DNA of 64,000 bases, from positions 5,513 to 69,512 of the IMG/VR virus record IMGVR_UViG_2933632641_000001; one strand, written 5' to 3'. The DNA comes from a virus (taxonomy: Duplodnaviria > Caudoviricetes). The notes under the pieces were generated by a model. That model was not told the DNA's origin, ran no database searches, and saw only the letters and a program-made list of their open reading frames with translations. Below are positions 1-64,000 of the stretch, in pieces; positions within the stretch are counted from its first letter, which is position 1, and every line of letters starts with the position of its first letter. The position numbers and the translations under genes are program-made.

Positions 1-1
1 C

Positions 2-238
2 ACCAACGACCTGCCTACCGTGCGTGCAGCGCGAGCTGCTGGCGCCCGCCGCACCCTCCCCGCCGCGCGACAAGCTCGCAGCGCCGCCCTCGAAGCCGCA
101 GTGCAGGCGGCCGGGTTCGAGTCGATGGCAGCAGCGATCGACTCGACGCGACACCTGTCGAACCGGGCGGCAGCGGCGCGGATTGGCGTTGGCCCGAGCA
201 CCGTCAAGCGGTGGCGGCAGCGCGCACTGTCAGGTTGA
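2..238 (+). CDS. HTH DNA-binding protein, probably 5'-truncated by the window edge
   Basis: Frame is open to the left edge; C-terminal SNRAAAARIGVGPSTVKRWRQR is a helix-turn-helix. Confidence 0.55.
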   Translation, partial: TNDLPTVRAARAAGARRTLPAARQARSAALEAAVQAAGFESMAAAIDSTRHLSNRAAAARIGVGPSTVKRWRQRALSG

Positions 239-265
239 CCGGTAGCCGTATGGCGGCAGGGGCCC

Positions 266-302
266 GGAAACGAGAAGAGCCCCCACTTCGGAGGGTGGGG
301 GC
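266..302 (-). terminator. Intrinsic terminator closing the mini-array transcript
   Basis: Stem GCCCCCAC (279-286)/GTGGGGGC (295-302), followed on the minus strand by TCTTCTCGTTTCC. Confidence 0.7.
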
Positions 303-388
303 CGAACCCCCGCATCGGCGGGGAATCATCACTGCGTCCAGGACGCACGGGGCGTCTTATGGAACACCCCCGCATCGGCGGGGAGGCG
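301..388 (-). CRISPR. Type I-E-like mini-array: two repeats, one 31-32 nt spacer
   Basis: Identical 19-mer ACCCCCGCATCGGCGGGGA at 306-324 and 366-384 (period 60). On the minus strand repeat 1 reads CGCCT-CCCCGC-CGAT-GCGGGG-GTGTTCC, the I-E hairpin plus handle layout. Confidence 0.75.
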
Positions 389-391
389 CCC

Positions 392-400
392 ATCATGACA
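392..400 (-). promoter_or_regulatory. Candidate extended -10 promoter of the mini-array
   Basis: Minus strand TGT-CATGAT about 7 nt upstream of the first repeat hairpin. Confidence 0.45.
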
Positions 401-616
401 CGGCCGGAACATGTCGCGAGGGTGAACCTCGGAACGCGTGTCCGACCGGCCGTCCGGACCAGTACGAGGAGCCGGGCGAACTCTGAGCACGCGACGACCC
501 TCCCGTGGGGAGGCCGGGAGGGGCGCCGGCCCGGGATAGTCAGGTCCGGTGGCAGAACCGTAGACCCGCAGGCCCGGGTGACGATAGGCATATGACAGCG
601 GGATTTTCGGAGACGC

Positions 617-650
617 GAAGAGCCCCCACCCCTGCCGGGTGGGGGCTTTC
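617..650. terminator. Bidirectional terminator-like hairpin
   Basis: AGCCCCCACCC (621-631)/GGGTGGGGGCT (637-647) with flanking AAG/TTTC, downstream of ORF 683-940. Confidence 0.7.
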
Positions 651-682
651 GGTGGCCTGCGGCGCCGACAGGCGTCGGGCAG

Positions 683-940
683 TTAGAGAGGCTCGGACGG
701 GTCGATCAAGGCTGCTGCGACCTCCGGCCACGCTGCGCCATTGAGGGCGCCCTTGTGGGTTCGGATCCGATGAGCCAAGCGCACGGCAATGTCCCGCTCA
801 TGCAGATCGAGCATCAGCGTCACGGCCGCATGCACGGCTGGCGGTACTCCGGTCTCCTTGAACGCCACCGTGGCCATCTCGTAGAGGTTCTCGCGCGCAG
901 TCGGCATCATGCCCTCCAGGCTTCGGGTCGAGTAGCGCAT
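683..940 (-). CDS. Hypothetical protein (85 aa)
   Basis: ATG with AAGGGAAG RBS, follows the HTH gene, ends before a terminator. Confidence 0.65.
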   Translation of the reverse strand: MRYSTRSLEGMMPTARENLYEMATVAFKETGVPPAVHAAVTLMLDLHERDIAVRLAHRIRTHKGALNGAAWPEVAAALIDPSEPL

Positions 941-952
941 AACGTTCTTCCC

Positions 953-1252
953 TTAAGCGCCAGGATTTGGCGCCTCTTCCGGCGCTTCGGTGGCCGCCCG
1001 CCGACCAGTCGTCCGACCTTCGGCGATCTGCTGTGCGCGGGCGCGACTGGTCCCGATCACCTTGCCTACTTCGGCGTGACTCAGGCCGTCGGCCCGCAAC
1101 TCCAGTACGGCATCCTGCCGCAACTGCCGCAGCCACTTCTGTAGCTCGGGAACGGCGTTGAGTGCGGCCCCGACCTCCTTGGCGCGCTCGCCAGGGTCCT
1201 CGTTGTCCGCTAGATGCTTTAGGGCCTCGAAGGGCGCCGGGGGCGTCGTCAT
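953..1252 (-). CDS. HTH transcriptional regulator, likely leaderless
   Basis: GLSHAEVGKVIGTSRARAQQI HTH; TACGCT -10 box 7 nt upstream of the ATG. Confidence 0.8.
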   Translation of the reverse strand: MTTPPAPFEALKHLADNEDPGERAKEVGAALNAVPELQKWLRQLRQDAVLELRADGLSHAEVGKVIGTSRARAQQIAEGRTTGRRAATEAPEEAPNPGA

Positions 1253-1259
1253 GGAATGA

Positions 1260-1304
1260 AGCGTAAGGGGTAGGGTTGCACATGTAAGGGCTACCCCCTA
1301 CGCT
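1260..1304. promoter_or_regulatory. Divergent promoters with inverted-repeat operator
   Basis: TTGCAC (1276-1281)-17 bp-TACGCT (1299-1304) on plus; AGCGTAAGGGGTAG (1260-1273)/CTACCCCCTACGCT (1291-1304) is a 13/14 inverted repeat containing both -10 boxes. Confidence 0.7.
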
Positions 1305-1337
1305 AAAGGTGTCGAGATACCCACCAAGGGAGTTCAG

Positions 1338-1919
1338 ATGCCTCGCCCGATCAGCTGGCCGACCCGGGAAGAGTGGCAGGCGAAAGCCGAGCAGTCCGAG
1401 CGCACCAGCTGCTTCGCTCGCGAACGAGTCAGCTCCGACCCGGCCGAGTGGCTGGGGACAGACCAGATCGCCGAAGGGCGAGTAGCCGCGGCCAAGCTCG
1501 TCCGTGCCACACGGATTGCGCTCGGCAAGGCCGGCCTTGCTGGAGAGCGCTCCAGCCTCAATCAGTGGTACCGGGACGCGGCCGACGAGGGCGCCACTGT
1601 CGACGACCTCGCCTCCGGCTGGTTCCACGTAACGCGCTATGCCCGCATGGTCCAGGTCATGCCGGAAGCTGCCGACCGACTGGCCGTTCTTGGCGAGGCC
1701 CTGCGTACTGCGCGGGACGCGGCGGCGGAGGCAGTCGAGGAAAAGGCCGTGGCCACGGCCGTGGCCACGCGAGCCAGCGACGAGGGGTGGGCGAAGGAGC
1801 TGGAGCGCCGGGCCCGGGTTGAGCGTGGCCCTCAGGTCACCACCATCACGGTCCACCAGGACGGCAGCAGCACCGTCAGCGCACCGGTCCCGTTCCAGCC
1901 CCCGTGGCCCAGCTACTAA
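1338..1919 (+). CDS. Hypothetical helical protein (193 aa)
   Basis: AAGGGAG RBS, first gene after the promoter, coupled to the methyltransferase gene. Confidence 0.75.
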   Translation: MPRPISWPTREEWQAKAEQSERTSCFARERVSSDPAEWLGTDQIAEGRVAAAKLVRATRIALGKAGLAGERSSLNQWYRDAADEGATVDDLASGWFHVTRYARMVQVMPEAADRLAVLGEALRTARDAAAEAVEEKAVATAVATRASDEGWAKELERRARVERGPQVTTITVHQDGSSTVSAPVPFQPPWPSY

Positions 1920-1922
1920 GGA

Positions 1923-2936
1923 GTGATGGTGAGGGTTCCCGCTGACGTTCTCGAAGCCCTAGCCCAGGCCCACACCGACGGAGCTCGCCTCGTGCTCACG
2001 GGCCCACGCATGAACCCGCCGCTGTACCAGCGTGTGAACGAGGTCCTCGAAGCCGTGGGCGGGCACTGGACCAAGTCGGCCGAGGCGCACCTGTTTCCCG
2101 CTGACGCCGCCTGCGCGATAGCCCCCGTCCTCGCCTCCGGGCAGGTCGTGACGCTAAGGGAGAAGCGGCAGGACGCCCAGTACTTCCCGACCCCGGCGGC
2201 CGTCGTGAAGCGTCTAGTTGAGCTGGCCGCCGTCGCGCCGGGCATGCACGTACTGGAGCCTTCGGCCGGCTCGGGCGCAGTCGCGTCCGCAGCGGCTGCG
2301 GCCGGTGCTGTGGTCGACTGTATCGAGCGCGACCCTGGATACGCAGCCGCACTCACCGAGGCCGGGACCGCTCGCACTATCCGAGTCGCCGACTTCCTCA
2401 CCGCCACCCCGGAACCACTCTATGACCGAGTCCTGATGAACCCGCCCTTCACCAAGGGCGCCGACATGGCCCACGTCCAACACGCACTCCGGTTCCTCAA
2501 GCCGACCGGCCTGCTCGTGGCAGTCATGTCGTGCGCGGTGACTCACGATTCCCGCGGCACGGCCGAGTTCCGGGCCCTCGTGGAGCAGAGGGGCGGTGCA
2601 GTCGAAGCGGTACCCGAGAAGGCGTTCGCCTCGTCCGGCACCAACGTCGACACCGTCATCGTCACCATCCCCGCCACCCGACCGACCGATGCTCAGCCCG
2701 CCGTCTGGCCAACCCGTGAAGTGCCAGAACAGGCGATGGCGGAGTTCCGCGATCCCGCAGAGATTGCCCGGGAAATCGCAGACAGTCTCTGCGAGGCGAT
2801 GCAGCTCATGGACAAGGTCGCGCGTGATCTCGCAAAGCCGAACCGCATCGCCACCCCCGTCAGGCCCGTCGCCGATCTGCCTCTGTGGTCAGGCGGCGAG
2901 CAACTCGCCTTCATTGACCTAGGAGAAGCCTCGTGA
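1923..2936 (+). CDS. SAM-dependent amino (N6-adenine-type) DNA methyltransferase
   Basis: QYFPTP, VLEPSAGSG (motif I), DFL and MNPPF (motif IV). Confidence 0.85.
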   Translation: MMVRVPADVLEALAQAHTDGARLVLTGPRMNPPLYQRVNEVLEAVGGHWTKSAEAHLFPADAACAIAPVLASGQVVTLREKRQDAQYFPTPAAVVKRLVELAAVAPGMHVLEPSAGSGAVASAAAAAGAVVDCIERDPGYAAALTEAGTARTIRVADFLTATPEPLYDRVLMNPPFTKGADMAHVQHALRFLKPTGLLVAVMSCAVTHDSRGTAEFRALVEQRGGAVEAVPEKAFASSGTNVDTVIVTIPATRPTDAQPAVWPTREVPEQAMAEFRDPAEIAREIADSLCEAMQLMDKVARDLAKPNRIATPVRPVADLPLWSGGEQLAFIDLGEAS

Positions 2937-3160
2937 CCAGGGAAGGAAGCATCGTGCCCGATCTTTACATCGGCCAGCGAGTGGGAACCATCACAGATGC
3001 GCCCGCCGCATGGCCTGGCGCCTTCTCGGCGCCTGCGGGAAGCATAGGCACCATCGTTGGGGGGATCGACGCATTCGGCTGCTTTGGGGTAGTCCTGGAT
3101 GGCGACCCTGACGCCCTGCCCGCCTCCTATCACCCCGATGAACTGCGTGCCCGCCCGTGA
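2933..3160 (+). CDS. Small hypothetical protein
   Basis: GTGA overlap with the methyltransferase gene, AGGAG RBS. Confidence 0.6.
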   Translation: MTREGSIVPDLYIGQRVGTITDAPAAWPGAFSAPAGSIGTIVGGIDAFGCFGVVLDGDPDALPASYHPDELRARP

Positions 3161-3284
3161 CCAGACTCCCCACATCCCATGCCGGGCAGCCCCTCGCGCT
3201 GCCCGGCTCGGACCTGTTCGAGACGGTCCGCCGTAAGCTCATCGACGACCTCGGCCCCACCCGCGCGGGTGGGGCCTTGTCGTG

Positions 3285-4334
3285 CTAGGCGCGGGTGTCT
3301 CGCGGCAGGAGGGGATTGTTGCGTCGCTTGTCTGCTGGGCGAACGTAGGCGAGCACCTGGGTGGAGTTCTTGCTCCACCTTCCGTGCTCTGCAATGAACG
3401 GCACCGGCACGCCTCTCTCAGCAGCGTCCGTTGGGCCTCCCGCGCGAAGTCCGTGTGCGGTCGTCCGCTCCGCATCCGTCAGGTTCGCAGCCTTGGCCAG
3501 CTTCTTAACGATCTCTCCAACAGCGGCAGCGGATAGACCCTTGCCTACTGCACCCCGCGAGTGGATGGCCCGGAGTAGCGGTCCGCTCGTGATGCCGAAC
3601 TCCGCCAGCCCTTCGACGTAGGAGGTCACGATGCGACCGGCGTCGATGTCCGGGGCGAGGGCTCGCGGAACATCGACGTCCTCGCCTTTGGCATTGGTGT
3701 CGGTCTTGGACATGGGGATGAAGACGCTGACCCAGTCCTCGGAGACCGTGAGCTGGCTGAGCTGGATGGCGGCGAGTTCGGACCGGCGGCCCATTAGCCC
3801 GTAGCCGAGCACGAGAATTGCAGCGTCCCTGCGACCGCTGAGCGAGTTCCGATCGCACTGCGCCAGGAGTAGGCGCAAGACGTCGAGGGTGACAGCCTTC
3901 GCGCGGCGCGGTCGCCAGCCGGCCTTGGCACGGTCCTGGCGGTGGACCTTGATGAGCTCTCGTGCGGCACGGGTGCCTGGCTGTCCCTCGAAGCCTGCAC
4001 GGAAGTGGGCAGTGCGGATCGCAGAGAGGGCTTGGTCGAGGCTGTTGGGCGAGTAGGGCTGGCCGGTTGTGGCGGAGGTGGACCGCATCAGGTGCCCGAT
4101 GAATTCGGCGACGGTCTGGCTGGTCATGGGAAGCGGGGTGCGCTGCTCGACCTCGCACCAGGCGAGCGCCATCTTCCACCAACGCTTGTACGCACGGTCG
4201 GTGTTGTCGGCGATGGAGCGGTTGAGGTCGGCGATGGTCTCGCCTGAGAGGTGTTCGTCGTTGGTGCGCGGTGCGGGCAGGTCGGTGACGATCTCGGCAA
4301 CGTGTACCGGTTCGAGCTCACTCCCCACGTTCAT
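3285..4334 (-). CDS. Cre/TnpS-like tyrosine recombinase
   Basis: N-terminal NTDRAY SAM-like domain; catalytic residues R (GRRSEL), K (SKTD), HxxR (HGLR), W (HGRW), Y (AYVR); AAAGGAGG RBS. Confidence 0.9.
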   Translation of the reverse strand: MNVGSELEPVHVAEIVTDLPAPRTNDEHLSGETIADLNRSIADNTDRAYKRWWKMALAWCEVEQRTPLPMTSQTVAEFIGHLMRSTSATTGQPYSPNSLDQALSAIRTAHFRAGFEGQPGTRAARELIKVHRQDRAKAGWRPRRAKAVTLDVLRLLLAQCDRNSLSGRRDAAILVLGYGLMGRRSELAAIQLSQLTVSEDWVSVFIPMSKTDTNAKGEDVDVPRALAPDIDAGRIVTSYVEGLAEFGITSGPLLRAIHSRGAVGKGLSAAAVGEIVKKLAKAANLTDAERTTAHGLRAGGPTDAAERGVPVPFIAEHGRWSKNSTQVLAYVRPADKRRNNPLLPRDTRA

Positions 4335-4374
4335 CCTCCTTTGAGGCGGTATGTGACTAGAACTAGCGTACCGC

Positions 4375-4404
4375 TCAAGGGCCTTGATACGTGGGAGTTA
4401 TCGC
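4375..4404. promoter_or_regulatory. Candidate recombination (res/lox-like) site
   Basis: GATAC-7 bp-TTATC imperfect inverted repeat (4386-4402) overlapping palindrome TCAAGGGCCTTGA, directly upstream of the recombinase. Confidence 0.4.
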
Positions 4405-4434
4405 GACTCAGCCCCCGCCAGGGCACAGCACAAC

Positions 4435-4458
4435 GCCCCCGCCCAGAAGGGCGGGGGC
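4435..4458 (-). terminator. Terminator of the late operon
   Basis: GCCCCCGCCC-AGAA-GGGCGGGGGC right after the last lysis-region gene. Confidence 0.7.
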
Positions 4459-4464
4459 TGCTGG

Positions 4465-4848
4465 CTACAGGTAGCGGACAGCCGCCACGTTGATGATCAG
4501 GTGGATGGTGTTGTCTGCAATGATCATTAGCCAGACCGCCAGCCACGGTGGCGTCTCGCTGGGGTATCCCGTCGCGGAGCACTCCGACCACGGGCGCCAG
4601 TGGCTACGAGGAGCCAGGAAGTTCTTCGCCCAGACGACATGCCGGGCGAGCCGGTAGTGGTCGATGACGGCGTGCGTGCCGACGATGACCGCGAGGGCTG
4701 CTGGCGACTGGGTGACGAGCAGGAACGGGAGTCCGTAGGTGAGCGCGTGCGCCCAGGCAGGCCACCAGCGCTTCGTCTTCTCGTTCGCCATCCAATGCGA
4801 CTGGATGAGGTAGTCGCCGACCAGGTGAGCCAACAGGGTGCCGATCAT
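4465..4848 (-). CDS. DUF3307-like membrane protein
   Basis: LLAHLVGDYLIQ...HA...H..IDH...DNTIH motifs; start moved to the coupled ATG at 4848. Confidence 0.8.
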   Translation of the reverse strand: MIGTLLAHLVGDYLIQSHWMANEKTKRWWPAWAHALTYGLPFLLVTQSPAALAVIVGTHAVIDHYRLARHVVWAKNFLAPRSHWRPWSECSATGYPSETPPWLAVWLMIIADNTIHLIINVAAVRYL

Positions 4849-5210
4849 CAGACTCCAGTTCGGTTGTACTCGGTGATCCTCTCCGGGGGCGCGGGCGGCT
4901 CGATGCCTGCCTGACTCATCTGCGTGGTGAGGTCCCCGACGTAGAAGACAAAGGCTCTGACGAGCGACCGAAGGGACCGCACTTCTTCGCGAGTCTCGGC
5001 GAGGTCTTGCCGCTGCTTCTCGCGGATCTCCTTGAACGCTTCGAGGTCTGCGGTCCGCTGGGCTGGCTCGCTCTGTACGACGGCCGCCACCTCCGTGGCC
5101 CGCGCCGACGCCGCTGCCGCCGCCCGCGACGACCGCGCCGTGAACACAACACCGAGCAGTGTCAGCACCGCGCCGCTGACCGTCGCTACCGCAGCCCACA
5201 CGTCGCTCAT
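4848..5210 (-). CDS. Lysis-cassette membrane protein (TM plus coiled coil)
   Basis: N-terminal hydrophobic helix then heptads; downstream of the holin. Confidence 0.75.
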   Translation of the reverse strand: MSDVWAAVATVSGAVLTLLGVVFTARSSRAAAAASARATEVAAVVQSEPAQRTADLEAFKEIREKQRQDLAETREEVRSLRSLVRAFVFYVGDLTTQMSQAGIEPPAPPERITEYNRTGV

Positions 5211-5629
5211 CCGCCCTCAGCTCTCCGGCCGCGCGGAAGCTTGGGCACGGAGTGCTCGGGCACCGTCGCGGCCCACAGGATCACCCCCACGTGGGAGGTG
5301 AGGTACCAGATCGCGACCCATGTGCCGCGGGGGTAATCGCCACCTATGGCGGCGGCGAGGTATGCGATCGCCCACACTGACGGCGGCACCAGTGCGGCGG
5401 CGAATCCGTATCGATCGCGTCCCACCTTGAGGAACGCGCTGGTGAACGTGACGACCCCTGCGGCGATCCAGATCCACGCCCAATGGCACAGGCCGGGCGT
5501 GGGCGGCAGCAGGGGCGGGTGCACGTAGAAGGAGATCCCCCAGCAGGTCTTACCGACGCCGAGGATGGCGAGGAACGTGCCGCGGCGGCCCAGCATGCGG
5601 TGGAGCCGCCGGGCTGCACGGCACCTCAC
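5207..5629 (-). CDS. Multi-pass membrane protein of the lysis cassette
   Basis: About four hydrophobic segments; start/stop overlaps with neighbours. Confidence 0.75.
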   Translation of the reverse strand: MRCRAARRLHRMLGRRGTFLAILGVGKTCWGISFYVHPPLLPPTPGLCHWAWIWIAAGVVTFTSAFLKVGRDRYGFAAALVPPSVWAIAYLAAAIGGDYPRGTWVAIWYLTSHVGVILWAATVPEHSVPKLPRGRRAEGG

Positions 5630-6010
5630 CTACACGCCTGTGAGCGGGGCGGGCTTGACGAGGCTCGACCGCTCGAGGGCCGTGCTGGATACGGGCGCGG
5701 TGATCTGCGTCCGCTCCCACAGGGCCAGCGCCGCGGCGATAGCGGCCATGACGTAGGCCTGCCTGTCGGCGGACCAGTGCAGGCCAAGGCCGACGAAGAG
5801 GGACATGACAGCCTGCGCGAGCTGCATGAGAGCGGCGGCCCAGGCTCCGTCCCGAGCCATGACGGCGAGGATGAGGCCGACGATCGAGGCTGCCACCACG
5901 TTGATGGCGGTCTGGGTGCCGGCGCTCACGTCGAACTGGTAGCCGAGGAGCTTCACCAGTGCGGCGACGAAGCCCAAGATGAGAGCCGGTTCACGGCCGA
6001 AGATCTTCAT
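5630..6010 (-). CDS. Holin-like membrane protein
   Basis: MKIFGREPALIL N-terminus, multiple TM helices, RTQITAP tail; follows the endolysin. Confidence 0.75.
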   Translation of the reverse strand: MKIFGREPALILGFVAALVKLLGYQFDVSAGTQTAINVVAASIVGLILAVMARDGAWAAALMQLAQAVMSLFVGLGLHWSADRQAYVMAAIAAALALWERTQITAPVSSTALERSSLVKPAPLTGV

Positions 6011-6062
6011 GGTGGTCCGTTTCTGGGTGGGGTGAATGGCGAGGTACGGGGGTCGGTACGGG

Positions 6063-6923
6063 TCAGGCGCCTGACGGCTTCGCGACGACGGAGACCTCGA
6101 CCTTGAGCGTGCCGTCCACGAGGGCCTGCTTGATCTCCTCCGGGGTGAGGGCAGCCGCGTGGATCGCATTGATCGTCTGGACCTGGAAGACGTCCTGCCA
6201 GACGAGCCACCAATACGCAGCCTTGGACGTACCCGCGCGGGATCCGTCCGCGTTCAGGTTCGGCAACTGGTAGTTCCAGACGGCCGCCGCGACGGCCTGA
6301 ATGTCCTCGGGGGTCACGATGTCCTCCTGGGGGTTGGGTGAGGCGAAGCTGCGAGCCCAGGCGCGGAGCTCGGCCGTGCTGTTGAGCGGGCAGAAGTCCG
6401 TATCGATCGGACTATCCGTGTACTGGTGGAACATCCACGAGGCCTTGATGCCGGGGTCCCCGGCCTTGCGTCCCGCGGTGGCGATCCACAGGAAGTCACC
6501 GCAGTAGCCGCCCTGGTCGACGTTGCGCCAGTAGTCGGTGTTGCAGTACATGCCGACGGGGTTGCGCGGGAGCTTCGCCTTGACGTAGCGGAGCCACTGT
6601 TCCTTGTAGGCGAGCTGCCTTGCCTTACTGACGCCCGCGTTGGCCTCGTCGTAGCCCTCCCAGTCGAGGATGACGACGTCGCCGGGCTGCCAGGCCACCT
6701 GATTGAGGAAGTAGTCGGCTTCGGCTTTGGCGTCGTTGCCCATGTGGGGGTAGTGGTAGGCGCCCCAGACCAGCCCGTTTGCCTTGGCGTGGTTCCGCTG
6801 GCTGACCCACTTGGGGTTGATGTAGCTCAGGCCTTCGGTGATCTTGACGAAGGCGAAGGACAGGCCAGCCGTGCTGGGTGTGCTGCTCTGGTAGGAGGCC
6901 CAGTCCTGTCCGAGGATGCCCAT
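6063..6923 (-). CDS. Endolysin, GH25 muramidase
   Basis: GQDWASYQ, FAFVKITEG, GAYHY, LDWE and HQY motifs; start at MGILGQD. Confidence 0.9.
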   Translation of the reverse strand: MGILGQDWASYQSSTPSTAGLSFAFVKITEGLSYINPKWVSQRNHAKANGLVWGAYHYPHMGNDAKAEADYFLNQVAWQPGDVVILDWEGYDEANAGVSKARQLAYKEQWLRYVKAKLPRNPVGMYCNTDYWRNVDQGGYCGDFLWIATAGRKAGDPGIKASWMFHQYTDSPIDTDFCPLNSTAELRAWARSFASPNPQEDIVTPEDIQAVAAAVWNYQLPNLNADGSRAGTSKAAYWWLVWQDVFQVQTINAIHAAALTPEEIKQALVDGTLKVEVSVVAKPSGA

Positions 6924-6930
6924 CTGGGCC

Positions 6931-7746
6931 TCACTTTCTGGTGCGTATGGCCTGCCAGGCGCTGCCAAGCCGGCAGCGCTTCGGTGACGGCCGTTCGTGG
7001 ATGGTCCAGGTCGGGATCGTGACGTCGCCCTGTTGGGAGAGGAGCCACGCCAGGTCATCAGCGGTCAGGTAGCCGGACCCGTCGTGGCCCCACGACGACC
7101 CCCACGAGTTGGTGATCCAGTACTCGCCAGTGCCGTCGTACCGGTTCAGCTCGACCTCGTGGCCGCCGGCGACGCCGGAGGAGCGGTCGACAGTGATCCG
7201 ACCGTCCGCCGCAGGTTCGTACATGCTGTTCAGCCACGGAATCCCGATCATCACGGGCCCGGACTGCAGGGCGCTGGTGAGAGCCGCGAGCGCGAATGCA
7301 TGGCTGTAGCTGCTGGCCAGACCGAGTGCTTTCAGGGCCTTTGCGACGCCAAGGCCCGACGAGCCGGTGTCGGCGGGAGGGTACTGGCCGGGCACCGCGT
7401 CGAGGACCGTGGCCAGGGAGTACAGGGCGACCGCGAACGCCTCGTCGAGGGCGTGGTCTCCGGCTGTGAACCTGCCGTGCGAGGCGGCAGCCGCGGCCGG
7501 GGTGACGGTGACAGACGTTCGACCTTGCCGGACAGCCGAGTCCGTGCCGAGGAGGCCAACGCCGGCGTTGCCCGTGCACGCGCCGAGCTGTCCCTGGTCG
7601 AGAACGGGTATCCGCCGGGTCCAGGCCACCGGCGTGATGGCGGCCTTGGGGAGGACCCCGTGCGCGAAACCCAAGGACCGGGGATCGTGCTCAATGTGCC
7701 GCCCGAGCTGTGAGGCCTGGGCCGGCAGTAGTTCGATGTGGGTCAT
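6931..7746 (-). CDS. Papain-like (C1) cysteine peptidase
   Basis: DQGQLGAC (Gln/Cys), GGHEV (His), ITNSWG (Asn). Confidence 0.85.
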
Positions 7747-7791
7747 GCACCCTCCAGGGCAGCGCGAGCCGGGTCGGGCTCGGGGTGGGGG

Positions 7792-8082
7792 TTACCAGCC
7801 GGGCGGTAGGCGTTTCTTCGGCTTGGCGGGGTCGCCGGGGAAATCCGGCACGGGTTCCTGTTCCGGAGTGCAGTCGCAGGCGGCAGTCTTACCGGGGCCC
7901 GTGCATGAGGCCTGGTGGGTGAGTGCGGCCGCGGCGGGGGTGAGGGCGTGGTCGGCGCACGCGTAGACCGGAATGAACGCGGAGGTGTCGGGCGCACGCT
8001 CGACGAGGCGGCTCGCTTCGTCGGGGAAGGGGCGCCGCTTCCACTGGACAACGGCGGCCTGGCCGCACTTGCAGGTGATCAC
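7792..8082 (-). CDS. Small Cys/His-rich hypothetical protein
   Basis: GTGA overlap with the upstream gene; CKC, CADH, C...CDC. Confidence 0.6.
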   Translation of the reverse strand: MITCKCGQAAVVQWKRRPFPDEASRLVERAPDTSAFIPVYACADHALTPAAAALTHQASCTGPGKTAACDCTPEQEPVPDFPGDPAKPKKRLPPGW

Positions 8083-8609
8083 GCGTGCTCCCAGATGACG
8101 TACATCATGCTCGCGGCCTCGTTCGCGAAGGCCGTCGAGAGGGCGGCGCCGCAATTTTGGCCGCCCGCGATCTCGACGTAGTCGCCGACAGCCAACTGGA
8201 GCAGGTGGGAGACCTCGACGATGCCGTTCAGGGTGCCCGCGCCGAGGAGGTTGGCGGCGCCTTGGATGAACGCCCCATTGACGTGAACGCGGGCACCCCG
8301 CGAGCCAGTGCCGTTAGTGGCAAACGCGGCCCGGCCACCGACCCGATACCAGCCGGCCACTTGACACGTATATCGCGAGGTGTTGGAGACGGTGGAATGC
8401 CCTCCGTAAGTGTCGATGATCTCGCTGTCGAAGGTCAGCACCGCCCAAGTTCCATTCGCCACGGACTGCACGACTTGCTGCTGCCCGATGAAGAACGGCG
8501 CGTTGGCGAGGAACGTGAGTCCGTTGTAGACGTTCGCATTCCATAGAGCGCCGGTGATGTACTGCCCGGGCACGACCTGGGCGGGGGTGGGTGCCGCGAG
8601 TCCCGGCAT
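8079..8609 (-). CDS. Minor tail protein with C1q/TNF-like domain
   Basis: LTFDSEIIDTYGGH...RYTCQVAGWY...LQLAVGDYVEI pattern; GGAGG RBS. Confidence 0.75.
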   Translation of the reverse strand: MPGLAAPTPAQVVPGQYITGALWNANVYNGLTFLANAPFFIGQQQVVQSVANGTWAVLTFDSEIIDTYGGHSTVSNTSRYTCQVAGWYRVGGRAAFATNGTGSRGARVHVNGAFIQGAANLLGAGTLNGIVEVSHLLQLAVGDYVEIAGGQNCGAALSTAFANEAASMMYVIWEHA

Positions 8610-8622
8610 GAGGCCTCCAGAG

Positions 8623-11600
8623 TCAGTAGGCGAAGGCGGTGGAATCGAATTTCGTCCCGGCGTCCCACGTTGCGGGGTCGGTCGTCCCGGCCGGGAGCGG
8701 CTCGCAGATCAGGTCTCCGGCGGCGTGCGCCTTCGTTGTCGCCGCGGTCAGCGTGATCGTCGCCGACGCCCATCCGGCCGTGGTCGTGCCGACCGCGGAG
8801 ACGGTGACGGTTTCCTGATTCGCCGTGTTCTGCCCGAGGACGATCTGCTGCCCGGCCCCGAGCTGCGCGGCCAGCGGGTTGGTGGTATCGGCGGAGGCGT
8901 TGACGACGATGCTGGTCACCCCGGACGCCACGCTTGTATTCAGTGTGGTGTGCCATGCGGCAAAAAGGCCGTAGGGGGTGAGATCGACGGGGCTGCACTG
9001 GAGCATGGCGAAGGCTTCACCACGGTCGTCTGTTTGCCAGTTGATGGATTCGACGAATGCGTCGATCTGGATGGCAGGGCTGTTGGGTGGCCTTCTGATG
9101 ACCCGTACTCGGCTTCCTAGCTCCAGCGAGAGCAAGACCGGCCATAGGGCGGGCTGGGCAGAAGGGTGCAGCTTGAGCGTGTTGATTCTCGAGACGGGCT
9201 GCCTGTACCGGGACAGCAGGTAGTTGGCCGCATCCTGGCATTCGGCGGCCGAAGAGGTGTTGATGGTCCGGGACAGGGGGCGCGGGAAATACGCTGCGAT
9301 CGAAGCCTGATCCTGGGCAGCGAAGACCTGCCCCGTGGCCTTCTGGGTCACCTTGACCGTGTTGGACAGGCGTGTCGGATCGAAATCGAGCTTGCAGTCC
9401 TCGTAGGGGTACTCGCCTAGATCGGCACGCTCACCAAAAATGTATTGAGGAGTCAGCGCGTTGTAGCGGGACGACCGCGCTCGGAAGGTGACCGTTCCGG
9501 CCGCGTCAACGTAATGGGCACCTCCTTCCGTATCCACGACGCCCTGCAGAGCAGAGAGAGCATCTTGGCCACCGAAGTCCGCAGCCCCCATGGACGTTGT
9601 CAGTCCCGTCTGAACCGACTTGGGGCCAGTCCAGCCTGCGTAGGCGAGTATGCGGGCGTAACGGCTGCTGGTCGATTCGCCGGTGAACGCGCTCTTCCAG
9701 GCTTGGTAAAGGCCTGTGATTTTCGCTGAAGAAACCCACTTGGTGAACTCGCCCGCGAATGCGATATCTCCCTGAAAGTTGACGGTTGTTCCGTCCCCCA
9801 CCGTTGCGTCGACGAATCCGCCGAGGTTGTCGCTGATGAGCCCTGTCGGTGCATGGGTAGAGGGGATGGAACCGTAGTAGGAGGCTGTCGCCCCGTCTTG
9901 CGAAAAGAGCACCTGGGCAGTGGCCTGATTGTACCCGAAGAGCAGAAAATGCCAGTTCCCGTCCATGCAGTTGGTCGCACCGCCGGCCGTGTATACGTTG
10001 CCGAAACCTGCGGGGCCGAACAGGACCAACGTGGGTTTTCCTGTCACGTCTAGGCACAAATACAGGCGGGAGCCGGTTGCACCGGCTGCCGTGCGCTGGT
10101 TATCCATGCACGACCAGAGATACGCGGCCGAGACGATGGTCGGTCCCGTATACCGGAAGGCGAGGAAACGAACGAACATGGTCGGATCTGCCGGGCCCTT
10201 GATGCCGGCGGCGCCTAGCTTGAGGAAGGTCGCTGGGGCAGCCAGGGCCTCGCCTGGATACGGGTTGGCGATACTGACGACCGTGCCCGAGCTGCCCGTG
10301 TAGCCGCCGTTGGCGCTATTTGAGGCGATCTGATTGCCGAAAGTCAGAGAGCCTGGCCCATATTTCGAGTTGGCGACCGTGGCTTGAGGATAGTTCCCTG
10401 TGGCATCACTTGCTCCGTCTGATCCCTGAGGGTCGTCCAGCTTGTACAGAAATCTCGGACTGTTGATGTTGATCTCTTGGGTGAGGGGATCAGATAGGCC
10501 TACCTGCGAGAGCAGGGCAAAAGCATCGACGCAGTTTGGGGACACAGTCCCGTACACGCCATCCTTCCAACTGGATGGCCACCGCTCCACGAACCCCGAG
10601 AACATGGGATACCAGACGCCCGGTTGCACCCAGGCGGTCGCCGCAGTGCCGCGCTCTAGCTGCCAGCCGTCGACCTGGACGCTGCATGTGGCGGCGGCTG
10701 CGGCGGCCACCATGACGCCGGCGTTGATCCCCGCTGCGTTGGGCGGTGCGGTGGCGGTCACGGTGATCAGCGTCCAGGCGGCCGTAGCCGATCCCGTCAG
10801 CGTCACCGTGCTGCCATAGGTGAAATTTGCTGCCGTCCCTCCCACTGTGGCGTCGTACCAGCCGATGCCAGCCTTGACTTGCAGTGAGGTGGAAGCGGTT
10901 ACGTTTCGGACCCGCATCTGCATCGTGTACGTCTGGCCTGGAAGTACGGCGGCCTGCAGGGTGTGGCAAATCCGAGTGGGCGCGGCGCTTCCGGACGGCA
11001 CGGAGAATGCCAGCACGGTGGCGCCCTGCCATGCCGTGCTGGAGGCAGTGACAGCGCCGGTGCCACTCGGATCCGTATTGCTGGAGATATTCGCGGAGAA
11101 CACCGTAGAGCCGACGGCGTACCCGCCCAGATCACCACCGCTCGCCATGATCTGCGAGAGAAGATTGACAGTCTCGGGCCACTGGGCCCTTTTGCGGTAC
11201 GGCTGGTAAGGCGCGATGCGGCCTGCGAAAGGGCTCGTCGCATTGGTGGGGTCGAGGACACCGTCGCTGTTCGCCAGTGCGGTCGACAGTTCACCAGTGC
11301 GGACCTGGTCGAGCTCGTACTGCCGTCCCCGCTGGATGCTGCTTGAACCCATGGTGCGCTGTGTGACGTCGACCAACCGGTCCGCCGGTGAGGGGGTGGC
11401 CGCGGTCCAGAAGGCTCCCCAGCCGTCCTCGATCAGCGGCCAGTTCGGATTGTTGGGCCCGCCCATCCGGGTGTTGATGCAGCTGATCGAGGCGGTGAGG
11501 CCGGCGACCTCGGTCGCCCCGGCCGAGGTCTGGAACGCGAACGTCATGGCGGTCGCGGATGCGGCCCAGCTGTAGGCGCTGCTGGTCTGCGTGGTCCAAG

Positions 11601-12042
11601 TGATGCCGTCAATGGAGGTGTCGGCGTACCAGGTGCCTGCGGATTCCCGGAGCTGCCACCAGCGGTGATTGTGGCCGTCGTAGGAGCCGAGCATCGTCGT
11701 GGTGGTGACGCCTGCCGTCTGCAGGGTGAATTCGAGGATGCCGGACTCAACCCTGATAGCGACGGAGTTGTTGGCGTCGACCCGCAAAACGAGGGCGGTC
11801 TTGGTGTTGCCATTACCGGTCGCGACGGCCGTGACCAGGGCGTAGACGCTGCTGCTGGTGGCGTCGTACAAGTTCGTGGAACCGAAGGAGTTGGTGGCGC
11901 CGCTGGTCGTGGGCTGGGCGAGGGTGACCATGTCGACGGTGGTGTCGAGCGTGGCGGTTCCAGTGATCGAATTCCACAAGCTCGTATTGAGGGCGCCTGC
12001 CATGAACGCCTCGACGAGGGTCGAGATCTTGGGGTTGGGCAC
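8623..12042 (-). CDS. Large minor tail (tip) protein with carbohydrate-binding/LamG-like domains
   Basis: Follows the tape measure gene; RGRQYELD, VDGWQLERG, FSGFVERWP, YKLDD motifs; GTG start with GGGAGG RBS. Confidence 0.8.
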   Translation of the reverse strand: MPNPKISTLVEAFMAGALNTSLWNSITGTATLDTTVDMVTLAQPTTSGATNSFGSTNLYDATSSSVYALVTAVATGNGNTKTALVLRVDANNSVAIRVESGILEFTLQTAGVTTTTMLGSYDGHNHRWWQLRESAGTWYADTSIDGITWTTQTSSAYSWAASATAMTFAFQTSAGATEVAGLTASISCINTRMGGPNNPNWPLIEDGWGAFWTAATPSPADRLVDVTQRTMGSSSIQRGRQYELDQVRTGELSTALANSDGVLDPTNATSPFAGRIAPYQPYRKRAQWPETVNLLSQIMASGGDLGGYAVGSTVFSANISSNTDPSGTGAVTASSTAWQGATVLAFSVPSGSAAPTRICHTLQAAVLPGQTYTMQMRVRNVTASTSLQVKAGIGWYDATVGGTAANFTYGSTVTLTGSATAAWTLITVTATAPPNAAGINAGVMVAAAAAATCSVQVDGWQLERGTAATAWVQPGVWYPMFSGFVERWPSSWKDGVYGTVSPNCVDAFALLSQVGLSDPLTQEININSPRFLYKLDDPQGSDGASDATGNYPQATVANSKYGPGSLTFGNQIASNSANGGYTGSSGTVVSIANPYPGEALAAPATFLKLGAAGIKGPADPTMFVRFLAFRYTGPTIVSAAYLWSCMDNQRTAAGATGSRLYLCLDVTGKPTLVLFGPAGFGNVYTAGGATNCMDGNWHFLLFGYNQATAQVLFSQDGATASYYGSIPSTHAPTGLISDNLGGFVDATVGDGTTVNFQGDIAFAGEFTKWVSSAKITGLYQAWKSAFTGESTSSRYARILAYAGWTGPKSVQTGLTTSMGAADFGGQDALSALQGVVDTEGGAHYVDAAGTVTFRARSSRYNALTPQYIFGERADLGEYPYEDCKLDFDPTRLSNTVKVTQKATGQVFAAQDQASIAAYFPRPLSRTINTSSAAECQDAANYLLSRYRQPVSRINTLKLHPSAQPALWPVLLSLELGSRVRVIRRPPNSPAIQIDAFVESINWQTDDRGEAFAMLQCSPVDLTPYGLFAAWHTTLNTSVASGVTSIVVNASADTTNPLAAQLGAGQQIVLGQNTANQETVTVSAVGTTTAGWASATITLTAATTKAHAAGDLICEPLPAGTTDPATWDAGTKFDSTAFAY

Positions 12043-12090
12043 GGCGCCTCCCAAGGAGTGAGGCGCCGTGTGGCGCATGAACGGACAACG

Positions 12091-14820
12091 TCAGCGGCGT
12101 GCGTAGTTCTGGTACGTGGTCGGGTTCCGCATGCCGCGCTGGAGGAAGGCTGTTTCGATCTCTCGGGCGATCCCGTCGATGGTGGCGACGCTGCCCTGCA
12201 CGGTGATGTTGATGTTCGTGACATGGGTGCCTGCCCCGCCGCCGACCCCGGCTGTGCCGGCGAATGCCAGGCCTGGCACGCCGACCTCCTGGCCGGCCAG
12301 GAGGCCTGACATGGCCCGGACGGAAGAGACTGCGGTTCCGGCGTGCGCGTCGATTCCCGCTGCCACGCCTTGGGCGATCGGTCCGCCAACGTGCTCCGCA
12401 AACAGTCGGCTTGGCGAGTGAATGCCAAGGAAGTTTTTTGCCGACTGCAGCGCATTGTGGGCCAGGTTTTTCAGTGTGTTGTAGAGCCCACTTGCGGCTC
12501 CGCTGACGCCGTCGATGATGCCGTTGACGATGTCACGGCCGATACCGAGGAACCAGGAGCCGATGCTTTTGACCGAGTTCCAAGCGGCTTTGAGGCCGTT
12601 CCAGATGTACTGACCGATTTTGATGATCTGAGCGTCGACAGCCAGGGTGGCTCCGACGATCGGCGTGATGATGGCCGACTTGATCTGGCTCCAGAGGTAA
12701 GTGCACATGACCTTGACCTCAAGCCACTTCTGGGCCAGCCAGCCAGAGATCTTGTTCCAGACGGCCATGATCTCATGCCAGACCGACATGATCGGGTTGA
12801 TGATCGTTGTCTTGACTTGGTTCCAGAGGAAGGTCGCAAGCACTTTGATCTCAAGCCATTTTTGCGAAAGCCAGCTGGAGACGGCATGCCAGACGTTCAT
12901 CACGGTGCCGATGATCTGAGTGTGGAAATGATTCCAGATCGACATGATGATCGCGATGAACGGTGCGAACAGGACCAGCAGGAGGGGCCACCATTTGCGG
13001 AAGAAAGCGGTAATCCGGTCCCAGATCTGCGTGGTGATGTTCGCGATCCAATTCCAGCCGGCGACGAGCGGATCGACCGCCCGATGCCAGGCGGAGGAGA
13101 AGAAACCGACGATGCTGTTCCAGGCGCCCTTGAGTTTCTCGACGATCCCGTTCCAGATCGACATGGTGCCGTTCTTGACCCAGTCCCAGGCTGCGACGAC
13201 CGCATGTCCTACCGTCTCGGCGATCGACTTGATCCAGTTCCACACCGTGGTCCAGTGCGTGACCAGCAGGACGATGACCGCGATCAGGGCGACGATGCCC
13301 AGGATGATCCAGGTGACGGGGTTGACCGCAGCCGCAGCTGCCATCGCGTACAAGGACGCGATGAAGGCCGCCATCGCAGCGACCAGGATGACGCCGATGA
13401 CCGTGGCGAGCGCGATGGCAGCCGGCTTGTTCTTCTCAAAATAGGTGATCACCTTGAGGATCACCGGGATCAGTTTCGTGCCGACGACGATCGCGGCGGT
13501 CGTCACTGCTTCTTTCAGGCGGCCCATCTGAACGTTGAAAGACTGCTGGGTAATCGCCCATCCTTCGACGTCCTTGCCGGCGTCGTTGAAGGAGTGGCCG
13601 ACCTTCGCGACGCGCTCCTTGAAACCCTCCGCATTCTCGCCGGTCAGCTGCAGGGTGGTGTTGAGGCCGATGGCGCCACCGGTCATCTTCTTGATGGCCT
13701 CGGTGTACGTCTGGGCGGCCGGCCCGCCCTTTTTGAGTTCCGCGCTGAACCCGTTGGTCTTGTTCTGCAGCGTGGCGTACTGCGTGAGCAAATTCGCCTG
13801 CTCCGGCGGCAAAGTCTTGAGCTCCTTGCGCCAATCGCCCAGTGAGATCGACCCGGCCGCGTAGGAGCGGGCCAGGTTCTGGATGCTCGACGGCATCGAC
13901 TTGATCATCGTCTCGGCGTTGGCCGCCGCCTGCTTCGTCTGATTGAAGCTGTCCAGCAGCAGGGTTCCGGACGGCCCCATCTTCGACAGGACCGTCTGCG
14001 ACAGCAGGTCGAGGGTGCCGGTCAGGCCCCGCTCACCCAGCTTGGTCGACACGTCGGTCGAGGACAGGCCGAGCCGCTGCATCTCCTGGACCGCGACGCC
14101 GTTGGGGGCGGCCAGACCGCGGATCGTGGAGGCGAGCTCCTGGGTGGCCTCCCGGGCCGAGGTGCCGTGCTGCGTGAGCGTGGCGATGGCGCCGCCGACT
14201 TCCGCAAAGCTGACCTTGTTGGCGGAGGCGATGGGGATGACCGTGGCCAGAGATCCGGAGAACTCCTGCATCGTCATCTTGCCTTCGCCGGCCGCGGTCT
14301 TGATGGCGTTCATCACGCGCACCGAGTCGGAAGCCTCGAGGTGGTACGACGCCATGACGCTGGTCATCGCGTTGGTGACGTCCTTGAGGTCGGCGCCTTC
14401 CTCACGGGCGCCCTGGGCCGCAGCCTTGAGGACTTGCAGACCGTCACCGGCCCGGTAACCGGCCTTCTCGACCTGGTACATGCCCTCGGCCAACTGGCCC
14501 GTCGACGTACCGGTCTGGCGGGCCAGCGACATGACCCCGTCGGAAACCATCTTGAGCTTCGACTGCGACTCGCCGCACGCCGTGACCAGCAGGTTCATCT
14601 GCTGTTGGAAGTCACCCGCAGCCTTCACCCCGTAGGCGACGAACGCGAGACCGACCACGGTCGTCGCCTGCCCGACCTTCGTCAGGAGGCCCTGGACGCC
14701 GCCCATGCGGGCCATGAACGTCTCGCCGCCGCGCGAGGCCGCAGCCATGCCGGCGGTGAAAGGGGCGGTCTCGGCCCGCAGCCGGACGAAAAGATCGGCG
14801 ACCTCAGCCACAGCCACCAC
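12091..14820 (-). CDS. Tape measure protein (TP901-like core)
   Basis: 909 aa, helical, Trp-periodic amphipathic repeats, LGIHSPSRLF C-terminal motif. Confidence 0.95.
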   Translation of the reverse strand: MVAVAEVADLFVRLRAETAPFTAGMAAASRGGETFMARMGGVQGLLTKVGQATTVVGLAFVAYGVKAAGDFQQQMNLLVTACGESQSKLKMVSDGVMSLARQTGTSTGQLAEGMYQVEKAGYRAGDGLQVLKAAAQGAREEGADLKDVTNAMTSVMASYHLEASDSVRVMNAIKTAAGEGKMTMQEFSGSLATVIPIASANKVSFAEVGGAIATLTQHGTSAREATQELASTIRGLAAPNGVAVQEMQRLGLSSTDVSTKLGERGLTGTLDLLSQTVLSKMGPSGTLLLDSFNQTKQAAANAETMIKSMPSSIQNLARSYAAGSISLGDWRKELKTLPPEQANLLTQYATLQNKTNGFSAELKKGGPAAQTYTEAIKKMTGGAIGLNTTLQLTGENAEGFKERVAKVGHSFNDAGKDVEGWAITQQSFNVQMGRLKEAVTTAAIVVGTKLIPVILKVITYFEKNKPAAIALATVIGVILVAAMAAFIASLYAMAAAAAVNPVTWIILGIVALIAVIVLLVTHWTTVWNWIKSIAETVGHAVVAAWDWVKNGTMSIWNGIVEKLKGAWNSIVGFFSSAWHRAVDPLVAGWNWIANITTQIWDRITAFFRKWWPLLLVLFAPFIAIIMSIWNHFHTQIIGTVMNVWHAVSSWLSQKWLEIKVLATFLWNQVKTTIINPIMSVWHEIMAVWNKISGWLAQKWLEVKVMCTYLWSQIKSAIITPIVGATLAVDAQIIKIGQYIWNGLKAAWNSVKSIGSWFLGIGRDIVNGIIDGVSGAASGLYNTLKNLAHNALQSAKNFLGIHSPSRLFAEHVGGPIAQGVAAGIDAHAGTAVSSVRAMSGLLAGQEVGVPGLAFAGTAGVGGGAGTHVTNINITVQGSVATIDGIAREIETAFLQRGMRNPTTYQNYARR

Positions 14821-14843
14821 CTCTCATCGTCAGCGGTGGTGGT

Positions 14844-15296
14844 TCAGAGGCGGGGCCAGCCGACGCGGTAGATACTCACGTACAGCTGCGGGGCCACGAT
14901 CGTGATCCCGAACTGGTAGGCAGGCTTGAGGAACGGGTAGGTGACGCCGTTGCGCAGGCCCGTCTCGAGGGCGAGTCCGTACCTGCTGGCCGGCGTGCGG
15001 CCGTAGGGCGGGGAGATCCCCGCCCCCGTGCCGACTTTCGTCTCCCAGCCGGTCCCGGTAAGCGTGACCGGGCTGTGGGTGATGGAACGGCGCAGAGTGC
15101 CGGAGATGACCGCAGGCCCGGTTCCCGGGCTGGCAGGTGTGGGCGTTCCCCTCCGGTGCGCCCCTGATGAGGCGTTGACCTTGGCCTGCTTCTCGATGGC
15201 GTTGGCCAGCTGAGTCAGGAACGTCCTCGATTTCAGCTGGCCGTCGGCGGAGATCTCGGCGAAGAGGCGGGTGAAGAGGCCGGCGCGGAGTTCCAT
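14844..15296 (-). CDS. HK97 gp10-like tail component
   Basis: SGTLRRSI...YGLALETG...YPFLKPA motif. Confidence 0.7.
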   Translation of the reverse strand: MELRAGLFTRLFAEISADGQLKSRTFLTQLANAIEKQAKVNASSGAHRRGTPTPASPGTGPAVISGTLRRSITHSPVTLTGTGWETKVGTGAGISPPYGRTPASRYGLALETGLRNGVTYPFLKPAYQFGITIVAPQLYVSIYRVGWPRL

Positions 15297-15297
15297 G

Positions 15298-15567
15298 TCA
15301 GCCTCCCGCCCGGTCTGCCTTGGCCTGGGCCCGCTCGTTTTCTCGCCGTTCCCGCTCGGCGATCATGCTGAGGGTGTCGAGGCAGTACCGTCGCACATAC
15401 AGCGGCGTGGCCTGCAGCTGCTCCCATGACCAGTGCATGCGGCGCATCAGGATGAAGTCGGCCCATTCGGCCGGGGCGTCGTTGCTGCCCCATGTCCCCT
15501 CGATGATCGATTCGATCGGGAGGAGGACGTCCTCGTAGTACGGGGAGCCGGGGCCTACTGAGGGTCC
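15298..15567 (-). CDS. Tail assembly chaperone extension (T segment, -1 frame)
   Basis: -1 frame stays open across the stop of the upstream chaperone; MHWSWEQLQATP motif. Confidence 0.7.
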   Translation of the reverse strand, partial: GPSVGPGSPYYEDVLLPIESIIEGTWGSNDAPAEWADFILMRRMHWSWEQLQATPLYVRRYCLDTLSMIAERERRENERAQAKADRAGG

Positions 15568-15959
15568 GCGACCCGGCCGAGCTCCTCCCCGATCCGGTTG
15601 ATGATCCGCAGCGGCATCCGGGCGATGTTGTCGATCGTGATGGGGCCGAGCCGGGGCTGGGCGTCGGGGGACGCGTTCAGCGACTCGTACAGGGCGACCG
15701 GGTCCGCGTCCTCTGTCAGTTCGGGGGCCGCCGCGGATCCGTCGTATACCTTCCAGGCGACGATGACGCGGGCGAAGACCTCGTACATCGCGTTCTGGGC
15801 TTCCTGCTGGTCCAGGGGCTGCCCGCGCTCGTCGAGAGGCACATCCTTGGGAGTGACCTCTGCCGGCGCCAGGAGCTGGGGGTTGCGGATGAGGACGGAC
15901 ACGTCTTCGCCGAGCTCGGGGAACTGGAGCAGGACGTAGGGGGTGCTGTAGCCAGCCAT
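15555..15959 (-). CDS. Tail assembly chaperone (G)
   Basis: Between major tail and tape measure genes; AGGAG RBS; ends GCG GAC CCT CAG TAG. Confidence 0.8.
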   Translation of the reverse strand: MAGYSTPYVLLQFPELGEDVSVLIRNPQLLAPAEVTPKDVPLDERGQPLDQQEAQNAMYEVFARVIVAWKVYDGSAAAPELTEDADPVALYESLNASPDAQPRLGPITIDNIARMPLRIINRIGEELGRVADPQ

Positions 15960-15975
15960 GGTGATTCTCCTGTGC

Positions 15976-16040
15976 TGAGGGCGTCGAGGGCGTCAGACCC
16001 CGGCCGTGCCGTGACGCCCTCACGTGCGGCACGGCCGGGG
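15976..16040 (-). promoter_or_regulatory. Hairpin/pseudoknot between major tail and chaperone genes
   Basis: 14-bp stem 15998-16011/16027-16040; loop is complementary to tandem GAGGGCGTC at 15977-15994. Confidence 0.6.
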
Positions 16041-16050
16041 AGTCCGGGGA

Positions 16051-17202
16051 TCAGTAGGCCGAGGTGACCCAGTTTTTGAGGACGGCCTGGATGGCGCCGG
16101 CGTCCGTGGAGTTGTAGATGCCGTTGATCTCGAAGTCGGCGGTCACGTAGACGCCACCCTTGTCGTAGCCGCCCTTGGCCCAGCCGGGCGCGGTCGTGGT
16201 CAGGGTCAGTGACGCGCCGCCCGCGCTGACGGGCTGGGTGAGGACCGCGGTTGTCGGCTGCGTCTGCAGCGCCTGCAGGTAGAGGTTGTAGTCGGTGTCC
16301 GACTCGTAGATCGCCTTGTACTTGATGTCGGCGTCCAGGACGCCGGCGAACACCTCGCGCGGCTGCTGCGAGCCGTTGGAGGCGTGGATGGCGTCGGTGG
16401 CGCGCTTGAGCGTCAGGTCGTAGGACAGGCCGCGGGTGGAGGTGCCGCCCGCGTTGGTCATGGCCCACTGCCAGCCGAGCATGGGCTGCACGGCGGTGAA
16501 GGTGGGCGCGGCCAGGCCGGTCTGGACGGCGCCGATCCAGCCGGTGAGCTTGGCGTCGAGGGTCGCCGATCCCTTCGGGTCGATCTTGAGGCCGACCTCG
16601 GACAGCATGCAGCCGGGATAGCCCCAGCTCTCGAACGTGTTGTTGTCGACGAGGCTGTACGTGGGCTTGGCCACTGAGGTCGACTGCTTGAACGTGTGCG
16701 TCGTCGCCGCTTGCACCGCCACAGCCGAGGAGTGGGCGAGCGTCAGGCCAGTCGTCGGGGTGACGATCGGAATCGTGTACGGGCCGGAACCCGTCGGGGT
16801 GCCGGTGATCGCGTACTCGGTGTTCGCGGCCGTGTCGATGCGGATCGTCGAACCGGCGGGGATCGTGGCGGCCGTCGAGATGGATGTGGCACCGGCCAGC
16901 GAAGACGACGACAGTGTCGTGCTGACGCCGGGGGTGACGGTGTCGGGACCGATCATGCGCAGGAAGTAGCCCAGGCAGTCCGGGTACGCGGACAGTTCGA
17001 GGCTGGCCGAGGTCTCGCCGACGCCCTGGTACAGGCCTTGCAAATTGGTGTCGTTCGCGCGGTAGCTCGTGTCCTTGAGCTGCGTGTACTCGACGTTGAA
17101 GTCCGATTTGATCACGGGCAGGTAGAACGTGGGCGCCAGGAATGTGCCCTGCACGCTTTCCTTGGCGATGCCGATCCAGCCGAGCCGGGAGAGGAGCGTC
17201 AC
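16051..17202 (-). CDS. Major tail (tube) protein
   Basis: LGWIGIAKESVQGT N-terminus, beta-rich, canonical position. Confidence 0.85.
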   Translation of the reverse strand: MTLLSRLGWIGIAKESVQGTFLAPTFYLPVIKSDFNVEYTQLKDTSYRANDTNLQGLYQGVGETSASLELSAYPDCLGYFLRMIGPDTVTPGVSTTLSSSSLAGATSISTAATIPAGSTIRIDTAANTEYAITGTPTGSGPYTIPIVTPTTGLTLAHSSAVAVQAATTHTFKQSTSVAKPTYSLVDNNTFESWGYPGCMLSEVGLKIDPKGSATLDAKLTGWIGAVQTGLAAPTFTAVQPMLGWQWAMTNAGGTSTRGLSYDLTLKRATDAIHASNGSQQPREVFAGVLDADIKYKAIYESDTDYNLYLQALQTQPTTAVLTQPVSAGGASLTLTTTAPGWAKGGYDKGGVYVTADFEINGIYNSTDAGAIQAVLKNWVTSAY

Positions 17203-17414
17203 TGCGGCTCACCTCCCTCGTCGTCGGTGGTCTTCTTGCCTCGGGCCTTCGTTGCGGCGGGTAGTTCGTTGACGGGCGTCCAGCCGTCGAGGAGCTGCGG
17301 ATAGTCGGCGGTGTCGCCCGGCTCGACGCTGTAGGGCGGCTGCTCGGGCTGGTCGTCGGTGGCGGGCGTCGCGGCGAAATGCCACACGCTGCCGCTGTCG
17401 TTGCGCTGGCGCAC
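17199..17414 (-). CDS. Small virion-associated hypothetical protein
   Basis: GGGAGAG RBS; GTGA overlap with the tail tube gene. Confidence 0.65.
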   Translation of the reverse strand: MRQRNDSGSVWHFAATPATDDQPEQPPYSVEPGDTADYPQLLDGWTPVNELPAATKARGKKTTDDEGGEPQ

Positions 17415-17479
17415 AGGGCTCTCCCGATGTCGGGGCGTGGGAAAGCCCCCGGCCAGACGGTCCGGGGGCAGGGGCGGGT

Positions 17480-17971
17480 TCAGCCGTTGATCTCGGCGTC
17501 GTCTGCCGAGTAGCTGATGGTGCAGGTCAGGTCTGCTCGGTCGCGGAGGCTCGGCTCGGGGTCGTCGAACTCGACGATGACCTCCGCCGGGTCTTCAGCG
17601 ACGCTGAGGAATCTGCCGCCGTGTGTCTTGTCGAGCATCAGGCCGCCAATCCGCTGCAGCACCAGCTCGACGGCACTGTCCAGGGCCCGCTGCGGCTCCT
17701 CCGCCGCCCCAGACGGGGCTGAGGCTGGCCAGACGATCCGCAGGGCGAAGCGGTGGCGGGCCATCCTGCGCACGTGCGCGGTCCGCACCTCCTGCAGCTG
17801 GCGCCGCACGACGTACAGCTGCCGGCGCCGCTGCAGTGGCGTCCGGGGGAGGTACGCCTGCAGGACGTCGAACGGCCCGTCCTGGCCGGCCAGAAGAGCG
17901 GGCAGTCCGTCGGCAGGGTCGAAGCTGGTCAGCCAGGCAGTCTCACGGGCCACCGCATCAGCGCTACTCAC
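17480..17971 (-). CDS. Putative tail terminator/completion protein
   Basis: Position between adaptor and tube; GTG start with GAGGGG RBS. Confidence 0.6.
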   Translation of the reverse strand: MSSADAVARETAWLTSFDPADGLPALLAGQDGPFDVLQAYLPRTPLQRRRQLYVVRRQLQEVRTAHVRRMARHRFALRIVWPASAPSGAAEEPQRALDSAVELVLQRIGGLMLDKTHGGRFLSVAEDPAEVIVEFDDPEPSLRDRADLTCTISYSADDAEING

Positions 17972-17981
17972 CTGCGCCCCC

Positions 17982-18650
17982 TCACACGTGCCGGTAGGAG
18001 CAGAGGATCGCCTCGGCCTGCGCGGAGAGCACTCCACGGTCATGCCCGAACTGCGTCCCAGCAGGATCGATCTCTCCGAGGGCAAGGCTGGCCGCGAGAA
18101 GCTTGCATGCCCGCCCCAGGTCCGCGGGGACGGTGGTGTAGCCGCCGTCGTAAAGGACCCTGATCAGCGAGCCGACAGGCAGGAAGGTCCCCAGGCTGAA
18201 CCAGATGTGCCCGGAGTCCGGCTCAGCGCCGATCAGCGTGGCCGCCGCGACCGTCTGTGAGCCGCCGTAGGACCGCAGCAACGTCACGCGCAGGTTGGAG
18301 TAGGTCCACATCTCCGGGTACCGCGGTGCGTACTCGGCGAGCCAGACGTGCCTGACCTGGTCGCCCACGCCGAGGGAGGTGGCGTAGGAACGCCCGACCG
18401 TGCCCTGCAGGTCCAGGGGCATCGATCCGGCGTCGGTGAGCTCGTCCGGGTCGATGCCAGTGGCGCGGTGGGACTCCGGCAAGCTCGAGAACGGTGCGAG
18501 CCGACGGCCCGCGATCCCTTCGCACTGCCGGGTGGCCTCGATCATGAGCTGGGTGAGGGCGTCGGCGGAGTAGTCGCGGACCAGGTCGGCGAACTGGCCG
18601 GCGGCCATGTCGGACGCGGTGGCCAGGGGTACCGGAGTGTCCGCGGCCAT
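17982..18650 (-). CDS. Head-to-tail adaptor
   Basis: LATASDM...VLYDGGYTTVPADLGRAC...LCSYR pattern. Confidence 0.75.
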   Translation of the reverse strand: MAADTPVPLATASDMAAGQFADLVRDYSADALTQLMIEATRQCEGIAGRRLAPFSSLPESHRATGIDPDELTDAGSMPLDLQGTVGRSYATSLGVGDQVRHVWLAEYAPRYPEMWTYSNLRVTLLRSYGGSQTVAAATLIGAEPDSGHIWFSLGTFLPVGSLIRVLYDGGYTTVPADLGRACKLLAASLALGEIDPAGTQFGHDRGVLSAQAEAILCSYRHV

Positions 18651-18653
18651 GGC

Positions 18654-18947
18654 CTACTCCGGCTTGCTGGCGGCCGTCTTGCGGGCCGCGGTCTTCCTGG
18701 CGGCCGGACGGTCCGCTTCGATGTCCTCGTCGGCCGGGTCCACCTCCGACAGCTCAGCCTGGGCGTCTTCGCCCGCAGGAGCGTCCTCCGGCTTGCCGTC
18801 GGGCGTAACTTCACTGAAGCCGCCGTCGGGGATCACCATGAGCGCGGCGATCTGCTCGCCGTCGGCGATCTCGACGACCGCGCCGTCCTTGGCCCAGGTG
18901 TGGCCGAAGCTGTCGCTGCCGGCCGACGCCTTGCGGATGAGAGCCAT
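18654..18947 (-). CDS. Small acidic protein downstream of the capsid gene
   Basis: AAGGAGGAG RBS; acidic body, ARKTAARKT tail. Confidence 0.7.
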   Translation of the reverse strand: MALIRKASAGSDSFGHTWAKDGAVVEIADGEQIAALMVIPDGGFSEVTPDGKPEDAPAGEDAQAELSEVDPADEDIEADRPAARKTAARKTAASKPE

Positions 18948-19007
18948 CGGGCTCCTCCTTCAGTGGTTAGCGGGTGCGCCGACGTGAGCCGACGCACCTG
19001 GAGGGGA

Positions 19008-20378
19008 TCAGCTGGACAGGGTGGTGGTTACGCGGCTGAGCCTGCCGAGGTACTTGCTCGCCCGGACGGCCAGCGTCGTGTCCGACACGATGGCGTAGGG
19101 CAGCTGATCCGGGCCCGTCACGGTCGGGTACACATCTAGTGGAGTGAGCTCCCGGACGTAGGGCCGCACGACGAAGTTCGGGTCGCGCGACATGAGGTAG
19201 ATGTTCTCCTGGCCCGCGGCGGACGGCTTGGCGGAGGCGTTGGTACCGACGTAGGTCGCCGGGCCGGCGGCCGGGACCGTGGAGCCGTTCTTCGGGGTGA
19301 GCTTGGTGCCGTCGTCGACGATCGACACCGTCAGGACGGGAGTGACGCCGTCCGCACCGACGCCGACGACCGCGTCCACGTAGCCGAGGAGCGTCTCGGC
19401 GCCGGCCGCGGTGGACCGGTAGACCTTGTAGACGTTCGGCTGGGAGCCGTCCAGGCCCGTCGGGGTGGAGAACGACAGGGTGACCGTGGAGGTGGAGCCG
19501 GTGGTTGTCTGGGACACCTCGGCGGAGGGCTGGATCTCTCCCTGCCGGGCGATGACGGGGACGACCTGGTAGTAGTAGGTCGCCGCCGCGAGCGTGCCGC
19601 CGGTGGTTGCGGTGGCCGTGGTGACCGTGCCCATGGAGTAGCCGCGCGCCGACAGGAACGAGGACTTGACGATGGGGACGTCGCGGTAGGTGGGGACGTT
19701 GAGGCCGCCGGCGACCTCCACCTTGTCCGAGAACCTCTGCTGCGACTGCAGGAGCTGCGCGACCTTGGACGCGGCGGTCGGGGACATGACGAGCATCCAC
19801 GCCGAGTCCTGGATGGCCATGGCGGCCTGCTGCTCAACCAGGTCGATCAGCTTGTCCAGGGCCCCCAGGGACAGGGACGCGTTGAAGTCGATGGCGTTCT
19901 GCGCGTTGCCGGAGTAGCTGGCGACGAGCGAGTCGAGGCCGTCGAACTGGGGGTAGGCACCAAACGTGGTGGAGGCTGAATTGCCCCACAGCATCGCGTT
20001 CTCGATGTCCCAGTACAGGCCCTGGATGCTGCCCTCGATTTCCTGCTGCTTCAGGTCCTGCACGAGGCCGCGGGTGACGGCCTGGGAGTAGCCGGTGACG
20101 GCGCCGACGGCCTGCATGTTGCGGATCGGGAAGCTGTTCTGGATGTAGGTGCTGTTGGAGACGGGGCGGGCGCCGCCGTCGGTGACGAAGCCGCCGGTGG
20201 CCCGCTGGGTGCGCTGGTTGAAGTAGTAGACCGTCGAGTCCCACTTCTTCGAGGTGATGGCGCGCACGAGCGGCGCGTACCGGCGCTGGTACTCCAGCAG
20301 CATCGGATCGATGACGGTGTTGACGAGGGGTGCGGCGCCCGCGGCGGTGAGTGCCTCGCGGAGTTCGGCCTGGGACAT
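19008..20378 (-). CDS. Major capsid protein with inserted FN3-like domain
   Basis: Follows protease/scaffold; DIENAMLWG...FDGL HK97-fold motifs; GAAAGG RBS. Confidence 0.9.
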   Translation of the reverse strand: MSQAELREALTAAGAAPLVNTVIDPMLLEYQRRYAPLVRAITSKKWDSTVYYFNQRTQRATGGFVTDGGARPVSNSTYIQNSFPIRNMQAVGAVTGYSQAVTRGLVQDLKQQEIEGSIQGLYWDIENAMLWGNSASTTFGAYPQFDGLDSLVASYSGNAQNAIDFNASLSLGALDKLIDLVEQQAAMAIQDSAWMLVMSPTAASKVAQLLQSQQRFSDKVEVAGGLNVPTYRDVPIVKSSFLSARGYSMGTVTTATATTGGTLAAATYYYQVVPVIARQGEIQPSAEVSQTTTGSTSTVTLSFSTPTGLDGSQPNVYKVYRSTAAGAETLLGYVDAVVGVGADGVTPVLTVSIVDDGTKLTPKNGSTVPAAGPATYVGTNASAKPSAAGQENIYLMSRDPNFVVRPYVRELTPLDVYPTVTGPDQLPYAIVSDTTLAVRASKYLGRLSRVTTTLSS

Positions 20379-20505
20379 GGTGGTGCCTTTCGGGAGGGGT
20401 GTGGATGCGACGAAGCCCCGCGCGGGGGCGGGGCTGGGTGACCATCACTGCCGGAAGGCACCAGCTGGGCTGGCGGTCAGAGAAGCCTGATGGGGCGTAG
20501 AGCGG

Positions 20506-22134
20506 TCAGCCCTGGGAGGGCTGTCGGCCGCCGAGGATCGCTCCGACGATGGCGTTGCCGCCGGTCTGACGCCACTCCTCGGGCGTGTACTCGTGGAGCG
20601 GCTTCTGCGGCCAGTCCTCGGGCAGCCCCGATGCCGTCGTGCCGCCAGCGGTCTCGGTGACCGGCGCCACGAACCCCTTGCGGGCCGGCCCTCCGGTCGC
20701 CTCGACGTGCTCCTGCACCGCCTGCGGGAGGGCTGCGGCGATGCCCTCGGCGACGAGCCGGGTGATCCGCTGCTCTTGGGTCTCGGTCACCTCGACTGCG
20801 GGCGCCGTCTCGGCGACCGTCTCCGCCGGAGCCGTCTCGACCGGAGCCGAGACGGGCGCCTGCTGCGGGGCGACAGCGGCGAGCAGGGCCTTGAACTGAT
20901 CGTCGGTGAGGTGGACCCCGGCGGTCGCGGGGGCCGGGGCCGCTTCGGCGGCCGGGGTGATGGACTCCGCCATGGCGGTCTCCGTTTCCTGGGTGGATTC
21001 GACGGCCGGGGGTACGGCGGTCGCGGGCTCGGGGGTGGTCTCCATGGCGTCGTCCTCCAGGTCGCCGTCGGCGCCGTCAGGCTCCGCCCTACCTGCGTCA
21101 ATGTCGGCGTCCAGGTCGGGGTCGATCGCGACGATGGCCTGGCAGGCGCCGGCCATGGCGGCGCGGCCGACGGCGTCGAGGTCGTGGGGGTCGACGCAGT
21201 ACGAGGTGACCGTGACCGTCGTCGGCCCGTTGGTGAGGCTGATCGACATCGAGCCGCCGTGGCTCGGGTCGTCGGAGAAGCCGAGACACTCGGCGACCTC
21301 CTCGGACACGTGGCCGATCGGGTCGATGAGCCAGCCCTCCTGGGTGGCCACTTCGACGCCGTGGCCGCGGAGAGCCTTGGCTACTCGCTGCCGGATCCGC
21401 TTGAGTTGGGCGGCCGTGTAGCCGCGGGCGACCTCCGACTCGTGCACACGGGCCCAGGCCGTCTTGGCGCGGGCCTTGGTGTCGAGGGGGTAGCGCTTCT
21501 CCTTGTCGGCCTGATAGCCGGGGTCGGCGTAGGGACCCGCCGACTCGACGGCCGCCGGTTCGGCGGCTGCTTCGCTGACGGTGTGCACCAGCGCCTCCTG
21601 TACTGACTCGGTGATGAGCACCCGGCCATCGGGCGCCGCAGTCTCCTCCGGCTGGCTACCGGCAGGCGTGTAGGTGTCGATCCGGGCGCCGGGGACGCCT
21701 GGCTTGCGGGTGAAGTCCAGTCCGTCCAGCTCGAGGTCGCTGGCGGCCTCGACGGTGGTGCCGCCGGGACCAGCCTCCCGACGCACCTTGCCGACCCAGG
21801 CGCCTCGGATGGACACGCCTCGCAGAAACGGCGGGCCATCGCTGTCGTCGACCAGGGCGGCGATGGTTCGACCGGGCTCGGTGTCGACGATGGCTGCGGT
21901 GTAGCGCGCCGCACCGGTGTCGTCCTGCTCGATGCTGGTGATGCGGCCGACTATTTGCGTCGAGTCGTCGTCCGCCGCATGGTGGGACAACATCGTCAGC
22001 GGCTGTGCTCCGTCGGCGATGCGCTCCTGGGCGCGGGCCACTGCCCGGCCGATCACCTCTGCGGTGTAGAGGCGGCCGTTGCGGCTGATCCCGGGGACCA
22101 AGGCGACGCCGGAGATCGTTCCGAGGATGCCCAT
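20506..22134 (-). CDS. Prohead protease fused to scaffold
   Basis: SRNGRLY, SHH, GVSIRG and LDFTRKPG protease motifs; Ala/Pro/Glu-rich C-terminus. Confidence 0.8.
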   Translation of the reverse strand: MGILGTISGVALVPGISRNGRLYTAEVIGRAVARAQERIADGAQPLTMLSHHAADDDSTQIVGRITSIEQDDTGAARYTAAIVDTEPGRTIAALVDDSDGPPFLRGVSIRGAWVGKVRREAGPGGTTVEAASDLELDGLDFTRKPGVPGARIDTYTPAGSQPEETAAPDGRVLITESVQEALVHTVSEAAAEPAAVESAGPYADPGYQADKEKRYPLDTKARAKTAWARVHESEVARGYTAAQLKRIRQRVAKALRGHGVEVATQEGWLIDPIGHVSEEVAECLGFSDDPSHGGSMSISLTNGPTTVTVTSYCVDPHDLDAVGRAAMAGACQAIVAIDPDLDADIDAGRAEPDGADGDLEDDAMETTPEPATAVPPAVESTQETETAMAESITPAAEAAPAPATAGVHLTDDQFKALLAAVAPQQAPVSAPVETAPAETVAETAPAVEVTETQEQRITRLVAEGIAAALPQAVQEHVEATGGPARKGFVAPVTETAGGTTASGLPEDWPQKPLHEYTPEEWRQTGGNAIVGAILGGRQPSQG

Positions 22135-22137
22135 CGG

Positions 22138-22530
22138 TTACCTCCCGACCAACGAGATCGATGCCTGCGGAAAGACCGGGTTGGTCCCGCCGAGCGTCCA
22201 CGTCACCCGACAGATCTGCGGCAGCACCATTGAGCCGAGACCTCCGATGTGCAGGCCGCATGCCGCGTTGGTGAAGTTCGGCGCTGACGTCAGCTGGGTG
22301 ACCTTGACGACCTGTGGGAACCAGTTGCCGTCTGGGTCCTGGACGTCGAGCTGGACGTCCAGGGTCGGGCTCGTGCCGGTCGAGGTACCGGCGACGTATA
22401 CCGGCAGCCACAAGTCACAGGTCTCGCTGATGTTGATCGGCCCGCTGTTGCCGGAAGCGGTAAGCCTGCTCGATGCGGACCCGGTGAGGGTCCACAGGGT
22501 GCGGGCGACGGGGGCGTAGGCGCCGCTCAT
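22138..22530 (-). CDS. Beta-sandwich hypothetical virion protein
   Basis: GAGGAGGAG RBS; TSPTLDVQL...DGNW...RVTWTLGGT. Confidence 0.7.
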   Translation of the reverse strand: MSGAYAPVARTLWTLTGSASSRLTASGNSGPINISETCDLWLPVYVAGTSTGTSPTLDVQLDVQDPDGNWFPQVVKVTQLTSAPNFTNAACGLHIGGLGSMVLPQICRVTWTLGGTNPVFPQASISLVGR

Positions 22531-22545
22531 GGACTCCTCCTCGGG

Positions 22546-23538
22546 TCAGGCCATCCAGGCTGCGAAGTGTGCGACGGAGACGTCGGCGCTGTAGACGCAG
22601 CGGCAGTGTGGGTGGAGGGGCAGGCGGGGCTGGTCTCCGATGTACCAGGGGCTGCCGGCCTCAGCGTCGATGCAGGCGCTGCAGACGCGACCGTCGGCGG
22701 CAGTGATGATCTCGATCTGCTGGACGCCCTCGCCGCGGTACAGCGCCAGAGCGCCCTCGTCGGCTGCTGTGGTCATCGCCCAGTCCACGACGAATGCCAC
22801 TGATCCTTCCTTTGCGGCCAGGACGTCCATGGCCGCATCGATGAGCTCGTCGCGGCTCAGCCCGGTCTCCAGCCCGTCGGCCAGGGCCCGGCCGAGGTCC
22901 CCGGCGCCCCCGTCCAGGACTCGGCCTAGCCATCCGTCCGCGCCGGCCCAAAGGTCGTCGAGGCTGTCCATGGCCTGGTAGGCGTCCTTGAAGGCGAGCT
23001 CCCAGTCAAGGCCGATTAGGGAGGCGCGTTCGGCCGCGATGGCGACGGCCTCGACCATGCCTTCGGCCCGCCCAGCGGCCAGAACGTCACGCAGGGCGGT
23101 CCGTAGCGCCCCGAAGCCGGTCATGCCGGCGAGGGCTCTGAGGAGGGCTCGGGCGGCTGCCCTGGCGGCGACACGGATGTCGTCCAGCCAGCCGTGATCC
23201 GCCTCCTGGATGCCGAGTACCGCAAGGAGCTGGTCGACGGCGACCGCAACGGCTGTGCGGTTGACCAGGGGCAGCCAGGCGTCGCGGACACGCTGGGCGT
23301 GGTCGGCGAGCAGGCGGTCGCGCCGCTGAAAGAGGAGCGCCCACATGCCCTCCAGGCGCCCCAGGTTGATCGTGGCCTGCAGGATCCCAGGGTCATCGGC
23401 CGACTCAACAGCCAGGGCCACCGCGGTCTCGCAGGCGACACGAACCCTGGGGGTCAGCGGGCCCCCGGACAGCGCCCACCCCGCGGCGAAGGCGATCCGT
23501 GCCGGCTGCTGCATCGGATGCTGGGCGGCCACGATCAC
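22546..23538 (-). CDS. Head morphogenesis (MuF/gp7-like) protein
   Basis: C-terminal DGRVCSAC...PLHPHCRC. Confidence 0.8.
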   Translation of the reverse strand: MIVAAQHPMQQPARIAFAAGWALSGGPLTPRVRVACETAVALAVESADDPGILQATINLGRLEGMWALLFQRRDRLLADHAQRVRDAWLPLVNRTAVAVAVDQLLAVLGIQEADHGWLDDIRVAARAAARALLRALAGMTGFGALRTALRDVLAAGRAEGMVEAVAIAAERASLIGLDWELAFKDAYQAMDSLDDLWAGADGWLGRVLDGGAGDLGRALADGLETGLSRDELIDAAMDVLAAKEGSVAFVVDWAMTTAADEGALALYRGEGVQQIEIITAADGRVCSACIDAEAGSPWYIGDQPRLPLHPHCRCVYSADVSVAHFAAWMA

Positions 23539-23545
23539 CTCCCAG

Positions 23546-23656
23546 TCAGCCGACGCGCTTCCGGATCAGCGGACCGACGTCCTTGGCCCGAAGCGGGTGG
23601 CCGGGCGGATCAGGCGGCAGGACGACGATGGGCGCAGGTTCAGGCGGCGTGCTCAT
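23546..23656 (-). CDS. 36-aa protein not on the ORF track (MSTPPEPAPIVVLPPDPPGHPLRAKDVGPLIRKRVG)
   Basis: GGGAGG RBS; fills the gap between portal and MuF genes. Confidence 0.5.
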   Translation of the reverse strand: MSTPPEPAPIVVLPPDPPGHPLRAKDVGPLIRKRVG

Positions 23657-25136
23657 CGACGCCTCCCGGGAGTGCAGCCAGGGCCTCTCGGAGACGCCGC
23701 CTGTACCGCTGGTGGGCGGACTCGGACGGCGGCGGTCGCTCGGGGTCCGGCTCGTCGCTCAGCTTTACTGGACTGTCGAGTGCCGCCGCCTTCATTCCAA
23801 GGTCGGTACCCCTGAGCCGATTGGCGACGCCAGCCTGGGACATGGCGTCCATGTCGTCCCACTGCGTGACATTGCTGCGGTCGACCAGTACCGCACGGTC
23901 GCCGCCTTCGACGGGCGGTTCGTTGATGTCGGCGCGGTAGCGGTTGAGGGTCCAGGCGCCGGACCGGAGTCGCATGTCGCGGATCTCCTCGATCGTCTTG
24001 GAGTCCCGCATGTCGATGTCAGCGAACTTCAGCTGCCAGTCGGTGATCCCGAAGCCAGCGAGGACCAGGTGGTAGTTCAGCGCCTCGAGGATGAGCTCGG
24101 CGAGAGGCTGGCAGGTGTTGACCATGAATGTGCGGTCCTGGCTCTCGCCGGTGCCGCCGCCGAGGTTCCCGGACTCGATGATCCCGACCTTCGCTGGGGG
24201 AACCCCGTAGGTGGCGATGATCTCGTCGCGGCGCTGCTCCAGGAACTTCAGGTAGTCCACCGTGCGGGACTGGGCTAGTTCCTGGATCTGGGCCCCGCCC
24301 TTGGTTGCGATCGGGTTCCCAATGTTCCGCGGGCCGAGGTTCTGCTGCTGGTACTGGGCGTTCCAGCGGCGGATGTCCGCCGGCTGGGCGGACGCCGGGA
24401 AGTCGACGTGGATCTGCGGCGGCGAGCCCTTGCGGAAGATCTCCTTGCTGGTGGCCGAGGCGAACAGCCAGGAGGTGATCGGCAGCATCGCGGCCTGCGT
24501 CGGCGATACCCCGAAGAGTCCGCTGCGGGGGGCGTCGAGGCTGATGTGGATGATCTCACGCGGTTCGAACACCGCCCGCTGCCCGCGCTCGGTCACCTGC
24601 ACGTAGCCAGTGACGTTGCCGTGCTCGTCGGCCAGCGGCATCATGCTCGGGCAGTCCAGGGAGTACAGGGCCACCGGCTGGTTGCCGACCCAGACGACCT
24701 CGATGAACGCGTCACCGAAGACCAGGAGATCGGTGATGGCGCCGCGCAGGATCTGCCTGATGTTCTCGCGCGGGTTGCAGAAGGCGAGCATCCGCTCGAG
24801 TAGCCGGACCTCCGGTGACTTCTCGGGCCGCTCCTCCTCCGCCTCACCGGGGTCGGTGACCCAGTCCAGGACCAGGCCGCCCGCGGTGACGGTGCGGGCG
24901 ATGGCACTGACCGAGGCCCAGGACCAGGGGCAGGCAAGGTAGGCGTCGTACAGCTGAGTCAAGGTGCTACGCCGGTCGCTGCCCGAGAACGAGCTAACGC
25001 CCTGCTGAGTCTCGGTGAGCCCTCCGGGGCCGATCCCGTACTCGTACCCGGACCGCTCCGGTGCCACCGCCGGCGCCGTCTCCAGCACCTCCGTCTGGCC
25101 GCCTGTCAGGCCCTGCCACCACGTCCTAAGGCTCAT
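23640..25136 (-). CDS. Portal protein (HK97-like)
   Basis: DLLVFGDAFIEV, EIIHI, GVSP, YGVPPAKVG and TLNRYR motifs. Confidence 0.95.
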   Translation of the reverse strand: MSLRTWWQGLTGGQTEVLETAPAVAPERSGYEYGIGPGGLTETQQGVSSFSGSDRRSTLTQLYDAYLACPWSWASVSAIARTVTAGGLVLDWVTDPGEAEEERPEKSPEVRLLERMLAFCNPRENIRQILRGAITDLLVFGDAFIEVVWVGNQPVALYSLDCPSMMPLADEHGNVTGYVQVTERGQRAVFEPREIIHISLDAPRSGLFGVSPTQAAMLPITSWLFASATSKEIFRKGSPPQIHVDFPASAQPADIRRWNAQYQQQNLGPRNIGNPIATKGGAQIQELAQSRTVDYLKFLEQRRDEIIATYGVPPAKVGIIESGNLGGGTGESQDRTFMVNTCQPLAELILEALNYHLVLAGFGITDWQLKFADIDMRDSKTIEEIRDMRLRSGAWTLNRYRADINEPPVEGGDRAVLVDRSNVTQWDDMDAMSQAGVANRLRGTDLGMKAAALDSPVKLSDEPDPERPPPSESAHQRYRRRLREALAALPGGVDEHAA

Positions 25137-26746
25137 TCGACCTGTACCGTCCCCCCGGGCCGTGGGCCGTCGTCATCCTCGCCAGGCCAGAAGGCCAGCG
25201 CGTCGGGGTCAGGCCGGACGGCCATCGTGGAACCCAGGGGCTGCAGGTGGTCGGACTCGGCAACTGTGGGCGGCTGGTCCAGGACAAGGAACTCCGGCCC
25301 AGTGCCCAGGTTCGAAAGAAGGTAGCGAAGGGCGTCGCTGGCGTGGTCGTCGGCAGTCGTGTCGGCGTCTTCCGGGTCGCCCTTGGTGGCGTGAGGCAGG
25401 TCCGACAGCTCCCGGTACAGGTCGGTGACCGTCGAGAAGACGTGCAGCATCGGGCACGTCACCCAGCCCTGCGCGCGGTGGTGCGAGCAGGCCGGCGCCT
25501 CTTTCAGGTAAGTCCGGACGCGCTGCCAGCCGGTCACCCGGGAGCCCGCGCCTTTACCAGCCGCCGTCAGGTGCACGCCGTTGTCAGCGTAGACGGAGGC
25601 GATGGCTTTCGCGTCGCCGCGGGTGGACCACATCGCGTCATCGGCGAAGCGCACCGCGACATGCTCACCGGGGGCTTCCGCCGCGAGGATCTGCTGGGCC
25701 TGCTCCGCCTCGCCGACACCGCGCTGGTAGATCTCGCGGTAGATCCAGACGCGGCCGTCCTCGTCGACCGCACCCCACAGGACAGCCCACGGGGCCGAGA
25801 AGCCCCAGTCGACGCCGTTGTACCGCTTCCAAGAGCTGGGGAGCTCGATCGGCTCAAGGACATGTCGATCATGCTTGAGCTCGGGAAACATCATTCCGGC
25901 GAACACATCCCAGTCTCCGTCCAGGAAGGCGGCCCGCAGTTTCTCGGGAAGCGCTTGCAGGTCAGCGGCGTATTCGGGATTGACGTGCGGGTTATCGCTG
26001 AGCTTGCTGGAGATGAAGCGGACGCTGCGGCCTCGTTCGTCTTGGACGACGTTCTGTCCGTAGTTGGTGGGCTGGATGTACCGGAGCTTGACAGCGCCGT
26101 GCCCAGGGCCGCCGGGGTTGGTGCCCGACCGGATGCCGAGCACTGGGATGTCCGACCGGCCGGACCGCAGTCGAGATTCGAGGAAAGAGCAGACGTCGGG
26201 GGGAGTCAGGGTTCGCTCGTCGAAAATGAGGAGCTGGTATTGGCCGCCCTGCCGCCGCGAGGCATCCTTCACGGATTCGGCGTACCGGAACATCAGCAGG
26301 CTGCCGTTAGGGAAGCGGAGCTCGTATTCGGTTCCGTTCCAGGTGGCTCCAAGCGCCGCCGCGTAGCTGTAGTTAGACAGTTCAGCGAGCAGGGACTCCT
26401 TGAGCTCGCCGTAAGTACGGCGGAAGGCGCCGACGCGGATACCGGGATGCCGAACGCAGGCGCGAATCCCCTCAGTGATCAGGGAGACCGTCTTACCGCC
26501 ACCCGCGCTTCCGCCGAACAGCACGTCGAACTCGGTCGCATCGTGGAAGACCTGCTGCTTAGGAGTGGGCACATAGCCGAGAAGCCCGAATACGTCGATC
26601 TTCCTGAGCCGCTCGGACTCCCGGCGCTGCGCCTCAGCCTGCAGGGTCTTCAAACGGCGCAGCTTGGTCAGCTTCGCGGTCAGCAGCGGAGAGGCCGGCT
26701 CGTCCGAGCTCGGCTTCGAGTCGCTGGATTTGCGCGTCGAGGGCAT
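25133..26746 (-). CDS. terL: Terminase large subunit
   Basis: GGSAGGGKT Walker A, LIFDE Walker B, TNPGG, GVDWG and DHASDALRY nuclease motifs. Confidence 0.95.
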   Translation of the reverse strand: MPSTRKSSDSKPSSDEPASPLLTAKLTKLRRLKTLQAEAQRRESERLRKIDVFGLLGYVPTPKQQVFHDATEFDVLFGGSAGGGKTVSLITEGIRACVRHPGIRVGAFRRTYGELKESLLAELSNYSYAAALGATWNGTEYELRFPNGSLLMFRYAESVKDASRRQGGQYQLLIFDERTLTPPDVCSFLESRLRSGRSDIPVLGIRSGTNPGGPGHGAVKLRYIQPTNYGQNVVQDERGRSVRFISSKLSDNPHVNPEYAADLQALPEKLRAAFLDGDWDVFAGMMFPELKHDRHVLEPIELPSSWKRYNGVDWGFSAPWAVLWGAVDEDGRVWIYREIYQRGVGEAEQAQQILAAEAPGEHVAVRFADDAMWSTRGDAKAIASVYADNGVHLTAAGKGAGSRVTGWQRVRTYLKEAPACSHHRAQGWVTCPMLHVFSTVTDLYRELSDLPHATKGDPEDADTTADDHASDALRYLLSNLGTGPEFLVLDQPPTVAESDHLQPLGSTMAVRPDPDALAFWPGEDDDGPRPGGTVQVE

Positions 26747-27104
26747 CGATCGTCAGCACCTCCAGCTTCACGGCGCTGTCGAGACCCAGGAGCTTGGCCC
26801 GACGGTCGAGGATCTTCAAGGCCGTCTCGATGGCCCGCGGACTGCCCTCCATGGCCTCCGGCCAGATCGCCTGCTGCAGGACGTCGAGACGGGCGAGTTC
26901 GAGTTCCCGCCATGCCTCGACGGCCAAGCCCTCCTCGACGACGTGCTTCTCGAGGGCGCGCTTGATGTCGGTGCAGGCGGAGGCCTTGGAGTCGTATCCG
27001 AGGAGTTCGGCGATCTCTGTGTAGGTCTTGCCTTGGATCTTGAGGCGGATGGCCTTACTGCGGCGTTCCGCGGTGGCGGCCTGCTGCGCCTTCGACGCGA
27101 CCAT
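26634..27104 (-). CDS. terS: Terminase small subunit
   Basis: HTH GKTYTEIAELLGY; RRAKLLGLD; AGGAGG RBS before ATG 27104. Confidence 0.85.
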   Translation of the reverse strand: MVASKAQQAATAERRSKAIRLKIQGKTYTEIAELLGYDSKASACTDIKRALEKHVVEEGLAVEAWRELELARLDVLQQAIWPEAMEGSPRAIETALKILDRRAKLLGLDSAVKLEVLTIDALDAQIQRLEAELGRAGLSAADREADQAAPFEDPAG

Positions 27105-27112
27105 GAGACCTC

Positions 27113-27271
27113 CTAGGTCCGTTCCCGCTCGGTCAGGATCGCCCCGAGTGACAGCCATGAGTTGGCCAGTTCGTCCAGGCGTTCCATCAGGGGCAGGTTC
27201 GTCAGCTCAAGCTCGGCTTGGACAAGAAGTCTGACCGCGTGCCCAAGCGCCTCATCTGCGTTCATCGGCAT
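27113..27271 (-). CDS. 52-aa helical protein not on the ORF track (MPMNADEALGHAVRLL...ERERT)
   Basis: GGAGGAG RBS; fills the gap between fibre and terS genes. Confidence 0.6.
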   Translation of the reverse strand: MPMNADEALGHAVRLLVQAELELTNLPLMERLDELANSWLSLGAILTERERT

Positions 27272-27283
27272 CGCTCCTCCGAC

Positions 27284-29374
27284 TCACTGGACGCCGTACC
27301 ACTGGCTGCCCCAGCCGGTGGAGATGATCGACGTGGACTGCTGTGTGAGGTCGAGCGTCGACGGCAGACTCGTCTGGGCGCTGAGCATGTTCGAGTACCG
27401 CAGGCGTGGCGCGGTCAGGCCGCAGTTCACGGTGATGCCAGCGCCGGTCGCTTTGAAGGTCAGCGAGTTCGTGGTCCAGGTCCCGTTGAGCAGCATGGCG
27501 ATGAAGTATTCGCCGGGCGCGGCGGTGAACGGTGTAATCAGGTCGACGGGCTTTCCGGTGGCGCCGCTCATCAGAGACGTTGAGATGTCGGCGGTGACGC
27601 CGACGAGGGTGCCTGAGCTGTTGTAGACCCCGAGGTAGCAGTTCGCGAGGGTGGCGCCAGCGTCGACGCCGGCGAGCCCGAACCAGATCTTCGACCACGT
27701 GATGGATGCGCCCTTGATGGTGAGCTTCACCAGCGTGACGCGGCCGACGACACCGCCATTCGACTGGGCGGTGACGTGACCAGCGTCGTTGGGGTCGCCG
27801 GTCCAGGCCAGCAGACCCTGATCAGACGGCTGCGGTGCACCGTTCGACAGGTTGATGCCGGACGCGGCGGGGGCGCTGCCGGAGATCTTGACGACCTCCA
27901 GCAGGGAACCGGCCTTGAGGAGGACTGGGCTCGCGTTGCTCGTCTGCTGCGCCCACCGCAGCCGCAGCAGGCCGGGGGTCGCGCCGGTCGTGACGATGCC
28001 TCGCGGGGTTGCGATGATCCCTGCCAGGGTCGCCGAACTGGCCATCACGCCGATGTCACTGCCGGAGCCGAACTGGCGAGCGGCGACTTTGAGCTGCGCC
28101 GACCCGTCAGGGACGGTCGTGCCGAGAGTGCCCGCGAACGGAGCCCATCCGCCGGTCGCCCCGGATGGGACGGTGTAGGTGATCGTCGCGTCCGCCGACT
28201 CCGGGCCGTCGAACAGCAGCGTGGACGAGAATCGATAGACCGAATTCGCTTCCAAAGACGCGAACAAATGCCCGTCGTCAGCGACCGTCGTCGTTGAGGT
28301 CCGCGACTCGTCGACCGCCTTGACCACAGTCTGCGTGAGCGCGGACAGTGCACCGACCGCGGCACTGGCAGCCCCGGCAGCGTCTGCGCCGATGTCGGCT
28401 GCGGTGAGGGCGTCGCTGCCCCCGGTCGCGTGGCTGGCCTTGTGGGCGGTCGGCGTCCGGGCGTCTGACAGGCGGGAGTCGTCCCCTGCTGCGACGGTGC
28501 CAGCGACTGTTCCGACGGCGCGAGTCGCCGAGTTCCCAAGGCCCAGGTTCGTGCGTGCCGTGGCCGCCGAGTTCAGGCTGGCGAGGTTGTCGGTCTTGGT
28601 CAGGGCCGACCCTTCGACGGCACTGACCCGCCCCTCAAGGGTCGCACCAGCAGCAGATGTGTACGCGCCGATGTCCGCCGGGCTGAGCACGTCACTACCG
28701 CCGGTGGCATGACTGGCCTTGTGCGCGGTGGGAGTGCGCGCGTCGGAGAGACGCGAGTCGTTACCGGCGGCGACGCTCCCGGCTCCCGTGCCGATGTTCG
28801 CGACGGCCGCCGAACCGAGCCCCAGGTTCGTGCGTGCGGTAGATGCCGATCCGAGGCTGGCCAGGTTGTCGGCCTTGGTCAGCGCAGTGTTCTCAACCGC
28901 GGTGACGCGACCCTCGAGGGTGCTGCCCGCGGACGCCGGGTAGGCGCCGATCGCTGCCGGGCTCACCGGGTCACTGCCGCCGGAACCGTGGCTGGCGGCG
29001 TGGGCGAGGGGGGTTCGGGCGTTCGTCATGCGGCTGTCGTCGCCGGCCGCGACGGTTCCCGCCGAGGTTCCGACGTTCGCGGTCGCGGCGCTGCCGAGGC
29101 CCAGGGCTGCGCGTGCTGCGAGCGGTGAGAGCAGGTCGGACAGGTTGTTCGCGACGAGGAGCGCCCCGGCTGCCCCGCCGCCGCTGATCGGCTGTCCGCT
29201 GCCCCATGCGCCGGCGGTCTTCGGCCCGTAGATGACGAGCGAGGACGGGGTGGCGTTGTTGATGTACCAGTCGCCGTCGATGCCGAGGCTGGACGCGGGG
29301 GCGCCGGATCCGGTCAGGATGCTGTTGCCGCGGGGGCCGGAGGTTCCGGCGGAGGACACGATCACGCTGGTCAT
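27284..29374 (-). CDS. Fibre-like virion protein with three 93-aa repeats
   Basis: GIDGDWYIN N-terminus; NLSDL/ARTNLGLG/DDSRL/H..SH..GGSD repeats; start moved to ATG 29374 (GGGAGG RBS). Confidence 0.8.
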   Translation of the reverse strand: MTSVIVSSAGTSGPRGNSILTGSGAPASSLGIDGDWYINNATPSSLVIYGPKTAGAWGSGQPISGGGAAGALLVANNLSDLLSPLAARAALGLGSAATANVGTSAGTVAAGDDSRMTNARTPLAHAASHGSGGSDPVSPAAIGAYPASAGSTLEGRVTAVENTALTKADNLASLGSASTARTNLGLGSAAVANIGTGAGSVAAGNDSRLSDARTPTAHKASHATGGSDVLSPADIGAYTSAAGATLEGRVSAVEGSALTKTDNLASLNSAATARTNLGLGNSATRAVGTVAGTVAAGDDSRLSDARTPTAHKASHATGGSDALTAADIGADAAGAASAAVGALSALTQTVVKAVDESRTSTTTVADDGHLFASLEANSVYRFSSTLLFDGPESADATITYTVPSGATGGWAPFAGTLGTTVPDGSAQLKVAARQFGSGSDIGVMASSATLAGIIATPRGIVTTGATPGLLRLRWAQQTSNASPVLLKAGSLLEVVKISGSAPAASGINLSNGAPQPSDQGLLAWTGDPNDAGHVTAQSNGGVVGRVTLVKLTIKGASITWSKIWFGLAGVDAGATLANCYLGVYNSSGTLVGVTADISTSLMSGATGKPVDLITPFTAAPGEYFIAMLLNGTWTTNSLTFKATGAGITVNCGLTAPRLRYSNMLSAQTSLPSTLDLTQQSTSIISTGWGSQWYGVQ

Positions 29375-29384
29375 GTCGGCCTCC

Positions 29385-29756
29385 CTACGGGCTGCTGGCC
29401 AGTCGGCTGTAGAAGGCGCCCTCAACGAGGCAGATCTGGGTGGGGAGACCGGGGTCCATCCACAGGGCGAATGGCCGGCAGCCGGTGCCGAGGGACGCGG
29501 TGGCCGTGGCTGTGAGAACGACCTGGACGACTGCTGTCGTGGTGTCGGCGGTGATGTAGCCCTGGCTGGTGGCTGTCGCGGCGACTGCCACAAGGGCGGG
29601 CACGGCGGCATCTGTGGCAGACGGGCGGATGGCGAACTCGAACGTCTTGCCGGTGATGTTCATCGGCTGGCCGTCGTCGTCCCGGAGCGTGAATGTCGCG
29701 CTCCACTGGGCGCCAGCCACAGTCGACGTCCGCCAACGCAGAGGCAGCTCGGGCAT
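29385..29756 (-). CDS. Ig-like/BppU-N-like virion adaptor
   Basis: TFTLRDDDGQPMNITG...LVEG pattern; precedes the fibre gene. Confidence 0.65.
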   Translation of the reverse strand: MPELPLRWRTSTVAGAQWSATFTLRDDDGQPMNITGKTFEFAIRPSATDAAVPALVAVAATATSQGYITADTTTAVVQVVLTATATASLGTGCRPFALWMDPGLPTQICLVEGAFYSRLASSP

Positions 29757-29783
29757 CGGCCACCCCCGATCAGCGATGAAAGG

Positions 29784-30014
29784 TCAGGCGGCCTGCAGGC
29801 TGTAGGTGCGGCGGGCCCGTTCCCGGGTTGCCTTCTCGGCGCGGATCACGTCGATGGCCCGGTACAGGGGGCGGCCCCGGTAGTCGCTGCCCGCGGCTTC
29901 AAGGCGGCCCCGGTAGGCCCAGTTCCGGACCACGTTCGGGCTGACGCGGGCGGCTTCCGCAGCATCGGCGACGGACCAGAGGGTCGTGGTGAGGTCCACG
30001 TCCAGGTCGACCAT
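29784..30014 (-). CDS. MerR-like HTH protein
   Basis: VADAAEAARVSPNVVRNWAYRGRL...PLYR; GGAGGAG RBS. Confidence 0.8.
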   Translation of the reverse strand: MVDLDVDLTTTLWSVADAAEAARVSPNVVRNWAYRGRLEAAGSDYRGRPLYRAIDVIRAEKATRERARRTYSLQAA

Positions 30015-30047
30015 TGAGGCTCCTCCCGATCCGGCCCCCGGAACGGC

Positions 30048-30081
30048 AAAAGGCCCTGACGATGTGAGTCGTGAGGGCCTT
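30048..30081 (-). terminator. Terminator-like hairpin at the head of the late region
   Basis: AAGGCCCT.ACGA/TCGT.AGGGCCTT with a T-run on the minus strand. Confidence 0.6.
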
Positions 30082-30137
30082 GAGCACGTATGGGCATGCT
30101 GCGCGTGCTGCAATCATCACGCGTGATGGCGTGAAAA

Positions 30138-30890
30138 TCAAGCCACTTGGGTGACAACTGCCGCAAGCGCCTTGACATAGACCTTGTATTCGGCGTCCGT
30201 GAGGATGCGCTGGCAGTCGGGGTCACGGCATTCGATGTACGGCCGATCGCCGACGAGTCGGAGGTCTCGGGACTCGGCGAGATACGGTCCATGACATCCA
30301 GGGCACGGGGCGAGCTTGCGGACGTCGTGCTGCGGGTGGGCCTTGACGAACCGCTGGGCGGCACCGTGCCAGCCCCGGATCTGCGCCGCCGGATTACCGT
30401 TCCCCCGCTCGTGCGGCTCACCGGCCGCCGGGTGGTACTGCATCATCCAGTCGAGGTGACCGCTCAGAACCCGGGTGCAGTCGGTGATGCGCCGACCTTC
30501 CGTGATGCCAGCGTGGTTCGGGTCGGCGTCGTCTTGCCAGATTCCGCGGCGGACGAGGACGTCCGTCTCCAGCTCCTCCATCTCACCGAGGATCAGCTCG
30601 GTGAGGAGGCGTGCGGCCTGTCCGGGCCATGCGGGAGTGTCGCTGGAACGGGAGCCAAGGGTGGCCGTGCTCGGGGAACGGGTGGCGTACAGGGCCTCGA
30701 GGTAGATGCTGGCTATGAGTTCGGGCAGCTCGGCTAGCTGATGGCGAGCCCGTTCCGTACAGGCGTCGCACTGGACGGGACGCCCCCAAGCGGGGGTCAG
30801 ATGATGCTGGGCGCCAGTCTCCTCGAGAAGAGTCTCGGCGCGACGCCAGGCCGAATTACAGAGGCCGGGACAAGGGGCGGTGGTGTGCAC
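30138..30890 (-). CDS. Zinc-finger protein, putative late transcription regulator
   Basis: CPGLC, CDAC, CPGC and CRDPDC; last early gene; GAGGAG RBS before GTG. Confidence 0.7.
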   Translation of the reverse strand: MHTTAPCPGLCNSAWRRAETLLEETGAQHHLTPAWGRPVQCDACTERARHQLAELPELIASIYLEALYATRSPSTATLGSRSSDTPAWPGQAARLLTELILGEMEELETDVLVRRGIWQDDADPNHAGITEGRRITDCTRVLSGHLDWMMQYHPAAGEPHERGNGNPAAQIRGWHGAAQRFVKAHPQHDVRKLAPCPGCHGPYLAESRDLRLVGDRPYIECRDPDCQRILTDAEYKVYVKALAAVVTQVA

Positions 30891-31045
30891 GGTGGCTCCT
30901 CGACAGCGGTGGTGCGGAGGACGCGGGGCGACCTGGCGGCGGCGATCACCCACGCGCCCAGAATGGCATGACGTGCAGACAAGGCAGTTGCACGATGGCG
31001 CAGGGGGCAAGACTTGGTTGTCGCTCCTGCGGGTGCCGCTCGTGC

Positions 31046-31327
31046 TCACGGGGGCGGCTGGCCGGCCTCGCAATAGCAGTCGGGGTCGGCGTTGCAGTGG
31101 CCGTACTGGTGTTCGTCGATCCGGTGGCCGCAGTCGCAGGGTTCGGACGGCAGCGGGTCGGCGAGCCCAGCGGCGCGCAGCCGGTCATGGACCGCCCGGA
31201 GTTGGGGTGCGGCCTCGGCCGCCGGGGCGAGGCCGGCAAGAAGCTGCGCGGCGAGGCTGGTGAACCGGCCGAGTTCGCGGAGGACGGTGTCGCGCTGGTC
31301 AGCGCTAAGCGCGGTGGGCTTGGTCAC
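31046..31327 (-). CDS. Hypothetical protein with CDCGH...H...C motif
   Basis: GTGA coupling, AGGAG RBS. Confidence 0.6.
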   Translation of the reverse strand: MTKPTALSADQRDTVLRELGRFTSLAAQLLAGLAPAAEAAPQLRAVHDRLRAAGLADPLPSEPCDCGHRIDEHQYGHCNADPDCYCEAGQPPP

Positions 31328-31869
31328 GGGGTGGGCTCCTGCGGGTCGAGGGCGGCGCGGATGTGGCGGAGCGCTGCGAGGTAGCCGCCCGTCAGGTCGG
31401 CGCTGGTCGGGGTGTCGCGGACTGCGGCTTCTATGCGGTCGCATTCGGCACGGACGCGGACGAGCACGGCTTCGGCCTGCTCGGCGCGCTGCTTCGCCGC
31501 CCGCCATTGACGGTTGCGGAGGCTGATCTGAGCCCACAGATTCTGGAGCTGAGTCGGTTCGGCACCATTCGCCCGAAGGCCTGCCCGAAGAGTGCGAAGT
31601 TCGGTCTGGGCGGTGTCGGCGCGGCGGCGTTCAGCCTTGGCGGCCTGCTCGGCACGTTCGGAGCGGCGTCCTACGAGGGTGGTGAGGTGGGCAGCGGCAG
31701 TGATCGAGTCTTTGGCATCCTGCTCGGCCTTGACCAGTCGCGCGTACAGCTGGTCGAGGACGTCGCTGGTGATCGTTGCGACGATATAACGGACGGGCTG
31801 CTCGGCGGTCGGCCGCTCGCGCTGCTGGGCGTAGTGGTTGGCCCAGTAGATGGGGCCGCCGCCAGTCAC
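31324..31869 (-). CDS. Coiled-coil hypothetical protein
   Basis: TITSDVLDQLYARL...AEQAEA heptads; coupled start. Confidence 0.65.
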   Translation of the reverse strand: MTGGGPIYWANHYAQQRERPTAEQPVRYIVATITSDVLDQLYARLVKAEQDAKDSITAAAHLTTLVGRRSERAEQAAKAERRRADTAQTELRTLRAGLRANGAEPTQLQNLWAQISLRNRQWRAAKQRAEQAEAVLVRVRAECDRIEAAVRDTPTSADLTGGYLAALRHIRAALDPQEPTP

Positions 31870-32411
31870 TGGCCCTCCCGGGAAGCGCGGTTCGTGCGAC
31901 GGGCCTTCATCCGAGCGAGGATCTGCGCGCTCGACGGCGTCACCCACGAGTGCCATCCGACTTCTGGGTGATACTGCCGGCCGTGGTGGCCCTCGCTCTC
32001 GCCGCAGTGCGTGCAGCCGTAGGGGTCGGGCAGGCGAGGCACGGAAACTCCCATAGCGGCCTTGCCCTGATCAATTGCGGCGGCGATGCACTCATGGAGG
32101 TATCCAGGCCCGACCTCCAGCTCCGCCAGGCGAGCCCGCATCTCATCCAGCTCCTCGGCGGTGACCAGCGGCGGGAGGCCGTCGGCCGCCTCGATGTCCG
32201 AGAAGCCACAGGCGGCCACGTACTCCCAGTCATCGCGGGTGTAGCCCCGCGCTTCCCACACTTCTCCCCCGAGGAGACACCACCCAAGGGCGACCTGCGA
32301 GCCATCCTCCGGATGGGTAGTGATCACGTCGCAGCGGAAGGCCCAACGGCCCCCATCGCGGTAGGTGTAGCCGGGTTGACAGAAGCCGCCATTGCTACCA
32401 TCGCCAGGCAT
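31866..32411 (-). CDS. Hypothetical protein
   Basis: TGATG coupling; C-terminal GCTHCG...HG..YH...ILARMKARR. Confidence 0.65.
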   Translation of the reverse strand: MPGDGSNGGFCQPGYTYRDGGRWAFRCDVITTHPEDGSQVALGWCLLGGEVWEARGYTRDDWEYVAACGFSDIEAADGLPPLVTAEELDEMRARLAELEVGPGYLHECIAAAIDQGKAAMGVSVPRLPDPYGCTHCGESEGHHGRQYHPEVGWHSWVTPSSAQILARMKARRTNRASREGQ

Positions 32412-32758
32412 CAGCAGAACTCCAGCGCGCAGAAGTCGTAACCCTCGGCATCGACGTGGTAGCCGGCCCTCTCGTAGCCCTGCCGGATACGGGCCTTGCG
32501 CGGCCAACCGCATGAGTCGGTCCGCTCGCGAATCGTCTCCTCCATCTCCGCAGGGGTGTACTGCACGCCGTGTTCGGCACGGATGACGACGTGCGACTGC
32601 CGGAGAAACTCCAGCCACGCTTCGAGACTGGTGAGCCCCCGGTCGGGATGAGATCGCATGAGGAACCGCCATCCCTGCGCGTACTGGCCGATGTGCAGGC
32701 CTTCGCCGCCAGCCTCACCGCCGGGAAAGGGGCCGAACGCGTAGTAGTTCACGGACAT
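32411..32758 (-). CDS. Hypothetical phage protein (LHIG...GW.F motif)
   Basis: GAGGAG RBS. Confidence 0.7.
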   Translation of the reverse strand: MSVNYYAFGPFPGGEAGGEGLHIGQYAQGWRFLMRSHPDRGLTSLEAWLEFLRQSHVVIRAEHGVQYTPAEMEETIRERTDSCGWPRKARIRQGYERAGYHVDAEGYDFCALEFC

Positions 32759-32767
32759 GGGGTCTCC

Positions 32768-32863
32768 TCAGTCTTCGTCTGTGTCGTAGTCGTGGTCGTA
32801 CACGTCGTCCCAGTAGGCGCGGTCGGCGTCGGCCTCTTCGCGGGCGGTGGGTTCCGAGGGCAT
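32768..32863 (-). CDS. 31-aa acidic peptide not on the ORF track
   Basis: AGGAGG RBS; MPSEPTAREEADADRAYWDDVYDHDYDTDED; fills the gap exactly. Confidence 0.65.
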   Translation of the reverse strand: MPSEPTAREEADADRAYWDDVYDHDYDTDED

Positions 32864-32872
32864 GGCGGCCTC

Positions 32873-33232
32873 CTAGGCGGCGAGCTGGTGGGCGGCCCGC
32901 TCGAAGCGGGCGGCAGCCGCGCGGTCCTTCGGCCGGTACACGGCGAGACGCGCGGCGAACGCGGCGAAGTCGTAAAGCTTCACGACGGCGGCCTTCCGGA
33001 CCCTGCCCTTGAGCTTGATCGGCGCGGTGGTCGTCGTAGTTGGCGTCACGCGGTTGGAGAACGCGCCGGCGAACCGCTTCGCGACGCTGGTCTCGATACC
33101 GGCGGCGACCAGGTGAGTCCGGGCGGTCTGCGGGGTCCCAGAGGCGACAGCACGGCGGGCCTTACGGGCGGCGCGGAAGTTGATCGCGCGCTGGCGGAGG
33201 GTCTGACGGGCGGTGCGGGCCTTGGCGTTCAC
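32873..33232 (-). CDS. Basic hypothetical protein
   Basis: AAGGGGG RBS; first gene left of the operator array. Confidence 0.7.
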   Translation of the reverse strand: MNAKARTARQTLRQRAINFRAARKARRAVASGTPQTARTHLVAAGIETSVAKRFAGAFSNRVTPTTTTTAPIKLKGRVRKAAVVKLYDFAAFAARLAVYRPKDRAAAARFERAAHQLAA

Positions 33233-33250
33233 GGCGTCCCCCTTGCTTGC

Positions 33251-33356
33251 GGTGTAGCTACACCTTAGGCTCGGGTGTAGCTACACCGCAACCCGTTCAA
33301 CCCAGAATCTGTAGCTACACCTCAAAGGAGACGAAGATGACGCAGGTAGCTACACC
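33251..33356. promoter_or_regulatory. Four copies of the palindromic operator GGTGTAGCTACACC
   Basis: Perfect at 33251-33264 and 33274-33287; partial at 33310-33321 and 33346-33356. Confidence 0.85.
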
Positions 33357-33372
33357 TAGCTACGGTGATCGC

Positions 33373-33606
33373 ATGTCGCCGAACTCGCCTAAGACCCCCG
33401 CCCGCCAGGTCCGCATCGGTGACGCCTGGTACGACTTCGACGCAGCCGCTAAGGCCATGGGCACAGAGCGCGCGGCGGTCATCCGCGACCTGATCGACTG
33501 GTACATCCGCGAGCCGGGAGCCGCGCTCCCCGAGCGCCCGAGCCGCGACGTTGTCGTGAGGGCCCGTGCCAAGCGCGAGGCCGAATCGAAGAAGGGTGGC
33601 CAGTAG
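33373..33606 (+). CDS. Ribbon-helix-helix repressor, likely leaderless
   Basis: TPARQVRIGDAW...ERAAVIRDLIDWY; TACGGT 6 nt before the ATG. Confidence 0.8.
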   Translation: MSPNSPKTPARQVRIGDAWYDFDAAAKAMGTERAAVIRDLIDWYIREPGAALPERPSRDVVVRARAKREAESKKGGQ

Positions 33607-34451
33607 TGGGACGCGCCGCCAAGGAAATTGCGGGCCATGCTGTGCAACGACACCGCGGCTCCCACGAGCTCTACCGCCTCTTCGCGGAGGATGGGCGTTT
33701 GCTCTACATCGGCATAAGCCACAGCGCTCGCTTCCGCCTTATGCAGCACGTGCGCAAGCCGTGGTGGCCAGACGTGGCACGTAAGGAGATGGAGCGCCAC
33801 CCGAATCGCGCAACGGCCTTGCGTGCGGAAAGGGTGGCCATCCAGAAGGAGCGGCCGATCTGGAACGTCCAGGCCCGTCCTGCGTTGACCAGCGAGGAGT
33901 GCGAGTATCGCCTCTCTCGGCTTGCGGCAGCAGTGGAGCGCGAGTCGAATGCACTCGACCAATCCATCGCAGGTGCCCGACGAGATGGACACTCGTTCCG
34001 CGAGATCGGCAACTGGGCTGGGGTCAACCACGAGTGCGCCCGTACCGTTTCCGCGCGTATCAACGGTCCGCTGCCGCCGCAACAAGAAGGGGCTCGCACG
34101 GTGAGTGAAAGACGGCAGCGGAAGTCAAAGACACCGAACGCGATTGGCGCAACGGGCGCCGCGGTGGCTGAGAATTTGTCGCGCCTGCGGAAGGTGCGTC
34201 AGATGTCCCAGCACGATCTCGCTCAGGCCTTGGCCGAGATCGGACATCCACTGCATGCCACTGCCATCACCAGGATCGAGCTCATGAGCCGACGTGTCGA
34301 TGTCGACGATTTGGCCGCCTTGGCTTCGGCCCTCGGCGTCCCTCCCGCATCCCTGCTTGAGGCGGCCCAGTGCGAGACGTGCTCTGGCCATCCTCCGCGC
34401 GGATTCACGTGTACCGAGTGCTCTGCGACGACGCCGAAGGCTTCCTCATGA
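33606..34451 (+). CDS. GIY-YIG nuclease-HTH-XRE HTH-zinc finger protein
   Basis: LYRLF...LLYIGIS...R...H...AE...P.WN; GHSFREIG; LRKVRQMSQHDLA; CETC/CTEC. Confidence 0.75.
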   Translation: MGRAAKEIAGHAVQRHRGSHELYRLFAEDGRLLYIGISHSARFRLMQHVRKPWWPDVARKEMERHPNRATALRAERVAIQKERPIWNVQARPALTSEECEYRLSRLAAAVERESNALDQSIAGARRDGHSFREIGNWAGVNHECARTVSARINGPLPPQQEGARTVSERRQRKSKTPNAIGATGAAVAENLSRLRKVRQMSQHDLAQALAEIGHPLHATAITRIELMSRRVDVDDLAALASALGVPPASLLEAAQCETCSGHPPRGFTCTECSATTPKASS

Positions 34452-34909
34452 CCGCCGCCCTGCTCGCCTTCCTCCGCGCTCGCCTCGATGAGGACGAGCA
34501 GATCGCGAACGGTCACCAGCAGTGGTCTGCCAGCTGGCACCAAGACGACATGGCCAATGAGATCCGCGACGAGAACGCTGGAACCGTTGCGTTCGTGCCG
34601 CGCTCCGGGGATCAGGCGCACATCGCCCGCCACAGTCCGGCCCGCGTCCTCGCCGAGGTCGACGCCAAGCGGCGTCTGCTCGCTGACATCCTTCGCGCAG
34701 GCCATGAATGGAACGAGGAGGACCACTGGTACTCGTGTGCCGCCGCTCGTGACCATGAAGGGGAACCGGTCTGCATTGACGAGAGTCGCGCTGGCGGCCC
34801 TTGCGACTGTGGCCGTGACGAGCAGGTGGAGCGCAGGGTTCGTCTGCTCGCCCTTCCCTACGCCTCACACCCCGACTTCCGCCCGGAGTGGGCGCCCGAT
34901 CAGGGGTAG
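34448..34909 (+). CDS. DUF6221-like protein
   Basis: FLRARLDEDE...HIARHSPARVLAEVDAKRR...LALPYASHPDFRPEW. Confidence 0.8.
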   Translation: MTAALLAFLRARLDEDEQIANGHQQWSASWHQDDMANEIRDENAGTVAFVPRSGDQAHIARHSPARVLAEVDAKRRLLADILRAGHEWNEEDHWYSCAAARDHEGEPVCIDESRAGGPCDCGRDEQVERRVRLLALPYASHPDFRPEWAPDQG

Positions 34910-34958
34910 TCCGCTCGTCTGTACACACGGAGACCCCCATGCGCGGCAGAATGCCGGC

Positions 34959-35153
34959 ATGGGGGTCTCTGACGTCTCGTACATGGTTCGGGGCCGGACG
35001 CGGGAGCTGTGCCAGACGCGGCTCGAGCGGCTGTGCCACCGGCTGGGCGCGGTCCCGACGTCGGAGCCTGCGGAGTCTCTGGGCGGAGGCTGGATCGCGC
35101 GGGCCGTGGAAACGGAAACGGCCCCGGCCGGTGAGGGCCAGGGCCGCGACTAG
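34959..35153 (+). CDS. Small hypothetical protein, possibly leaderless
   Basis: CAGAAT 6 nt before the ATG. Confidence 0.5.
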   Translation: MGVSDVSYMVRGRTRELCQTRLERLCHRLGAVPTSEPAESLGGGWIARAVETETAPAGEGQGRD

Positions 35154-35162
35154 GGCGATGGA

Positions 35163-35435
35163 TCAGTCGTCCGCCAGAGGGTGTTCGCGCCGATAGGTGG
35201 CGATGCACGGCCCGCAGAGGTCGCCTACCTCGGGCTCGCCACTCATGTACAGGTGACTGGTGCAGTAGTAGCCGCCGCATCCGTGCTCGTCTCCGCCGGG
35301 GCGCTCGCCGCAGAGGTGGGCGAGGCCGCGGTCGATGTCCGCCTCGCAGCCATCCAGCTCGCAGACGGCCGCGACGCCGTAGCCGGCTTCGATCTTCTCG
35401 CCGTTGCGGGTGATCTCGTAGTGCATGTTTCCCAT
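35163..35435 (-). CDS. Cys/His-rich hypothetical protein
   Basis: GAGGAG RBS; GYGV.A.C...IDRGLAHLCG...GCGGYYC..H. Confidence 0.7.
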   Translation of the reverse strand: MGNMHYEITRNGEKIEAGYGVAAVCELDGCEADIDRGLAHLCGERPGGDEHGCGGYYCTSHLYMSGEPEVGDLCGPCIATYRREHPLADD

Positions 35436-35446
35436 GATGGTCTCCT

Positions 35447-35905
35447 CTACTTGTTGATCGTCTTGGCGAAAAAGCCGCGGGTCTGCGTGCTGACAGTGTG
35501 GTGCTCCTGGCTGACAGGCCCGCTGTAGTGGTGGTGCGTCTCGGTGTGGACGCCCTGGAGTCCGCTCGTGGCGGTCCTGATGAGTGCCCCGACTGCGAGG
35601 ACGAGGGCGACGGCACCAGCAGCGCCGATGGCGAGGGTGACCGGGTCGACCTGCCCGAGCGTGTAGAGCACGAGTGAAGTCGCGCCGCCGACGGACAAGG
35701 CGACGGCGCTGCCGCAGAGCATGAGGGCGCTGGCGTCCGTGGCCTTCTGGCTCATGGGCGGCCGGCCAGGCTGCGGTACGGGCGGGGTTGGGCCTACAGC
35801 GGGGATGGGGCTGGGGTCGCGGTAGGCAGTGGCGGTGAGCGCGTCGTTGACGGCGGCGATGAGCTGCTCGGCGTGCTCGTGGTCGGCGTGCTGCGGCTTG
35901 GTCAT
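35447..35905 (-). CDS. Spd-like membrane protein of the conjugation module
   Basis: Two TM helices, HHHYSGPV tail; directly downstream of the translocase; AAGGGAG RBS. Confidence 0.65.
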   Translation of the reverse strand: MTKPQHADHEHAEQLIAAVNDALTATAYRDPSPIPAVGPTPPVPQPGRPPMSQKATDASALMLCGSAVALSVGGATSLVLYTLGQVDPVTLAIGAAGAVALVLAVGALIRTATSGLQGVHTETHHHYSGPVSQEHHTVSTQTRGFFAKTINK

Positions 35906-35925
35906 GGCTGGTCTCCCTTGGGGGG

Positions 35926-38238
35926 TTAGGCGGCGAGAGTTGCGGCGTGCTGGGTGTGGGCCCACAGGCCGTGCCCGAGGTTGGACACTTCGCCGCGCTC
36001 CCGTAGCCGCTTGAGGGCGGCCGAGACGGCGTTGGCCTTGACTTCGAAGCCTTCGCTAGCAAGGGCGGCGACGATCTGCTGCCGCTCGAGCGGGCCGCCG
36101 GTCCGCTGCAGGAGAGCCGTGATCCGTTCGGGAAGTCGGGGCGGGACTTCGGAAGCAGCGGCGCGGGCCTTGTTCACGGCCGCGTCAGCCGACTTGCCGC
36201 CTCCACGCCGGATCGCGGGGCGAGGTACGGGGATTTCGTGGGCGTCACTGTCCTCGGCTTCGTTGCCGGGCGGCTCGTCGGCCACGTCCTCGCCGCGCCG
36301 TGCGGCGTCAAGCCAGTCACGGTAGGCGGCGTACCACTTACCGGCCCCGTCGCGGGAGGCGCGCTCCACGCGGTTCTCCGCACCTTCCTCGATCCAGTCG
36401 AGGGGGTCCTCGACAAGGGCGCCTCGGAACATTCCGCCTTTCTCCTCACCAGAGGACAGGTAGCCGAGTCCTTCAGTGCCGGTGCCGTTGGGGAACCTTT
36501 CCGGGATTTGGGAGGGGCTGACGGCGTCGAGGGAACCGCCGAGGGCAAGCCGGTTCGTCTGGTCACCGTCGGTACGCAGTAGGACAACGTTGCCCATGCG
36601 GAGCTGGCCGCGCAGCGTACTGGAGCCGAGTTCGTCGACCTTCGGGTCTTGGAGGACGATCCGGATGCGGACGCCGCATTTGCGGCCCATCTTGGCGATG
36701 TCTGCGGCCATGTCAGCGGCATCGGGGAACTCGCGGAACAGGAAGGCTGCTTCTTCGAGTGTCACGGACAGGATGGCGTCGGGCTGGCCGGGGACGAATG
36801 CTTTGAGACCGCGCCGGGTGCGGCCTTTGTCGTCGGTCCAGCGGTGGGCGGCGTAGCGGGCGGAGCGGCTGAGCATGACGGCGTGGGCAGCTTTGAGGCC
36901 TCGGTAGGCGGCGAGAGCCCCGGCCGCGTAGTAGTCGACGTCGCGAGCCCAGTCGGGGACGGACTGGCCGGATTGGGCGTCGAAGACCCATGACACGATC
37001 CCGTTGTGGCGTTCGATGACCAGCAGTTCATCGAGGAGACGGGACTTGCCGGAGCCGGTGCAGCCGACGATCAGGGAGTGCACCACCCCGGACTTGGGTC
37101 GCCAGAACCGGTAGAGGGCGGGGCTGCCGTCTGCGCGGATTCCGACGGTGGCTTGGCCGGTCTCCGGGTCCAGAACGCGGGTGTTGGTGAACAGGACGCC
37201 GTCCTGCAGTGGATTGCGTTCCATGACGGTGAGTTCGGCGAGGTATGGGCGGCCGGGGACCCCGACGTAGGAGACGCAGGAGGTGTCGACCTGGTAGGCG
37301 GAGACGATGTCTTCGATCTTGAGGGAGCCGACCTGCTTGCCACGTTCGGCGATCACGGTGGCACGCCAGCCGTTATCGGTGTCGACGGCCTCTTCCAGAC
37401 GCGAGCCGGGCAGCTGGCCGCCGCGAGCGGCGATCACCGTTCGCCAGGTGTGCAGCTTCTCCTCGATGCCGGTCAGTTCGACGACCTGCCGGGCGCTGGC
37501 GAATAGGCGGACACGGGCGAGGTTGGGGGCTGCGTCGGGGACCGCGTGGACGGCGACCTGCTGGAGCGGGACGCCGTACAGGGAGGCGACCTGTTCGGCC
37601 GTGACGGACGCGGTCCGACCGGGAAGGGCGACTGCAACACCTTCCCAGGAACCATTGTCGGCGACGACGACCTCGGTCAGGCGGGTGCCAGGGTGCAGGC
37701 CCCGGTCGGCGGTGACATGTTCGGCCCAGGCGGCGATGATCCGTTCCGCGCCGGCCAGCTCCGGGGCCTGATCGCCGCGGCTGCGAAAGCGCCACCACCA
37801 GGTGCCGTAGGTGGCACCCCACATGAGGCCAAGGCCCCAGAAGGCGTTTTGGCCCAGCTCAGGACCGCCAGCGGCAGTAGCCCCGGTCATCAGGGCGGCT
37901 GCCGTAACGGCGCCGGAGATGCCGCAGATGGCATTCCGGCGGGTGGGAAGGGCGCGCTTCCAGCCGATGGACTTCTTGATGAGCGGCAGGTGCAGGGAGA
38001 TCGACGGGAAGCGGGCCCAGGCGGCGGTGCCGCTGACAGCGAGCGCACCGATCACGGCGGCGGTCTTTGTTCCGTCGGGTACGGATGCGAGGGCGTCGGC
38101 GGCCATGCACATCCCGGGCCCGGCCTGGAGGAGAGCCGTCTTGCCCTTGCTCGCCCAGTAGACCCGGCCGACGCTCTTCACCCAGGAGGGCAGCTCCTTG
38201 TTCGCTTCGGTCTTGCTGCGCCGGGTGGTCCGGGCCAT
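35926..38238 (-). CDS. traB: FtsK/SpoIIIE-family conjugative DNA translocase (TraB-like)
   Basis: N-terminal TM helices, GCTGSGKS Walker A, VTLEE Walker B, MGRKCG, C-terminal winged helix. Confidence 0.85.
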   Translation of the reverse strand: MARTTRRSKTEANKELPSWVKSVGRVYWASKGKTALLQAGPGMCMAADALASVPDGTKTAAVIGALAVSGTAAWARFPSISLHLPLIKKSIGWKRALPTRRNAICGISGAVTAAALMTGATAAGGPELGQNAFWGLGLMWGATYGTWWWRFRSRGDQAPELAGAERIIAAWAEHVTADRGLHPGTRLTEVVVADNGSWEGVAVALPGRTASVTAEQVASLYGVPLQQVAVHAVPDAAPNLARVRLFASARQVVELTGIEEKLHTWRTVIAARGGQLPGSRLEEAVDTDNGWRATVIAERGKQVGSLKIEDIVSAYQVDTSCVSYVGVPGRPYLAELTVMERNPLQDGVLFTNTRVLDPETGQATVGIRADGSPALYRFWRPKSGVVHSLIVGCTGSGKSRLLDELLVIERHNGIVSWVFDAQSGQSVPDWARDVDYYAAGALAAYRGLKAAHAVMLSRSARYAAHRWTDDKGRTRRGLKAFVPGQPDAILSVTLEEAAFLFREFPDAADMAADIAKMGRKCGVRIRIVLQDPKVDELGSSTLRGQLRMGNVVLLRTDGDQTNRLALGGSLDAVSPSQIPERFPNGTGTEGLGYLSSGEEKGGMFRGALVEDPLDWIEEGAENRVERASRDGAGKWYAAYRDWLDAARRGEDVADEPPGNEAEDSDAHEIPVPRPAIRRGGGKSADAAVNKARAAASEVPPRLPERITALLQRTGGPLERQQIVAALASEGFEVKANAVSAALKRLRERGEVSNLGHGLWAHTQHAATLAA

Positions 38239-38300
38239 GGCCAGTTCCTCTCTCTCAGGAAGGGCAGGGCCGGCGGAGTTCGCCGGCCCTCACTGCGTGG

Positions 38301-38675
38301 TCAGTCGTTTTCGTAGAAGGCGCCGGCTGCCATGGGGACGGGGGACGCGGCGACGGCGTCTGCGATCGCGCCGTGCTTGCGGTGGGCTGTGACCGCGGCG
38401 CGACCGGCCTGGGCTTGGGCGGCTTCGACGGTGGCTTGGTAGGTGCGGGCAGCGGCCTGCTGACCATGTAGTGCGTCGGCGACTTCCCGGATCTGGTCCG
38501 TGGTGGTCTCGTCGACATCGAGTTCGGCTAGTCCATCGGCGGCGGACAGCGTCCGGTCGGCTAGCAGGTCGATCCGTCCGACGAGCTCGTTCAGGTCCTC
38601 GGCCTGGGCTTCCATCTCGACACGCATCTCGGCGAGAACGCGCAGGAGATCGGCGTGGGTGGTGATGTCCGACAT
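38301..38675 (-). CDS. Helical-hairpin Tra accessory protein
   Basis: 124 aa, helical; paralogous to the C-terminus of 38678-39610. Confidence 0.75.
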   Translation of the reverse strand: MSDITTHADLLRVLAEMRVEMEAQAEDLNELVGRIDLLADRTLSAADGLAELDVDETTTDQIREVADALHGQQAAARTYQATVEAAQAQAGRAAVTAHRKHGAIADAVAASPVPMAAGAFYEND

Positions 38676-38677
38676 GG

Positions 38678-39610
38678 CTACTTCCCTTCGGCGTAGTAGG
38701 CGGCTTCGGCGGGGGTGTCGAGGTCGGCGTCTGCGACGGCCTCGGCGATCGATCCATGGCGGACCTGCGCGCCGGCGGAGGCGACGACCGCGGCTTCGGC
38801 TGCCGCTCGAGATCGTTCGGCGCAGAGGAGGGCGGCGGAGGCCTGGGCTTCCACCAGGTCCTGCAGTTGGGTGACCTCGCCGACGGTTTCGTCGTCCACG
38901 TTGAGGCCGCGGAGTTGGGCGCTGATGCTGTCGAGGCGGCCGGCCAGCTTGGCGTCCTTGTCCGCGATGATGGAGGCGGTGTCGGCGTTGATCTGGCTGA
39001 CGGTGGATACGGCCCGCAGGTAGCGGGTCAGTCCGGCGAGCGAGGTGATCTCGCCGCCCGAGAGGATCGTCATCAGGTCCCTTCCTGTGTCGGGGGTGGC
39101 GCCGCCCTGGACGACGCGGAGGCGTGGTGCGGTCCGCGGTTCGGCGGCCGGATCGCCAACGAGCGGCGGGTACGCCGGCGGCGCGGGGATCATGGCCGCC
39201 TTGGGGCCGGGCACTTGGGGGTCGTTGGCCTTGGCGGATGTGGCCGCAGCCTGCTTGGCGCTCTTGGTGGCGGCTTTGGTGGTGCGGCGGGCGCGGGCCT
39301 TCTGTGCCTCTTCGCGATAGAAGTCGGCGAGGGTCTGCCGGTAAGAGGCCGCAGCGTCTCGGCCCCAGGTGGCACCACCGGCCACGGTGCGGGCGGTGAG
39401 CTTGGCAGCGGTACGCCCGAACGTCGCGGGCGCTCCGGCGGGTTCGGCTGTCTTCGCCTTTCCCTCTGCTGTGGCGGGCTTCTGGGCCGCGACCTTCGCC
39501 ACCGTCTCCTTGTGACGGGGGGTGGCGGCGCCCTTGTGGTCGTCGATGAATCCTTCGATGCCGCGCGCCGCGGCGCTCGCGATCGCTGCCAGCAGGAGCA
39601 GCTCCAGCAC
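38678..39610 (-). CDS. Tra accessory protein (hydrophobic N-terminus, linker, helical hairpin)
   Basis: MLELLLLAAIA; internal RBS plus ATG at 39073. Confidence 0.75.
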   Translation of the reverse strand: MLELLLLAAIASAAARGIEGFIDDHKGAATPRHKETVAKVAAQKPATAEGKAKTAEPAGAPATFGRTAAKLTARTVAGGATWGRDAAASYRQTLADFYREEAQKARARRTTKAATKSAKQAAATSAKANDPQVPGPKAAMIPAPPAYPPLVGDPAAEPRTAPRLRVVQGGATPDTGRDLMTILSGGEITSLAGLTRYLRAVSTVSQINADTASIIADKDAKLAGRLDSISAQLRGLNVDDETVGEVTQLQDLVEAQASAALLCAERSRAAAEAAVVASAGAQVRHGSIAEAVADADLDTPAEAAYYAEGK

Positions 39611-39613
39611 GGC

Positions 39614-40084
39614 TCAGCCCCCCAAGCCGAACAGCTGCGCTACCAGACCGGCGAGGAAGCCGGAGATCAGGCGGAGAGCCCGGTTCAGGAACTCACCCAC
39701 GGGGCCCGGAATGCTCAGCACGAGAACCGGGAGCAGCGCGGCGAGAACCAGGGTGCGGGTCTCGACCTTCCGGGTGACCAGGTCGTTGATGTAGTAGAGG
39801 CCGCACACCAGGCCGGCAACGCCGGTCAGCACGAGCCCGGTCCATGCCCCGACGGCGCTCGTCGCCCAGTCGTTGAGAGCGGTGACGTTGTCCTGCCACC
39901 ACCCGCCGACACCGGAGCTGGCAAGGCCGACGACCGCTGTCGTGATCAGCAGGGCTTGAGCGCGGTCGGTGTGCAGCTTGTTCGTGGCCTTCTTGATGCC
40001 GGGCAGTCGCTCGGCGCAGTAGAGGACTGCGGCGGTGGACGCGCAGGCCCCTGCTGAGGCGACGGAAACCGTCGATTCGAGCAT
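39614..40084 (-). CDS. Multi-pass membrane protein of the tra operon
   Basis: Four or more TM segments; GAGGGGG RBS before ATG 40084. Confidence 0.7.
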   Translation of the reverse strand: MLESTVSVASAGACASTAAVLYCAERLPGIKKATNKLHTDRAQALLITTAVVGLASSGVGGWWQDNVTALNDWATSAVGAWTGLVLTGVAGLVCGLYYINDLVTRKVETRTLVLAALLPVLVLSIPGPVGEFLNRALRLISGFLAGLVAQLFGLGG

Positions 40085-40205
40085 CGGATCTCTCCCCCTC
40101 GGGGTGGTCAGGGTCTTGACGGTGTGTAATCGATGTGGGAGCCTCGCGCGCGCACGCGCGCTGGCGCGACGCGCACGCGTTGAAGGCAGGAAAGTGGAGT
40201 TGGGT

Positions 40206-40229
40206 GTCACTTCGTCACTTCGTCACTTT
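40206..40229. repeat. Tandem 8-bp repeat GTCACTT(C/T) x3
   Basis: Copies at 40206, 40214 and 40222, next to a CG/CA alternating tract at 40146-40179. Confidence 0.7.
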
Positions 40230-40465
40230 CACCGAACGTGACGCAGGCGCCAGTCGTCGAGGGCGGCGGTCAGGTCCGCGTAGGCGCGATCCTGGTCCGC
40301 CGCCGGCAGGTCGAGAATCAGTCCTCGGACCTGATCGAAGGCGGCGTCGGCCACCGCCCGCGGGCCGGCCTGTTCGGCGGTGGTCCGCTTCTGAGCGAAG
40401 TGCCGAGAGCGGTTCGCTGTCCGCCGGTCGCGGCTCCTCAGTCGCGGTGTGCTCTCAGCGGTCAT
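40229..40465 (-). CDS. Hypothetical protein
   Basis: AAAGGAGG RBS. Confidence 0.7.
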   Translation of the reverse strand: MTAESTPRLRSRDRRTANRSRHFAQKRTTAEQAGPRAVADAAFDQVRGLILDLPAADQDRAYADLTAALDDWRLRHVR

Positions 40466-40661
40466 CCTTGGCCTCCTTTACGAATGAGTCGGGCAGGCGT
40501 GCCTTCCGGGTCTGCTTGCCGGGTCTGCGAACGTTCCGCTCGTCGGGGTTACTCGTCGGGGCTTTGACCTGCGGTTTCTTGTCTTCGACTGCTTCCGGCA
40601 GTCTCGGTAGGGTCCAGGGGCTACGGCCGCTGGGCCCTACCGGCTATGCCGGGGTGCGGTT

Positions 40662-41756
40662 CTAGGCGGGTACGGCTTCGGCTTCGCGGGTCTCGATCTC
40701 GCCCCAGATGCGGCGGATGCGTCCTTCGCGGGCCTTGAAGTCGGCTTCGAGGAAGGCGGCATACGCCTGGCGGTAGGAGCGAGGCGGTTCCATCGCGTAG
40801 CGGAGCCACCGCACGACGACCTCGAGCTGCTCGTCGCTGAGAGTCGTCTTGGGCTTCGGGATCTCAACGCCTGCGGCTCGCGCCAGATCCTTGAGGCTCA
40901 TGGCGTCCTCGATGGGGACCTGCTCCACCCCGGGTTCGCTGTCCGTTTCGTCCGGAGTCACGGGAGTCGTGGCCGCGGGCTCGATTTCCGGGATTACCTG
41001 CGTGGCCACCGTGTGGCCACCCTGTTCAGGCGAGGTGCGGCCAATGGCCGTGGCCACGGGGCGTGGCCCGACCGTCAGGAGCTCCCGGGACATGAAGGCC
41101 GCGGCCTTCTCGCCGTGCTGCTTGTCGGCCGCCTCCAGGACATTCTCGGCGTCGGCGCGGGCCTTGCTGATCTTCTTCTGGGCCTTGGTCAAGACCTTGG
41201 CTCGGGCGATCTGCCGCTCCATCTCCGCAAGGTGCTCGGCGGTCTCGCCGACCACGTCAGTGCAGGCCTCGGATGCCAACTGCCGGGCATCCGCCGCAGC
41301 CAGAGCTCGGGCGTTGCGTGCAGCAGCGGACTGGCCTGCGATCCGTGCGGATGTCTCCGCGTCGGCCAGTGCGTTGTCGGCGAAGAGACGCAGGCCCATG
41401 AAGATGGCTGCAGCGGCAGGCACGCCGGCGAAGGCTTGTGCGTGACCGAGGAGCAGCAAGGCGGCTACGGAAGCGCCAAGGGCGAGCGTCGAAATCCCGA
41501 GGAAGACGACCATGCCGATCCTGGAACGCTGCCGGATGGCGACCTCCGACATGCGGATGGAGGCGATCCACAGGGCGTCGTAGACGAGGGCGATCGTCCA
41601 ACCGGCGGCTGTCGCAGCCTCCGCGTCCAGACCGATCCGATGCCCTGCCTGGGGGCCGACGGTCACGGCCGTCAGTACCAGTGCAGCGGCCGTGAAGAGC
41701 TTCTCGAGGATGGCGAAGGCGCTCAGCCTGCCCATCCAGCCTTCGATGCGGTCCAC
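40662..41756 (-). CDS. SpdB-like spread protein (TM, coiled coil, C-terminal HTH-like)
   Basis: About four TM helices with ALVYDALW, long coiled coil; GAAAGGAGG RBS before GTG. Confidence 0.7.
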   Translation of the reverse strand: MDRIEGWMGRLSAFAILEKLFTAAALVLTAVTVGPQAGHRIGLDAEAATAAGWTIALVYDALWIASIRMSEVAIRQRSRIGMVVFLGISTLALGASVAALLLLGHAQAFAGVPAAAAIFMGLRLFADNALADAETSARIAGQSAAARNARALAAADARQLASEACTDVVGETAEHLAEMERQIARAKVLTKAQKKISKARADAENVLEAADKQHGEKAAAFMSRELLTVGPRPVATAIGRTSPEQGGHTVATQVIPEIEPAATTPVTPDETDSEPGVEQVPIEDAMSLKDLARAAGVEIPKPKTTLSDEQLEVVVRWLRYAMEPPRSYRQAYAAFLEADFKAREGRIRRIWGEIETREAEAVPA

Positions 41757-41787
41757 TGTTCCTCCTTTCAAGTGAGGCTGGTCGCTA

Positions 41788-42015
41788 TCAGGCGACGTCG
41801 GCGAGCGGCTGGTCGTCGAGCTCCGCCAGGAGGCTGCTGGAACGCCGGTTCTCGGCGTCGTAGGCGCTGGCCTCGAGCCAGACTTCGGCGGCGGTGTCGA
41901 GGTCACTGCGGTGGATGGCGGCGAAGTAGCGGGCCTTGATGTCCTGGCGGACCTGGTGCTCGGCCCAAGCGGACTCGGTCTCGAGCGGCGTCTTGATCAG
42001 GATGAAGGTCGGCAT
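41788..42015 (-). CDS. Hypothetical protein
   Basis: GGAAGGA RBS. Confidence 0.65.
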   Translation of the reverse strand: MPTFILIKTPLETESAWAEHQVRQDIKARYFAAIHRSDLDTAAEVWLEASAYDAENRRSSSLLAELDDQPLADVA

Positions 42016-42046
42016 GACGGTGGTCCTTCCGTTGGTCAGGCGGGGG

Positions 42047-42214
42047 CTAGCGGTAGGTGTGGGGCCGGGCTGCGGTGGCGGAGCCGAGCTGGTCGCGCTG
42101 GGCGCCGGCGGACTCGGCGCGCTGGGCCTGCGCCGCCCGGTACTCGGCGTTGCAGTCCGCGGGTGTTGCCGGCTGGTCGATGATGCTGTGGCCCGACGGG
42201 GCGGAAGCGGCCAT
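42047..42214 (-). CDS. 55-aa protein not on the ORF track (MAASAPSGHSIIDQPATPADC...)
   Basis: TGATG coupling to the upstream small ORF. Confidence 0.55.
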   Translation of the reverse strand: MAASAPSGHSIIDQPATPADCNAEYRAAQAQRAESAGAQRDQLGSATAARPHTYR

Positions 42215-42381
42215 CAGGCGGCGCTCGACTGGCGGCGGACGTAGGAGGCGGCGCGGCGGGTGTCCTCGTCGAGTGCTTCGATCCGGCGGACGCGGGCCAG
42301 AGCCTCATCCATCGACGGGTCGGAGTCGGCGGCGACGAGACGCCGGGCCGGGGTGGGCTGGGTGGTGAGCGTGCTGGCCAT
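42214..42381 (-). CDS. 55-aa protein not on the ORF track (MASTLTTQPTPARRL...)
   Basis: GGAGG RBS; TGATG coupling to the HTH gene. Confidence 0.55.
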   Translation of the reverse strand: MASTLTTQPTPARRLVAADSDPSMDEALARVRRIEALDEDTRRAASYVRRQSSAA

Positions 42382-42632
42382 CAGGCCACCTCCGTCTGCA
42401 TCGGGGAGACGAGCGATCCGGACAGGTACTCGGCGACCGCCGACTCAGGGACGCGGTAGCCGCGGGGGCGGATCTTGCCGCCGCCGTTGCAATGTGCGGG
42501 CAGGCGACCGGCGGCGATCAGGTTGTAGACGGTGGAGCGAGAGACCCGAAGCCGCAGGGCGACCTCGGAGGCGTTCAGGAACTCGGGCGGTTCGGTGGCC
42601 ACGTTCTCCGCGGCCGGGGTCTCGTGGCGCAT
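42381..42632 (-). CDS. Excisionase-like HTH protein
   Basis: FLNASEVALRLRVSRSTVYNLIAAGRL...YRVPESAVAEYL. Confidence 0.8.
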   Translation of the reverse strand: MRHETPAAENVATEPPEFLNASEVALRLRVSRSTVYNLIAAGRLPAHCNGGGKIRPRGYRVPESAVAEYLSGSLVSPMQTEVA

Positions 42633-42671
42633 GGACGCTCCCGGAGAAGGCATGAGTGGGGTACCGCTTTC

Positions 42672-42731
42672 AACTTCCACGTGGAAGTTTTCTGCGTGCT
42701 CCAAGAGTGCGCCAACTTCCACGTAGAAGTC
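42672..42731. promoter_or_regulatory. Two operators upstream of the tra operon
   Basis: Perfect palindrome AACTTCCACGTGGAAGTT (42672-42689) and AACTTCCACGTAGAAGTC (42714-42731). Confidence 0.8.
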
Positions 42732-42799
42732 AACGAGAATCGGCGTCGAAAACACGAAAAGGCCCCCACCCGGATGGGTAGGGGCCGCGTCTTTGCAGG

Positions 42800-43552
42800 T
42801 CAGGCTGGAATCACGTACTCGAGGACGTAGCTGGCCGAGTCGAGGACCATCTCGTTCACCTCGACGATGCGACCGCTCTCCTCGGCCGCGAAGCGGTGGA
42901 TCTCGATCACAGGAGTACCTCGGGCGATATCCAACTGCTCCTTCTCCTCCTTGTTCGGCATCCGAGATCTCACCTCTTCGCGAAAGAGTGTCGGCCCGTG
43001 CCCGAGTTCCTCAAGGCGCGCGTACACCCCACCCCTGCCCGTGTCCTCCGCGGCGATCTCCGTGCCGTCGGCAATGTCGGCAGGAATGTACGAGGTCGCC
43101 TTGAGGACAGGCTTACCCTCCACGGCGTATCGGCGGCGGCGCCTCCAGATTGGGGTGCCCTGCGGCACGCCGAGCATGGCCGCGACCCGCTCGTCTGCGT
43201 CGACTCGCTCCACCCGAAGATCCAGAAGCGTCGGCTCTTTGTCAACGATGTCGGCACTCCACATGGATCTGCCAGCCCCCCAGACCTCCCGGGACAGACG
43301 TTGATTCGCTGGGCGGCGGATGCGCTCGAACTTGCGCACCTTGGTTGGCGCACCCTGGCTCGTGTGAGTCAGGCCTTCATCGCGGAGGACTTGGAGCGCC
43401 TTCCATGCGGTGTCTCGGCTGACGCCGTGCTGCGCCATGAGCTCCTTCTCGCCGGGGACCTTGGCGCCTGGGGGCAGCTCGCCACTCTCGATGCGGGCAC
43501 GGAGTTCGTCGGCAATCGCTTCGTATCCGACGTCACGCTTCTTGCTGGTCAA
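42800..43552 (-). CDS. GntR/UTRA repressor (KorSA/TraR-like)
   Basis: IADELRARIESGELPPGAKVPGEKELMAQHGVSRDT plus UTRA domain; TTG start with GGAGG RBS. Confidence 0.9.
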   Translation of the reverse strand: MTSKKRDVGYEAIADELRARIESGELPPGAKVPGEKELMAQHGVSRDTAWKALQVLRDEGLTHTSQGAPTKVRKFERIRRPANQRLSREVWGAGRSMWSADIVDKEPTLLDLRVERVDADERVAAMLGVPQGTPIWRRRRRYAVEGKPVLKATSYIPADIADGTEIAAEDTGRGGVYARLEELGHGPTLFREEVRSRMPNKEEKEQLDIARGTPVIEIHRFAAEESGRIVEVNEMVLDSASYVLEYVIPA

Positions 43553-43621
43553 GGCACCTCCCGGCGGGATCCTACTCGTGGGCAGTTGAGGCGCCGGCCC
43601 CGCAGAACTACCGAACGGCTT

Positions 43622-43761
43622 GACTTCCACGTAGAAGTTGGGGACCGTTTATTCCAGTAGTTCCACCGGTACTCACAGCCACTGACCTGCGATATGCATG
43701 CCAGCGGGCTATGCCTGCCTGCCCTCTCGACCACTGTACGCAGAACCTCCACGTGGAACGA
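43622..43761. promoter_or_regulatory. Two further operator copies upstream of the GntR gene
   Basis: GACTTCCACGTAGAAGTT (43622-43639) and degenerate AACCTCCACGTGGAACGA (43744-43761). Confidence 0.7.
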
Positions 43762-43796
43762 GGGTCGGGGGCGGGCGACGCGATAGGAGTCAGGCG

Positions 43797-43980
43797 ATGA
43801 CGCAAGCTCCGCAGGGGCGAACAGTGCTCTACCGGCACTTCGCCGCTGACGGAGCACTTTTCTGCGTCGGGATCTCACACGACCCGAACGCCCGCTTCGA
43901 AGTGCACCTCGGCTGCACCACGCGCACTCACCAAACGGCGTGGCGGAGGCTTCTTCGTCAGGTAGCCGTTCAACAGAACG
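43797..43980 (+). pseudogene. Degenerate GIY-YIG remnant
   Basis: RTVLYRHFAADGALFCVGISHDPNARFEVH resembles the 33606 N-terminus, has YIG changed to CVG and no C-terminal half. Confidence 0.55.
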
Positions 43981-44035
43981 GCCGGGCGGTCATCACCCGC
44001 CCGGCCTGTTCAACCAGCGAGTCATCACCTCGCTG
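43980..44035 (+). promoter_or_regulatory. Twin hairpins with identical TCATCAC loops
   Basis: 10-bp stem 43980-44006 and 7-bp stem 44015-44035. Confidence 0.65.
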
Positions 44036-44070
44036 ATCAAGAGAGTCCAACCTCGAAGAAGGAGTTCTCG

Positions 44071-44451
44071 ATGACCACTGTACTGCCCGAGGCGGCAGAC
44101 GTCCCTGTGCCCGCCGTCACCAGTGCCGGGCAGGCGTGTCCGTCATGGTGTCGCGAAGTGCACGGTCCGGGGGTGACGGGGTGGTTGGCAACGCACCAGT
44201 CAACGCAGTACGGCCTCGCGAACCCGGCTCCGCTGGAGGGTTATCCCGAGGTCATGCTGCGAACGCAGCTGACCAGGGTCGAGCGCTGCGACCAGGCAAG
44301 CCGCACGGTGCTCTACATCGCCGGCGATGGGGACGTGGAGCTCACGGCGGACGAGGCGGACGTGTTCATCCTCCAGGCGCAGGCCTTCGTTGACACCCTG
44401 CGCGTTCTGCGCCGGCAGATGGGTGGGGATCGGGCCGCGCTCAGCTCCTGA
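44071..44451 (+). CDS. DUF6907-like protein
   Basis: CPSWC...H...H...ELTADEAD; AAGGAG RBS. Confidence 0.75.
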   Translation: MTTVLPEAADVPVPAVTSAGQACPSWCREVHGPGVTGWLATHQSTQYGLANPAPLEGYPEVMLRTQLTRVERCDQASRTVLYIAGDGDVELTADEADVFILQAQAFVDTLRVLRRQMGGDRAALSS

Positions 44452-44466
44452 CCCTGATCGCACGGG

Positions 44467-44496
44467 AGGGCCCCCACCGTGATGGTGGGGGCCCTT
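44467..44496. terminator. Terminator between convergent genes
   Basis: AGGGCCCCCACC-GTGAT-GGTGGGGGCCCT. Confidence 0.75.
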
Positions 44497-44538
44497 CGTC
44501 ATGCCACCCGACGTGGCGGGGCTTCTTCGTTGCCCTGG

Positions 44539-44811
44539 TCAGGCCTGGTCGGGCCTCGGGATCAGCTCGGCCTCGGTCATCCATGCCCGGAGCTGGCTGC
44601 TGGACGGGAACACCTTCGCGGGTCCGGATCCGTTGGGGGTGATGGAGTCGCGCCGCTTGATGGCGGCCTCGACTTCGGGCGCGTAGAGCGTCTGCCAGCG
44701 GGCGAGTTCGTGCTGGTCGGGGCCGGGGACGGCGCGGAGGTGCGTCTCGAGCTTGGCGACCAGCTGGGTGTAGCTGTCGGCGAGTTGGGTTCGGTTGTCG
44801 GCCTGGGTCAT
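44539..44811 (-). CDS. Hypothetical protein
   Basis: GC3-rich ORF lying between two terminators. Confidence 0.55.
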   Translation of the reverse strand: MTQADNRTQLADSYTQLVAKLETHLRAVPGPDQHELARWQTLYAPEVEAAIKRRDSITPNGSGPAKVFPSSSQLRAWMTEAELIPRPDQA

Positions 44812-44947
44812 GCGGTCCGCCTGTTCTTCGGGTTGGATGACCAACGTATGGCGCTGCAGCTGGCGGGCGCATTCCTTTCGCGGAGGGAACTTTCGCGCCG
44901 CAGCTCTCCGTCCTGGGCGGTGGCGACAGTTGACTCCAGACAGCAGT

Positions 44948-44980
44948 GAAGGCCCCGCCCGTGATGGGCGGGGCCTTCTT
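44948..44980. terminator. Bidirectional terminator
   Basis: GAAGGCCCCGCCC-GTGAT-GGGCGGGGCCTTC. Confidence 0.75.
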
Positions 44981-44985
44981 CGTGT

Positions 44986-45381
44986 TCAGCGCTGCGGGTC
45001 GAAAGTGGGGGTTTCGGCGTGCAGGTCGCTGGACGGCATCTTGAGGATGGTCTTGTGGTACTCGCCCTTGGTGTCGTCGGTGAAAGCGTGTTCGGAGTTG
45101 TAGGCGAGCTGCTTGAGGAAGTCGCCGAGTTCTTCCCACATGAGGAGCCACTGACCTTGGGGGTACTGCTTCTTGAGCCAGTTGTCGAGGGCTCGGTCGC
45201 AGGCGCCTTTGTGGGCTGCGAACAGTGGCGTGTGTTCGATCTTGCCTGTTTCGTCGCTGCCCATCCGCCTGCCCCAGACCAGGTTGCCGGCGCCGTGGAC
45301 TTGTTGGCGGCAGGCGTCGCAGATGACGGTGGCGCAGTGCATCGCTTCGGGGGGTCCGCTTCGTGGCATGAACTCGATCAC
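44986..45381 (-). CDS. Hypothetical zinc-binding protein
   Basis: GAAAGG RBS; ICDAC...HKGAC. Confidence 0.7.
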   Translation of the reverse strand: MIEFMPRSGPPEAMHCATVICDACRQQVHGAGNLVWGRRMGSDETGKIEHTPLFAAHKGACDRALDNWLKKQYPQGQWLLMWEELGDFLKQLAYNSEHAFTDDTKGEYHKTILKMPSSDLHAETPTFDPQR

Positions 45382-45438
45382 GGCGGCGCCTTTCGGTAGT
45401 GCGGCGGTGTGTCTGGTGCGGGCGGCGGGGGCCTGGCT

Positions 45439-45681
45439 TTAGCCGAGGTAGTCGAGCTGGAGCACGGCGACGGTCCGCGTGTTGTGTCCGACGAGGAGGA
45501 TGGCGCGGACGTCCGGTGTGATGATCTGCCGGATGATTTTGTCGTCGACGCCGTAGGGGTGTGTCGCGTCGAGGGGCCGTGCGCAGGCTTGGGCGAGGGC
45601 GCGGGTGAGGTTCTCGCTGGCGTGCGGTGGGAGGGCGTCGTAGACGGCCTCGGCGGCTGGGTCCAGTTTCAGCGCGTACAC
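45439..45681 (-). CDS. RelE/ParE-like toxin candidate
   Basis: 80 aa; YALKLDPAAEAVYDALP...P......G...R...VAVLQL layout. Confidence 0.6.
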   Translation of the reverse strand: MYALKLDPAAEAVYDALPPHASENLTRALAQACARPLDATHPYGVDDKIIRQIITPDVRAILLVGHNTRTVAVLQLDYLG

Positions 45682-45699
45682 GGGCCCATACTGTCAGTT

Positions 45700-45978
45700 T
45701 CAGGCGGCGCCGCGGGCGGGTCCGGGTTCTCCGAGGATTCGGTGGGTGGCGTCGGCCCAGTTGCCGGGGAGTTGTTCGCCGCGTTCGTCGTGGCCGGCGA
45801 GGGCGCGGGCCCGCTCGACGGCGATCAGCCCGTTCTTGGCGATGCGTTCCCACTTGGCGAACACGGTGAGGAGTTCGTGGGCTGGCGCTCGGTTGATCTC
45901 GCTGAGGCAGCGTTGGCTGAGTGCCGGGTGGCCGAGGGCGTCGCAGATCCGTTCGATGGTCCAGGGGGTCTCGCCCAC
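45700..45978 (-). CDS. Antitoxin candidate
   Basis: Upstream of the RelE-like gene; PWTIERICDAL; GGGAGG RBS. Confidence 0.55.
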   Translation of the reverse strand: MGETPWTIERICDALGHPALSQRCLSEINRAPAHELLTVFAKWERIAKNGLIAVERARALAGHDERGEQLPGNWADATHRILGEPGPARGAA

Positions 45979-45990
45979 GACCTGCCTCCC

Positions 45991-46021
45991 ACGGTGGAAT
46001 CACGACTGGTGATTCCACCGT
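45991..46021. promoter_or_regulatory. 13-bp inverted repeat over the TA promoter
   Basis: ACGGTGGAATCAC-GACTG-GTGATTCCACCGT overlapping a minus-strand TACGGT. Confidence 0.6.
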
Positions 46022-46125
46022 AGCGCAGCAGGCGTTAGCGGGTTAACGGTGCGGCGTAGTGGGCGGTGATTACCTCATTGCCGATTACCGGTTCCCGGTA
46101 GTGCACCGGTCGGTCTGCGTCGGGT

Positions 46126-49100
46126 TCAGCGGCTCTGGCTGCCCCAGCTGGCGGCTGCGGGTGCTGCCGACTGTGGCGTGAGCAGGCCGATCAGGTGCGT
46201 GAGGAGCTGGTTCGTTCGCTGTTGTTCGGCGATGAGCGCCTCGAGGCGCTGGTTTGTCTCGCCTTGGGCCTTCTTAGCCTGTTGTAGGACAGCTTGGTCG
46301 AGCATTCCCATGGGGCTCGTCTCCTCGAGGGGTCCGCGGGTGGCCAGGGTCGCGGGGTTCATCCTCGGGCGTTTTCGGGCTGGGTGGGGCCGGAACTGTC
46401 CGGTAGGGGGGCACGCTAGCGACGTGTGCGCGCCCCTGCCCGGGTTTCTACCGTCCGACGAGGAGTGCGGCCTTGGTGAGCTCGAGCGCCTGGTCCTCGG
46501 TGAAGCCGGCTTCGAGAAGTGCTGCGTACATTTCGTGGAGTTGGACGGCGACGGTGGCGAGGGCTGTGATGGGGTCTACCGGTTCCATTGGGGCTCCTCG
46601 TGCTGGCGGTGCGGTCGGTCAGGCGGCGGGTTGGGTGCAGTGGCCGGACAGGCAGCGGACGGCTCCGTCGGCGACGTAGTGGACGTGCTGGCCAGCGGCG
46701 ACGAGGCGGTGGGCTGCGTCGAGGGCGCGGGCGGGTTGCGGCTTGGTCACAGTCGTGCCTTCCAGTTCGGTCCGCGGAGGGCGGCGGGGACGTCGGACGT
46801 CGAGACTGCGCGCTGGGCTGCGAGCCACCGGTCGACCGTTCGCGCAGCGGCCGCGTGACGCTGGACCTGAACGCCGGGGATCCTGAACCCGCCGCTGCAT
46901 CCGCAGGCGCATCCGTCGATGAGCTGGCGGGCGATGAGTCGGCGCAGCTTGGCGAGGAGCAGGTTCCACGGAACGGGTCCTACGCGGGCCTCGAGGAACT
47001 TCCGAACCTCTGCCGTGATCGCCCAACCGTCATCGGCGCTGGCGACGGCCTCGATGACGAGTTGGTCGGGGATGTCCTTGCACTGCATGAGGCGATCGCC
47101 GATCTGGCGGAGGGTGATCTCATTCATCTCCCATCTCCTTGATCACTTCCTGCTTGACCTGATTCCGGATCTGGCTGACCTGCTCGAAGTAACTGCGGGC
47201 TTCCTCGCGAGTGAGACTGGCTTCGGCGCGCCGATACAGATCATTGATCTTCTGTTCAAGGTCGCTGCTGCTGATGCGGTGTTCCATCCGCCACAAGATC
47301 TGGAAGGCGGGGGTGAGCTGGCGGCCTGCGAGGTGCTGGTCGTAGTCGTCGAGGCGGTGGGGGCAGTCGGCGGCGATCGCGTCGCGGAGCGGGTCGGCGG
47401 TCACAGAACATCTCCCAAGATCGTCAGCGTGTGGATGGTGACCTTCTCGATGTAGCTGGGCCGGCCAGCCGCGCGCCCGTGGTCGCCGGGGATGTAGCGG
47501 GGCCGCGGGTCGGGATGGTCGAGGCCGTGGCCCGAGCGGGTTTCGGCGCAGCGGTCGGGGGTCGGGCTGGTGTCGCAGGGCTCGATGTCCCAGCCCGGCC
47601 CCCACACGTCGAGTTCGCTGGTCACGGCGCGGGCTCGGGGATCGGCTTCGGGTTGCCCAGACCGGTGGCGCGGGCCGGGCCGCAGGCGTTGAGCAGCGCC
47701 TGCACTCCAGGCGCGGCCGGGTAGGCGGCGCCTTGGGGCCGCATGCCGCGGATGCGGGCGGCGTAAAGCTCGGCGAGCCAGGCCGTGGACCCCGCCTCGA
47801 TCAGGTCGGCGAGGGCCTGCTGCAGGATCGGGAGGCGGTCGGGGGTGATCGCCTCAGCGTCGGCGCTGCCCCAGTCGAAAATGTCGGAGACGTTGGCCCA
47901 GAGTTCGATGCTGTCGCCCTTGGCCCACCAGAGGAGGGTGTCGTGGCTCTCGGCCTTGGCGAAGATCGTCAACACTTCGACGAGGAACTCGTGGTCGGTC
48001 ATCGGGCGCTCCCGTCGCTGGTGAGCTCGGCCGCCAGCCGGTCGCGGTTGCTGTACGGCGGCTCGCTCCGCTGCGCCCACCAGCGCCCGGCCTGCTGGTC
48101 CCAGTGCTTGTGCTCGGGGTGGGGGCCGTCGAGGAGGCTGCAGGTCCAGCCGTTCTGCTGGTCGTCGCAGGCGCGGAGGTCGGGGTCGGGCTGCTGGCTC
48201 ATGCTCCGGCCCCCTCGCCGGCGATGGTGGTGTCGGCCAGCATTTCCGCGATCTCGTCGTCGCCGAAGCCGTCGCGGCGGAGGCTGGCGGCCATCTCGTC
48301 AACCTCGGGCGGGTCGATGGCGAGCGCGGCCAGCACCGCGTTGAGCACGGTGTCCGGGTCGGGGCCGGCCTCCCAGTCGATGCCTTCGATGGCGTGCCAG
48401 GCCCGGTCGTGCTCCAGCTCGGTCAGCTGGCGGCGCGGGGTGAGAGCGGGCCCGTCGAGCTGCGGGTCGGTGGGCCGCGGACGCCCGTCGGCGACGCGGC
48501 GCAGCATCAGCGCGGTCGCGTCCACGGAGTTGCCGGTGTAGGCGGCGACGAGGTCGGCGGCCCAGTGGAAGACCGTCGTGCGGGTGCCGGCCGGGATGGG
48601 GAGCGGCGCGGGCTGTTCGCCGGTCTGCCGGGCCATGTCGCGCATCCCTGCGATGACCTCCTCCAGCTGATCGAGCGGCACGACCACGTCCGCGTGACCG
48701 GTCTCCGAGCTGCCGACGGCGTACCGGATCGCGGGCCGGCCGTCCGGGGTCTGGTCGGGGAGCGCGGCGAAGTCCTGGCCGCCGACGCCGGTGATCACGA
48801 ACCCGGACTTCGGGAACAGGGCGAGGTGGCTGACGTCGGCGTCGAAGTCCTCGTAGGTAGTGGTCTCCAGGACGAGGCGCCGGCGGACGGGCGTTCCGTC
48901 CCGCCACGTCGGGTGGTTCCGGTCGAGGCGGGTCCGCTTGTCGGTGGCGTCCTGGCAGCGGGTGAACGGCAGGCCGGAGGACCACTCGGCGGCGGTCGGG
49001 TCGTAGGTCTCGACGTGCCAGCGGACGCGGGGCGGGTGGGCGTGGTGCATGCGGGCTCCTGGTGGGTGCGGGGTGGTGCCGGCCCGCGGGTGACGGGCCG

Positions 49101-50597
49101 GCCGGGGCGGGGGTCAGTAGGCGGCTTCGCCCCACTTGCAGCCGGTGCACATCCACGCGGGGAAGGGGCGGTCGGCGGTGGGGTGTTCGAGCTCGAAGGC
49201 CTCGGTGCCGCACTCAGGGCAGTCGTCGGGCGGGGGTTCGATGGGGACGAAGTCGGCCATCACGCCACCTCGTAGTTGGCCGTGAGCGTCCAGCCGGCCC
49301 GCTCGTATTTCGGGACGGTGACGGTGACGATCTCCTCGCGGCAGCAGGTATAGGCCTCGCCGTCGCCGCCGTGGACGTGGATGGATTCGAGGTCCTTCCA
49401 CAGTTCGATCGTCAGCTCTTCGGTGTCGCGGGTCATGATCCAGACCTCGTGGACGTGGTCGTCGGTCTCGTGCATGTGGGCTCCTGGGCTGGTTGGTGGG
49501 GTGCCGGCCCGCGGGTGACGGGCCGGCCGGGGCGGGTCAGGCGGCGGGCGGCCAGGTGCCTGCCGCGATCTGGTCGCGTCGCGTGGCCAGCAACCCCCGC
49601 AGGACGCTGGCCTTCTTGGCGTAGCGCTCACGGGTGAGTTCGGCCTCGCGGATGGCGCGCTCAATGGCTTCGGGGCTGGCGTTGGTCATGAAGTCGGGGG
49701 CGATGTAGGTCACGGGGGCGGGTCTCCTTCGGTGTGCGCGAGGGCGGTCGAACCGGGGCGGTCGAGCGGGGTCAGGTGCGGGCGGCGGCTTCCTGGGCCT
49801 CAACCTGGGATGCGTCGGCGATCACCTGGAGCTGCGCAATCAGCGCGGGCAGGTCCGCCAGCGGGACACCGGAGCCATTCGGGTCGGTGCGGAAGTAGAT
49901 GCCGGGGGTCCCGTCGTCGAAGAGGGCGGTGCTGATGAGGAGCCGGTCCCCGTCCATGTCGGTGTGGGAGTAGCGGCTGGGGTGGGGTGCGGCGCCGGCC
50001 GGAGGGAGGATGGTGATGATCTCGGTGTGGGTCATGTCGGGCCTTTCGGATGGCGTTGGGGTGCGGGCGGCTGTGCGGGGCTGTGCGGGGCGTTTTGAGG
50101 GCCGGATGAAGTCGGGGGCCTACGGAGCTAGTTCGGCCGGGAGACGGGGTCCTGTGGCTTCCTCGGGGCCGCCTGGCCGCCCGCCGGAGGTATCAGCCCG
50201 CGCTTGCGGGCCAGGCGGACTGCTGCGGTTCGTCGTTCATCGCGGCCCATCCATGCGACGTCGAGGCGCTTGTATGCCTCGGAGAGCCGGGCGGCTACCC
50301 AAGGGCGGGGCCGGCCGAGGCGGGCAGCGACGACGGTGAGCGTGGCCCCGTCCGCGGCGGCTTCAAGCACTGCGGCTTGCGGGCGGGTCAGCGGCATCCG
50401 CTGCGGCCCGCTCACGACCGCCTCCGGTGCTGCTCGGGTACGGGGGTGCCGGTGGCGTCGAGGTGGCCGTCGGCGGTGGCGAGGAGGAGCAGGGCCCGCT
50501 CAAGGACGTCGGCGGGGATCTGACCGCGGTAGCAGCGGCGGAGGATCGCAGCAGTGCGGGAGGTGGCGATCAGCCGGATCGGGCGCGGGGCGGTCAC
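46126..50597 (-). other. Run of small coupled early genes: 46126-46311, 46448-46588, 46619-46750, 46747-47127, 47120-47404, 47401-47625, 47622-48002, 47999-48202, 48199-49050, 49114-49260, 49260-49475, 49537-49713, 49772-50035, 50128-50415 (LuxR-like HTH), 50412-50597
   Basis: ATGA/GTGA overlaps and GGAG RBSs; no function recognised apart from the HTH. Confidence 0.65.
49075..49536. repeat. 37-bp direct repeat (hairpin) flanking a two-gene cassette
   Basis: GGTGCCGGCCCGCGGGTGACGGGCCGGCCGGGGCGGG at 49075-49111 and 49500-49536. Confidence 0.85.
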
Positions 50598-50971
50598 TGA
50601 CTGGCCCAAATGGAGTTCGCCAGCTCGAGCAGGACTGCGGCGTGACAGTGGTCGGGCTCGCCCGGCTCCGGCAGCGGGCAGGTGCAGGCAAGGTCTTTGC
50701 CGCGGAGGGTGTGGAGTTCGGCGAGGATTCGGCGCCGGTCGAAGGTCTGCTTGCCGATGCGGTAGGTCTGCTCGAACCATCCGCCCGCGGTTCCGACGCG
50801 GAGCCACTCTCGGTAGGCCGACGTGACGGCGCTGCGCGGGTTGCCCATCTCGGCTTCCTCGGCCTGCTGGATCGTGAAGGGGTTCCCGAATCGGCTGGGG
50901 CGGCTGACGATCACGGCACCTTCGGGTAGGCGCCAGCCGGCGGTGCGCTTGCGCTGGATGCGGTTCGGCAT
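50594..50971 (-). CDS. DUF4326-like protein
   Basis: RIQRKRTAGWR...VSRPSRFGNPF...LRGKDLACTC...CHAAVL. Confidence 0.85.
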   Translation of the reverse strand: MPNRIQRKRTAGWRLPEGAVIVSRPSRFGNPFTIQQAEEAEMGNPRSAVTSAYREWLRVGTAGGWFEQTYRIGKQTFDRRRILAELHTLRGKDLACTCPLPEPGEPDHCHAAVLLELANSIWASQ

Positions 50972-51039
50972 CGTGTTCTCCGTTCGTGAGATGGTGGTCG
51001 GGCGACCCCGCCCGCTGCATGGGCGGGGTCGTCCTGCGT

Positions 51040-51234
51040 TCAGGCGTCAGGGGCGGCGGTGCATTCGGGGCAGAGGTCGCGGCCGTCACTTGCGCGGGAC
51101 CAGCCAACCGACTTGAGGTGGCGGCGCAGTTCGGCCCGGGTCATGCCGGGGATGGGGCCACCCCACTCGGTCTGGCACGGTTCCCCGCGCTCCTCGCCGT
51201 CGCAGCTGATCAGGTGCTCGACCCGGGCAGTCAT
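51040..51234 (-). CDS. Small zinc-finger protein
   Basis: SCDG...C...GW...DLCPEC. Confidence 0.65.
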   Translation of the reverse strand: MTARVEHLISCDGEERGEPCQTEWGGPIPGMTRAELRRHLKSVGWSRASDGRDLCPECTAAPDA

Positions 51235-51566
51235 CAGGCTGCCTCTCCGTCGGCGGATTCGTGGGTCAGCACGAGCCGCCGGTCGAATCCGCCGCGCTCG
51301 GCGTACTTCCGGAGGCGGGCGGCCTCGATGTCCTCGGGGGTCCAGCCGGTCATGGCGGCGAGGGCGTGTACGACCTCGAGGACGTCGGCCAGCTCGTCGA
51401 GCAGCTCGCGGGGCTCGTCGGCCGCGGCCACCTCGTCGGCTTCCTCGTGGAGCTTTTCGAGGAGGAGTTCGGCGGCCTCGGTGGGGGAGGCGGTGTGGAC
51501 GGCCAGGTCGTGGCCTCGGGCAGCGGCGATCTCGGGGATCCGGTCACGGATCAGCTTGGTGATCAT
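51234..51566 (-). CDS. MazG-like nucleoside triphosphate pyrophosphohydrolase
   Basis: KLIRDRIPEI...KLHEEADE...ELADVLEV...K..ERGGF. Confidence 0.85.
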   Translation of the reverse strand: MITKLIRDRIPEIAAARGHDLAVHTASPTEAAELLLEKLHEEADEVAAADEPRELLDELADVLEVVHALAAMTGWTPEDIEAARLRKYAERGGFDRRLVLTHESADGEAA

Positions 51567-52669
51567 CAGGCGGCTGCCTTTCGTTGGCGGGATGCCGGTT
51601 GGCGGGTGGGCTGGCGTCGGCCGGTGTCGTCGAGGGCGGCGAGCAGCTCAGCGCGGTGCCGGGCGGCGATTTCGTCGCGGGTCGGGGTGGTGCGCAGGAC
51701 GCTGGTGGGCCGGTAGCCGCTGCCCGTACAGCGGGCCGGGTCGTTACTGGCGGTGCGGTGGGCGCGGAGGGTGCCGTCGGCGTTGAGGGCTGCCTGCCGT
51801 CCGCACCAGGCACACCATCCGCGGGGCGTGACGGGGGCGTTGAGGGCTGCGGGGCCGCCGAAGGTGCCGTCGGGCCACTCCTCGGAGAGGAGACGCTCCA
51901 GCGGGCTCACCGGTCGGCCTCGTCGACGGGGTGGACAGTGAAGCGACCATCGGGGTGGCGAATGATCCAGTCGCCGTAGAAGGCGATGACGTGGTTGGGG
52001 CGGTCGCCGATGCGGAGCCCGATGCACTCGGGCCGGCCGTCATCCCCGGCGGCGTAGTACCCCTTGGCGAAGACGCCGCACTTGTCGACGTCGTTGTCCA
52101 CGCGGCTGATGTTGCGGGGGGTGAGCTGCCAGGTGCGGCAGCCGGCCTCCTCGAACTGGGTGACTTCGAACGGCTTGGGCGTGGTCTCGTTCACGCTGCG
52201 GTCTCCTTCGCTTCGGTCTCGCGGGCGGGGTGGTGGCCCTCGATGGGGCGGCCGTTGTCGTGGCAGTCGACGCCGGGGGTCACCTGGCACGTGCTGCAGA
52301 CGGCGGTGGCGACGACCCAGGCGGCGATGCGGGCGGGGCACGGGTCGGTCTTGGTGTGGCGGCCGGAGATCGTCGTGCAGCGGGCTTTCTCGGCGGCGCC
52401 ACAGTGGGGGCAGCGGTGGTCGTAGGCGGGGTGCCGGGGCCGGCCGCTACGGAGGCTGGCGGGCATCGGGGCCGAGCGGGGGCGGGCGGTCATCGGTGGC
52501 CTGCCTTCCAGCAGTCGGGGCAGATGTCGCGGCCCTTCGGGCGGGTGCGCCATCCGTCGGCTCGGCGGAGGCGGCGGACCTCGGTCGCGGTCCGAACTTG
52601 GACGGCGTGGGTGGCGTTGGTGCAGCCCGGCCCGTCGCAGTTGATGGCGGGGAAGTTGTCGACGGTCAT
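51566..52669 (-). other. Four small genes: 51566-51910, 51907-52194, 52191-52493 and 52490-52669 (mostly zinc fingers)
   Basis: Coupled starts/stops and CxxC motifs. Confidence 0.65.
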
Positions 52670-53352
52670 GCGGTCTCTCCTTCGGGTTCGACGATCTCGG
52701 CGTCGGCCAGGTCGAGCAGGGCGAGGCGGGAGGCTTCCTTGCCAGCCGCCTCTGCGTGGGCGTCATGGCCGGCAGGGATGGGCTGATCGGTGGCCACGGC
52801 GATCCGGATCGGGTGCGGCTCGCGCATCGGTTCGCCGAGCGGGAACCGCTCGCTGGAACCGGGCTTCTTGCACGGGCGACCTCGGGCCGCCTTGCAGCGA
52901 GGGCAGGCGATCCCGAGCGGGCCGGGCCGGCGGACTGTGTCGAGCTCGGGGTTGGGCTGCTTCGGAATCTTCCGACTGACGCCTGTCATCAGCTGCTTCA
53001 TGGGCCGGGGCTTGAGTTCGTGGCCGTTCGCTGCCCGATAGCGCTGGGCGCGGAGGGCGGCGATGTACGCGGCCGGGTCGTCGGGGTTGGCGTCCGGCAC
53101 CTCGGCGGGAAGGCCGGGCCCCTGGAAGTCGGAGGCGGCCTCGGCCCGCTGCTGCTCGATGACCTCGATGATCTCGGCGGGGCTGATGAACGGCTGCCTC
53201 CTGGCAACCGTGGCCGCCGCTCGCCGGGCCGCGGCCAAGGGGTAGTCGCCAAGGACGTCGTGCCAGGCGTCGGGGGTGTACTCGTCGAACTTCTGCTGGG
53301 GACACAGCGCCCGCACGTAGCGGGCGAGGACTACTGTCTCGTCGGGTGTCAT
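52666..53352 (-). CDS. Helicase loader/inhibitor-like protein with zinc finger
   Basis: MTPDETVVL...DAWHDVL...PAEI; CPRC...C...H; immediately after the initiator. Confidence 0.65.
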   Translation of the reverse strand: MTPDETVVLARYVRALCPQQKFDEYTPDAWHDVLGDYPLAAARRAAATVARRQPFISPAEIIEVIEQQRAEAASDFQGPGLPAEVPDANPDDPAAYIAALRAQRYRAANGHELKPRPMKQLMTGVSRKIPKQPNPELDTVRRPGPLGIACPRCKAARGRPCKKPGSSERFPLGEPMREPHPIRIAVATDQPIPAGHDAHAEAAGKEASRLALLDLADAEIVEPEGETA

Positions 53353-54362
53353 GAGATCTCCTGCTGCTGCATGCGGGCCTTGGCGCGCTGCATGGCGCGG
53401 TCGAAGAGGTCGTCGGTGTCTTGCTGCTGGCGGCTGTGGTTGGTCCCGGGAACGGCGCGGAGACCGGGGCGGCCGTCGGCTTCGGGGTACTCGTCGAAGT
53501 ACCGTTCGTAGTGGAGCCAGTTCTGCGGATAGCTCGTGTACTGCGGGTCCTTGCCGGCGACTGCTCGGGCGTAGGACTGGGCGGCGGCAACCATGTGGTT
53601 GGGGTCGGCCCCTCGGCGGATTGCCGCGATCCACTCGGTTTTGGCCTTCGCCATGTGGATCTTCTTCGGGTAGACGATCCAAAAGGCTCCGAAGGCGTCG
53701 AGGTGGTTGTCTTCCTCGTCCTCGGTTGTGGGAGTCGAGCCGGCAGAAGAAGACGTGTTCTTCCCCGTGTTCTTCTCACCGTTTTCTGTAGTTGACGTAC
53801 CAGCGTGTGGTACGTCGGCGCGATCTGCGCTGATGCTTGTTTCCGCAGGTGGGACCGAGGTGCCACCAGGTGGCACCTCGGTGCGACCTGCTTCTTCGTT
53901 CGTTTCCGCAGGTGGGGCCGACGTACCGGCGTGTGGTACGTCGGCGGACCCCTCCGACGTACCACCGTGTGGTACGTCGGTCCCACCTGGGATTTCTTCT
54001 CTTTTGGCTGGTGGGGCCGACGTGCCAGCGTGTGGTACGTCGGTGCGACCTGCGGGAACGTCACTCAGGATGAGAACGGTGGCGTGCTGTCCACGGGCGA
54101 CGAGCTCCCGCTCGGTCTGGAGGTAGCCGTGCTCTTTGAGTTCGGCGAACGCGGCTCGGAACTGGCGTCGGCCGGGGCTGGCCTTACCGTGCTTGGCAAC
54201 TGACGCTTGCCACATGTCGTCTGCGGTGGCCTGCCATCCGTCGGGTCGGCTGAGGAGCTCGGCGAGGATGCCGCGGGCCATGTGGCTGAGGCGGTCGTCG
54301 CGCACGGTGGCGTTAGGGACCTGCAGGAAGTCCTTCGTCAGCCTGCTGCGGCGGATCCTCAC
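53349..54362 (-). CDS. Replication initiator (lambda O-like organisation)
   Basis: FLQVPNATVRDDRLSHMARG.L..LLS wHTH; DVPHAGTS repeats; FGAFWIVYPKK...YPQNWL..ERY.DE C-terminus. Confidence 0.85.
   Translation of the reverse strand: MRIRRSRLTKDFLQVPNATVRDDRLSHMARGILAELLSRPDGWQATADDMWQASVAKHGKASPGRRQFRAAFAELKEHGYLQTERELVARGQHATVLILSDVPAGRTDVPHAGTSAPPAKREEIPGGTDVPHGGTSEGSADVPHAGTSAPPAETNEEAGRTEVPPGGTSVPPAETSISADRADVPHAGTSTTENGEKNTGKNTSSSAGSTPTTEDEEDNHLDAFGAFWIVYPKKIHMAKAKTEWIAAIRRGADPNHMVAAAQSYARAVAGKDPQYTSYPQNWLHYERYFDEYPEADGRPGLRAVPGTNHSRQQQDTDDLFDRAMQRAKARMQQQEIS
53794..54041. repeat. Five 23-bp palindromic iterons, putative origin
   Basis: GACGTACCA-N5-TGGTACGTC-like units at 53794, 53857, 53920, 53956 and 54019. 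Confidence 0.85.
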
Positions 54363-54411
54363 GGGCGTCTTCTCTCTGGCTGGCTGGCTGGTGCGGGTGG
54401 TGGTGCCGCGG

Positions 54412-56106
54412 TCAGGCGGCGGTGGCGAGCGCCGGCTCGACGTGACGGTCGAGTTCCTCGCCGCTGATGGCTTCGGTGAGGGCGCAGAGGATGACTTCGG
54501 CGGCGTTCGGGGTGACGGCATTGCCGTACTGGCGGACGCGTTCGCGCTTGTTGCCGAGGACGATGTACTGGTCGGCGAAGCTCATGGCCCGGCCGATTTC
54601 GTGCGGCTCGAGCATCCGGAACAGCACGTCCTGGACGTCGACGTCTCCGGTGACGAGCGCGTACCGGTCGCGGGTGGAGAGCGTTCCCACCGGTTCGGCG
54701 ACCGGGCGGGCGGTGCCGTTCCCGTAGTAGGGGACGAGCAGGTGATCCCAAGTGACGAGCGACTGGTGTCCGGCGGTGGTCATCGTCCGGAGGTATTCCG
54801 CGGCGGAGGTGCAGTGCTCGCCACCGGGTCCGCTCCGGCTGCCGTTGTTCCGCATGACGAAGGCGGGCACGTTCGGCGTGACGAGGCCGTGGTGGTTGCC
54901 GTTGGCGGAGACTGTGCCGAGGGCCTCGTGGATGGCGCGGCCTCGGAGCTGGTCGCCGCCTCCGCGCATGGTGACCATGAAGGGGAGCCAGGCGAGTCCG
55001 GTCTCGTTGCGTGCGGTCTGGGTTCGCAGCGGGCTATTAGCGGACGCGGGCTCCTTGCCGTCGCGGCCTTCGACCGGGATGAGGAGCGGTGGGATAGCGA
55101 GGCCGTCATTCTCGCGGGTGGTCCGGGTCGGCATCGGCTCGTCGAGGGGCGTGCCGACGTCGCGCCAGGTGCCGCCTGCGGGGACGACCATGGGGCGGGC
55201 GAACTTGTCGAGGCCGGCCTGGATGCGGGCGAGCGTCTTGTCGGCGAGGGGCTTGGTCCGGTCGCCGATGCGCTGGCCGGGGATGCTCCAGTCGATGGCG
55301 ACGGCGGCCGGGAGGGTGGACGGTTCGACGATCTGGTTCCGGCACTTCACCTGCGGGCAGCGGTACACGTACTGCTGCCGGTAGCGGCCCATGTCCTTGG
55401 CGGGGTCCTTGAAGACCTGGACCGCCCGGATCCAGGCTTCGCAGCCGGTGCACCAGGCGCGGGGTCGCAGCCACTTGTTCCAGTCGGGCGTGCGGTTCAG
55501 GCTCTGGTGCCAGTAGGCGACGTACAGCCGGTCTCGGGACTGCGGTGCTGCGTGCAGGGCCCGCGGGTCGGCGTGCATGCTGTTCAGGGCGATGGTGCGG
55601 GTGAGGTAGCCGAGTTTCTTGATCTCGCCGATCCAGCGGTCCCACTGGTCCCAGGCTCGGACGTCGACGACGTTCTCCACGACTCCGGCTTTGACGAGGC
55701 CGCCGCGTTCCTGGACTCCGCGCAGGTACATGGGGACTTCTTCCATGAGGGCGCGGGAACGCTCGACTTCCTCGGAGGGGGCGAAGGCGTCGCCGAAGAG
55801 GTCGCCCTGCAGGCTGTCGGCGAAGTCGCGCTTCTTGCCGCGGGCGTTCGACCACTGGGGGCATTCGGGGCTGGCCCAGAAGATGTCGGTGACGGGCCAG
55901 CGGTCTACGGGGGCTTCGCGGATGTCGCCGCGGTAGTGGTCGGTCTCGGGGAAGTTCGCGGCGTGGGACTCGATGGCCCGCTCCCAGTGGTTCGCGGCGC
56001 GGGCGACGCGGACGCCGGGGATGGCGTGGGCGCCCTGGCTGGATCCGCCGGCACCGCAGAACCAGTCCATGACCGTGAGCTCGGTGTCGTCGTTGCGGTA
56101 GGACAT
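54412..56106 (-). CDS. C5 cytosine DNA methyltransferase
   Basis: DWFCGAGG, ASPEC, ENV, PQSRDR and QYGNAVTP motifs. Confidence 0.95.
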   Translation of the reverse strand: MSYRNDDTELTVMDWFCGAGGSSQGAHAIPGVRVARAANHWERAIESHAANFPETDHYRGDIREAPVDRWPVTDIFWASPECPQWSNARGKKRDFADSLQGDLFGDAFAPSEEVERSRALMEEVPMYLRGVQERGGLVKAGVVENVVDVRAWDQWDRWIGEIKKLGYLTRTIALNSMHADPRALHAAPQSRDRLYVAYWHQSLNRTPDWNKWLRPRAWCTGCEAWIRAVQVFKDPAKDMGRYRQQYVYRCPQVKCRNQIVEPSTLPAAVAIDWSIPGQRIGDRTKPLADKTLARIQAGLDKFARPMVVPAGGTWRDVGTPLDEPMPTRTTRENDGLAIPPLLIPVEGRDGKEPASANSPLRTQTARNETGLAWLPFMVTMRGGGDQLRGRAIHEALGTVSANGNHHGLVTPNVPAFVMRNNGSRSGPGGEHCTSAAEYLRTMTTAGHQSLVTWDHLLVPYYGNGTARPVAEPVGTLSTRDRYALVTGDVDVQDVLFRMLEPHEIGRAMSFADQYIVLGNKRERVRQYGNAVTPNAAEVILCALTEAISGEELDRHVEPALATAA

Positions 56107-56942
56107 CAGGCGGCCTTTCGCATGTCTTTGCGCTGGGGTCCCAGGACCCGGTCGATGTACGTCTTGTCTTTGCCGAGGCGGATGGCGGCCTCAGCTCGTG
56201 TCAGGCCAGCAGTGGTGACGAGCCACGTCGCCTCTTCTGCGAGCAGGTCCGCCTTCGTCCGGCCGTACTCGGGCGTGAAGTGCGGGTCGTCGATTGCGTC
56301 GGGGAAGCGATCCCAGTACTTCGGCGGCGGCCACTTGGCTGCTGCGGCGCGGTCTCGGGAGAGCCGTGCCTTGTGTTCCGGGACCCCGTGGCGCTCCGGC
56401 CTCAGTCGCCGCAGGGTGTCGTAGCCCTCTTGGATGCGCTGGGCGGTCTCGATGCGCACGGTGTCTTGGCGCAGGATCTGGTCGGCTCGGCTTGCGTGCA
56501 GACCGGACCGCGTCGAGAGGTGGGTCAGGGGCCAGCCGACTGCGATGAGAGCCTGGATGCGCCGATGGGTGCCCGTGGCCCCGATGCGGACGGGCGAGGC
56601 CACTTTGGGGTCGATGCCGAGGATGCGGGCTGCGATGTCAGCTGAGGTACGGTGACGGATCCCTCGGCCCCGGATACCGCCCGTGAAGTCAGCGACGCTC
56701 TGGTGGGGGAGCTCGGCGAGCGCGGCGATACGGTCCTGAGTCAGACCAGCAGCGAGAAGGGCCTTGATGTGCTGGCGGACCGGAGCGGCGTCCACGTAGG
56801 GCTTCCAAGTGCCGTTGCGCATGGCTGCGGTACGTTCTTCCGCCCAGTTCTGCTTCCGTTCCACGCAGGCGGGGAGGCGGCATCCATAGCGGGTGTAGCA
56901 GGTCAGCGTGTTGTGGTGCGGAGCTTCGCGACGGGTGGTCAC
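56106..56942 (-). CDS. Multi-HTH DNA-binding protein
   Basis: YGCRLPAC, VRQHIKALLAAG, RRIQALIAVGW, GLTRAEAAIRLG; GTG start. Confidence 0.7.
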   Translation of the reverse strand: MTTRREAPHHNTLTCYTRYGCRLPACVERKQNWAEERTAAMRNGTWKPYVDAAPVRQHIKALLAAGLTQDRIAALAELPHQSVADFTGGIRGRGIRHRTSADIAARILGIDPKVASPVRIGATGTHRRIQALIAVGWPLTHLSTRSGLHASRADQILRQDTVRIETAQRIQEGYDTLRRLRPERHGVPEHKARLSRDRAAAAKWPPPKYWDRFPDAIDDPHFTPEYGRTKADLLAEEATWLVTTAGLTRAEAAIRLGKDKTYIDRVLGPQRKDMRKAA

Positions 56943-57930
56943 TGGTCTTCCTCCGTCCGGCGGGTCTGGTGGGGGATGCCGGCCGGGAACTGGTCGGCGA
57001 TGATGCGGGCGAACTTGATGTCGGTGACGTGCTGCTCGACGAGGGCTCGGGCCGCGGCGAGGTCCGCACGGACTTCGGCTTCGGTGCGCGGGGCCCGGGC
57101 GGCCTGCTGGGCGCTGCGCTGGAAGCGACGGTGTGTGCGGGGTTTGTGCCAGGCGTCGAAGACGGCGGGCGCGAGGCAGGCGAGTCCGATGGCGACGCCG
57201 ATGCAGGCGAGTGCCGTGTCCCCGGCGCTCATGCGGCCTGCTCCCTGCGTGCGGCTGCGGTGCCCCTCCACGTGCGAAGGCCCGAAGCGTGGGAGGTGGG
57301 CCGTGGGGAGGTGGTCCAGCCGACCGGCCGGTGGTAGCCGGCTTCACGCAACAGGGTGGCGAGCCTGCCCCACATGTGACTGTCCGGGGGTTCGGGCAGC
57401 CGATGCTCCTCGGCAACTTCGTAGATCGTGTACGTGCGGCCCGTCGCGGCGGCGGTTACGTAGTACGGCCAGACTTCGTCGAGCCAGGTCTCGAAGTCCT
57501 CGGCCTTGCGGCGGGCTGCGGGGATCTTGGGGGTGGGTATGGTTCCGTCGAGGGCGGGCTGCACGGCGTTCATGACTGCCTCCGGGGTGGGGCCGGGTTA
57601 GATGCTGTTGATGAGGGCGTCGGCGGCTTCCTCGTCGGCGATGGCCGCGTCGTTCCAGCAGCCCATGCACAGGAAGGTGACGGGGGGCTCGTAGTCGAAC
57701 TCGTGCCATGGGCGCGCCGCGGGCTGGAACCGGAACAGACGGCGAGGCTGGAAGCAGTTGGGGCAGGTGCCGTCGTGCGCCGTCGCGAGGATGTGGGCCT
57801 CTTCCTGGCGGTGGAGCTCGGCCTGGATGGCTTCGAAGGCGGCGCCGCAGCCGGTGCACGGCCCGGGGTAGAAGATCGATCCGTGCGGCGGAAGCACTGA
57901 GTGGCTGTGCTTGCAGAGCGAGATGGTCAT
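56939..57930 (-). other. Three hypothetical genes: 56939-57232, 57229-57573, 57598-57930
   Basis: RBSs and ATGA/GTGA overlaps. Confidence 0.65.
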
Positions 57931-58003
57931 GACGGTGTCCTCTCGATGTGGTCTGCTTGGGGCGGGGTCGGCCGCGCTGCCTGCGGCCGACCCCCAGGTG
58001 CTG

Positions 58004-58624
58004 CTACGGGACGGGGCGGGCGCAGGCGTCGCAGAGCGCGTCCGGCCCTGATCCGGTGAACGGGCCGTCGTCGCCCTGGCAGCGGGAGCAGCGGATCGGC
58101 TCCGGCTCCGCGGCCAGTTCCGGCAGGGCCACGCCAGCGAGCTGGCCCGCACGCCAGGCAGCCATCACCTGGTCGCGGCCGGTCTTTGTGAACAGGACCC
58201 GGTGGCCGCGGGCCCGCGCCGGCTGAATGGCCACCCCGGGTACCTCGTGGATGACGCCGGTCTCCGGGTCCGCCCACTCCGTTCCGCCGGTCGCGGTCAG
58301 CTCGGCGAGGAGCTTCTTCGTGAACGCCGGCCGGACCTCCGTGACGAAACGACGCTCGATCTCCCCAGACGCGTTGGCCAGGACCCAGGCCGTGAACGCC
58401 TCGGGATCGGTGACCCTGGCTTCGGCGGAGCCGCTGGAGATGCTGACGGTGGCGACCGGCGTGCCGTCCGGCAGCGTGGCCTTGATCTGCGTGGTGCCGG
58501 TCTCCGCGGAGGCCGCGTCCAGGAGTTCCTGCACTTCGGCGCGGGCGGCCTTGTACTCGCCGTCGATGACGTCGAGGAGCGTCCTCAGCGTGGCCTCGCG
58601 GGCGGCTGCGTCCTTGAGGCTCAT
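58004..58624 (-). CDS. Recombination-module hypothetical protein
   Basis: Coupled to the annealase; WADPETGVIHEVPGV motif. Confidence 0.7.
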   Translation of the reverse strand: MSLKDAAAREATLRTLLDVIDGEYKAARAEVQELLDAASAETGTTQIKATLPDGTPVATVSISSGSAEARVTDPEAFTAWVLANASGEIERRFVTEVRPAFTKKLLAELTATGGTEWADPETGVIHEVPGVAIQPARARGHRVLFTKTGRDQVMAAWRAGQLAGVALPELAAEPEPIRCSRCQGDDGPFTGSGPDALCDACARPVP

Positions 58625-59694
58625 GCCGCCGCCCCGCCGAGGATCTTGTTCATCTCCTTGAGCTGCTGCGCGCCAGCCTTAGAGATCGGCAGGCCGTAGG
58701 ACTGTTCGAAGTCGGCGTCGAGGGTGTCGAGTCCGACCCGGGCAGCGGTCGCGCGGAGCTGCTGCTCTGCCTCGGCCACTGGGTCGACGAACTCGGCGTC
58801 GGTGACCGTGTCGGTCGGCGTCGTGGCGGGTGCAGCCGCCTTGGATTTGCCCACCTCGGCAATCTGGGCGAGGTACTCGGGGCGGGCGCCCTCGGTCTGA
58901 GCGTCCTTCCAGATCAGTCGGACGGTCGCCGCGTCGGCGGCCTTCATCGCTTCGTGCAGGTAGTCACGGCCCCCAGGGGTCAGCGACTCGGCGGGCACGT
59001 CGGCGACGGCAGCCTGGATCGTTGCTGCCGGGGTGGCCCACGGGTCGGGCTCCCCCTGCCGGACGACCCGCAGCTGCTGTACCTCAGCTTCCATCGGCAG
59101 CCCTTCGGAGTCGACGCGGGCGCCGAGCTCTTCGGGGGTGTAGATCGCCCCGTGTAGCACCTCGGGGCAGGCGAGACGCACGCACTCCGCGATGGCTCGC
59201 GCCCGGAGCATGGCCCTCGGGTACTTCTCCCAGGACTGAGGCTCGTTCTGCTTGCTGCGGGAGTATGGGCGACCGTCGCGGAGTTCGCACAGCCGGGCGG
59301 TGACGGCGTCGTCCAGGGTCCATTCGACGCGGTTCTCGAACTCGGGGTCGTCGGAGCGCCAGATGCTGACGACGCACGACGTGCTGCTGGGACTGATCCG
59401 GACCTTGTGGCCCGCGGTTCGTGCCCGGGACAGCATGAGGTCGGCGGACTGGGAGGGCTTCCCCTTGATGACGTGGATGGTCGTGATGGTGGTGACCACG
59501 TCGAGGCCGAGCGCGCGGCCGTACTCCATCGCCCACAGCACGCTCGCCGGCTGCTTGCGGTAGGCGTCCGGGAGGAGGGGGGTGGCGGCGAGGGACTCGC
59601 AGAAGAGCCATGCTTCGCGGGGGCTCATGCTGCTGAGCGACAGGGCCATGCTGCCTGGGGCGGGCAGCTGGGCTTTGACGAGTTCGGTGCTCAT
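58621..59694 (-). CDS. RecT-like single-strand annealing protein
   Basis: LLPDAYRKQPA...IHVIKGKP...WEKYPRAMLRARA...CPEVLHG.IYTPEEL. Confidence 0.8.
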   Translation of the reverse strand: MSTELVKAQLPAPGSMALSLSSMSPREAWLFCESLAATPLLPDAYRKQPASVLWAMEYGRALGLDVVTTITTIHVIKGKPSQSADLMLSRARTAGHKVRISPSSTSCVVSIWRSDDPEFENRVEWTLDDAVTARLCELRDGRPYSRSKQNEPQSWEKYPRAMLRARAIAECVRLACPEVLHGAIYTPEELGARVDSEGLPMEAEVQQLRVVRQGEPDPWATPAATIQAAVADVPAESLTPGGRDYLHEAMKAADAATVRLIWKDAQTEGARPEYLAQIAEVGKSKAAAPATTPTDTVTDAEFVDPVAEAEQQLRATAARVGLDTLDADFEQSYGLPISKAGAQQLKEMNKILGGAAA

Positions 59695-59806
59695 GGCACT
59701 CGCTTTCAGGGTGTGACGGGCCGCGGGCGGGCGGCGTGCACCCGTCCGGGGCTGGTGGTTGGGGGCCGGGCTCGGGGGCCGGTGTCATCCGCCGGCCCGG
59801 CGGTCT

Positions 59807-62767
59807 CTAGGCGGCTGCCGGACGATTCACCGGCTTGACGGGCACATACACGCCGCGTTCCTCCCGCAACAGGCCCTTGAGGACCAGTCGGTCGAGCTGC
59901 TTCTGGATGAAGCTGAGCTGCCTGCGGTGATCGGGGGCGTCCTTCATCACGCGCCCCGCCTCCGCTAGGCACCATGTGCCGTCGCCCATCAGAGACGGAA
60001 CCTCAGTCAGTACCGCGTGCCGCAGTCGCTCGAAGGCGTTCCATTCGTCGGCCATCACTGCCTCCCCGGCACGTGGCTCGGGCTGGGGCCAGCGAGCGGC
60101 GAGAGGTGCAGCGGCAGGACCGGGATCGGCTGGGTCTCGACGACAGCCGGGTGCGCGGCCAGCGACGAGACGGCGGCGGTGTTCTGTCGCGTGGCCTCGA
60201 CCGCCCGGGCAAGTTCCTCCCGGAGCCGGTTGGCCTTCGCGATCAAGTCGTCCCGTTCGGCGGTGGCCATGGTGAGCCGGTACTGCAGGACGGACGCCCG
60301 GGCCTTCGCCTCCGCCAGCTGCTGCTCCAGCACGGCGACCCGGTCGATCGCCCGGTGCTGGCCACGCGGGCGGGATATGTGAAGGAGGCTCACCACGTCC
60401 TGCCGATCTCGTGCAGCTCGCCGGTCCGGGCACGAACTTCGTCGAGGGTCGACTGGCCGCCCGAGGGGTGGACGTACCCGATCCATTGGGTCCCGTCGCT
60501 GGTGACGCTGCCGTCGACCCAGACGCTGCCTTCGCCGTCGAGGTAGAGCCGGCGGCGCCTGTCATCGGGCTGGTCCTCCCGCTCACCAGCAGCGGCCTTG
60601 CGGACCATGGACACCCATTCCGGTACGGGCAGTGGGTTCTCCCAGCGAGTGGCCTGCTTCTCCGCTTCCCTGCACACCTCGAACACAGCGTTCAGGCAGC
60701 GGTTCAGGTAGGCCATCTCCTCGCGGAGAGTCGGCTCCTTGCCGACGTACTTCTCGAGCTTGGCCTGCAGGCGGGTCAGTTCGTCGCTCACTGCGGGGCC
60801 CCCGGCTGGTCGTCGTCGAGGGTGGGCTCGGCCGCGATGAGGTAGGCGATCTGCTCGTCGCGTTCGGCGAGCACGGTCCGAAGCCGGACCACCTCGGCCT
60901 CGGCGGACTTGGTCCACCCCTCCCACGCCTCGCGGTCCCTGACGACGCGGAGAATGCCCTCGCCGTAAGCGGCGGCGCGCTGCCGGGCGGACTGCCAGGC
61001 CAGTCGCAGGCGGGCGGTGTCCCGCTCCTCTTCCCACAGGGCGAGGCCGGTGCCAGCGATGATGTTGGCCAGCTTGCTCGTCTCGTCGTTGAGGCTGCGC
61101 ACCTCCGCGACGAGTTCGGGGACGGCGTCGTGAGCGTCCGCGATGAACAGGGCGATCGGTCCCGCCCAGTCCGGGAGTTCCGCGAGAACCGTGCCGGACT
61201 CCTGGTGCTTCACGACGTAGCAGCTGGGCTCGTCGGACCTTCCTTCGACGTACTCGGTACGCCACTCGCCGCTGTACCAGTCGCCCGGGTGGGACTCGGC
61301 GATCTCGGCGAGTCGGTCAGTGGCCATCGGAGGCCTCCTCTTCTGCCGGTCGTAGCGCCGCCGCCTCGGGTCGCAGGTCCACCAGGTCGTCCCACTCCCA
61401 CTCACTCGGAGCTTCGACGTACAGGTCCAGCCCGTTCTCCAACAGCGTCGACGAGCTCAGGCTCAGGTAGATCTCGGAGTCCTTGGAGAGGTGGGCGATC
61501 GCGTCCTCGAGGCTGTCAGCCGTTTCCCAGACGACATGGCGTTCGCGCGTCTCGACGATCACGGGGTACAGGTCAGGCACGGGGTCCTCCTCGGTGGATG
61601 CGGCGCCCGAGGAGCATGAGCGCGATGGATGCGAGGGCCGCGAGGGCGTCCAGGACAGCGGCGCGGCGGAGGGTCACGGCTGGCCCCCGATGCGGACGGC
61701 GAACTCGGAGTCCGACTCGACGTAGCCGGCGGCGACCGTGGCCGCGAAGTCGGGGTCGACGGTGCGGTCCGGTACCTCAGGTCCAGGCGGCACGTCGGAC
61801 AGAAAGACTGACGTCACGATCTCGGTGCGGGCCATCACGCCGCCCTCGCGGCTTGCTTGTACGCGCGGACCTGGCGGCGGACAGCCGCCCACTCGATGCG
61901 GCATACGTCGCAGCTGCACCAGCTAGGCCGGTGACCGATCGCGTTGTCGGTGCGCCTCTGGGCGAGCTGTCGGATCAGCTCCGCTTCGGCCTCCGGCTTC
62001 ATTCGGCGGATCCAGGTGCCCTCATCGACGCTCATGCCGCCTCCCCCCAGTTCGTGGCCCGCCTACGGGCGATGTGCTGATCCAGCCGGTATTCGGTGAG
62101 TACGGCCTCCGACCACAGGTCGGGCGGGCCGAACAGCTCCTGGAAGGCGAAGTCGGCACGAGCGAGCGCGTCCTGCACCACGTCTGCCGCAGGTCGCGGC
62201 TCCGTCGGGGCGCTCACGACTGGCCTCCGTCGAGGAGTCGGGCCGGGATGCCCTTGGACAGGTCGGGGAACGGGCGGGTCGTGTCGGCCGGGTCGGCGTG
62301 GTGGAGCAGGTGCCCCTCGACGGCGCGGGTGCCGAGCCGGATGTACTCCTCGGGCGACAGGCCGCGCACTGCTGCGGCAGCGGCCAGCTCTTCGGCAGCG
62401 GCGGCCCGACGAGCCAGCTCCTCCGGCGACGGCGTGTACGGGGGCCGCGGCGCAGTACGGGCAGCGGCTTCCAGCTCGACGAGCGGGCGATCCAGGTCAG
62501 CGATACGGCGAGGCGTCGTGGTCATCGCGACTCACCGACCTCGGCGTCGGCGCAGCCGGTGCAGGCGTCGTCGTCGCAGTCGTCGTCGTGCAGCTCGTGG
62601 ATCCAGCCGGACGCGGCGTTCTCCAGCAGGCCCGCCATCGTGTTGCGGTCCCTGGTGCCGAGGCCCATCAGCCAGTCGAGAGTCTCGTCGGCCTCGGCCA
62701 GCATGTCGGCGCGCAATTCGGCGGTGGGGTTGGTGTCGCCCGACGAGGCGGGCATGATGTGGGACAT
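59807..62767 (-). other. Small early genes: 59807-60055, 60055-60393, 60390-60791, 60788-61327, 61317-61580, 61674-61835, 61835-62035, 62032-62217, 62214-62525, 62522-62767
   Basis: Coupled starts/stops and RBSs; no recognisable function. Confidence 0.65.
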
Positions 62768-62869
62768 GGGGTCCTCTTCCTCTTGCATGTAGGTGCAGGA
62801 GATTCGGGTGGATCTCGTAGGCCTCGGCCGGCGGTGTAAGGCCCGGCGGTCGGGGCCGCATAGCCGCAG

Positions 62870-63160
62870 CTAGGCGGCGCGACTCGGCCGGCGCTTGCTT
62901 CGGTTGAGCGGGGGGCCGATTCGGTCGGCCTCCAGCCAGTACGGCAGGTCGTCCCGGTTCACCTTGATCGGGGAGCGAGGTCCCTTCCTGGTGTGCGGGT
63001 AGCCTTCGGCGACGCGCCGCCTCACTGTCTTGACGCTGCACTTGAGCAGCCATGCCATCTCGCGGAGGTCGAAGACGAGCGCATTCAGGTCTTCCGGCTT
63101 CTTCGGCGTATTCGCGCCGTTGATGTCGGTGTCAGTGTCAGGGGACCGGGTGGTCGTCAC
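62870..63160 (-). CDS. Excisionase-like HTH protein
   Basis: DLREMAWLLKCSVKTVRR...DDLPYWL; GAAAGGA RBS. Confidence 0.75.
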   Translation of the reverse strand: MTTTRSPDTDTDINGANTPKKPEDLNALVFDLREMAWLLKCSVKTVRRRVAEGYPHTRKGPRSPIKVNRDDLPYWLEADRIGPPLNRSKRRPSRAA

Positions 63161-63170
63161 GTTGTTCCTT

Positions 63171-63404
63171 TCAGTCGCTCCTGGGGAGTCCAAGGAGGTC
63201 GTCATCGGTCGCATGGAGTGCGGTGCGGAGGCGGACGTACAACTGCGGGCCCATGTGGTTGCGGGTGCCTCGTTCGAGCTTTCGCAGGTAGCTGTCACTG
63301 CAGCCGACCTGCTCAGCGAGTTGCCTCACTGAGAACCCCGCTTGCATGCGCTTGGTACATATCGCCGCCCCCTCCACTTCGAAGGTGGTTGGGGGTTGGT
63401 GCAT
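63171..63404 (-). CDS. Cro-like XRE regulator
   Basis: RMQAGFSVRQLAEQVGCSDSYLRKLERG; divergent from the repressor. Confidence 0.85.
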   Translation of the reverse strand: MHQPPTTFEVEGAAICTKRMQAGFSVRQLAEQVGCSDSYLRKLERGTRNHMGPQLYVRLRTALHATDDDLLGLPRSD

Positions 63405-63412
63405 GCATTGAA

Positions 63413-63463
63413 CTTACCCACAGTTGCCCACCTTGTCTAGACACAGTTGCCCATTGATTACCC
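63413..63463. promoter_or_regulatory. Immunity switch operators
   Basis: CACAGTTGCCCA at 63419-63430 and 63442-63453, flanked by TTACCC copies. Confidence 0.65.
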
Positions 63464-63580
63464 CGATCTGGAACTGAGATAGCCCTACATGCCCTTGACC
63501 TGCGGAGATTCGGTGTCGACTTGTGGCCAACATCTGGTCCAGTCCTGGCTGGTCCCGCCGAGTCCTGCCAAGATGGGGGC

Positions 63581-64000
63581 ATGGCACCCAGTGACCTCGA
63601 CCGTCTTGCTATCGCTGCGCGCAAGCGCCGCCGGGAACTCGGGCTCGCCCTGAACGACCTCAATGCCAAGGCCGGAGGCACCTCGAAGGGCACCTGGCAG
63701 CGGGTCGAAAAAGGCGAAGCAATCCGCGAGACGAACTACGTCAAGATCGACGGCCTCCTCCAGTGGGCCCCCGGAAGCTGCATCGCCATCCTTGAAGGCG
63801 GCGCACCCGTGCCCGTCGACCCATCGAAGGCGGAGCGCGGGACTGTCGTCTCTGAGCTCCCGCCCGAGGCGCACGACGCCGAAGCTCGTGGCGTCATCCA
63901 GCTGGCCGTCGTTGCCACTACCGACGGCCTGACGTCCGAGCAGATCCGCGCCCTGAGCGAGCGGGCGGTCAAGGATCTTCGCGCCGCCGGCCTGATCTGA
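63581..64000 (+). CDS. CI-like XRE repressor, likely leaderless
   Basis: RRRELGL...SKGTWQRVEKG...IDGLLQWAPGS; CAAGAT just upstream of the ATG. Confidence 0.85.
   Translation: MAPSDLDRLAIAARKRRRELGLALNDLNAKAGGTSKGTWQRVEKGEAIRETNYVKIDGLLQWAPGSCIAILEGGAPVPVDPSKAERGTVVSELPPEAHDAEARGVIQLAVVATTDGLTSEQIRALSERAVKDLRAAGLI

What the first reader, a model, noticed from the sequence alone, without database searches (positions are those of the whole stretch)
266..400. Stand-alone single-guide type I-E crRNA cassette on a phage, with no cas genes in the window
Seen (minus strand): TGT-CATGAT -10 box; repeat CGCCT-CCCCGC-CGAT-GCGGGG-GTGTTCC; spacer ATAAGACGCCCCGTGCGTCCTGGACGCAGTGA; repeat TGATT-CCCCGC-CGAT-GCGGGG-GTTCGGC; then a terminator. 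A second terminator at 617-650 insulates it from upstream genes. Known: CCCCGC-N4-GCGGGG is the Cas6e hairpin of type I-E repeats and cleavage leaves an 8-nt 5' handle; mobile elements are known to carry mini-arrays and repeat-derived RNA anti-CRISPRs. The degeneracy is informative: repeat 1 keeps the handle and repeat 2 loses it, which are the parts kept and discarded in one mature crRNA. Inference: the phage loads one guide into host Cascade, to attack a competing element, to repress a host cas or defence promoter, or to act as a decoy. The period is 60 nt, one shorter than the usual 61.
Basis: partly seen in the sequence, partly recalled or inferred. Interest (0 to 1): 0.88.

Follow-up and report, generated by a model that had tools for sequence, protein, structure and literature searches.

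The report
Prophage-borne single-guide CRISPR mini-array
An integrated Streptomyces phage with no cas genes carries a tiny self-contained gene for one type I-E CRISPR guide RNA that could only work with the host's CRISPR proteins; phages are already known to do this, so it is a clean new example and not a new principle.

Summary
On the minus strand, window 388-300 holds repeat, 31-nt spacer, repeat, with two identical 19-nt hairpin cores exactly 60 nt apart. A -10-like box lies 8 nt upstream and an intrinsic terminator 4 nt downstream.

Repeat 1 matches the commonest Streptomyces type I-E repeat (GTCCTCCCCGCCGATGCGGGGGTGTTCCG) at 26 of 29 positions, including 7 of 8 handle bases. Repeat 2 matches at 20 of 29 and keeps little beyond the hairpin. 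Arrays with this repeat lie beside CasE and cas3 in Streptomyces. The 69.5-kb provirus record has no CasE, Cas7 or Cse1.

The cassette sits in a 2.9-kb variable module beside an integrase-bearing prophage. That module is missing from a related prophage at the same chromosomal site.

I found no target in phages, plasmids, IMG/VR, metagenomes, 401 Streptomyces genomes or three host cas loci. I also found no host regulatory-RNA twin.

Three traits lean towards a Cascade-hijacking, regulatory or anti-defence RNA (Cracr-like): handle base 8 is A (6 of 367 array repeats), the spacer is palindromic, and repeat 2 is degenerate. The two closest cassettes, L206 and L211, conserve only the first 19 spacer bases. 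A conventional anti-competitor guide remains a strong rival.

This scan has reported similar cas-less type I-E arrays on other Streptomyces-type phage DNA. Verdict: new member of a known kind, function unproven.

The parts
392..400 (-). Promoter-like box: TGT followed by CATGAT (extended -10 type), 8 nt upstream of hairpin 1
   Evidence: Read directly. A similar GTG(C/T)CAT(A/G)(G/A)TGG motif precedes the cas-less arrays in viral contigs L006, L007 and L010. Not scored by the E. coli-type scan, so it is an inference.
360..388 (-). Repeat 1: 5-nt flank CGCCT, hairpin 383-368, 8-nt handle GTGTTCCA 367-360
   Evidence: 26 of 29 identical to the commonest host repeat. That 29-mer accounts for 46 of the 178 matches examined.
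329..359 (-). Spacer, 31 nt, holding a 7+1+7 palindrome (window 333-347)
   Evidence: Unique in the window at up to 3 mismatches. Palindrome seen. Arms of 7 bp or more occur in 8 of 472 host spacers.
300..328 (-). Repeat 2 (degenerate): flank TGATT, hairpin 323-308, non-consensus 3' part 307-300 that overlaps the terminator stem
   Evidence: 20 of 29 identical to the host repeat. The hairpin core is identical to that of repeat 1.
268..303 (-). Intrinsic terminator: 9-bp GC-rich stem 303-278, then CTTCTCGTTT
   Evidence: the only terminator-like site in 150-750.
308..367 (-). Predicted mature crRNA (60 nt) if Cas6e cuts at the 3' base of each hairpin
   Evidence: Inference from the known type I-E processing rule (recalled) applied to the anatomy. 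Not tested.
487..631 (-). Context: conserved non-coding element 'E' between the upstream hairpin (621-647) and the cassette
   Evidence: 72-86% identical copies in 34 of 401 Streptomyces genomes. No Rfam family. 0 of 20 predicted pairs covary.
1..238 (+). Context: 3' end of the convergent 248-aa ROS/MucR zinc-finger plus HTH gene
   Evidence: Pfam PF05443, E 5e-11. An 82%-identical homologue lies on viral contig L141, which has no cassette.
3285..4334 (-). Context: tyrosine integrase of the prophage
   Evidence: Pfam PF00589, E 3.5e-9. A GH25 lysin lies at 6063-7058.

Best explanation
This is a self-contained, cas-less, single-guide type I-E mini-CRISPR in a variable accessory module of a Streptomyces prophage.

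Proposed steps, all inferred from anatomy:
1. A transcript of about 118 nt starts a few bases upstream of hairpin 1 and ends at the terminator.
2. Host Cas6e cuts after each hairpin. This releases a 60-nt crRNA (window 367 to 308): the 8-nt handle from repeat 1, the 31-nt spacer, and the 3' hairpin from repeat 2.
3. Host Cascade assembles on that RNA.

I favour a crRNA-like hijacker role, of the viral Cracr / host CreR kind. In that role the RNA takes Cascade away from immune crRNAs and steers it to a partly matching site, probably palindromic and regulatory. Cascade would bind that site without cutting.

The target is unknown.
For: Repeat identity and host link:
- Repeat 1 matches the host consensus at 26 of 29, handle 7 of 8.
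- The same repeat forms arrays flanking CasE in G001. It also lies beside annotated cas3 on plasmid NZ_CP108001.1.

Fit to what one mature crRNA needs:
- The handle is kept only in repeat 1 and the hairpin is kept in both.
- The unit is tightly packed: -10 box 8 nt before repeat 1, terminator 4 nt after hairpin 2.
- No cas genes in the record.

Traits atypical of adaptation-derived units:
- Handle base 8 is A. In arrays it is G in 355 and A in 6 of 367 repeats.
- A is also found in the host mini-array beside cas3 in L173, in the viral single-guide cassettes L206 and L211, and in L009.
- The spacer palindrome is matched by only 8 of 472 host spacers.

Relatives:
- L206 and L211 have the same architecture. 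Their spacers share the first 19 nt and then diverge, as expected when only the PAM-proximal part is selected.
- Other viral contigs carry arrays of this repeat family with short conserved spacers.
- Liu et al. describe viral I-E Cracr arrays, with Actinomycetota among the phyla of the targeted bacteria.
- A host array spacer (L070) matches a gene of this phage at 27 of 32. Type I-E systems with a variant of this repeat therefore target its kin.
Against: - No RNA evidence of any kind.
- The real host's CRISPR-Cas content is unknown.
- No unit with the same handle plus seed in IMG/VR: 19 pattern hits, none repeat-like.
- None in 401 Streptomycetaceae genomes: 6 hits, none repeat-like.
- No seed or partial match in three host I-E loci. 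The best was 18 of 26 scored positions, with seed runs of 6 or fewer.
- The spacer is full length. That suits cleavage-type interference just as well.
- Only this one record carries this spacer, so conservation cannot be tested.
- The A at handle base 8 and the palindrome are each only about 1-in-60 oddities.
Confidence: 0.45

Rival explanations
1. It is a conventional virus-borne mini-CRISPR array. The lysogen uses host Cascade and Cas3 with this one full-length guide to destroy a competing phage or plasmid, which is heterotypic superinfection exclusion.
For: - It fits the published class: viruses and prophages with 1-2 spacers, no cas genes, and repeats like the host's (passages of PMC7099407; PMC6858448 seen as listing only).
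- The spacer is full length. 31 nt lies within the natural range: 11 of 538 spacers.
- It sits among prophage accessory genes near the integrase.
- The spacer is unique, as expected for a fast-changing weapon.
Against: - No protospacer in 50,697 phage records, PLSDB plasmids, or IMG/VR.
- The JGI metagenome hits are 11 low-GC stretches with 6-7 mismatches of 31 and no AAG-type PAM.
- None in 401 Streptomyces genomes, including the related prophage of G214.
- Handle base 8 is A. The base left by canonical acquisition is G in 355 of 367 array repeats.
Confidence: 0.3
2. It is a decaying, functionless scrap: the last two units of a host array picked up by recombination into the mobile element.
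For: - Repeat 2 is degenerate, like many terminal repeats.
- The cassette is absent from the two relatives examined.
- The surrounding 2.9-kb module is a patchwork with partial copies of element E.
Against: - Both 19-nt hairpin cores are still identical.
- The decay spares exactly the parts one crRNA needs.
- The promoter-like box and the terminator abut the unit.
- Independent cassettes of the same build exist in L206 and L211.
Confidence: 0.12
3. It is a pure repeat decoy (Racr-like). The hairpins only soak up Cas6e or form dead-end subcomplexes, and the spacer is irrelevant.
For: Two perfect Cas6e-type hairpins on a cas-less phage element. Racrs against type I-E systems are proven in Pseudomonas (PMC10651486 passages).
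Against: - Racrs are solitary repeat units. By that paper's own finder rule, a partial repeat match within 100 bp of a solitary full match that is at least 90% identical to it is called a mini-array. I did not compute this for repeats 1 and 2.
- A decoy need not keep 7 of 8 handle bases or the natural 60-nt period.
Confidence: 0.08
4. It is unrelated to CRISPR: a small structured RNA or tandem terminator hairpins that resemble a repeat by chance.
For: The 18-nt hairpin alone occurs singly in many unrelated genomes. Only 25 of 120 loci have the GTGTTCC handle.
Against: The hairpin, the 7-nt handle, the T before the stem and a second copy at the array period together match Streptomyces arrays far beyond chance.
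Confidence: 0.03

Closest known systems
Virus-borne mini-CRISPR arrays (Faure et al. 2019 as cited in PMC7099407; Medvedeva et al. 2019, PMC6858448)
   Same: Carried by a prophage, no cas genes, one spacer between two host-type repeats. Presumed dependence on host Cas proteins.
   Different: Published cases are defined by spacers that hit related viruses. No target was found here. Handle base 8 and the palindromic spacer are atypical of acquired units.
Cracr RNAs and Cracr arrays (Liu et al., bioRxiv 10.1101/2024.10.29.618823, version of 2026-07-28)
   Same: A viral crRNA-like gene outside any cas locus, with a degenerate second repeat. Type I-E is included, and Actinomycetota is among the phyla of the targeted bacteria. 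The proposed action is the same: occupy Cascade and redirect it.
   Different: [quoted passage not shown] No such twin was found here. The spacer is 31 nt, against 24 nt for the tested Salmonella CracrIE1. Their candidate tables (supplements) could not be read.
Racr, RNA anti-CRISPRs (Camara-Wilpert et al. 2023, PMC10651486)
   Same: Phage-encoded mimic of the host repeat. Type I-E examples have been validated.
   Different: Racrs are solitary repeats. This unit has two repeats, a full spacer and a conserved handle.
Host crRNA-like mini-arrays in cas loci (CreR/CreA; Shmakov et al., bioRxiv 10.1101/2023.03.03.530964, listing and abstract start only)
   Same: The host mini-array beside cas3 in L173 has the same build: handle GTGTTCCA, 32-nt spacer, degenerate second repeat.
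   Different: That one lies inside a cas locus and its spacer is unrelated.
Single-guide cassettes on IMG/VR proviruses L206 and L211 (found here)
   Same: The -10 box lies directly before repeat 1. Handle GTGTTCCA, full-length spacing, degenerate repeat 2, then a terminator.
   Different: Different hairpin loop and an unrelated spacer. Those two share their first 19 spacer bases with each other.

Membership tests
Type I-E CRISPR repeat-spacer unit | 29-nt repeat with a GC stem, 4-nt loop and conserved 8-nt 3' part (the crRNA 5' handle) | tested here: met
   Repeat 1 is 26 of 29 identical to the commonest host repeat, handle 7 of 8. Repeat 2 keeps the hairpin only, 20 of 29.
Type I-E CRISPR repeat-spacer unit | Repeat period of about 61 nt | tested here: met
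   Period 60. Real arrays: 61 in 326, 60 in 16, 62 in 10 of 361 intervals.
Type I-E CRISPR repeat-spacer unit | The repeat family is linked to I-E cas genes in hosts | tested here: met
   CasE lies between two arrays in G001. Annotated cas3 lies beside an array on NZ_CP108001.1.
Type I-E CRISPR repeat-spacer unit | Processing by Cas6e and loading into Cascade | not testable with these tools
   No RNA run is listed. This needs small RNA-seq or a pull-down.
Viral mini-CRISPR array | On a virus or provirus, 1-2 spacers, no cas genes, repeats like the host's | tested here: met
   Integrase and lysin nearby. The cassette lies inside the inserted region relative to five genomes. No CasE, Cas7 or Cse1. 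Repeat match.
Viral mini-CRISPR array | Spacer targets a related virus or other mobile element | tested here: not met
   No credible protospacer. The databases are incomplete, so this is not proof of absence.
Cracr (viral crRNA-like anti-CRISPR RNA) | [quoted passage not shown] | tested here: inconclusive
   Handle-plus-seed pattern: 19 IMG/VR hits and 6 hits in 401 genomes, none repeat-like.
Cracr (viral crRNA-like anti-CRISPR RNA) | Partial match to a cas or creT promoter of the host | tested here: inconclusive
   No seed match in three I-E loci from other Streptomyces. The true host's locus is not available.
Racr (solitary repeat unit) | A single repeat mimic without a spacer and second repeat | tested here: not met
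   Two repeats 60 nt apart with a full spacer. The finder rule of that paper would class it as a mini-array only if the two repeats were at least 90% identical to each other, which I did not compute.

The most novel reading that the evidence does not exclude
The guide is not a copy of any host regulatory RNA. It is a phage-evolved, full-length guide whose palindromic spacer parks host Cascade on a palindromic operator outside the CRISPR locus. Candidates are the promoter of another defence system or the lysogeny switch of a rival phage. The prophage would thereby turn host Cascade into its own programmable repressor.
Probability: 0.15. Interest if true: 0.6.

Novelty: new member of a known kind. 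Interest (0 to 1): 0.36.

Why it matters
This is about as small as a CRISPR guide gene can be: promoter, repeat, one spacer, half-decayed repeat, terminator, in roughly 130 bp. That makes it easy to test by bench work.

Together with L206 and L211 it suggests a single-guide form of the cas-less type I-E mimics that seem common on Streptomyces mobile elements.

The practical question is whether such full-length single guides cut competitors or merely park Cascade on a promoter. The answer would show how far phages reprogram host CRISPR beyond the published cases. It would also matter for phage resistance and CRISPR tool use in Streptomyces. The principle itself is already in print.

Tried and rejected
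Spacer target searches (all negative):
- Second copy in the window at up to 3 mismatches: none.
- INPHARED phages: 2 records at E 5.
- PLSDB plasmids: 4 records at E 4.
- IMG/VR, pattern with every sixth base free: 0.
- 401 Streptomyces genomes at up to 3 mismatches: 0 of 401.
- JGI metagenomes: 11 stretches. All have 46-55% GC, the match ends after 23 nt, and none has an AAG-type PAM. Judged chance.
- Seed or partial matches in three host I-E loci and in the provirus itself: nothing above background.
- Palindrome search in the window: one 2-mismatch hit, as chance expects.

Host regulatory twin: handle-plus-seed pattern in IMG/VR and in 401 Streptomycetaceae genomes. No repeat-like hit.

Targets of the other viral spacers in the host loci I held: none.

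Known RNA families: 7 weak Rfam matches in window 1-1500, all far below gathering score. No tRNA.

Relatives of the cassette:
- Megablast of window 1-6000 against phages: no match.
- blastn of the cassette against phages: no match.
- Against plasmids: 12 records. The two I opened are ordinary long arrays.
- The 85-aa neighbour has no relative in IMG/VR.

Expression: no RNA holder is listed.

Host cas check: contigs of coded run X1, laid on the G001 cas operon at 80% likeness, gave only 20-37-nt scraps. This says nothing either way about the host's CRISPR.

The nearest genome, G214, has no CasE hit. It is only about 70-72% identical in the flank, so it is not the host.

A coding reading of the overlapping ORFs was rejected: there is no codon-position GC signal.

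Element E as a structured RNA: 0 of 20 predicted pairs covary.

Supplementary tables of Liu et al. (the CreA/R and Cracr lists) are closed. They may already list this or related cassettes.

Full report
1. WHAT IS THERE

Read on the minus strand, the stretch runs as follows:
- TGT-CATGAT at 400-392.
- Eight bases, then repeat 1 at 388-360. It consists of flank CGCCT, hairpin CCCCGC-CGAT-GCGGGG at 383-368, and handle GTGTTCCA at 367-360.
- A 31-nt spacer at 359-329.
- Repeat 2 at 328-300. It consists of flank TGATT, the same hairpin at 323-308, and then a non-consensus tail.
- A GC-rich stem at 303-278 with a T-rich tail.

Supporting checks:
- The two 19-nt cores are identical and 60 nt apart.
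- The hairpin pattern occurs twice in 64 kb against 0.12 expected. None of 100 shuffles reached two.
- The terminator is the only one the scan reports in 150-750.
- The RNA folds as three hairpins plus the terminator: -69 kcal/mol, z = -2.25.
- There is no codon-position GC signal over 241-660, while the neighbouring genes show one. The overlapping ORFs are therefore not genes.

2. IT IS A TYPE I-E REPEAT OF STREPTOMYCES

- Among 178 matches in them, the commonest 29-mer is GTCCTCCCCGCCGATGCGGGGGTGTTCCG (46 matches). 60 matches carry the GTGTTCC handle, in 25 of the 120 loci.
- These sit in arrays of 61-nt period in Streptomyces and Streptacidiphilus records.
- Repeat 1 matches this consensus at 26 of 29 and repeat 2 at 20 of 29.
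- In genome G001 two such arrays flank a CasE profile hit.
- On plasmid NZ_CP108001.1 a long array with a one-base variant of the loop lies beside annotated cas3.
- A 60-nt period is natural: 16 of 361 intervals.
- So is a 31-nt spacer: 11 of 538.

3. WHERE IT SITS

The window is part of a 69,512-bp IMG/VR provirus record, CheckV estimate 81%.
- Pfam finds a tyrosine integrase (window 3285-4334), a GH25 lysin (6063-7058), a methyltransferase and HTH proteins. Convergent with the cassette is a ROS/MucR-plus-HTH gene.
- No CasE, Cas7 or Cse1 profile hit exists in the record.

The left 2.3 kb of the record (an XRE-type regulator ORF and a HAD-like hydrolase ORF, named from their translations and not checked against Pfam) is host DNA.
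- It is found in 142 of 401 Streptomyces genomes.
- In five of them synteny stops at record position about 2295-2309.
- In the nearest genome, G214 (about 70-72% identity), synteny continues. G214 carries a related prophage at the same place.
- G214 lacks about 2.9 kb (record 3034-6003). That stretch holds a membrane-protein gene, two unknown genes, the MucR gene and the cassette.
- A second relative of the MucR gene (L141, 82% identity) has a convergent gene of unknown family (not checked against Pfam) where the cassette would be.

The cassette is thus inside the mobile region, in a variable accessory module. It is not part of the conserved phage backbone.

4. AN OVERLOOKED NEIGHBOUR

A 145-nt non-coding element (631-487, minus strand) lies between the upstream hairpin (621-647) and the cassette.
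- It is 72-86% identical to sequences in 34 of 401 Streptomyces genomes.
- It matches no Rfam family and shows no compensatory changes: 0 of 20 pairs.
- Partial copies flank the module.
- In most of the twelve loci printed it is followed by a long open frame on the opposite strand, which I read as a small convergent ORF. In the window only the last few codons of that ORF remain.

I see no terminator between this element and the cassette. The cassette may therefore also be read through from upstream.

5. TARGET SEARCHES

The spacer has no credible match in any collection I could search. It has no seed match in three host I-E loci or in the provirus.

[quoted passage not shown] A scan for 'hairpin end, 8 free bases, spacer seed' gave 19 IMG/VR hits and 6 hits in 401 Streptomycetaceae genomes. 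None has a repeat upstream. Membership in Cracr is therefore not shown.

6. WHAT THE RELATIVES SAY

IMG/VR holds other cas-less units of this repeat family.
- L006, L007, L008, L009, L010, L014, L017 and L020 carry 2-4 hairpins. In L006, L008, L009, L010 and L020 one of the spacers is short (period 43-44) and conserved between contigs.
- L006, L007 and L010 share a GTGCCATAGTGG -10 motif. In L006, L009 and L010 a TGTCAG box lies upstream of the -10 region.
- L206 and L211 are the closest in build. A -10 box sits nine bases before repeat 1. The handle is GTGTTCCA, the spacing is full length, repeat 2 is degenerate, and a terminator follows. Their spacers share the first 19 nt and then diverge. 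That pattern is expected if only the PAM-proximal part is under selection.
- A host mini-array beside cas3 in L173 has the same build and the same handle.

In real arrays, handle base 8 is G in 355, A in 6, T in 4 and C in 2 of 367 repeats. From memory, in E. coli type I-E this base comes from the PAM during acquisition. An A therefore argues that the unit was not made by ordinary adaptation. I did not check that point in a paper.

The spacer holds a 7+1+7 palindrome. Arms that long occur in 8 of 472 host spacers.

One host spacer (L070) matches an ORF in the late-gene (structural) region of this phage at 27 of 32. Type I-E systems with a variant of this repeat (same hairpin, different flank and handle) therefore do target its kin.

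7. READING

Shown:
- A genuine type I-E repeat-spacer-repeat unit.
- It is compact and bounded by a terminator.
- It lies on a cas-less integrated element.
- It decays in exactly the parts that one crRNA does not need.

Inferred:
- Transcription from the -10 box.
- Cas6e cuts that yield a 60-nt crRNA (367 to 308).
- Loading into host Cascade.

The conserved handle argues against a mere Cas6e decoy.

Between the two remaining uses, I put the binding-type, Cascade-hijacking role (Cracr or CreR-like) at 0.45. The reasons are handle base 8, the degenerate second repeat, the palindrome and the L206/L211 pattern. I put the conventional anti-competitor guide at 0.30. That reading is equally compatible with the full-length spacer and the prophage setting. 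A dead remnant gets 0.12, a pure decoy 0.08 and a chance look-alike 0.03.

8. COMPARISON WITH WHAT IS KNOWN

- Virus-borne mini-arrays with one or two spacers, no cas genes and host-type repeats are described (passages of PMC7099407; PMC6858448 by listing).
- RNA anti-CRISPRs made of solitary repeats are described, with type I-E examples (PMC10651486 passages).
- Viral crRNA-like regulators (Cracr), including type I-E arrays and with Actinomycetota among the phyla of the targeted bacteria, are described in a preprint (outline, passages and section 7). 'Streptomyces' does not occur in its main text.
- Earlier notes of this scan report eight similar cas-less type I-E arrays on other Streptomyces-type phage DNA, seven of them judged closest to Cracr arrays and one closest to Racr. 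I took these as leads only.

This case differs by being a single unit with a full-length spacer and no identifiable twin. It is a new member of a known kind.

Noticed in passing
window 487-631 (minus strand); partial copies at window 265-302 and G000 4393-4473: A 145-nt non-coding element with invariant blocks (GTCATATGCCTA, a C-rich-loop hairpin). It is 72-86% identical in 34 of 401 Streptomyces genomes, and in most of the twelve loci printed it lies next to a small convergent ORF. It matches no Rfam family and shows no covariation. It could be an attachment or recombination site, or a sequence-constrained RNA.
   Followed up: partly
L006, L007, L008, L009, L010, L014, L017, L020, L210 (IMG/VR contigs): Cas-less arrays of 2-4 type I-E hairpins of mixed repeat variants. 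In L006, L008, L009, L010 and L020 one spacer is short (period 43-44) and conserved between contigs. L006, L007, L010 and L210 share a GCCATAGTGG -10 motif, and a TGTCAG box lies upstream in L006, L009, L010 and L210. They look like the published Cracr arrays. No target was found in three host loci.
   Followed up: partly
L206 982-1058 and L211 (minus strand, about 1990-2130): Two proviral single-guide cassettes with the same build and the same GTGTTCCA handle as the window's. Their spacers are identical for the first 19 nt and unrelated afterwards. L211 neighbours include DUF2637 and HTH genes.
   Followed up: partly
L173 18659-18735 (Streptomyces mexicanus record, minus strand): A host mini-array convergent with the 3' end of a 998-aa ORF read as cas3 (by size and position; no profile run). 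Repeat 1 has handle GTGTTCCA, the spacer is 32 nt, and repeat 2 has a degenerate handle. It is a candidate host crRNA-like regulator.
   Followed up: no
window 20284-20315: A spacer from an array in L070, whose repeat has the same hairpin but a different flank and handle, matches an ORF in the late-gene (structural) region of this phage at 27 of 32 positions. The bases before the match are ACC.
   Followed up: partly
G214:C13 (L180), colinear with G000 1-20000: A related prophage sits at the same chromosomal site in another species but lacks the 2.9-kb module that holds the cassette. That genome shows no CasE hit.
   Followed up: partly
L141 1735-2310: In a related viral contig, the position after the MucR-like gene is taken by a convergent gene that I read by eye as phospholipase-D-like. 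No Pfam search was run on it.
   Followed up: no
If it is right, the record may be a composite of a phage and an integrative conjugative element. I did not check it.
   Followed up: no
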